Notes under the pieces: model-generated
Told to the model about the DNA's origin: nothing
The model's database searches: none
Seen by the model: the letters and a program-made list of their open reading frames with translations, nothing else
Translations under genes and position numbers: made by a program
Shown: positions 1-24,769 of the stretch, piece after piece
How the letters are laid out: the number at the start of each line of letters is the position of its first letter
Position numbering within the stretch: position 1 is the first letter of the stretch
From: Calditrichaceae bacterium
Lineage (GTDB): Bacteria; Calditrichota; Calditrichia; Calditrichales; JBFXGD01
Direction: 5' to 3'
Assembly (NCBI GenBank): GCA_050173015.1
Contig: JBFXLE010000034.1
Location: forward strand, 1 to 24,769
Length of the DNA stretch: 24,769 bases

Positions 1-4
1 AAAA

Positions 5-30
5 TTTCTCAAAGGGATCCCTTTGAGAAA
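5..30. repeat. perfect 26-bp palindrome (TTTCTCAAAGGGA|TCCCTTTGAGAAA)
   Basis: Bases 5-17 are the exact reverse complement of 18-30, with no loop. It lies downstream of the minus-strand operon. Confidence 0.85.
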
Positions 31-97
31 GGAAAAACAAAAGATATTTGTCAAGAGAAATATACCAAAATCTGTAAACCTATTTCAGGACTTGACA

Positions 98-147
98 AAG
101 TGGGAAGTAAGAAGTAGGAAGTAAGAATTAAGAACGTTAAGAGTAGG
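98..147 (+). repeat. purine-rich heptamer tandem repeat (AAGTGGG/AAGTAAG/AAGTAGG...)
   Basis: Degenerate 7-mers. Bases 105-144 align to 24263-24303 with one indel and one mismatch. Confidence 0.8.
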
Positions 148-883
148 ATTGTCCCAATTTGGGCGCCCGGTCACTTATCCTGAATACAAACTGCCTCTCC
201 CACCAAACCCTTTTTTCAGCAGCAAGCGTCAGCCGAAAATTATTCTCCGTGGCGATGGAGGCGATCCGCCCGATTTCCACACCATCACTCAAACTCATCA
301 GCGCGAGGCTATCGGGATGGAGATACGGTTTGAGTCCGGCGAACAACTTCCGAAAGTACTCAAAATTTTCACCGCGGTACCAGGCGTAATCCGCTTCATT
401 TTTGGGAATGCCCGGATAGTACGGCGGATTAATCACAATGATGTCATATTTTTCTTCCGGTAGCCGCTCAAAAAGATCCGATCGCAGGATATTTATATTT
501 ACATGATTTTTGACGGCGTTTTCCTTTAAATTATCGACGGCGGTCCGGCTGATATCTGTCGCCGTTACTTTCGCGCCTCTTTTCGCGGCCCATATGGAAA
601 TGAGACCGCTGCCCGCTCCAGGCTCCAGCAGTGTCTTGTTCTTAAGCTCGATATTTTCCAGATAGTTTATCAAAAATCGTGTACTGAAAAAGAAGCCGGG
701 GTGAAAAACGCCGGGGGCGATTCGCAAATGAATATCTTTATAATGGTAAGAATGAGGAAAGCGCAGATAGATGGAAAGCGGGGGCTTTATCACTGTCGCC
801 GCAAACAGACGGAGTATCTTCCGTAAACCGGATGTTTTAAACCGCGCCCGATCTTTTTTGGCGATGGTTAACGCGCCGGGCAT
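137..883 (-). CDS. class I SAM-dependent methyltransferase, HemK/PrmC/MTS-like (NPPY motif)
   Basis: Motif I LLEPGAGSG, ATDIS, SDLF and DIIVINPPYY, plus the N-terminal GVFHP motif. The ATG is 1 nt after the stop of the upstream radical SAM gene. Confidence 0.85.
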   Translation of the reverse strand: MPGALTIAKKDRARFKTSGLRKILRLFAATVIKPPLSIYLRFPHSYHYKDIHLRIAPGVFHPGFFFSTRFLINYLENIELKNKTLLEPGAGSGLISIWAAKRGAKVTATDISRTAVDNLKENAVKNHVNINILRSDLFERLPEEKYDIIVINPPYYPGIPKNEADYAWYRGENFEYFRKLFAGLKPYLHPDSLALMSLSDGVEIGRIASIATENNFRLTLAAEKRVWWERQFVFRISDRAPKLGQSYS

Positions 884-884
884 A

Positions 885-2390
885 TCAAAATCCTTCCACT
901 TCCGGATGGCGGTACCGGAGCCAGAATCGTTGGAGAATTTTCAGCTCGTATGGCATACGGAACCGGTTCTTCTCATACCGGAATCGCGACAGGGTTTGCA
1001 TTACCCTCCGCTGAAACCGGGATAATTTGATATCGGAAACCGTCGGGAAGCGAGCGTTTAGCACCGTTTCAAAATTCAGGATCTTTTCAATCATCTCCGG
1101 GGTGAGCCAGGGTGTCAGCGGATTCTTGCGGAGATCAAAATTTTCCCATTCCGGACTCAGCCAGTCTTCCAGCTTTTCGGGGAAACGGAAGCCGCTTTTT
1201 TGAACCGCGTCGAACAATTCCGATCCTTCCGTCGGGACCGGACTGTACACATAGATAATGATCTCGGTGGCCGGATTGATCTCCTTGATCTCTTTAATAA
1301 ACGCGATATCGCTGTCGATCTGCCGCGTCACCTGTTCGGGCGTATTGGCCGGGGTGCCGAGCACAAAGGAATACTCCGGGATAATATCAAATTTGGCCAG
1401 ACGGGCAGCGAATTTTTTGATCTGTTCACCGCTTTGGGAACCGCCCTTGTTCATCTGTTTTAATACGGCGTCGTTTCCCGTTTCCGCCCCAAAAAAGATC
1501 ATCTTACACCCGGATTCTCTCATCTCACGGAGCGAGTCATCAGAGTAATAACTTACCGTATCGATCCGCGCTTCGCCCCACCAGTTCATTTTTTCGGGTT
1601 TGATCAGCCGGGCAAATTCAACAGCGCGTTTTTCGGATACAAAAAAATTATTATCATGAAATTCTATCGCGTCGGCTCCGTATGTTTCTTTCAGATATTT
1701 GATATCATCATAGATTCTTTGTGCCGATTTGCCTTTCCAGCGGGCTTTGTAAATGGGAACGACGGCGCAAAAAGAGCAGAAAAACGGACATCCGGCGCTG
1801 GAATGATAAGCGGCCGTTTTATTTCCCAGACAGGTTTTACCGAGATAGCCGTCCATGGAATAGGTTTGAGACAGTTTTTCGTAAGGCAGGGATGGCAAAA
1901 GGTTTTGATCCGGTATGGGAGTCTCCGGGGTTTTAATGATCTGGCCATCGCGCTTGAAAATAAGGTTACTGACGCTGTCGGTTGATTTCCCGGCTTCAAG
2001 ATGATTCAGCAGAGCGGGCAGGGTCTCGTCACCCGGACCGGATACCACGAAATCAACAAACCCGGAATTGAGCGCCGCCTGATACTGATTACCCGCGAAA
2101 TAACCTCCCCAGATGATCATCACCTTTGGGAAAAACCGGCGTATTTTTTTCGAGAAGGGAATGGCCTGTTTCAGTTGCATCGCGGGCATGGTGGTGCAAC
2201 CAAAATATCTGAATTCACCTGTCCCAAGATAGTTGACAATCGTCGTCCAGGGATCTTTTTCCCGGTTGCCGTCCACAAAAACATAGTCGAATTTCCCATC
2301 CAGCGCGGCTCCCAGCTGAAGAATGGTGTTGGGAATACGGTGTTTCGATTTGGCGCTGCGCGGATTAAACAGAATGACTTTGTTTCTCAT
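885..2390 (-). CDS. cobalamin (B12)-binding radical SAM protein
   Basis: N-terminal B12-binding domain (VILFNP, IIWGGYF, DFVVSGPGD), CPFFCSFC (CxxxCxxC), FHDNNF and FFGAETG. Confidence 0.92.
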   Translation of the reverse strand: MRNKVILFNPRSAKSKHRIPNTILQLGAALDGKFDYVFVDGNREKDPWTTIVNYLGTGEFRYFGCTTMPAMQLKQAIPFSKKIRRFFPKVMIIWGGYFAGNQYQAALNSGFVDFVVSGPGDETLPALLNHLEAGKSTDSVSNLIFKRDGQIIKTPETPIPDQNLLPSLPYEKLSQTYSMDGYLGKTCLGNKTAAYHSSAGCPFFCSFCAVVPIYKARWKGKSAQRIYDDIKYLKETYGADAIEFHDNNFFVSEKRAVEFARLIKPEKMNWWGEARIDTVSYYSDDSLREMRESGCKMIFFGAETGNDAVLKQMNKGGSQSGEQIKKFAARLAKFDIIPEYSFVLGTPANTPEQVTRQIDSDIAFIKEIKEINPATEIIIYVYSPVPTEGSELFDAVQKSGFRFPEKLEDWLSPEWENFDLRKNPLTPWLTPEMIEKILNFETVLNARFPTVSDIKLSRFQRRVMQTLSRFRYEKNRFRMPYELKILQRFWLRYRHPEVEGF

Positions 2391-2471
2391 GATTTGCCGC
2401 CTGTCATGGACAAGATGAAGTCCCCGCTTATTTTATATCCATTTAAATAATGTTAAGATTGATTTCATCCT

Positions 2472-3779
2472 TTATAACCTAACTTCCCGCAAAACCATTT
2501 CATGCTTTAATAATTGCCATTTTTCGATAAGCAGATAAGAGATAAGCATCAGCCATTGGGTCATCGCGGCCGCGGCGATGGCGCCGGTAATCCCGAACAA
2601 TGGAATAAAGATCAGGTTCAGGGTCAAATTTGAAATGATCCCGCCGATGTTCACATAGACCACCTGATTCTGCCGGCCGGTTTTAAATAATAAATAAATC
2701 CGTGTGATGTAATAATAAACCGGGATGGCGTATATCCCGCCCCAAAAAAGAGCCATAATGGGAATTTCAACCTGATAGATCCAGTGTATAACCGCGAAAA
2801 TAACCGGTATGCCTGCCAGAGTGATGCCCGTTCCCGCCAGGACTAGTTGCAGAGATAGTTTATTCAGAACAGCGTTTCCCATCCGGTATATGTTTTTTAT
2901 AAACGGCTGGATAATTACGTTGGCCACGATCTGTATATAAATCAATAGATTAATGAAAATCTGATACGCGCCGGCATCCTTTTCCGGCAAGAACCAGGTT
3001 ACACAGTAAAGATCCATTTTTGACTGAAGCATTCCCGTAAGCCCGAGAGCAAAAAACGGAAATGCCGCGGTAAAGATTCGGATCCGGAAACGCAGGGAAA
3101 ATCGTTCAAAGATATCTTTTGCGAAAATGAAGATGAGTATCATTCCTTTTAAAATGATACTTCCCATAAAAAGAACGCAGATCAGATTCAGGGTAAGCCT
3201 GTCACTGAATAACATGATACCGCCCGCGAGAAGCAGGGTGACGGAGGCTTCCGCCGCGAAGGCCGGAACAAATTTCCGCTTGTAAACAATCAGAGCTTCA
3301 AAAGACTGACAGATCATCGCTCCCGCCATCCAGAAAACGATAACCCATTTTTGAATCACGTGAACAGGGATAAAAAACAAAAGAAAAACGGCAATTCCGA
3401 ATAAAATCATCCTGCTTTGGATGTTTTCCTGCCAAATTTCAGAAATGGATTGGGGATGATTGCTTATATCCCGCAGGACAAATTCTTTGTTTCCCCAGTA
3501 CAGAATGTGGTTCACCAGATTCATTACGATAAGTACAGCAACAAATCCGCCCCACAATTCAACCGATTCAAAGCGTACGATCAGCAGAGAGATGAACACG
3601 GAAAGCACAGGCGTTATCAGTGTGTAGAGCGAGTTGCCCAAAACTGGAATCAGGCGTTTCCGTGTTCTGCGGTTAAAAGGATACAATATTTCTCCCAAAA
3701 CAATGATTCGTGTTCTATCTGATAGGCCCTTTTGTTCTGTTTGCCACCGATGGTCCGAAATAAATTTCATGATAATCAT
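2472..3779 (-). CDS. Wzx/MATE-like oligosaccharide flippase (polysaccharide biosynthesis protein)
   Basis: Many hydrophobic helices, KMDLYCV...AGAYQ and the C-terminal NLTLNLIFIPLFGITGAIAA typical of Wzx/Polysacc_synt_C. The start is uncertain: the ATG at 3779 overlaps the upstream GT by 65 nt, and an in-frame TTG at 3698 is a plausible alternative. Confidence 0.8.
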   Translation of the reverse strand: MIIMKFISDHRWQTEQKGLSDRTRIIVLGEILYPFNRRTRKRLIPVLGNSLYTLITPVLSVFISLLIVRFESVELWGGFVAVLIVMNLVNHILYWGNKEFVLRDISNHPQSISEIWQENIQSRMILFGIAVFLLFFIPVHVIQKWVIVFWMAGAMICQSFEALIVYKRKFVPAFAAEASVTLLLAGGIMLFSDRLTLNLICVLFMGSIILKGMILIFIFAKDIFERFSLRFRIRIFTAAFPFFALGLTGMLQSKMDLYCVTWFLPEKDAGAYQIFINLLIYIQIVANVIIQPFIKNIYRMGNAVLNKLSLQLVLAGTGITLAGIPVIFAVIHWIYQVEIPIMALFWGGIYAIPVYYYITRIYLLFKTGRQNQVVYVNIGGIISNLTLNLIFIPLFGITGAIAAAAMTQWLMLISYLLIEKWQLLKHEMVLREVRL

Positions 3780-4854
3780 TTACGGTTTCATTAATTGTTT
3801 TCAGCAGAATCGGGCTGTGATCCTGGGCCGTTCTCATAAGGCTGCTGATTGCTTCAACGAAATTTTCATTATTTTTACAAATTACCGTTTTATGGCCGGA
3901 TTCCGGATAACCGGTATCATGTTTTACCAGGTAAAGTCCCGCGAAAAGCGCTTCGAGAAAAACATATCCCTGCGCCTCATATTCCGACGTATGCAGAAAA
4001 ATCCGGCTTCGTGTGAGAAATGAAATAACTTCTGCCCGGCTTAAATGACCCGTCAGCCGGATGTTTTTATCAAGATTCAGACCGGTAATCATTTCCGCAA
4101 GCTGATCACGCTCCGTGCCATCGCCGATGATGACGCACCGGATATTTGGAAATTCGATTCTCAGCTCATAAATGATTTCAATAAACAACCGGAAATTTTT
4201 TAACGGGATCAGCGCGCCGACGCCGATGATATCGATATCGCGTTGGCTGTGATTCTGCGAAAATTCAGGCATATCCCGGTCAATACCGATGGGAATGATG
4301 TGATCTGTCGTCCGGCCTGTCGATTCAAAAAAACGGCGCGCCGCCGTTTGCGATCCGCAGGTCACGGTCATTTTGGAGAAATTCAGCCGCCGGAGATATG
4401 GATTCGATTTGAGAGCATCCTGTCCCATGGCCGATGCCACATGCGCCGCTCCGAGAATCCCCGCCAACCATTGTCCGATCAGGGTTGTTTCACTCAGCCA
4501 GAAACTGTGGATGACAGATATCTTTGCGCCGGCGCGAATCCGGATCAGAACCGCCGCCGCGCGAAACCAGACCATCAGACGGAAAATTCCGCCTTTATTT
4601 TTTCCTCCGCAGCTGTAAACGGAGATGTGATTCCGATAATACCAGCCGCGGATAAACGGGTATTGAAAAGCAATGACGATTGTTCGCAAACCCGGATGTG
4701 TTTGAGAAAAATGCAGGATATAATTCTGCAAAGCGGGAATACAGGAAGTGTCCTTTTCATCCTCCGGGAATCCGGGCACAAGAAATACGATTAGTTTCTC
4801 CGTTTTTTCGGATGACAGTCTTTTCATTTTAGAGCCTGAGCTTATATAAATCAT
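3715..4854 (-). CDS. glycosyltransferase family 4 (GT-B fold)
   Basis: IIGVGALIPLKN, IIGDGTER, LTGHLSR and an EX7E motif (EAQGYVFLE). Start at 4854 or the next Met. Confidence 0.88.
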   Translation of the reverse strand: MIYISSGSKMKRLSSEKTEKLIVFLVPGFPEDEKDTSCIPALQNYILHFSQTHPGLRTIVIAFQYPFIRGWYYRNHISVYSCGGKNKGGIFRLMVWFRAAAVLIRIRAGAKISVIHSFWLSETTLIGQWLAGILGAAHVASAMGQDALKSNPYLRRLNFSKMTVTCGSQTAARRFFESTGRTTDHIIPIGIDRDMPEFSQNHSQRDIDIIGVGALIPLKNFRLFIEIIYELRIEFPNIRCVIIGDGTERDQLAEMITGLNLDKNIRLTGHLSRAEVISFLTRSRIFLHTSEYEAQGYVFLEALFAGLYLVKHDTGYPESGHKTVICKNNENFVEAISSLMRTAQDHSPILLKTINETVNDYHEIYFGPSVANRTKGPIR

Positions 4855-4917
4855 TACCGGCGTTCATCAATAGCGATTATCCTGAAAATGGGTTCTGTAC
4901 TCTTCAGCTTAGCGGGA

Positions 4918-5718
4918 TTACTCTCCCTGATCGATCGCGATCCAGGGAAACGGGCGTCTGATTATTCCGAAAAAACGGTTTGTCAATCTGCCGGGATTGA
5001 ATAAAACGCGATGATTGAATGAAATCAGGTCGTCAAATGAATGATGAAAATATAATCCGGCTAAATCCGGGAAGCCAATATCCTTATAGTAAGCAAATGA
5101 ACGCTCCCTGGCTTTGACGATTTCACCGGAGTCATACACCGGGCTGTCAATGATATGAATTTCCCCTTTTGGGGAAAGAATTCTAAATAACCGCCCCATC
5201 AGCGCCTTTAAATCGGGAAAGTACTGAATGGAGCTGGCGAGCAGAATGATATCAAAACGTTCAGATTGAAAAATATCATCAAAAATATTAGCGTAAACGA
5301 AATGTATTTGCGGGTTTGAACCGGACACTCTTGCCGCCTGCTCAAGCTCAATGCTGTTTACATCCAAACCGTAAACGGTGCTTTTTGGCAATGCCGTCAG
5401 ACGGCGGGCCAGCCACCCGTTGCCGCAGCCAATCTCAAGTATTGTGAGCCCGTTTCCTCTTTGCGATAAATAGGATTTTAGCTGCCGGAATGATTCCGCC
5501 CGGATTTTCCACTCACTGTAATAGGGGTGCTTTTTACCGATTTCGGGGAGAAGCCTGACGATTTCATCCGTATATATTCTACCTTCTTTTTTTCTGAGCT
5601 TTAGATATTTTTCTTCATATGTAAGGAAGGTATCCGGCGAAGAAAGATACCTCACCTGATTACGCGACGGTTTGTGATCTTTGGTGGCCGTTTCATTTTT
5701 CGCGGGCTTGTCTTCCAT
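4918..5718 (-). CDS. class I SAM-dependent methyltransferase
   Basis: ILEIGCGNG, YGLDVN, FDIILLASSIQYF and LSPKGEI. Strong RBS (AAGGAGG) just upstream of the ATG at 5718. Confidence 0.9.
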   Translation of the reverse strand: MEDKPAKNETATKDHKPSRNQVRYLSSPDTFLTYEEKYLKLRKKEGRIYTDEIVRLLPEIGKKHPYYSEWKIRAESFRQLKSYLSQRGNGLTILEIGCGNGWLARRLTALPKSTVYGLDVNSIELEQAARVSGSNPQIHFVYANIFDDIFQSERFDIILLASSIQYFPDLKALMGRLFRILSPKGEIHIIDSPVYDSGEIVKARERSFAYYKDIGFPDLAGLYFHHSFDDLISFNHRVLFNPGRLTNRFFGIIRRPFPWIAIDQGE

Positions 5719-5726
5719 ATACCTCC

Positions 5727-6545
5727 TTAATTTTTAACGATGGTCATGTCGGATTTGACCGGAACATCGGCGGCAGATTCCATATCCGGACTCCGGGGCG
5801 TCAGGACATAACATACATGGTCTCCCCCGAAAAAACCGGGCACATATGCGCCGATTTTCTTATCGGTTGACAACAGCCAATCCGTCAGGCTACGGAAAAC
5901 ACGCAGGCGGCGGTATTGCTCCGGTGAGGGCAGGATTGAACAAAGGTGGATTCGCCGGATGACGCGGAATCGGTTGCGGAAAGGCTTTGTCCCGTGATAA
6001 TAAATCTCTGTGTCCCTGATGATCAGATGTTTTCGTATAAGCCTTCGGAAGATCTGACCGAACTTGAACCGCATAAGCAGTTCGAGAATTGTGAAAAAAT
6101 GGAACGGCGGCATGGAAACTACCATAAGAATACCTTTTTTATTCAGCATGGATGTCAGACGGGATAATACATCCTTCAGATTTCCGAAAACATTAATCAC
6201 GCCAAAATTCAGAACGATAAAATCATATTTACGGCCGGGGATAAATTCTTCCAGGGAGGATTGAATGATCCGGGCATTGAGACGCCATTCTTCGGCGCGT
6301 CGCCGGGCAAGATCAATCATATTCCCCGAAACATCGATAGCGTCGATTTTAAGGTTAAAATGGCTGTAAAATTCAAAATCTGATCCGGGTCCGCATCCGG
6401 CATCAAGGATATGATCAGATTTTTCAAGAAAAGGGCGCATTTCCTCATGCGTTACGGCCCGTTGATACATCCCCAGCGGATGTTCATTGAACAGGGTTTG
6501 ATAGGACGCCGCATAGTTGTCGAACAACTTTTCAGCCGGCATCAT
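5727..6545 (-). CDS. class I SAM-dependent methyltransferase
   Basis: FDNYAASY, ILDAGCGPG, AIDVSGNM, YDFIVLNFG and LNKKG. The start overlaps the upstream stop (TGATG). Confidence 0.9.
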   Translation of the reverse strand: MMPAEKLFDNYAASYQTLFNEHPLGMYQRAVTHEEMRPFLEKSDHILDAGCGPGSDFEFYSHFNLKIDAIDVSGNMIDLARRRAEEWRLNARIIQSSLEEFIPGRKYDFIVLNFGVINVFGNLKDVLSRLTSMLNKKGILMVVSMPPFHFFTILELLMRFKFGQIFRRLIRKHLIIRDTEIYYHGTKPFRNRFRVIRRIHLCSILPSPEQYRRLRVFRSLTDWLLSTDKKIGAYVPGFFGGDHVCYVLTPRSPDMESAADVPVKSDMTIVKN

Positions 6546-7936
6546 CAGGCGGTTCTCACTGCTGACAGTTTCCGGATCTGGTAATCGCAGTATCGTGTCT
6601 TGATACCGTAAAACACCATTTTAAGCGTTGATCCGTCGTTGAGCGCGAGCTGTTTTTTTCTGAATTCACTGGCCAGTTTTCTTGAAGCGAACTTATACAA
6701 TTGCTTTGGAAACCGGTCCGCCATATCCAGTTCTCTCTGAAGCTGCTTTTCCCAGGGGGAATGATAAATGACTATACCGCTGAATTCCTCATACATGGCG
6801 GTGCCGCGCAGGGGGTAGGCAACGGTGGTGAGATAGTGATCGGGTTGCAGGTCGCGTATGAACCGTATCGTTTCCAGAATATCGGTCAGTTCTTCTCCGG
6901 GGTATCCGAACATGACAAAAATACCTGATTCGATGTGAAACTTGCGGCATAATCCGGTCGCTTCACGGATCTGCTGCCGGGTGACGCCTCTGGACATGGC
7001 GTTAAGCACATGCTGACTGCCGGATTCAGCGCCGTACCAGATTCGGTAACAGCCGAGTTCCCTGAGTATGGTGACAATTTCTTCATCCAGCCGGTCGGCG
7101 CGCGCGATACATTCGAAAGGCAAATGAATGTTTTCAGCTTTCATCAGCTTATGAAAATTCTGAAGCCAGCGTTTACTAACCGTAAAAACATCATCGGCGA
7201 ACCATAGATGAGTGGGATTGTATTTTTGAATGATTTCTTTTATTTCCGCGATTACATTTTCCGGTGACCGGCGCCGGTGAGTGAATCCGTAAACGGAATG
7301 ACTGCACCATTTGCATGTAAACGCGCATCCTCTCGCGGTTACAAGAGAAACAGGACGCTGTTTATGATGTTTCTCCCACACGTGCAGGTATCTGTTCAGA
7401 TTAATGGCCTCCCGGTCAGGAAACGGAAAATCATTAAGACTTCTCCGACTCGCGCAGCGCTGATTCTCCACAATTTTGCCATTTGAATCCCTGAAACTGA
7501 CATTGGGGATATCATGCAGAAAATACAGCCCGTTCTTTTTAAGGCGGTTGACAACCGATAAAAAGACTTCTTCGCCCTCTCCTGAAATGACGATATTGGC
7601 GCCGTAATTTAAAAATTCTTTCACCTGGGTGGAGGCGTCAGGCCCGCCGAGAACGGAGATGATTCCTTTCTTTCTGCAGTAGCGGATGAGTTTCATGACA
7701 TTATACTTGGTTAACAGATTGCAGTGGATTCCAAGCACATCAGGTTTGGCGCGGTTTAGAAATCGGATAAGTTTTGGGAATGAAGAAAATGTCGTATCAT
7801 AAACCGACACATCGATTTCGTTCTGTTTGAGATAAGCGGAAAGATAAAGCAGTCCGAGAGGCGGATACGGTTTCATTATTCTTTTTTCCTGCTCGTCTTC
7901 TTTTAAAAAATAGGTATGTGCCAGGATGACTTTCAT
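6545..7936 (-). CDS. cobalamin (B12)-binding radical SAM protein
   Basis: YPPLGLLYLSAYL, VLGGPDAS, GEGE, ARGCAFTCKWC, FADDVF, GAESGS, FGYPGE and YPLRGT. Confidence 0.93.
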   Translation of the reverse strand: MKVILAHTYFLKEDEQEKRIMKPYPPLGLLYLSAYLKQNEIDVSVYDTTFSSFPKLIRFLNRAKPDVLGIHCNLLTKYNVMKLIRYCRKKGIISVLGGPDASTQVKEFLNYGANIVISGEGEEVFLSVVNRLKKNGLYFLHDIPNVSFRDSNGKIVENQRCASRRSLNDFPFPDREAINLNRYLHVWEKHHKQRPVSLVTARGCAFTCKWCSHSVYGFTHRRRSPENVIAEIKEIIQKYNPTHLWFADDVFTVSKRWLQNFHKLMKAENIHLPFECIARADRLDEEIVTILRELGCYRIWYGAESGSQHVLNAMSRGVTRQQIREATGLCRKFHIESGIFVMFGYPGEELTDILETIRFIRDLQPDHYLTTVAYPLRGTAMYEEFSGIVIYHSPWEKQLQRELDMADRFPKQLYKFASRKLASEFRKKQLALNDGSTLKMVFYGIKTRYCDYQIRKLSAVRTA

Positions 7937-8011
7937 TAATGGTTTTCCCGTCGATTATATTGTTGTTAATGAAACATTTTTACTGTTCCGCGGCTTAATA
8001 TTTCAAAAATC

Positions 8012-9445
8012 TCATTGCGTGTAGCGCATCATTTGCACTCTGTATTTAAACATACCCGGCAAGTGTCTGGACTGCGCGGCCAAACGACGCAGACGGTTAT
8101 AGATTGACTGATCACGGAACAAGGACAGAAATCCGAAATAGTGATGCGTGTATTTGTGAAGCGCGCGGTAGAAGTCGGGATGAAATTTTCCCGGATACAT
8201 CAATGCCAGATCGCCGCTGTCCTCCCAGTTTTTCTTCTCGCCCATCATGGCATGGACTTTTTCATAAAACGGAGTTCCTTTTAAAGGATACGACACGGAG
8301 ATGCCGATATGATCAGGTTTGCAGCGTCGGATAAGTTCAAGGGTTTTCTTTATATCACCGATATCTTCACCGGGGTAGCCGTATTGCAAAAAGAATCCTG
8401 TTTTTATCCCGTGCTTTTTTAATATCCGGTTTGCCTCAATAATCTGTTCAATGGTTGTGTCCTTATCCATCGCGTCCAAAATCTTTTGAGAACCGGATTC
8501 CACGCCCATCCAGATTTCGGCGCACCCTGAGCGGGCCAGTTCGGAAACATGGTGTTCATTCATCAGATCCGCCCGGGACTGAATTTTATAGGGAATTTTG
8601 ACATTCAGTTTTTGCAGGGCATCGGCGAACTCAGAAATCCACCCGGGTTGAAGCGCGAATATATCATCGGTGACCCAGATTTGATCTGCCTTTAATATCT
8701 TTGACAGATATTGGAATTCCAATGCCACTTTTTCCGCCGGACGCGCTTTGTAACTTCGCCCATAGAGCGGTTTCGCGCACCAATTGCAACGAAACGGACA
8801 ACCGTGTGAAGTGGAAATGTTTAACGCGAAGATTCCATGAAAAGTTATCCACATTTTTCGGTACGGATTCAGATCTATTTTTTCCCAGGCCGGCATGGGC
8901 ATATTTTCCAGCGGGAACGGTTTTTTATTTGGCGGTGTCGCGTCCGGCTTGCCTTCTCCGTTAAGAAAGGAGACGCTCGGTAACTGTTTCAGACTTTCGG
9001 TTGAAGCTGTTTCGGCGTAGGCGCTTAAAAAATCAAAAAAGACACTTTCCGCGTTCCGGTGAACTATAAAATCAAATCCTTCTTCCAAATATGCTTCAGC
9101 CTGATCGGAAGCGTCAGATCCATGACCGATAAACAGACATTTCTTATTGACGCGTTCCAGAAAACGGAAAATCGTTTGGCGCATATTTCCCAGGCACATT
9201 TTTGTCAGATAATTAAAATCATCATCATATAAAATAAAAATATCAGGCTTAAATTTATTTACCTCCTCCAGGAGGCCCTGCTCGTTTTCGTCAAACATCA
9301 CATCATAAAATTGAACTTCAATTCCCGGTAAGTCCTGAATAAGAGCGATAAGATAAAGTGGCGCCAACGGCGGGAAAGGCTTGTGGTTCAAGGCTTCCTT
9401 GGGATCCAGCTTTAAAAAATAGGAATGACTGATGAGTATTTTCAT
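8012..9445 (-). CDS. cobalamin (B12)-binding radical SAM protein
   Basis: FPPLAPLYL, GHGSDAS, SHGCPFRCNWC, TDDIF, GVESGS, YGYPGE and YPLKGTPFY. ATGA overlap with the upstream gene. Confidence 0.92.
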   Translation of the reverse strand: MKILISHSYFLKLDPKEALNHKPFPPLAPLYLIALIQDLPGIEVQFYDVMFDENEQGLLEEVNKFKPDIFILYDDDFNYLTKMCLGNMRQTIFRFLERVNKKCLFIGHGSDASDQAEAYLEEGFDFIVHRNAESVFFDFLSAYAETASTESLKQLPSVSFLNGEGKPDATPPNKKPFPLENMPMPAWEKIDLNPYRKMWITFHGIFALNISTSHGCPFRCNWCAKPLYGRSYKARPAEKVALEFQYLSKILKADQIWVTDDIFALQPGWISEFADALQKLNVKIPYKIQSRADLMNEHHVSELARSGCAEIWMGVESGSQKILDAMDKDTTIEQIIEANRILKKHGIKTGFFLQYGYPGEDIGDIKKTLELIRRCKPDHIGISVSYPLKGTPFYEKVHAMMGEKKNWEDSGDLALMYPGKFHPDFYRALHKYTHHYFGFLSLFRDQSIYNRLRRLAAQSRHLPGMFKYRVQMMRYTQ

Positions 9446-10293
9446 GATACCGCCCTCTCCTTGACAACATGAAAATTCTTATCATAGACATGCTGATGAT
9501 CCACCCGGTGCAGCTTGGCGACACCGGAGCCAAGGATAATACTTTTACCGATCTGTTCCGGATATTTGCGTTCCAGACGACCCCGGTATTTTTTATAAAT
9601 AAACCGGTTTACCCGTGAGAGCAATGGCAAAGACTTTGTTCTTCTTTCGGGATGATCGCCGCGAATCAAATAATTGGAATCAATTTCAAAAGAATCCCCG
9701 GCATTTGGCAAACAATCAAACAGCCAGGAGTTCTTATAAATCAGGCGCTCTTTATAATTTTGATTAAAGAGCGGTTTCATTTGTACTAACTGAACCGCTG
9801 CGTAATAGTTTTTCGGCAGGAGAGTCAGGTTGTTTTCATCGACGAGATAATTCAGGCAAAGCCGCTCTCTCTTACCGGTGATTTTGCCAAACAATACGAT
9901 CATGAGATAGGTTATCCACAACTTATCCACATTTGTCACCATGAACAGATCTATATCATCATCTTTTTTGCACGATTCAAAAGCATTCGCGCCGGTCAGA
10001 CCGATAAACCGGACCCATGGAAGGCGGGACAGGAATTTCAGTTCAAAATGATACCGTTTTAGCAAAGCCCGGCTGAACTGTTGCTTTTCATGACACTGTT
10101 CATCAATCTCACTTTTCATGAGCCGCGAATTTTTCTCCGCGATTATTTCTTCATCAATGAGTTCATTGATACAATCATTATATGTTTTTTTTGATACAGG
10201 AATTTTTAAAAACCGATACACCTGATCCCGCGTGAAGGCGCTTCCAAACGCATGAGCCATTTCTATGGTGGTTAAAATTTCATCATTAAGCAC
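9442..10293 (-). CDS. putative nucleotidyltransferase-fold (pol-beta superfamily) protein with N-terminal winged-helix-like region
   Basis: FIGLTGANA...DDDIDLFMVT resembles the hG[GS]x9-13Dh[DE]h NTase signature, with A replacing S. It overlaps both neighbouring genes. Confidence 0.65.
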   Translation of the reverse strand: MLNDEILTTIEMAHAFGSAFTRDQVYRFLKIPVSKKTYNDCINELIDEEIIAEKNSRLMKSEIDEQCHEKQQFSRALLKRYHFELKFLSRLPWVRFIGLTGANAFESCKKDDDIDLFMVTNVDKLWITYLMIVLFGKITGKRERLCLNYLVDENNLTLLPKNYYAAVQLVQMKPLFNQNYKERLIYKNSWLFDCLPNAGDSFEIDSNYLIRGDHPERRTKSLPLLSRVNRFIYKKYRGRLERKYPEQIGKSIILGSGVAKLHRVDHQHVYDKNFHVVKERAVS

Positions 10294-11488
10294 GAGCGGC
10301 GCTCCTGATATTTATGGTACTGGCGTAAGCCTGAGATACCTGCCGGACGCAAGAGTCCCAGCTTAAGGAATCAATAGTATCTTTTGTAATTCGGTTTTTA
10401 AATCCGCAATTTATTTCACTCATAATCACTTTAGCCCAATTGGATATGTCCGGTTTAGTCAGAATTACTTTCCGGCTCCCGAAAATTTCGCTTGTCACCC
10501 CGTTTTCGAGCAGAAAGACCGGGAGATGATGAGCAAGCGCCTCGAAGGGGGTAAAGCCGAATCCTTCGTATTCAGACGCGTTAATAAAGAAATCAGCGCC
10601 TCCGTAAAACCGAGTCAATTCCGTTTCAGAAACGGATTGCCGGATTTTGATTTCAGTTCTGTAAGGCGAACGCTTTTTTGTTTTTAGGATTTCAGAATAA
10701 CCATTATTCGCGTGACCTATTAAAACAAGTTGATGAGGAAGATGGTATTCCGCTTTTAAATGATTAAACAGATTGATGATGAACGGGATATTTTTACGTT
10801 TTTCAAAACTATTGACGGAAAGGATGAATTTTTGGCTGTCCTGTTCATTGGTTCCGCGCAATGGAATCATCGGCTTAAGGTGATCGGTCCCCGGATAAAT
10901 GATCCTGAGTTTATGACGGTATTGAGGGAAAATCCCGGATACGGAATTCTGAGTTGTTTTTGAGACGGTTATCACCAGATCGGCGCGCCTAAGGAAATGC
11001 GGAATACGATTTCCAAAATAGAGTCTCTTCGCGCGCGGGTATTGAGCGGGGCGTTGTATGAATCCCATATCATGAAATGTGGTGATGATTTTGTAATCCG
11101 GATGGATTGGCGGACAGATATAATGAGTCGCGTGAAACAGACTTACATTTTCATTGAGAAGAATTTTTTGCAGACCGTATTCATAAAAGTATAACTGATG
11201 CAGCCTGTTTCTAATCGGGACCGGAAAAATTTTGTCCCCATCCTGTAGATATGACTTAAAAAGATTTACATGATCCGGTTTACAGAATATGATGAGCCGG
11301 AACTCACGATGAGATTGTAGAAGGCCGATGGCAAGATGATAAATATAATTTGCCGCCCCCGAAAAACGGGTGGGGAGAGCGATGCAGTCGATCCCGATAA
11401 CGGCTAAATCATCGGCTTTATGGACCGAACCGGGAAGAATCATTCTTTTATGTGGCGCATCCGTGCTTTCTTCAGTTAAATTATTCAT
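10286..11488 (-). CDS. glycosyltransferase family 4 (MtfB-like)
   Basis: SGAANYIYHL, TFHDMGF, ADLVITVS, EKRKNI and SEYEGFGFTPFEA (EX7E). First gene of the operon; the start may be the second Met. Confidence 0.9.
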   Translation of the reverse strand: MNNLTEESTDAPHKRMILPGSVHKADDLAVIGIDCIALPTRFSGAANYIYHLAIGLLQSHREFRLIIFCKPDHVNLFKSYLQDGDKIFPVPIRNRLHQLYFYEYGLQKILLNENVSLFHATHYICPPIHPDYKIITTFHDMGFIQRPAQYPRAKRLYFGNRIPHFLRRADLVITVSKTTQNSVSGIFPQYRHKLRIIYPGTDHLKPMIPLRGTNEQDSQKFILSVNSFEKRKNIPFIINLFNHLKAEYHLPHQLVLIGHANNGYSEILKTKKRSPYRTEIKIRQSVSETELTRFYGGADFFINASEYEGFGFTPFEALAHHLPVFLLENGVTSEIFGSRKVILTKPDISNWAKVIMSEINCGFKNRITKDTIDSLSWDSCVRQVSQAYASTINIRSAARA

Positions 11489-11652
11489 AGGATTACTTCA
11501 AAATACAGCGGTTTTGTATTCATTATCTAAATCAAAATAATTGGTTTTTATTCCTGCGATGGACATTTAAGAGGCGTTCCTGGCTGATTTTGAGGACAAT
11601 TGGCCTTTTGCAGCGTAAAATACGTGAAGAATATATTTGTAAGAGATTAATT

Positions 11653-12024
11653 ATGTATGATTTTCTCAATTACTTTTTTTATATATTTCATTCGGTTTTG
11701 ATCATATTCAATCTTACCGGCTGGCTATGGAAAAAGATCAGGAACTGGCATTTTTACAGTATTTCTCTTACAGCTCTCTCCTGGTTTGGGCTTGGGATTT
11801 TTTATGGATGGGGGTACTGCCCCTGCACAGACTGGCACTGGCAGATAAGGAGGAAAGCAGGCATCACAGATATGCCATCGTCATATATAAAATTTTTGCT
11901 GGATAAAGTGACCGGTCTCGATCTCAACGCGTTTTTTGTGGACTTGATGACAGCGGTACTTTTTTTTGCCGTGTTGATCATCGCCATTGTTTTAAAACTG
12001 AAGCGTCGCGCGGAATTTTCTTAA
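11653..12024 (+). CDS. DUF2784-like small membrane protein
   Basis: FH...FNLTGW, SWFGLGIFYGWGYCPCTDWHW and SYIKFL, with three hydrophobic segments. Start set at ATG 11653 rather than TTG 11590. Confidence 0.75.
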   Translation: MYDFLNYFFYIFHSVLIIFNLTGWLWKKIRNWHFYSISLTALSWFGLGIFYGWGYCPCTDWHWQIRRKAGITDMPSSYIKFLLDKVTGLDLNAFFVDLMTAVLFFAVLIIAIVLKLKRRAEFS

Positions 12025-12066
12025 ATCGGTGGTGATATTTATAATTAGAAAAGCGGATGAAGCAGT

Positions 12067-12099
12067 AAAAAAAACCGCTTCTTCCATGGAAGCGGTTTT
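12067..12099. terminator. bidirectional intrinsic terminator between convergent genes
   Basis: Stem AAAACCGCTTC (12071-12081) / GAAGCGGTTTT (12089-12099), with an A-tract on the left and a T-tract on the right. Confidence 0.8.
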
Positions 12100-12167
12100 C
12101 TATTGGCTCTATAAGTTTTTGAATGATAAATTTTCCCTCAATATAAGGGAAATTGTATCGGATGAAT

Positions 12168-13184
12168 CTAAAATTCTGTCAGTTTAAAACCGGTTTCTGT
12201 TTTCAGATTATCGATATAAGTTTCATATGCTGCATTTTGTTTATTTCTCTTTAATTCACCTTCAAGTTCAGCGCGGACTTCTTCGAACGGGCGTGTATCC
12301 TTTTTCCGGTTGACGATTTGCAGGATATGATAGCCATACTGTGTTTCCACGATATCGGAGATTTCACCCACCGGTACGGAAAACGCCGCTTTGTCGAAGG
12401 GCGGCACCATAGCGCCTCTTCCGAAATCTTCATATAAACCGCCATTTTCCTTTGATCCCGGATCTTCTGTATATGTTTTGGCGAGTTTCGCGAAATCTTC
12501 ACCCTTTTTCGCGCGGGCAAGAATCCCTTCCATTTTTTTGTAAACTTCCTGCTTCAGCGAATCATTTTTCCCCTGGGTGCTCAGCAGAATGTGACGGACG
12601 CTCGCCGTCTGGTCCTGATTATAGACTTCTTTGATCTCTTCTTCCGTTACATTTGTTTCATCAGCAAGCTTGGTATCAAGAAAATGTTGAATGGTCAGCG
12701 CGTCGCGCATATCATTACGGACATATTCTATATCCATTCCGGCTTTGGCCAGGTATTCCATAAATTTTTCTTTGCTGCCGGCTCTTAGGTATTGCTGATT
12801 TAAAAGGCTGTCAATTTCCGTTTCGGCAACTTTTGAGCCGCCTTTTTTGGCCGCGGTCAAAAGAATTTTTTTATCCGCTAAATTTTGGACTACGTCTTTC
12901 ATAATACGGTTAAGAGTATTGATATCCATCGATTTCAACTGATCGGCGCGGGCGCCAAAATTGGTCTGGATGGTTTCAAGAACTTCCCCGGCGGTGATGT
13001 CAAACTCGCTGGATGAAGCCAGCACTTCATTCTTCTCAGGATCCAAATACGCGAGCTTTGTTGAGATATCTACCCCTAACTGATAAGCCGGCGTACCCTT
13101 TTCCAGTTTAACACTTTTTTCCTTTTGGGAGCAGGAAAACAACATGGCTGAAAACAAGACGAGTAAAACAATAATTTTCTTCAT
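12168..13184 (-). CDS. parvulin-type peptidyl-prolyl isomerase lipoprotein (PrsA/SurA-like foldase)
   Basis: Lipoprotein signal MKKIIVLLVLFSAMLFSC, a SurA-N-like helical region, and rotamase motifs VRHILL, FAKLAKTYTEDPGS, MVPPFDKAAF and ETQYGYHIL. RBS AGGAG. Confidence 0.9.
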   Translation of the reverse strand: MKKIIVLLVLFSAMLFSCSQKEKSVKLEKGTPAYQLGVDISTKLAYLDPEKNEVLASSSEFDITAGEVLETIQTNFGARADQLKSMDINTLNRIMKDVVQNLADKKILLTAAKKGGSKVAETEIDSLLNQQYLRAGSKEKFMEYLAKAGMDIEYVRNDMRDALTIQHFLDTKLADETNVTEEEIKEVYNQDQTASVRHILLSTQGKNDSLKQEVYKKMEGILARAKKGEDFAKLAKTYTEDPGSKENGGLYEDFGRGAMVPPFDKAAFSVPVGEISDIVETQYGYHILQIVNRKKDTRPFEEVRAELEGELKRNKQNAAYETYIDNLKTETGFKLTEF

Positions 13185-13379
13185 TATTTCTCCTAATAAA
13201 TCGGTGACTAGAGTCCATAAAAATTTAAAATTAAGAAAGATTCTTAGTATTTCATAATTTTTTTTCTGAACGTTCCCTCCGGCTGTCGCGCGTGGAATAA
13301 ATATTATGTTTTATTAAGTTAAGAGGAACTTGCGCAAAAAGATAAAATGTGCGCCAGATCAAACAAGAGCATTACGGTT

Positions 13380-13408
13380 TTGACATTTTGGCTAAACATG
13401 CTTATAAT
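13380..13408 (+). promoter_or_regulatory. consensus sigma70 promoter
   Basis: TTGACA (13380-13385), a 17-nt spacer, then TATAAT (13403-13408), upstream of the ATG at 13475. Confidence 0.85.
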
Positions 13409-13474
13409 TATCTGGCACTCTTCTACAATGATTATAAATTAATAAGCGGGAATTTTTACAATTTTGGGAGGGGT

Positions 13475-13921
13475 ATGCAATTAAAAACATTATTACTGCT
13501 TCTCTTTTCGGGAATACTGTTTTTTCAATATTGTTCCGGTCCTAAAAAATCCGGGAGCACATCACCTGCCGACGAGCCATACAAACAACTGGCGGTTCAA
13601 AAATACCAAAATAAAATCACTTACTCCTTTAACTCCGACACCACCCTGGTGATTTGCGCGAGACAGGAAAAGCCAACCTCGCGGAGACCCTTTTCCAATG
13701 TTCAGTTCTTTGTTTACGATCTGATAAAAAAAAGTGTCGTCTATGAGGACAAACTTCCCATGGGCTCCGTGCGCTGGTATGATAAAGACCAACTCGAATT
13801 AAACACGATACCCGGAATCGTTTCAGGTAAAGAAGATAACGGGGCAAGGGTTTATATTGTTAATTTAAAAACCGGTAAGAAACAACTGCGACACGGCGGA
13901 AAGGAGGTAAAAGAAGAGTAA
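13475..13921 (+). CDS. hypothetical lipoprotein
   Basis: RBS GGGAGGGG, then MQLKTLLLLLFSGILFFQY-C (lipobox-like). The promoter lies inside the longer ORF-track call (13349), which supports this start. Confidence 0.75.
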   Translation: MQLKTLLLLLFSGILFFQYCSGPKKSGSTSPADEPYKQLAVQKYQNKITYSFNSDTTLVICARQEKPTSRRPFSNVQFFVYDLIKKSVVYEDKLPMGSVRWYDKDQLELNTIPGIVSGKEDNGARVYIVNLKTGKKQLRHGGKEVKEE

Positions 13922-14137
13922 TTAGCTACGTTTTCCGAAATCGGTCTGTCCGAATTAGTATATCGGTACCAGGCGTATCAAAATCAAGTGTTTTAGTCCG
14001 AACCTATACATGATCCGGAGTAGAAACAGGATAACAATTCGTTTTGTTATCTGAGACCTCATCCGGTTACAAATTTCTCCTGTAATTAAAGCACTTCCAA
14101 AATAATACTACACAAAACCACTAAAGTTGGGGGCGTA

Positions 14138-17100
14138 ATGACTCGTAGAGGACTATCAGCAGGTATTTTTCTGTCATTTTTGATTATTATCGCATTTCTT
14201 ATATCCGTAAATCGTGACCAGACATTTTCACTAAAAACCACGGCGAATAATCTTCTCCTTGATGAAACAAATCATACACAGGTAATTGATACCAAAAAAG
14301 CGATTGTCAAAGGAAAAGGGATATGGTCCGAAAGAAAAAAGAAGATCAAAGGATTCGCAAAGAGTGATGCGCCAGATATGTACGCGCAAATTCACCGGGA
14401 AATCCGTACACGGGACGGCGAACAGAATCCGGGTTATAAACTGAATTATAAGATTGATGAATTAAATAAAGCCGTTTCAGGATTGTCACTAAAATCGCTG
14501 AATAAATCAGCCGCCGCTCTGGACTGGGTGGAGAGAGGTCCGGGAAATGTCAGCGGTCGTACAAGGGGACTGATTGTTGACCCGGACGATGCCACACACA
14601 TGACCTGGTTTGCCGGTTCTGTGGGAGGCGGTATCTGGAAGACAACCGATATGGGGCAGACCTGGGTTGACAAAACTCCGGATCTTCCCAATTTGGCGAC
14701 CACGGTACTTGCCATGGCCGAATCAAATCATGATATTATTTACGCCGGGACCGGAGAAGGTTTCTTCAACAGTGACGCGGTAAACGGAAACGGGATTTTT
14801 AAATCGGAAGATCGTGGTGAGACATGGACGCAGCTGACATCCACGGCGAATAATCTAGATTTTCAAAACATCAACAGAATTGTGGTGAGTCCAACCGATC
14901 CGGATGTCGTGCTGAGCTGCGCCAATACAGGCTTTGTTGTTTCATCGGGCAGTCGAACATCAACCATTCAGAAATCCACCGACGGCGGAGTCACCTGGAC
15001 GGAAGTTTATGATGCCGGCGGATCGAGAATTCAGCATATTGTCGCCAATCCGCAGAATTTTAACACCTTATACGCGACAGTCAACGGAGTCGGCGTTGTT
15101 AAATCCACCGATGCCGGAGATACCTGGCAATTATCTTCAGACGGGATTGGCGCCGCGTCACGAATAGAACTGGCCATCGCTCCGACTGACACCGCACGGA
15201 TTTATATCGCGGTGGAAAATGGTGAAGAATCGGATTTATATGTCTCAGAAGACGCGGGCGCAACCTGGACAATCTCCCTGGATCAGTCCGAGACGAATCC
15301 AAAATGGCTCGGAGGACAAGGCTGGTACGATAATACAATCGCCGCGCACCCCTATAATGAAGATATTGTGTTTGTCGGCGGAATCGATGTTTGGAAAATT
15401 GAATTACAACCCGGCACGGACACCACATCCGCCATTACCGGCGTTGAACAAAATAATACGCAATCGTTTTTCGGATTTATCAATTGGGGTGGTCCTTACG
15501 CGGGTGGTGGTTTAGGTACCGGCGATGATTTTCTGGGGTCCGCGGGTGTTGAGCCGGAGGATTACGCGACCGTTGAAATTCGATTTGGCCCGGGAATTTC
15601 CCAGAAAGCGCATCGTTTTGTACGGGATGGCGTCACAGGTGATTATCTTTATCAGGATTATGTCGATGTGCCATTTGAAGTCTGGGATATCACCAATAAC
15701 CGACAGTTAATGACATCCTTCAGAGACTGGGCCAATAACGGCGTATTTGATTTGATAGCTTATGACGGGAATAATCTTCAGCGTGAATATATTTTTGTAA
15801 ACGCGACTCCCTATGACGCTGTTAATCCGGATGCCACGATTCCTCAAACGAACGGATTTATGTGGAAAAATATTTACGCCATGTGGCCGATTTTGGCGAC
15901 AGGCGGCACCTGGGATCCAAACAATCTCCCTGAATCCAACCTTAGAATCAATTATGAAACGGTTATAACCAAAGTCAGATTAACCACACCGGTTACAGAC
16001 GGTTATAATCAGTATGGAAAACCATATATTCATGTAGATCAACATAATCTGGTGATGATTCCCACCAATCCGGAAACGGAAGAATTCTGGATCCTTAACG
16101 GCAATGACGGCGGCGTGGCTTATTCCACTGACGGGGGTACAACCTGGGCAGAGGCTCTTAACGGCGGTTATAACACTACACAGTTCTACGGCGTTGATAA
16201 AAAACCGGGCGCGAATGAATATATCGGCGGAACTCAGGATAACGGTACATGGAGGTCACCTAAAGCTGAGGATGCCAATCTGAATTCCGTGTATCTTAAA
16301 CAGCTGGGCGGGGATGGTTTTGAGACCTCCTGGCATTATACCGATCCTCTGAAAATTGCGGTATCCAGTCAGTTTAACAATATCTGGCGAACCCTTGACG
16401 GCGGGTTGTCCTATCTTCCCGCGAGTGACGGATTGGGTGATGATGGCGCGTTTATTACCAAAATCGCGAAATCACAAAGTGATCCGGACTTACTCTTTAC
16501 CGTCGGATCCGCGGGTGTGTACCGGACGGATAATTTCGCGGAGAATTGGACATTAACACCCATCTCAGCAGATTGGGGTTTTAGCAGTTCATTTACGGAA
16601 GTCAAAATCTCCATCGCCAATCCACAAATCGTTTGGGCAGGGGCGAATATGGGATCGAGCGGTAAAATTCAGGTTTCCGTCGATGGCGGTCTGAATTTTT
16701 CATCGACCGTAAATTACGACGCGGTCACACTGGGCAGGATTTCCGGTCTGGATACCCATCCGATTGAAGATTCGACGGCGTATGTACTCTTTTCCATCGC
16801 CAACGCGCCAAAAATTTTACGTACCACGGATCTTGGACAGACCTGGCAGGATATAAGCGGATTCGGCGCCAACTCATCAAGCGGCAACGGATTTCCGGAT
16901 GTTGCCACATATTCTCTGCTGGTGATGCCTTATAACACCGATATTCTTTGGGCCGGAACGGAGATCGGAATTTTCCAGTCGCTTGACAACGGAGTAAGCT
17001 GGGCTTATCTGAACGAGGGTTTACCGGCTGCTGCCGTGTGGGATATGCGTATTGTGGATGATCAGGTAGTGGTGGCGACCCATGGCCGCGGCATCTGGTC

Positions 17101-18238
17101 GGTGACCATACCGGAATTATCCGGCTACACGCTTCCGGCTGTAATACTATCACCTCGTCTTAATGAGGCGGCGCAGAGTCCCACAGGTGTTATTGCCATT
17201 GACGCGAGCCTGAGATCGGTGTATGATTCCACTCACGTGCTGATTAATGGTGAAAATGTTCTGACAGCCCGGGCGGGAACAACTCTCGATACGCTGTTTC
17301 AGATTAATTATTCAGTGGAAAATCAGGAGGATGTGACCATAAATCTGCAATCGTTTAAGGATGAAGCAACGTATATGTCTTCATCAGAAACGATAACTGT
17401 TTATCCGCTGGCGTCACCGGTACCATCTTACTCCAGTAATTTTGATATTGGAAACACTGATTTTATTGGAAACGGATTTGAAGTGAGTACCCCGGCGGGA
17501 TTTGTGAACAGCGCTATTCACACGGCGCATCCTTATGATGTTCAGACGACACTGACATATCAACTTTCCGTGCCCATCGAGGTCGCGGCTTCAGAGGCGT
17601 TCTTTAACTATAAAGATATTGCCATTGTGGAGCCGGGTGAACCGGGAACCGTGTATGGTGATGATATGTTTTGGGATTTTGTGATCGCGGAAGCGACAGA
17701 GGATGGAATTAACTGGATACCGCTTCTCGATGGCTATGACGCCCGGTATGACGCTGATTGGCTAAATATCTATGATACGGGCGGTGATCCGACACCGGCT
17801 TTATTGAGAGTGCACAGTGTCAATTTGCTGGACTTTTTTGACGCCGGCAGTACGATACTGATTCGTTTCCGTCTTTTTTCCGACGCCAATACAACCGGTT
17901 GGGGATGGATCATTGATGACCTGGAGATTCAGGAATCCATTACAGCCATTGGTTCTGACGAGCCACTTGTACCCGCGGTGTTTAATCTCTCACAGAATTA
18001 TCCAAATCCGTTTAATCCGGCAACCAGAATTAATTTTTCATTACCGGTTAACGGAAAAGTGACCCTGCAGATCTATAACGCTCTCGGCCAGAAAGTGGCG
18101 ACGCTGGTTGACGGGAGTATGAAAGCGGGAAATCATACCGTTGAGTGGAACGCGGCGAATATGGCCAGCGGACTCTACTTCTACAAAATTCAGGCGGATA
18201 ATTTCAGCAGCGTGAAGAAAATGATACTGCTGAAATAG
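14138..18238 (+). CDS. large secreted Asp-box/BNR beta-propeller protein (sortilin/VPS10/GH74-like) with C-terminal T9SS-type/FlgD-Ig sorting domain
   Basis: N-terminal hydrophobic leader and about 11 Asp-box repeats (e.g. KTTDMGQTW, KSEDRGETW, STDGGVTW, STDAGDTW, SEDAGATW, STDGGTTW, TTDLGQTW, SLDNGVSW). Also ATHGRGIW, a MAM/adhesin-like IRFRLFSD..GWGWIIDD, and the tail FNLSQNYPNPFNP...ASGLYFY...KKMILLK. Confidence 0.88.
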   Translation: MTRRGLSAGIFLSFLIIIAFLISVNRDQTFSLKTTANNLLLDETNHTQVIDTKKAIVKGKGIWSERKKKIKGFAKSDAPDMYAQIHREIRTRDGEQNPGYKLNYKIDELNKAVSGLSLKSLNKSAAALDWVERGPGNVSGRTRGLIVDPDDATHMTWFAGSVGGGIWKTTDMGQTWVDKTPDLPNLATTVLAMAESNHDIIYAGTGEGFFNSDAVNGNGIFKSEDRGETWTQLTSTANNLDFQNINRIVVSPTDPDVVLSCANTGFVVSSGSRTSTIQKSTDGGVTWTEVYDAGGSRIQHIVANPQNFNTLYATVNGVGVVKSTDAGDTWQLSSDGIGAASRIELAIAPTDTARIYIAVENGEESDLYVSEDAGATWTISLDQSETNPKWLGGQGWYDNTIAAHPYNEDIVFVGGIDVWKIELQPGTDTTSAITGVEQNNTQSFFGFINWGGPYAGGGLGTGDDFLGSAGVEPEDYATVEIRFGPGISQKAHRFVRDGVTGDYLYQDYVDVPFEVWDITNNRQLMTSFRDWANNGVFDLIAYDGNNLQREYIFVNATPYDAVNPDATIPQTNGFMWKNIYAMWPILATGGTWDPNNLPESNLRINYETVITKVRLTTPVTDGYNQYGKPYIHVDQHNLVMIPTNPETEEFWILNGNDGGVAYSTDGGTTWAEALNGGYNTTQFYGVDKKPGANEYIGGTQDNGTWRSPKAEDANLNSVYLKQLGGDGFETSWHYTDPLKIAVSSQFNNIWRTLDGGLSYLPASDGLGDDGAFITKIAKSQSDPDLLFTVGSAGVYRTDNFAENWTLTPISADWGFSSSFTEVKISIANPQIVWAGANMGSSGKIQVSVDGGLNFSSTVNYDAVTLGRISGLDTHPIEDSTAYVLFSIANAPKILRTTDLGQTWQDISGFGANSSSGNGFPDVATYSLLVMPYNTDILWAGTEIGIFQSLDNGVSWAYLNEGLPAAAVWDMRIVDDQVVVATHGRGIWSVTIPELSGYTLPAVILSPRLNEAAQSPTGVIAIDASLRSVYDSTHVLINGENVLTARAGTTLDTLFQINYSVENQEDVTINLQSFKDEATYMSSSETITVYPLASPVPSYSSNFDIGNTDFIGNGFEVSTPAGFVNSAIHTAHPYDVQTTLTYQLSVPIEVAASEAFFNYKDIAIVEPGEPGTVYGDDMFWDFVIAEATEDGINWIPLLDGYDARYDADWLNIYDTGGDPTPALLRVHSVNLLDFFDAGSTILIRFRLFSDANTTGWGWIIDDLEIQESITAIGSDEPLVPAVFNLSQNYPNPFNPATRINFSLPVNGKVTLQIYNALGQKVATLVDGSMKAGNHTVEWNAANMASGLYFYKIQADNFSSVKKMILLK

Positions 18239-18244
18239 CATAAT

Positions 18245-18279
18245 AAACAGCCGGTCCCCAAAACGGGGCCGGCTTTTTT
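18245..18279. terminator. intrinsic terminator between convergent genes
   Basis: Hairpin AGCCGGTCCC...GGGGCCGGCT followed by a T-tract, immediately after the stop at 18238. Confidence 0.8.
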
Positions 18280-18673
18280 ATTCTTTTTTCTTTCCGATCA
18301 TTTCATTCAGAATTTCCCCTTTTTCCATTCCGGTATGCAGACTGATCTTATCACGGACATCCGCGAGGATGTAGAAGAGTTTATCGGTAGGTAAACCCGT
18401 AAAATCCCTTCCGTCCAGTTCATTTTTCAGCCGGGTGTACAGCTCACCAAGATGATCCAGTCGTTTCAAATTTGATAATTCATATCGTTCTATCAGTTTA
18501 TCATACTCGACGGCTTTCAGGGTTTGAAGCTCCTGTTTAAGATCAATGCTCCAGCGGATCAGCTTCTCTTTTTCAATCCCCAGTTCATTAGAAATGGTCT
18601 CGAAGGATTTACCTTCCACAACACGCAACTGCAAAAACTTCTGCTGAGGTTCGGTCAGAGTCTGTTTTTTCAT
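18278..18673 (-). CDS. hypothetical protein with N-terminal helix-turn-helix
   Basis: FLQLRVVEGKSFETISNELGIEKEKLIRW is HTH-like (sigma70 region 4/HTH_23 type), followed by a helical or coiled region. RBS AAAGG. Confidence 0.7.
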   Translation of the reverse strand: MKKQTLTEPQQKFLQLRVVEGKSFETISNELGIEKEKLIRWSIDLKQELQTLKAVEYDKLIERYELSNLKRLDHLGELYTRLKNELDGRDFTGLPTDKLFYILADVRDKISLHTGMEKGEILNEMIGKKKE

Positions 18674-18724
18674 GGGTCGCCTTTCTTTATTGTTGATTAT
18701 ATTATGCCCGCGTAATAAATGGTA

Positions 18725-20221
18725 TCAGGAAAATAACCGGTTGGCCAGGGAGGCCAGTTCCGATTTTACCGAGTTATCCGTCTCAATGTCATCAAATGAA
18801 ATACTGTATTCTTTTCCGGATAAAACCGCCGGCATCAACCGTGTTTTTTTCGCGGAAATCAACCTGCTAAGATTACGCGCCATACGCTGAGCAAGCATGA
18901 TATCCAGGTTATTCGGACTCGCACCCCTTATATCACGTGAAAAACCTTCACAAATCACTTTTTGTGAGGTGTCCAGTCCGGCGGCTGTCAGCTCATCCCT
19001 AAAATACTCAGCGGCGTTTCCCGTATAGCCTTCTGCCCTGCGTTCATCGCGTTTATAGCCTTCAGCCACAACAATCACCGTCTCGCTTCTTGGATTAATG
19101 GCTTTCACCATCTTCTTCATATCATAACGTGAAGAGGGCAGAACAGCAAGATGCGCGCCCGCTCCCAGGGCCGAATGCAGGGCGTGATAACCGCCCTGAG
19201 CGCCCATCATCTCGATGATATAGCATCGTTTGTGGGTCCTAGCGTCCGCCATGTAACAGCGTATTTTTTCCGCGCCGACCTCCACCCCGGTAAATTCCCC
19301 GATGCAATCGGTGCCGTATATGTCGCTGTCGATTGTAACCGGGACAAAAAACGTCTGAATTTCAACCGGCAGCAGCCTGGATAAAGCGTTAATTCCGGCA
19401 AAGGTACCGTTCCCGCCGATGCCGATTACCGTTTTGACTTTACGATCCTGAATATTCTGAGCCGCGATCTTCTGAATTTCTTCTTTTTTAAAATCAGGAA
19501 ATCTTTCAGCCCGGAAATTCGCTCCCCTGCTTTCGCGCAATGGCGGTGAGAACATGACGCCGGGGATATGATCGAGTTGGTCATATAAATCCCGGTGATA
19601 AATCAGACAGCGGTAATCTTCGGTTTTGCCTGATACAACCGATTTAAATCCTTCGGCTGCGATAAAGACTTTGTGCCCGGCTTTTTCAAGATATTCGGAT
19701 AGAAAAGCGGTAATGGGATTATATCCCGGGGCGCATCCGCCGTCCTGAATAAGCAGCACGTCCATTTCCCTGTAAAGAGCGCTGCCTTCACGAACATAAG
19801 TGGTCACCAGTCTGGAAAATCCGCGGTAAATTCTGACCGCTGTTTTTGAAGGTATTTTTTTCTCATCATCAAGATCATTTCCTTCAAAACTAAAAATGTG
19901 ACCTTTTGTCACCGCCCGCACACTTCCTGTACGCGGTCTGTCATCGATTAAAGCGACTTCGCCAAAAAAATCACCTCGGGTAAATGTTTTTACCATGCGG
20001 CCCATTTTCTCAAAACAAAACTCCCCTTTTGAAACAATGAATGCCGATGTACCGGTTTCTCCTTCGCTGATCACAATCTCACCGGCTTCATATTCATATT
20101 TGGTCAGCAGGGGAATCAGCAATCTGATTTCATCATCACTCAGCTTTTCAAAAGGCAGGGCGGTTTTTAAAATTTTGAATATATCCTGATCATCGGATTT
20201 GAATTGAAGTGTTTTTGGCAC
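18725..20221 (-). CDS. cyclic-nucleotide-binding domain fused to a 6-phosphofructokinase (PfkA-family) domain
   Basis: N-terminal cNMP domain (GEIVISEGETG..FIVSKG, GDFFGEVALIDDRPRTGSVRA). C-terminal PfkA motifs GGCAPGYN, RFPDF, IGGNGT, PVTIDSD, IEMMGA, VAEG and IRGASP. GTG start with AAGGA RBS. Confidence 0.88.
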   Translation of the reverse strand: MPKTLQFKSDDQDIFKILKTALPFEKLSDDEIRLLIPLLTKYEYEAGEIVISEGETGTSAFIVSKGEFCFEKMGRMVKTFTRGDFFGEVALIDDRPRTGSVRAVTKGHIFSFEGNDLDDEKKIPSKTAVRIYRGFSRLVTTYVREGSALYREMDVLLIQDGGCAPGYNPITAFLSEYLEKAGHKVFIAAEGFKSVVSGKTEDYRCLIYHRDLYDQLDHIPGVMFSPPLRESRGANFRAERFPDFKKEEIQKIAAQNIQDRKVKTVIGIGGNGTFAGINALSRLLPVEIQTFFVPVTIDSDIYGTDCIGEFTGVEVGAEKIRCYMADARTHKRCYIIEMMGAQGGYHALHSALGAGAHLAVLPSSRYDMKKMVKAINPRSETVIVVAEGYKRDERRAEGYTGNAAEYFRDELTAAGLDTSQKVICEGFSRDIRGASPNNLDIMLAQRMARNLSRLISAKKTRLMPAVLSGKEYSISFDDIETDNSVKSELASLANRLFS

Positions 20222-20751
20222 AGCTGCTTCCTTTCGAGGGGATTTTATCCAATAAAATTTTGAGCGCGTGATGATAATCTAAGGATTATCAGAGTTTAAT
20301 AAAATAGCGAAAGTAGATACTACCCAAAAATTAAATAATTTTCAGAGAATCTTTTTGAGACATAATGAGCTGCGGAAATTTTAAGATCTCCGCAGGCCGG
20401 GGGTTAACAAATTACCGGTAAATCCGGCAGAAAAGCGACGTACTTGCAAGTTGTCCCGGTAATTTGCAAGTTTATATTTTGTTTTCAAAATGAATCTATT
20501 TGTAATGCATTCCGTACTAAAGATGTGAAACCGGGTTCGATGAAAGAACATAGTTTTTCAATAAGGCAATAAATGATAATAAATATGCGTTAAGTGCTGA
20601 GAATTTGAAATTGGCTTATCCATTAAAATTCATTCTTATAATATTTTTCCAGGCCGGTCTTAATTCGGAGCATCGTTCTTTTTTATAACAGGATTTTATA
20701 TAGATGATCTTAATCAATATTTTTAATTCGCAAAGAATAAAGGAGATTTGC

Positions 20752-23499
20752 ATGCGAAAAAAATCAATGTTGTCTTTCTTTTTAGTCCTCATTTTTTCAG
20801 GTTTGATGCTAACACCGGTCTTTGGCGGTGATCAGCCTAAAATCAATATTCCGTATCAGAAATTTGTTCTTGATAACGGATTAACGCTGATAGTTCATGA
20901 AGATCATAAGGCGCCGATTGTGGCGGTCAATGTGTGGTATCATGTGGGTTCCAAGAATGAAAAATCCGGGAAAACCGGTTTTGCCCATCTTTTTGAACAT
21001 CTCATGTTTAACGGAAGCGAAAATTTTGATGATGATTATTTTCAGGCGCTTGAAAGAGTCGGAGCGACGGATCTCAATGGTACCACGAATCGCGACCGCA
21101 CCAATTATTTCCAGAACGTCCCGACCAACGCGGTCGATGTGGCGCTTTGGATGGAATCGGACCGTATGGGACATCTGGTTGGAGCGATTACTCAGGAAAA
21201 ACTGGATGAGCAGCGGGGGGTGGTTCAAAATGAAAAACGTCAGGGTGAAAATCAGCCGTACGGCAGAGTTTGGGAAGCCATTACAAGGAATTCCTATCCG
21301 GCCGGACATCCCTATTCCTGGTCAACAATCGGTTCAATGGAAGATCTGAACGCCGCGAGTCTTGATGATGTGCATGAATGGTTCAAAACTTATTACGGCC
21401 CGTCAAACGCGGTTTTGGTTGTCGCGGGTGATATTGACGCCAAAACGGCAAAAGAAAAAGTTGAAGCCTATTTTGGCGATATTCCGGCCGGGCCTCCCAT
21501 CTCCAAGTATGATACATGGGTGGCAAAGCGCACGGGCTCCCATCGCGAGATTATGGAAGACCGTGTCCCGCAGTCACGAATCTATAAAGTCTGGAATATC
21601 CCGAAATGGGGCAGCGCGGATTTTGAATATCTGAATCTGGTGAGCGATCTTATGTCAGCGGGCAAAACCTCCCGTCTGTATAAGCGCCTGGTGTACGATG
21701 ATCAGATTGCCACGGAGGTGAGTGCCTATGTGTGGGATGGGGAAATAGCCAGTCAGTTTATCATCGAAGCGACTGCCAGGCCGGATGAAGATCTGGCCAA
21801 GGTTGAGAAAGCCATCGATGAGGAGCTTGCTAAGTTTTTGTTAAACGGCCCGTCCGAAAGTGAATTGAATCGGGTAAAAACCCAATACATGGCCTCTTTT
21901 GTCCGCGGAGTGGAGAGAATCGGCGGATTTGGCGGAAAAAGCGATATTCTGGCCAGAAATGAAGTGTTTGGCGGAAGTCCGGATTTTTATAAAACGATTC
22001 TGAACTATGTGAATTCAGCGAAAGTGACCGACCTGCAAAAAACGGCAAAAAAATGGCTGAGCGACGGCGTTTATGTGCTTGAAGTTCGTCCTTTCCCGGA
22101 ATTTAAAACAAAAGAGAGCATTGTCAGTCGTGACGCGCTTCCGGAAACAGGCGAGCCGCCGGTGGCGAAATTTCCAACTCTTCAGTTGGGTAAACTTTCA
22201 AACGGGATGAAAATCATTCTTGCCGAACGCCATTCCGTCCCGGTAGTGAATTTTAATCTTATGATTGACGCCGGTTACGCTTCCGATCAGTTCTCCGCTC
22301 CCGGTACCGCAAAACTGGCGATGGATATGCTGGATGAGGGTACAAAATCCCGCACCGCATTACAGATCAGCGAAGAGCTGGCCCAGTTAGGCGCTACGAT
22401 AAGCGCCGGTTCCAATCTGGATGTTTCCTTTGTAAATCTTTCTACGCTTAAATCGAATCTGGATAAGTCCCTTGCAATTTACGCGGATGTTATTCTTAAT
22501 CCGTCATTCCCGAAAGATGACTTTAGCCGTATGCAAAAGCAGATGCTGGCATCCATCCGCCGTGAAAAGGCGACACCGGTCCAGATGGCGTTGCGTGTTT
22601 TCCCGGGTATCCTTTACGGAGAGAAGCACGCTTACGGGAATCCGTTGACCGGATCAGGTACGGAAGAGTCCGTTTCCGCTTTTAAAACATCCGATCTGGA
22701 AGCATTCCACAAAACCTGGTTCCGGCCGAATAACGCTACTCTGGTCATCACGGGTGATATTACGATGAATGAAATTAAATCCAAAGTCGAAAGTTTATTT
22801 AAAAACTGGAAACCGGGTGATGTCCCTGTCAAGAATATTAGTCAGGTAGCACAGAAAACAAAACCGGTGGTTTATATCATGGACCGTCCGGGATCGCTTC
22901 AATCGATTATTTTTGCCGGGCATGTGGCGCCTCCCAAGAACAATCCTGACGAAATCGCCATCGAAACCATGAATAATGTTCTTGGCGGCACATTTACATC
23001 CAGAGTTAATATGAATCTCCGGGAAGATAAACACTGGGCATACGGCGCCTTCACTTTTATGTTCGACGCGCGCGGTCAAAGACCGTTTATAGCTTACGCT
23101 CCGGTGCAGACGGATAAGACAAAAGAATCAATGGTGGAAATTGAGAAAGAGCTTAAAGAAATTATCGGAACACGTCCTCCGACAATGGAAGAGTTTACTA
23201 AAAACCAACAGAGCCAAATTCTTGAGCTTCCCGGAAAATGGGAAACCGTAGGCGCTGTCGGCAGTTCCATTAGTGATATTGTTCAGTACGGTTATCCGGA
23301 TAACTATTATGATACATTCGCCACGAAGATCCGTGACCTTAATCTTGATCAAATTTCATCAGCCGCTAAAAAAGTCGTTCACCCTGAAGGTTTGGTTTGG
23401 GTGATTGTCGGTGACCGGAGCAAGGTTGAATCCGGAATAAAAGAGCTTGGATTTGGAGAAATCCACATGCTGGACGCCGACGGGAAAATAATTAATTAA
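20752..23499 (+). CDS. M16 family zinc metallopeptidase (pitrilysin/PqqL-like), secreted
   Basis: RBS AAGGAG before ATG 20752, a signal peptide, WYHVGS, GFAHLFEH (HxxEH), a second M16 half (LSNGMKIIL, EGT) and NLREDKHWAYG. Confidence 0.93.
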   Translation: MRKKSMLSFFLVLIFSGLMLTPVFGGDQPKINIPYQKFVLDNGLTLIVHEDHKAPIVAVNVWYHVGSKNEKSGKTGFAHLFEHLMFNGSENFDDDYFQALERVGATDLNGTTNRDRTNYFQNVPTNAVDVALWMESDRMGHLVGAITQEKLDEQRGVVQNEKRQGENQPYGRVWEAITRNSYPAGHPYSWSTIGSMEDLNAASLDDVHEWFKTYYGPSNAVLVVAGDIDAKTAKEKVEAYFGDIPAGPPISKYDTWVAKRTGSHREIMEDRVPQSRIYKVWNIPKWGSADFEYLNLVSDLMSAGKTSRLYKRLVYDDQIATEVSAYVWDGEIASQFIIEATARPDEDLAKVEKAIDEELAKFLLNGPSESELNRVKTQYMASFVRGVERIGGFGGKSDILARNEVFGGSPDFYKTILNYVNSAKVTDLQKTAKKWLSDGVYVLEVRPFPEFKTKESIVSRDALPETGEPPVAKFPTLQLGKLSNGMKIILAERHSVPVVNFNLMIDAGYASDQFSAPGTAKLAMDMLDEGTKSRTALQISEELAQLGATISAGSNLDVSFVNLSTLKSNLDKSLAIYADVILNPSFPKDDFSRMQKQMLASIRREKATPVQMALRVFPGILYGEKHAYGNPLTGSGTEESVSAFKTSDLEAFHKTWFRPNNATLVITGDITMNEIKSKVESLFKNWKPGDVPVKNISQVAQKTKPVVYIMDRPGSLQSIIFAGHVAPPKNNPDEIAIETMNNVLGGTFTSRVNMNLREDKHWAYGAFTFMFDARGQRPFIAYAPVQTDKTKESMVEIEKELKEIIGTRPPTMEEFTKNQQSQILELPGKWETVGAVGSSISDIVQYGYPDNYYDTFATKIRDLNLDQISSAAKKVVHPEGLVWVIVGDRSKVESGIKELGFGEIHMLDADGKIIN

Positions 23500-23516
23500 G
23501 AAATGGTAAACCATAC

Positions 23517-23551
23517 AAAAAGCCCTGAGCAATAGCATCAGGGCTTTTTTT
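23517..23551 (+). terminator. intrinsic terminator after the M16 peptidase gene
   Basis: Inverted repeat AAAAAGCCCTGA / TCAGGGCTTTTT followed by further T residues. Confidence 0.85.
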
Positions 23552-23652
23552 GTTTTATGCGTGGCATGAAGAAATTTTCGGGTAGAAATTAGCGTTCAGC
23601 TCTCTATCAATACCTAACGGAAGAACTATTACACAATTAAGGAGTGACGGCC

Positions 23653-24135
23653 ATGAATAAGCTAATTCCAGCCATGTTTTTGTTGTTTATCATATTTTTT
23701 AGTTCGAAAAACGGATATACCCACTGCGAAATCCCTTGCGGTATCTATGATGATCAGATGCGTATCGATATGATTTCCGAACATATCGATACGATTGAAA
23801 AATCGATGAATCAGATCATTGAGCTGCAAAAAGCTCCGGTGGTGAATTATAATCAGCTTGTCCGCTGGATTAATAATAAAGATGATCACTCAGAACAATT
23901 ACAGCATATCGTAACGCAGTATTTTATGACCCAAAGATTAAAACCGGTAACAGCCGATAAAAAAGAAGAGTATCAGAAATATATCAAACAACTCTCTTTG
24001 CTGCATGAAATGCTTGTTTACTCAATGAAAACAAAACAAACGATTGATGTTGAAAACATTTCGAAATTGAGAACTTTGCTACAGGATTTCTCGGTGTCCT
24101 ATTTTGGACCGGACTATAAAAGACATGAGCATTGA
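23653..24135 (+). CDS. sodN: nickel superoxide dismutase precursor
   Basis: Ni-hook HCEIPCGIYD (HCxxPCxxY) after a leader, followed by helical-bundle-like sequence (NQLVRWINNKDDH, YFMTQR, KTKQ). RBS AAGGAG 8 nt before ATG 23653; GTG 23644 is an alternative start. Confidence 0.92.
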   Translation: MNKLIPAMFLLFIIFFSSKNGYTHCEIPCGIYDDQMRIDMISEHIDTIEKSMNQIIELQKAPVVNYNQLVRWINNKDDHSEQLQHIVTQYFMTQRLKPVTADKKEEYQKYIKQLSLLHEMLVYSMKTKQTIDVENISKLRTLLQDFSVSYFGPDYKRHEH

Positions 24136-24330
24136 GAAAGTAGGAAGTGAGAAGTAGGAAGTAGGAAGTTAAGAAAAAAGATAAAAGAAAAAAGAAAAAA
24201 GAGTAAGAATGAATTGTTTCCCCCTTGCCGAAAGGGGGACTAAGGGGGTTGTTTCGTAGTCAAAGTAAGAAGTAGGAAGTAAGAATTTAAGAGCGTTAAG
24301 AGTTAAGAGTGTAAGAGTTAAGGGTAGGGC
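24136..24330 (+). repeat. purine-rich heptamer repeat tracts flanking a CCCCCTT-N5-AAGGGGG hairpin
   Basis: AAGTAGG/AAGTGAG/AAGTAAG/AGTTAAG units at about 24138-24175 and 24263-24322. Hairpin TCCCCCTT (24219-24226) / AAGGGGGA (24232-24239). Confidence 0.8.
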
Positions 24331-24356
24331 GGGCCAAGCGAAAAATTGGGTCTCTC

Positions 24357-24561
24357 ATCCCGGAGAGATTACACGTTGATAGAAAAACAAACCCTGCAAC
24401 ATCCTTCGGCTCCGTCAGGGTTTTTATCAAATTACCAATATTTATCATTATTTCGGGGGTTTTCAATGCACCCATCAACCCCAATCCCGAAGGGATGATA
24501 TTATTATAGAAAAGACAACCCCACAACATCCCGCGACCCCGTCAGGGGTCGTACAATTACC
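24357..24561 (+). repeat. two degenerate ~80-bp direct repeats containing REP-like hairpins
   Basis: 24357-24436 aligns with 24484-24561 (ATCCCG..GAT..ATAGAAAA..ACAA.CCC..CAACATCC..CCGTCAGGG..AATTACC). The second copy has the hairpins ATCCC-GAA-GGGAT and CGACCCC-GTCA-GGGGTCG (24534-24551). Confidence 0.7.
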
Positions 24562-24660
24562 GCGGGAATCCCTATTCTGCCGGGCAGGATAATTTGATTG
24601 TTAATCCCAAAGCAATCGTTTGGATTCTTTGGGGCGAATATTCTGTTCGGTAAATATAAT

Positions 24661-24698
24661 GTTCTTTTCCCTTGATGGAAAAGAACCAAAAGATCAAG
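24661..24698. repeat. palindromic extragenic element
   Basis: GTTCTTTTCC (24661-24670) / GGAAAAGAAC (24677-24686) form a perfect 10-bp stem. The loop CTTGAT is complementary to ATCAAG (24693-24698). Confidence 0.65.
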
Positions 24699-24769
24699 GC
24701 TGTCCAAAAAAATCGGGAAATTCTACGGCTCGCTGCACTGAAATTCTTAAACTCGCCCGCCTGGCGGCG

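Follow-up and report, generated by a model that had tools for sequence, protein, structure and literature searches.

A modular bacterial cassette of nucleotidyltransferase, radical SAM and methyltransferase genes with a probable role in tailoring a surface glycan

What do a nucleotidyltransferase-like protein, three radical SAM enzymes and three methyltransferases make when their genes are packed together with those for two glycosyltransferases and a flippase? The question is raised by a 24,769-nucleotide stretch of DNA from a Calditrichaceae bacterium (GCA_050173015.1, contig JBFXLE010000034.1), the whole of which is hereafter called the window. A preliminary description placed a ten-gene operon at 137..11488 and proposed a pathway for a multiply methylated exported glycan or glycolipid. 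The ORF check of the window bore out these coordinates and the gene order, with ten ORFs, all on the minus strand:

10286..11488, minus strand: GT4a, GT-B family 4 glycosyltransferase (PF00534/PF13439; 400 aa)
9442..10293, minus strand: NTL, winged-helix nucleotidyltransferase, core (fold, conserved residues, co-occurrence with RS1)
8012..9445, minus strand: RS1, radical SAM enzyme, core (PF04055; 477 aa)
6545..7936, minus strand: RS2, B12-dependent radical SAM enzyme, optional (PF02310, GGP/GEGE motifs, tree; 463 aa)
5727..6545, minus strand: MT1, class I SAM methyltransferase, core (Pfam; 272 aa)
4918..5718, minus strand: MT2, class I SAM methyltransferase, optional (Pfam; 266 aa)
3715..4854, minus strand: GT4b, GT-B family 4 glycosyltransferase (Pfam; 379 aa)
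2472..3686, minus strand: FLP, Wzx/MOP-fold flippase, optional (structure, hydropathy; ~404 aa)
885..2390, minus strand: RS3, radical SAM enzyme, optional (PF04055; 501 aa)
137..883, minus strand: MT3, HemK2/N6AMT1-like NPPY methyltransferase (NCBIfam below cut-off, PDB matches; 248 aa)

All ten are genuine genes, and their coupling is tight. The junctions described earlier were reproduced on re-measuring: GT4a and NTL overlap by 8 nt, NTL and RS1 have 4 nt in common (ATGA), RS2 and MT1 share 1 nt (TGATG), and the spacings are 8 nt for MT1–MT2 and 1 nt for RS3–MT3; the remaining intergenic gaps of the operon measure 75, 63 and 81 nt. Pfam confirmed the calls for GT4 (PF00534, two proteins), Radical_SAM (three) and class I methyltransferases (three), and gave no match above cut-off for NTL and the flippase. 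The EX7E motif, which we take to be the glycosyltransferase hallmark, lies at residue 308 in GT4a and residue 293 in GT4b. The flippase was identified by its Wzx/MOP fold (Atlas model TM 0.81–0.86), feature matches to Polysacc_synt clusters and 11 TM segments predicted from hydropathy. Its start had been set at 3779 (longest ORF); the most likely start is the TTG at 3686, which is preceded by GGAGA and lies 28 nt after the GT4b stop, giving 404 aa. Of 40 RS3 loci with full flanks, 36 contain one or more of the remaining nine genes and 29 contain at least four, so the grouping is not due to chance.

This operon is the Calditrichota version of a widespread modular bacterial cassette; no description of the cassette or of its NTase–radical SAM–methyltransferase core was found in the literature searched. 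The gene set is co-conserved across phyla, a point on which the preliminary description had made its proposal depend, with orthologues beyond Bacteroidota and Calditrichota in Acidobacteriota, Chloroflexota and KSB1. The ten genes do not form a single unit, as had been supposed: the fixed core consists of NTL, RS1 and MT1, rather than of glycosyltransferase and flippase, and the optional modules are GT4a, GT4b, the flippase, MT2, RS2 and RS3–MT3. Across 301 evenly sampled Bacteroidota genomes, RS1 was found in 34 and NTL in 38, including all 34 RS1 genomes, to which RS3 (21/301) and RS2 (14/301) were confined. Of 32 RS1 loci, 31 have NTL no more than 7 kb away (fused or directly upstream in 27) and 28 have MT1 within the same distance. 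Gene fusions join NTL to RS1 (L189), RS1 to MT1 (L190), MT2 to MT3 (L192, L208) and GT4 to NTL (L191–L194), and in one genome (G062) NTL, RS1 and MT1 are broken, all three together. The order GT4a-NTL-RS1-RS2 recurs in 9/12 further Calditrichota loci.

Minimal three-gene loci without glycosyltransferase or flippase also exist (L190, L198, L199). They would suit an alternative that we regard as unlikely, namely that NTL, RS1 and MT1 make a small molecule in an OxsB-like manner, either a modified nucleoside in free form or a nucleotide-derived compound, glycosylation and export being optional. Deaminase, amidohydrolase, nucleoside phosphorylase and nucleoside transporter genes adjoin the cassette (amidohydrolase in 12/80 loci; a gene resembling cytidine deaminase follows MT1 in L198 and L200; nucleoside phosphorylase close by in L204 and L207), and these recurrent accessory genes also fit a nucleoside product. 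However, nucleoside enzymes could simply serve to clear 5'-deoxyadenosine and SAH. The top Foldseek match of the RS1 model is OxsB, the substrate of which is given as dAMP in the account of PMC9204698, but the export genes found encode flippases for lipid-linked oligosaccharides, which belong to two unrelated folds. Furthermore, the retention of the cassette in 15/16 genomes of one Calditrichota family, and its fixed position next to PASTA-rpe genes in several genomes, look housekeeping-like.

NTL begins with a winged helix (residues 1–63), followed by a Pol-beta/MNT-type nucleotidyltransferase domain (AlphaFold2 model pLDDT 90.7). No Pfam model covers it; NTP_transf_2 matches 22/57 members of its family (6,967 sequence clusters at E≤0.001), G101, D113 and D115 are invariant (conservation scored over 149 representatives), and the best Foldseek matches, although weak (E 1.7e-3), are MNT enzymes, all of which upholds the original NTase-like label. 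The third strand carries C146-x-N148, with Asn148 at what is presumably the usual position of the third acidic residue. The winged helix, this Asn148 and the closest folds, protein-AMPylating MNT antitoxins, speak against a glycan product. Fusion partners of NTL include GT4, a bacterial sugar transferase, NAD-epimerases and GT2, together with MT2 (P0120) and, in an Atlas cluster, a cytidylyltransferase-like domain. Among 80 RS2-anchored metagenome loci, 15 have NTL, 16 have an unrelated NTP_transf_5 protein (encoded directly after RS2 in 14/16) and none has both. The cassette seems to need a nucleotidyltransferase, with NTP_transf_5 replacing NTL in some lineages; the NTP_transf_5 loci may correspond to one lineage only.

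A helix of NTL (residues 124–141) is conserved as basic and hydrophobic, with a mean of 4.2 K/R versus 0.03 D/E (up to 149 representatives). Tam41 activates a lipid phosphate, and NTL might act likewise if the core directly modified the head group of a common membrane lipid or of lipid A, which the neighbouring glycosyltransferases would then glycosylate. Such a common acceptor would account for the standalone core, and GT9 and GT87 are frequent among the cassette neighbours. We nevertheless consider this improbable: the hydrophobic moment of the helix is low in the window protein (0.08), and the loci examined contain no recurrent lipid-synthesis genes. No Tam41 structure appears among the NTL fold matches listed, but these lists were filled by the winged helix.

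The proposal of three B12-radical SAM enzymes held for the radical SAM assignment, but the B12-binding Pfam cut-off (32.1 bits) was passed only by RS2 (52.3), RS1 and RS3 scoring 21.4 each. RS2 alone has a fully canonical B12 site. This sister clade of RS1 in the tree has canonical GGP and GEGE motifs (GGP in 103/103 orthologues; PF02310 in 20/20) and is the best candidate for the radical C-methylase of the cassette. RS3 forms a clade apart from RS1 and RS2 and, with WGGYF in 102/102 orthologues and PF02310 in 14/47, probably binds B12. RS1 has a CxxxCxxC motif (residues 216–223), a conserved DDxFNYLTKMCL motif and an N-terminal Rossmann-type domain with a degenerate cobalamin pocket, in which S-D replaces G-G (104 orthologues surveyed; PF02310 at E≤1e-8 in 5/43). 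Lacking the canonical pocket motif, RS1 may therefore not be a B12 methylase, and a count of six methylations is not supported. The RS1 model resembles OxsB, MgmA, TsrM and AprD4, at 14–18% identity. None of the three enzymes falls within a characterised family (best score 137 bits, cut-offs 250–775), and HpnJ/HpnR and BchE lie outside the RS1, RS2 and RS3 clades.

MT1 would methylate either an O or an N acceptor; its PDB matches, like those of MT2 (present in 32/80 RS3 loci), are generic only. MT3, the partner of RS3 (57/80 RS3 loci), matches NCBIfam PRK14968/hemK_rel_arch below cut-off and MJ0882, N6AMT1, RsmC and HemK in the PDB, and is likely to be an N-methyltransferase. The resemblance of MT3 to N6AMT1, HemK and RsmC, the winged helix and MNT-like fold of NTL, the position of MgmA as best solved-structure sequence match to both RS1 and RS2, and a weak GT4-conflict match of GT4a could all be read as signs of macromolecule modification (protein, tRNA or DNA), with NTL binding nucleic acid or AMPylating protein, MT3 methylating a glutamine or base nitrogen, and the radical enzymes C-methylating residues as MgmA does. 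We regard this as improbable: every one of these matches stays at superfamily level (scores under the cut-offs, 14–18% identity), no conserved substrate gene was found among the neighbour clusters, and the operon gaps (≤81 nt) are too short to hold a precursor peptide gene. This reading would also fail to account for the flippases and GT-C enzymes.

Outside Calditrichota, where GT4a is the first gene of the operon, its orthologues are almost absent, and they occur in just 1/80 RS3-anchored loci. GT4b (33/80) mostly adjoins a flippase gene, either PglK-like ABC (17/33) or Wzx-type (3/33, plus the window) and never both; the Wzx-fold flippase (7/80 RS3 loci) is thus exchangeable with a PglK-like ABC flippase. 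Glycan genes (GT, GT-C, Wzy, priming-transferase or flippase) were found within 7 kb in 20/32 RS1 loci, versus 9% at random spots in the window genome, a background taken from a single genome by means of HMMs that had been trained on neighbours of the cassette, the related genomes not being independent. The coupling to glycan assembly and export suggested earlier therefore stands as an overall enrichment, but does not extend to every locus. Two observations tell against it: among 29 RS1 loci not truncated by a nearby contig end, 8 lack any glycan gene within 7 kb (G058, G093, G113, G133, G136, G153, G245, G293; in one additional locus the gene is ~10 kb away), and GT4a is present without flippase in 5/12 further Calditrichota loci (L213–L215, L217, L222). 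Priming transferase, Wzy_C, GT87 or PMT genes occur in relatives' loci; the window operon lacks genes for a priming transferase, a polymerase or a GT-C.

We favour, with a probability of roughly 0.6, the explanation that the cassette serves to tailor a glycolipid or a lipid-linked glycan of the cell surface, a nucleotide-tagged intermediate as in Fom1/Fom3 being the probable route. Together, NTL, the radical SAM enzymes and the methyltransferases would most likely produce an unusual building block of a cell-surface sugar chain or glycolipid. NTL would put a nucleotide on a phosphorylated precursor at the inner membrane face, yielding an NDP-sugar-like or NMP-tagged substrate, a step that we propose only tentatively. 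RS1, physically coupled to NTL, would perform the committed radical step; given the degenerate cobalamin pocket of RS1, a rearrangement or deoxygenation of the AprD4/HpnJ/OxsB type is more likely here than standard methylation. MT1 would then methylate O or N. From family knowledge, the optional modules would diversify the product, RS2 adding a C-methyl from methylcobalamin, RS3 and MT3 a C-methyl and an N-methyl, and MT2 another O/N-methyl. GT4a and GT4b could transfer this unit to a lipid carrier or to a glycan for export by the flippase, with GT9/GT87, PMT-type GT-C or Wzy-like enzymes completing the transfer outside in relatives. The product would be a radical-modified unit of an envelope glycoconjugate (a glycolipid, or a lipid-linked oligosaccharide destined for LPS, EPS or a protein glycan), and the multiply methylated exported glycan first proposed is plausible.

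Among known systems, the pairing of a nucleotide-transferring enzyme with a class B radical SAM enzyme recalls fosfomycin Fom1/Fom3/FomD, in which, as outlined in PMC8158854, Fom3 methylates a CMP-tagged substrate that Fom1, Fom2 and FomC produce, and FomD removes the tag. A metallophosphoesterase that might untag in a FomD-like manner is encoded in some related loci (L166, L202, L206, L207). However, the NTL fold is winged helix plus Pol-beta, with no cytidylyltransferase-like Pfam match, and the cassette is coupled to glycosyltransferases and flippases. PEP mutase is absent from the window genome and from the recurrent neighbours; the cassette is therefore not a phosphonate pathway.

B12-domain radical SAM enzymes beside glycosyltransferases and a HemK-family N-methyltransferase also recall MoeK5, GenK/GenD1 with GenN, and AprD4/AprI of the apramycin pathway. 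C-methylation by MoeK5, GenK and GenD1 in the moenomycin and gentamicin pathways is summarised in PMC9204698, N-methylation of an amino sugar by AprI, of the HemK family, in PMC9338882, and a two-domain layout without cobalamin binding is ascribed to AprD4 in the account of PMC12931638. AprD4 shares the two-domain layout of the cassette enzymes and matches the RS1 model at TM 0.68/0.71, but they score at most 75 bits against the AprD4 cut-off of 500, no aminocyclitol or prenyl-phosphoglycerate genes are among the recurrent neighbours, and, unlike these pathways, the cassette is hosted by diverse Gram-negative lineages and its export genes encode envelope flippases.

HpnJ/HpnR and BchE are the top NCBIfam matches, at superfamily level (51–130 bits, cut-offs 481–650), and the HpnJ substrate is a lipid-linked sugar, the ring contraction of hopanoid glucosamine being attributed to HpnJ in PMC9204698; no squalene-hopene cyclase was found in the window genome. 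Finally, the GT4 gene adjoining a Wzx-fold or PglK-like flippase gene resembles Wzx/Wzy, PglK-type and GT-A/flippase/GT-C systems, whereas the constant part of the cassette is its NTase/radical SAM/methyltransferase core.

The operon lies on the minus strand of the window and, as the preliminary description had it, comprises ten genes, seen as ORFs in the order GT4a, NTL, RS1, RS2, MT1, MT2, GT4b, FLP, RS3 and MT3, with overlaps and gaps that match the values first reported. GT4a and GT4b are family 4 glycosyltransferases, NTL is a winged-helix nucleotidyltransferase-like protein, RS1–RS3 are radical SAM enzymes, MT1–MT3 are class I SAM methyltransferases and FLP is a Wzx/MOP-fold flippase; Pfam confirmed the two GT4s, the three radical SAM enzymes and the three class I methyltransferases. 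No operon protein reached an NCBIfam cut-off. The end of the operon is 136 nt from the contig end, and a DUF2784 gene (Pfam) stands opposite its start. The names of the nearest relatives of NTL place the host in Calditrichota. No Rfam match was obtained in the window, in which neither promoter-like sites (15 versus 21.7 in shuffled sequence) nor terminator-like sites (12 versus 15.4) were in excess. Other genes of the window include the following:

11590-12024 (+): DUF2784 gene, divergent from the operon
12168-13184 (-): PrsA/SurA-type rotamase
14138-18238 (+): BNR/sortilin-like protein, 1,366 aa, with a T9SS-type C-terminal sorting domain
18725-20221 (-): protein of 498 aa in which a cyclic-nucleotide-binding domain precedes a fused phosphofructokinase domain, possibly a cNMP-regulated PFK
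20704-23499 (+): M16 peptidase
23644-24135 (+): nickel superoxide dismutase-like gene

An RS3-anchored scan of GTDB genomes yielded at least 482 confirmed stretches out of at least 599 candidates, and the best 80 loci, 40 of them with full flanks, were examined. These loci (61–70% identity), from Bacteroidota, Ignavibacteria and Calditrichia, contained MT3 in 57 cases (31 of the full-flank 40), RS1 in 49 (29), MT1 in 46 (29), NTL in 41 (27), GT4b in 33 (18), MT2 in 32 (12), RS2 in 15 (12), FLP in 7 (6) and GT4a in 1 (1). Genes for a SPASM radical SAM enzyme, an ABC half-transporter, a priming sugar transferase, GT2, GT4, GT9, GT87, a PMT-type GT-C, Wzy_C, an amidohydrolase, a deacetylase and a flavin-reductase-like protein were common extras. 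The last of these, a weak match (PF01613, E 0.0014) near RS3 in 18/80 loci and mostly just upstream of it (L046:8985-9956 and 17 others), is a candidate electron donor. An independent RS2-anchored scan gave 80 metagenome loci with a GC content from 0.33 to 0.73, including RS1 in 54, MT1 in 47 and RS3 in 26; the source names for RS2 proteins or close relatives include Acidobacteriaceae, Bryobacteraceae, Anaerolineales, KSB1 and Gammaproteobacteria. Within Calditrichota, RS1 or RS2 was present in 15 of the 16 genomes of one family, and the order GT4a-NTL-RS1-RS2 recurred in 9/12 further loci of the phylum, with differing tails. Only distant RS1 and RS3 matches were found among 72,556 plasmids (the 15 best of each at 22–27% identity).

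Since the RS3 and RS2 loci were picked by similarity, we also searched an even sample of 301 genomes, consisting of Niastella soli and 300 genomes from its phylum (Bacteroidota), with an RS1 orthologue defined by a score of >450 bits. NTL was found in 38 genomes, RS1 in 34, RS3 in 21 and RS2 in 14; all 34 RS1 genomes carried NTL, and every RS3 and RS2 genome fell within those 34. These counts, and those of the sampled loci below, include related genomes, which are not independent, and they therefore describe a pattern rather than a statistical result. Four genomes had NTL only: one with broken genes (G062), two with GT4-NTL fusions and two with NTL beside an NAD-epimerase gene. In the first of these, a single locus (L205, G062:C12:1-9000) contains broken copies of all three core genes, NTL, RS1 and MT1, which suggests joint decay. 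Neighbours within 7 kb of RS1 could be scored in 32/33 loci of this sample, with NTL in 31/32 (27 directly upstream or fused) and MT1 in 28/32. Natural fusions join NTL to RS1 (814 aa, L189), RS1 to MT1 (727 aa, L190), MT2 to MT3 (L192 and L208) and GT4 to NTL (L191–L194). Co-occurrence, proximity and fusions therefore define a cassette with a three-gene core, NTL-RS1-MT1, and optional modules, of which the window holds nearly the full set. A reading of the ten genes as one unit has to be given up: the RS3 loci, the 301-genome sample, the Calditrichota loci and the RS1 neighbour counts all reject a single fixed set, the core being constant and the other modules optional.

Several variants accompany this pattern. 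Four high-GC loci, probably acidobacterial (L162, L177, L179 and L180), have as many as five genes for B12-type radical SAM enzymes, a SPASM enzyme and an amidohydrolase, some of them with a Wzy_C-TPR gene, and their extra radical enzymes form further clades. In the relative G007 (L016:12002-16717), MT1 and RS3-MT3 are separated by a corrinoid methyl-transfer set (URO-D/MtaA-like protein, corrinoid protein, PhyH dioxygenase, MtaB and MetH activation domain). Other B12-type paralogues of the genome under study (G000) and of its relatives (L021, L023–L028) have no cassette neighbours. In G000 there are three of these, without partner genes, at C14:94506-95618, C20:56615-57463 and C43:15482-16222, and in other Calditrichota L021, L023, L024 and L025 are distinct clusters, not related to the cassette, in which two or three B12-type radical SAM genes stand in tandem.

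RS1, RS2 and RS3 all have the CxxxCxxC motif and score over the PF04055 cut-off, and none of its three cysteines varies across 104 RS1, 103 RS2 and 102 RS3 orthologues. A quick-search tree was made from 12 sequences sampled per family (families of 106, 106 and 102 members), with HpnJ and BchE, both long-branched, as the only named outgroups. In this tree, each family formed one side of a branch (support of 100, 99 and 100), RS1 and RS2 were sisters (99), and HpnJ and BchE fell outside the three clades. A known radical SAM family was sought for the three enzymes and rejected, as no NCBIfam cut-off was reached and the PDB matches were at superfamily level. None of the three passed the NCBIfam cut-offs for HpnJ, HpnR, BchE, PhpK, Sden_1168, AprD4, ArsL, MgmA, BzaD, ApyD or KedN5, the highest score being 136.7 bits for RS2 against PhpK (cut-off 600).

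A glycine pair (GG) lines the cobalamin pocket in such enzymes, and GGP and GEGE are motifs of this pocket. The B12-binding domain PF02310 was detected at E<=1e-8 in 20/20 RS2, 14/47 RS3 and 5/43 RS1 sequences. The designation of all three as B12-radical SAM enzymes in the preliminary description thus stands for RS2 (PF02310 at 52.3 bits in the window protein; GGP 100%, GEGE 95–100%), which has an intact class B domain and motifs, and is less certain for RS1, in which a Rossmann domain is present in the model but the glycine pair is degenerate, replaced by S-D (S 91%, D 98%). RS3 lies in between, with PF02310 at 21.4 bits in the window protein and the pair kept as WGGYF in 102/102 orthologues. 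The window RS1 reads RNAE where 90% of orthologues have GE, and the window RS3 reads MPAMQ where 93–96% of the family have MPGPQ. The RS1 model retains the class 1 two-domain layout described in PMC13331322 and matched OxsB, MgmA, TsrM, AprD4 and CysS about equally (14–18% identity). Published work reports that AprD4 and ArsL share sequence networks with cobalamin enzymes yet bind no cobalamin (PMC12931638), that sequence separates methylases from non-methylases poorly among class B enzymes (PMC9204698), that methylases do not share a conserved lower-axial residue (bioRxiv 10.1101/2021.07.10.451909) and that three such enzymes in a pathway need not mean three methylases (PMC8950095). The organism does use B12, as G000 encodes MetH over the cut-off. 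Taken together, the domain, motif and literature evidence makes RS2 a good methylase candidate and RS3 a probable one, and RS1 may or may not be a methylase.

The AlphaFold2 model of NTL (pLDDT 90.7) has a winged helix at residues 1–63 (fold match Z about 10) followed by a Pol-beta-type domain, for which the best fold matches, although weak, are MNT enzymes. A Pol-beta-like nucleotidyltransferase is also indicated by the G[S/A]-x-DxD motif, with G101, D113 and D115 at 100% in 149 representatives, and by NTP_transf_2 in 22/57; W126, C146, N188 and W190 are likewise invariant. Enzymes of this type usually have a third acidic residue on strand 3, a region where NTL, by alignment, has C146-x-N148 (100% and 99%) and D152 (66%) in these representatives. 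The window NTL reads TGANAF where the family consensus is SGSLSK. The departures of the window proteins at likely functional loops of RS3, RS1 and NTL may reflect a lineage-specific substrate. The fold matches listed for the nucleotidyltransferase half, in lists filled by the winged helix, included neither Tam41 nor LicD. No HEPN toxin gene adjoins NTL as in an MNT-HEPN toxin-antitoxin system, its neighbours in the window and in 31/32 loci being RS1, GT4 or MT genes. The family comprises 6,967 clusters at 50% identity and extends to Chloroflexota and Patescibacteria, with an additional cytidylyltransferase-like domain in one cluster there. The fusion partners of six long members are a GT4, a sugar transferase, NAD-epimerases (in two members), an MT2-like protein, and a GT2 plus a methyltransferase. 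Among the 80 RS2 loci, NTL occurs in 15, an NTP_transf_5 protein in 16 (directly after RS2 in 14/16) and both in none. Many of the contigs behind these counts are short, the profile for NTP_transf_5 came from four of the same loci, and the loci with NTP_transf_5 possibly represent one lineage. The two proteins have only the short motif in common (hhalign probability 0.3), and NTP_transf_5 looks like a replacement of NTL by an unrelated enzyme, a swap which argues that nucleotidyl transfer would be part of the cassette chemistry.

MT3, a candidate N-methyltransferase of the HemK/N6AMT1 type, has a conserved N152-P153-P154 (NPPY motif) and scores 81 bits against hemK_rel_arch (cut-off 87), and the PDB matches of MT1 and MT2 are a mixture of O- and N-methyltransferases. 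FLP, which probably starts at TTG 3686, gave no Pfam match; it has a MOP fold (TM 0.81–0.86 over about 390 residues to Polysacc_synt clusters, predicted Atlas models), with 11 segments by hydropathy versus the about 12 transmembrane helices expected of Wzx/MOP.

In 20/32 loci, the 7 kb around RS1 on either side include at least one gene for a glycosyltransferase, GT-C, Wzy_C, priming transferase or flippase (19 detected with our own HMMs and one, a GT29, by Pfam), against a background of 9% of random spots in G000. The GT29 gene, sialyltransferase-like, is part of the cassette itself, placed between MT1 and RS3 (L227:7572-8594). GT4b abuts the ABC half-transporter in 17/33 loci, an FLP orthologue in 3/33 and both in none; of the 60 best PDB matches of this transporter, the flippase PglK alone is bacterial, and it is matched over nearly the full length. 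The filling of one slot by two unrelated flippases speaks more strongly than anything else for a lipid-linked oligosaccharide. The window lacks the priming transferase and polymerase of a complete Wzx/Wzy pathway; beside the cassette in relatives, a priming transferase occurs in 21/80 and Wzy_C in 16/80 of the best RS3 loci. Counting against a glycan link, the 12 loci without a glycan gene within 7 kb include 8 intact ones, besides 3 cut by contig ends and 1 with GT4b about 10 kb on. We consider, with a probability of roughly 60%, that the cassette tailors an envelope glycoconjugate, and regard the direct modification of a lipid head group as improbable. Modification of a macromolecule is equally so; the operon gaps leave no room for a RiPP precursor gene, and neighbour clustering covered ORFs of at least 100 aa. 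Genes for a deaminase, an amidohydrolase and a nucleoside phosphorylase recur near the cassette, as expected if the product were a free nucleoside-type metabolite, but such enzymes may instead clear SAM by-products, and we think this alternative unlikely.

For an envelope glycoconjugate, NTL would activate or tag a phosphorylated precursor, RS1 would carry out the committed radical step and MT1 would cap its product; RS2, RS3-MT3 and MT2 may contribute optional C-, N- and O-methyls, and the GT4s would attach the unit, which FLP would then flip. The tagging step is modelled on Fom1/Fom3/FomD, as presented in PMC8158854, and the N-methylation on the HemK-type enzyme AprI (PMC9338882). Tentatively, and with considerable doubt, NTL and RS1 might even be a fused or tightly coupled machine that attaches a nucleotide to the phosphate of a sugar or lipid and rearranges the tagged compound by radical chemistry independent of cobalamin, giving a building block of a new class, combinatorially methylated and surface-displayed, in roughly one tenth of Bacteroidota, one quarter of Calditrichota and members of several other phyla.

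The cassette is common (RS1 in 34/301 Bacteroidota, RS1 or RS2 in 22/86 Calditrichota) and is also present in Acidobacteriota, Chloroflexota and KSB1, so that it would indicate an envelope chemistry, widespread and as yet undescribed, among bacteria of soil, freshwater and sediment. This chemistry could matter for recognition by phages and predators, for the demand for cobalamin, and for lipid or glycan biomarkers. The cassette also offers a first functional handle on the NTL family, which has about 7,000 clusters and is not covered by a Pfam model. With a core of three genes and a naturally occurring NTL-RS1 fusion, the experimental system is small, and cultured soil carriers include Niastella soli, Puia dinghuensis, Flaviaesturariibacter aridisoli and a Mucilaginibacter strain.

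The absence of hopanoid and phosphonate genes first noted for the window was borne out genome-wide: G000, which is 97.5% complete, has no match to squalene-hopene cyclase (TIGR01507) or PEP mutase (TIGR02320), and a hopanoid pathway and a phosphonate pathway of the Fom1/Fom3 type were thus rejected for this genome. No description of the cassette was found in the open literature searched, and we conclude that it is real, widespread and uncharacterised. The characterised sugar-tailoring B12-domain radical SAM enzymes covered by the reviews consulted belong mostly to antibiotic and hopanoid pathways. The cassette includes no enzyme that passes a known-family test; nevertheless, it would work like the radical SAM modules for sugar tailoring in the moenomycin, gentamicin and apramycin pathways (PMC9204698), here grafted on envelope glycan export.
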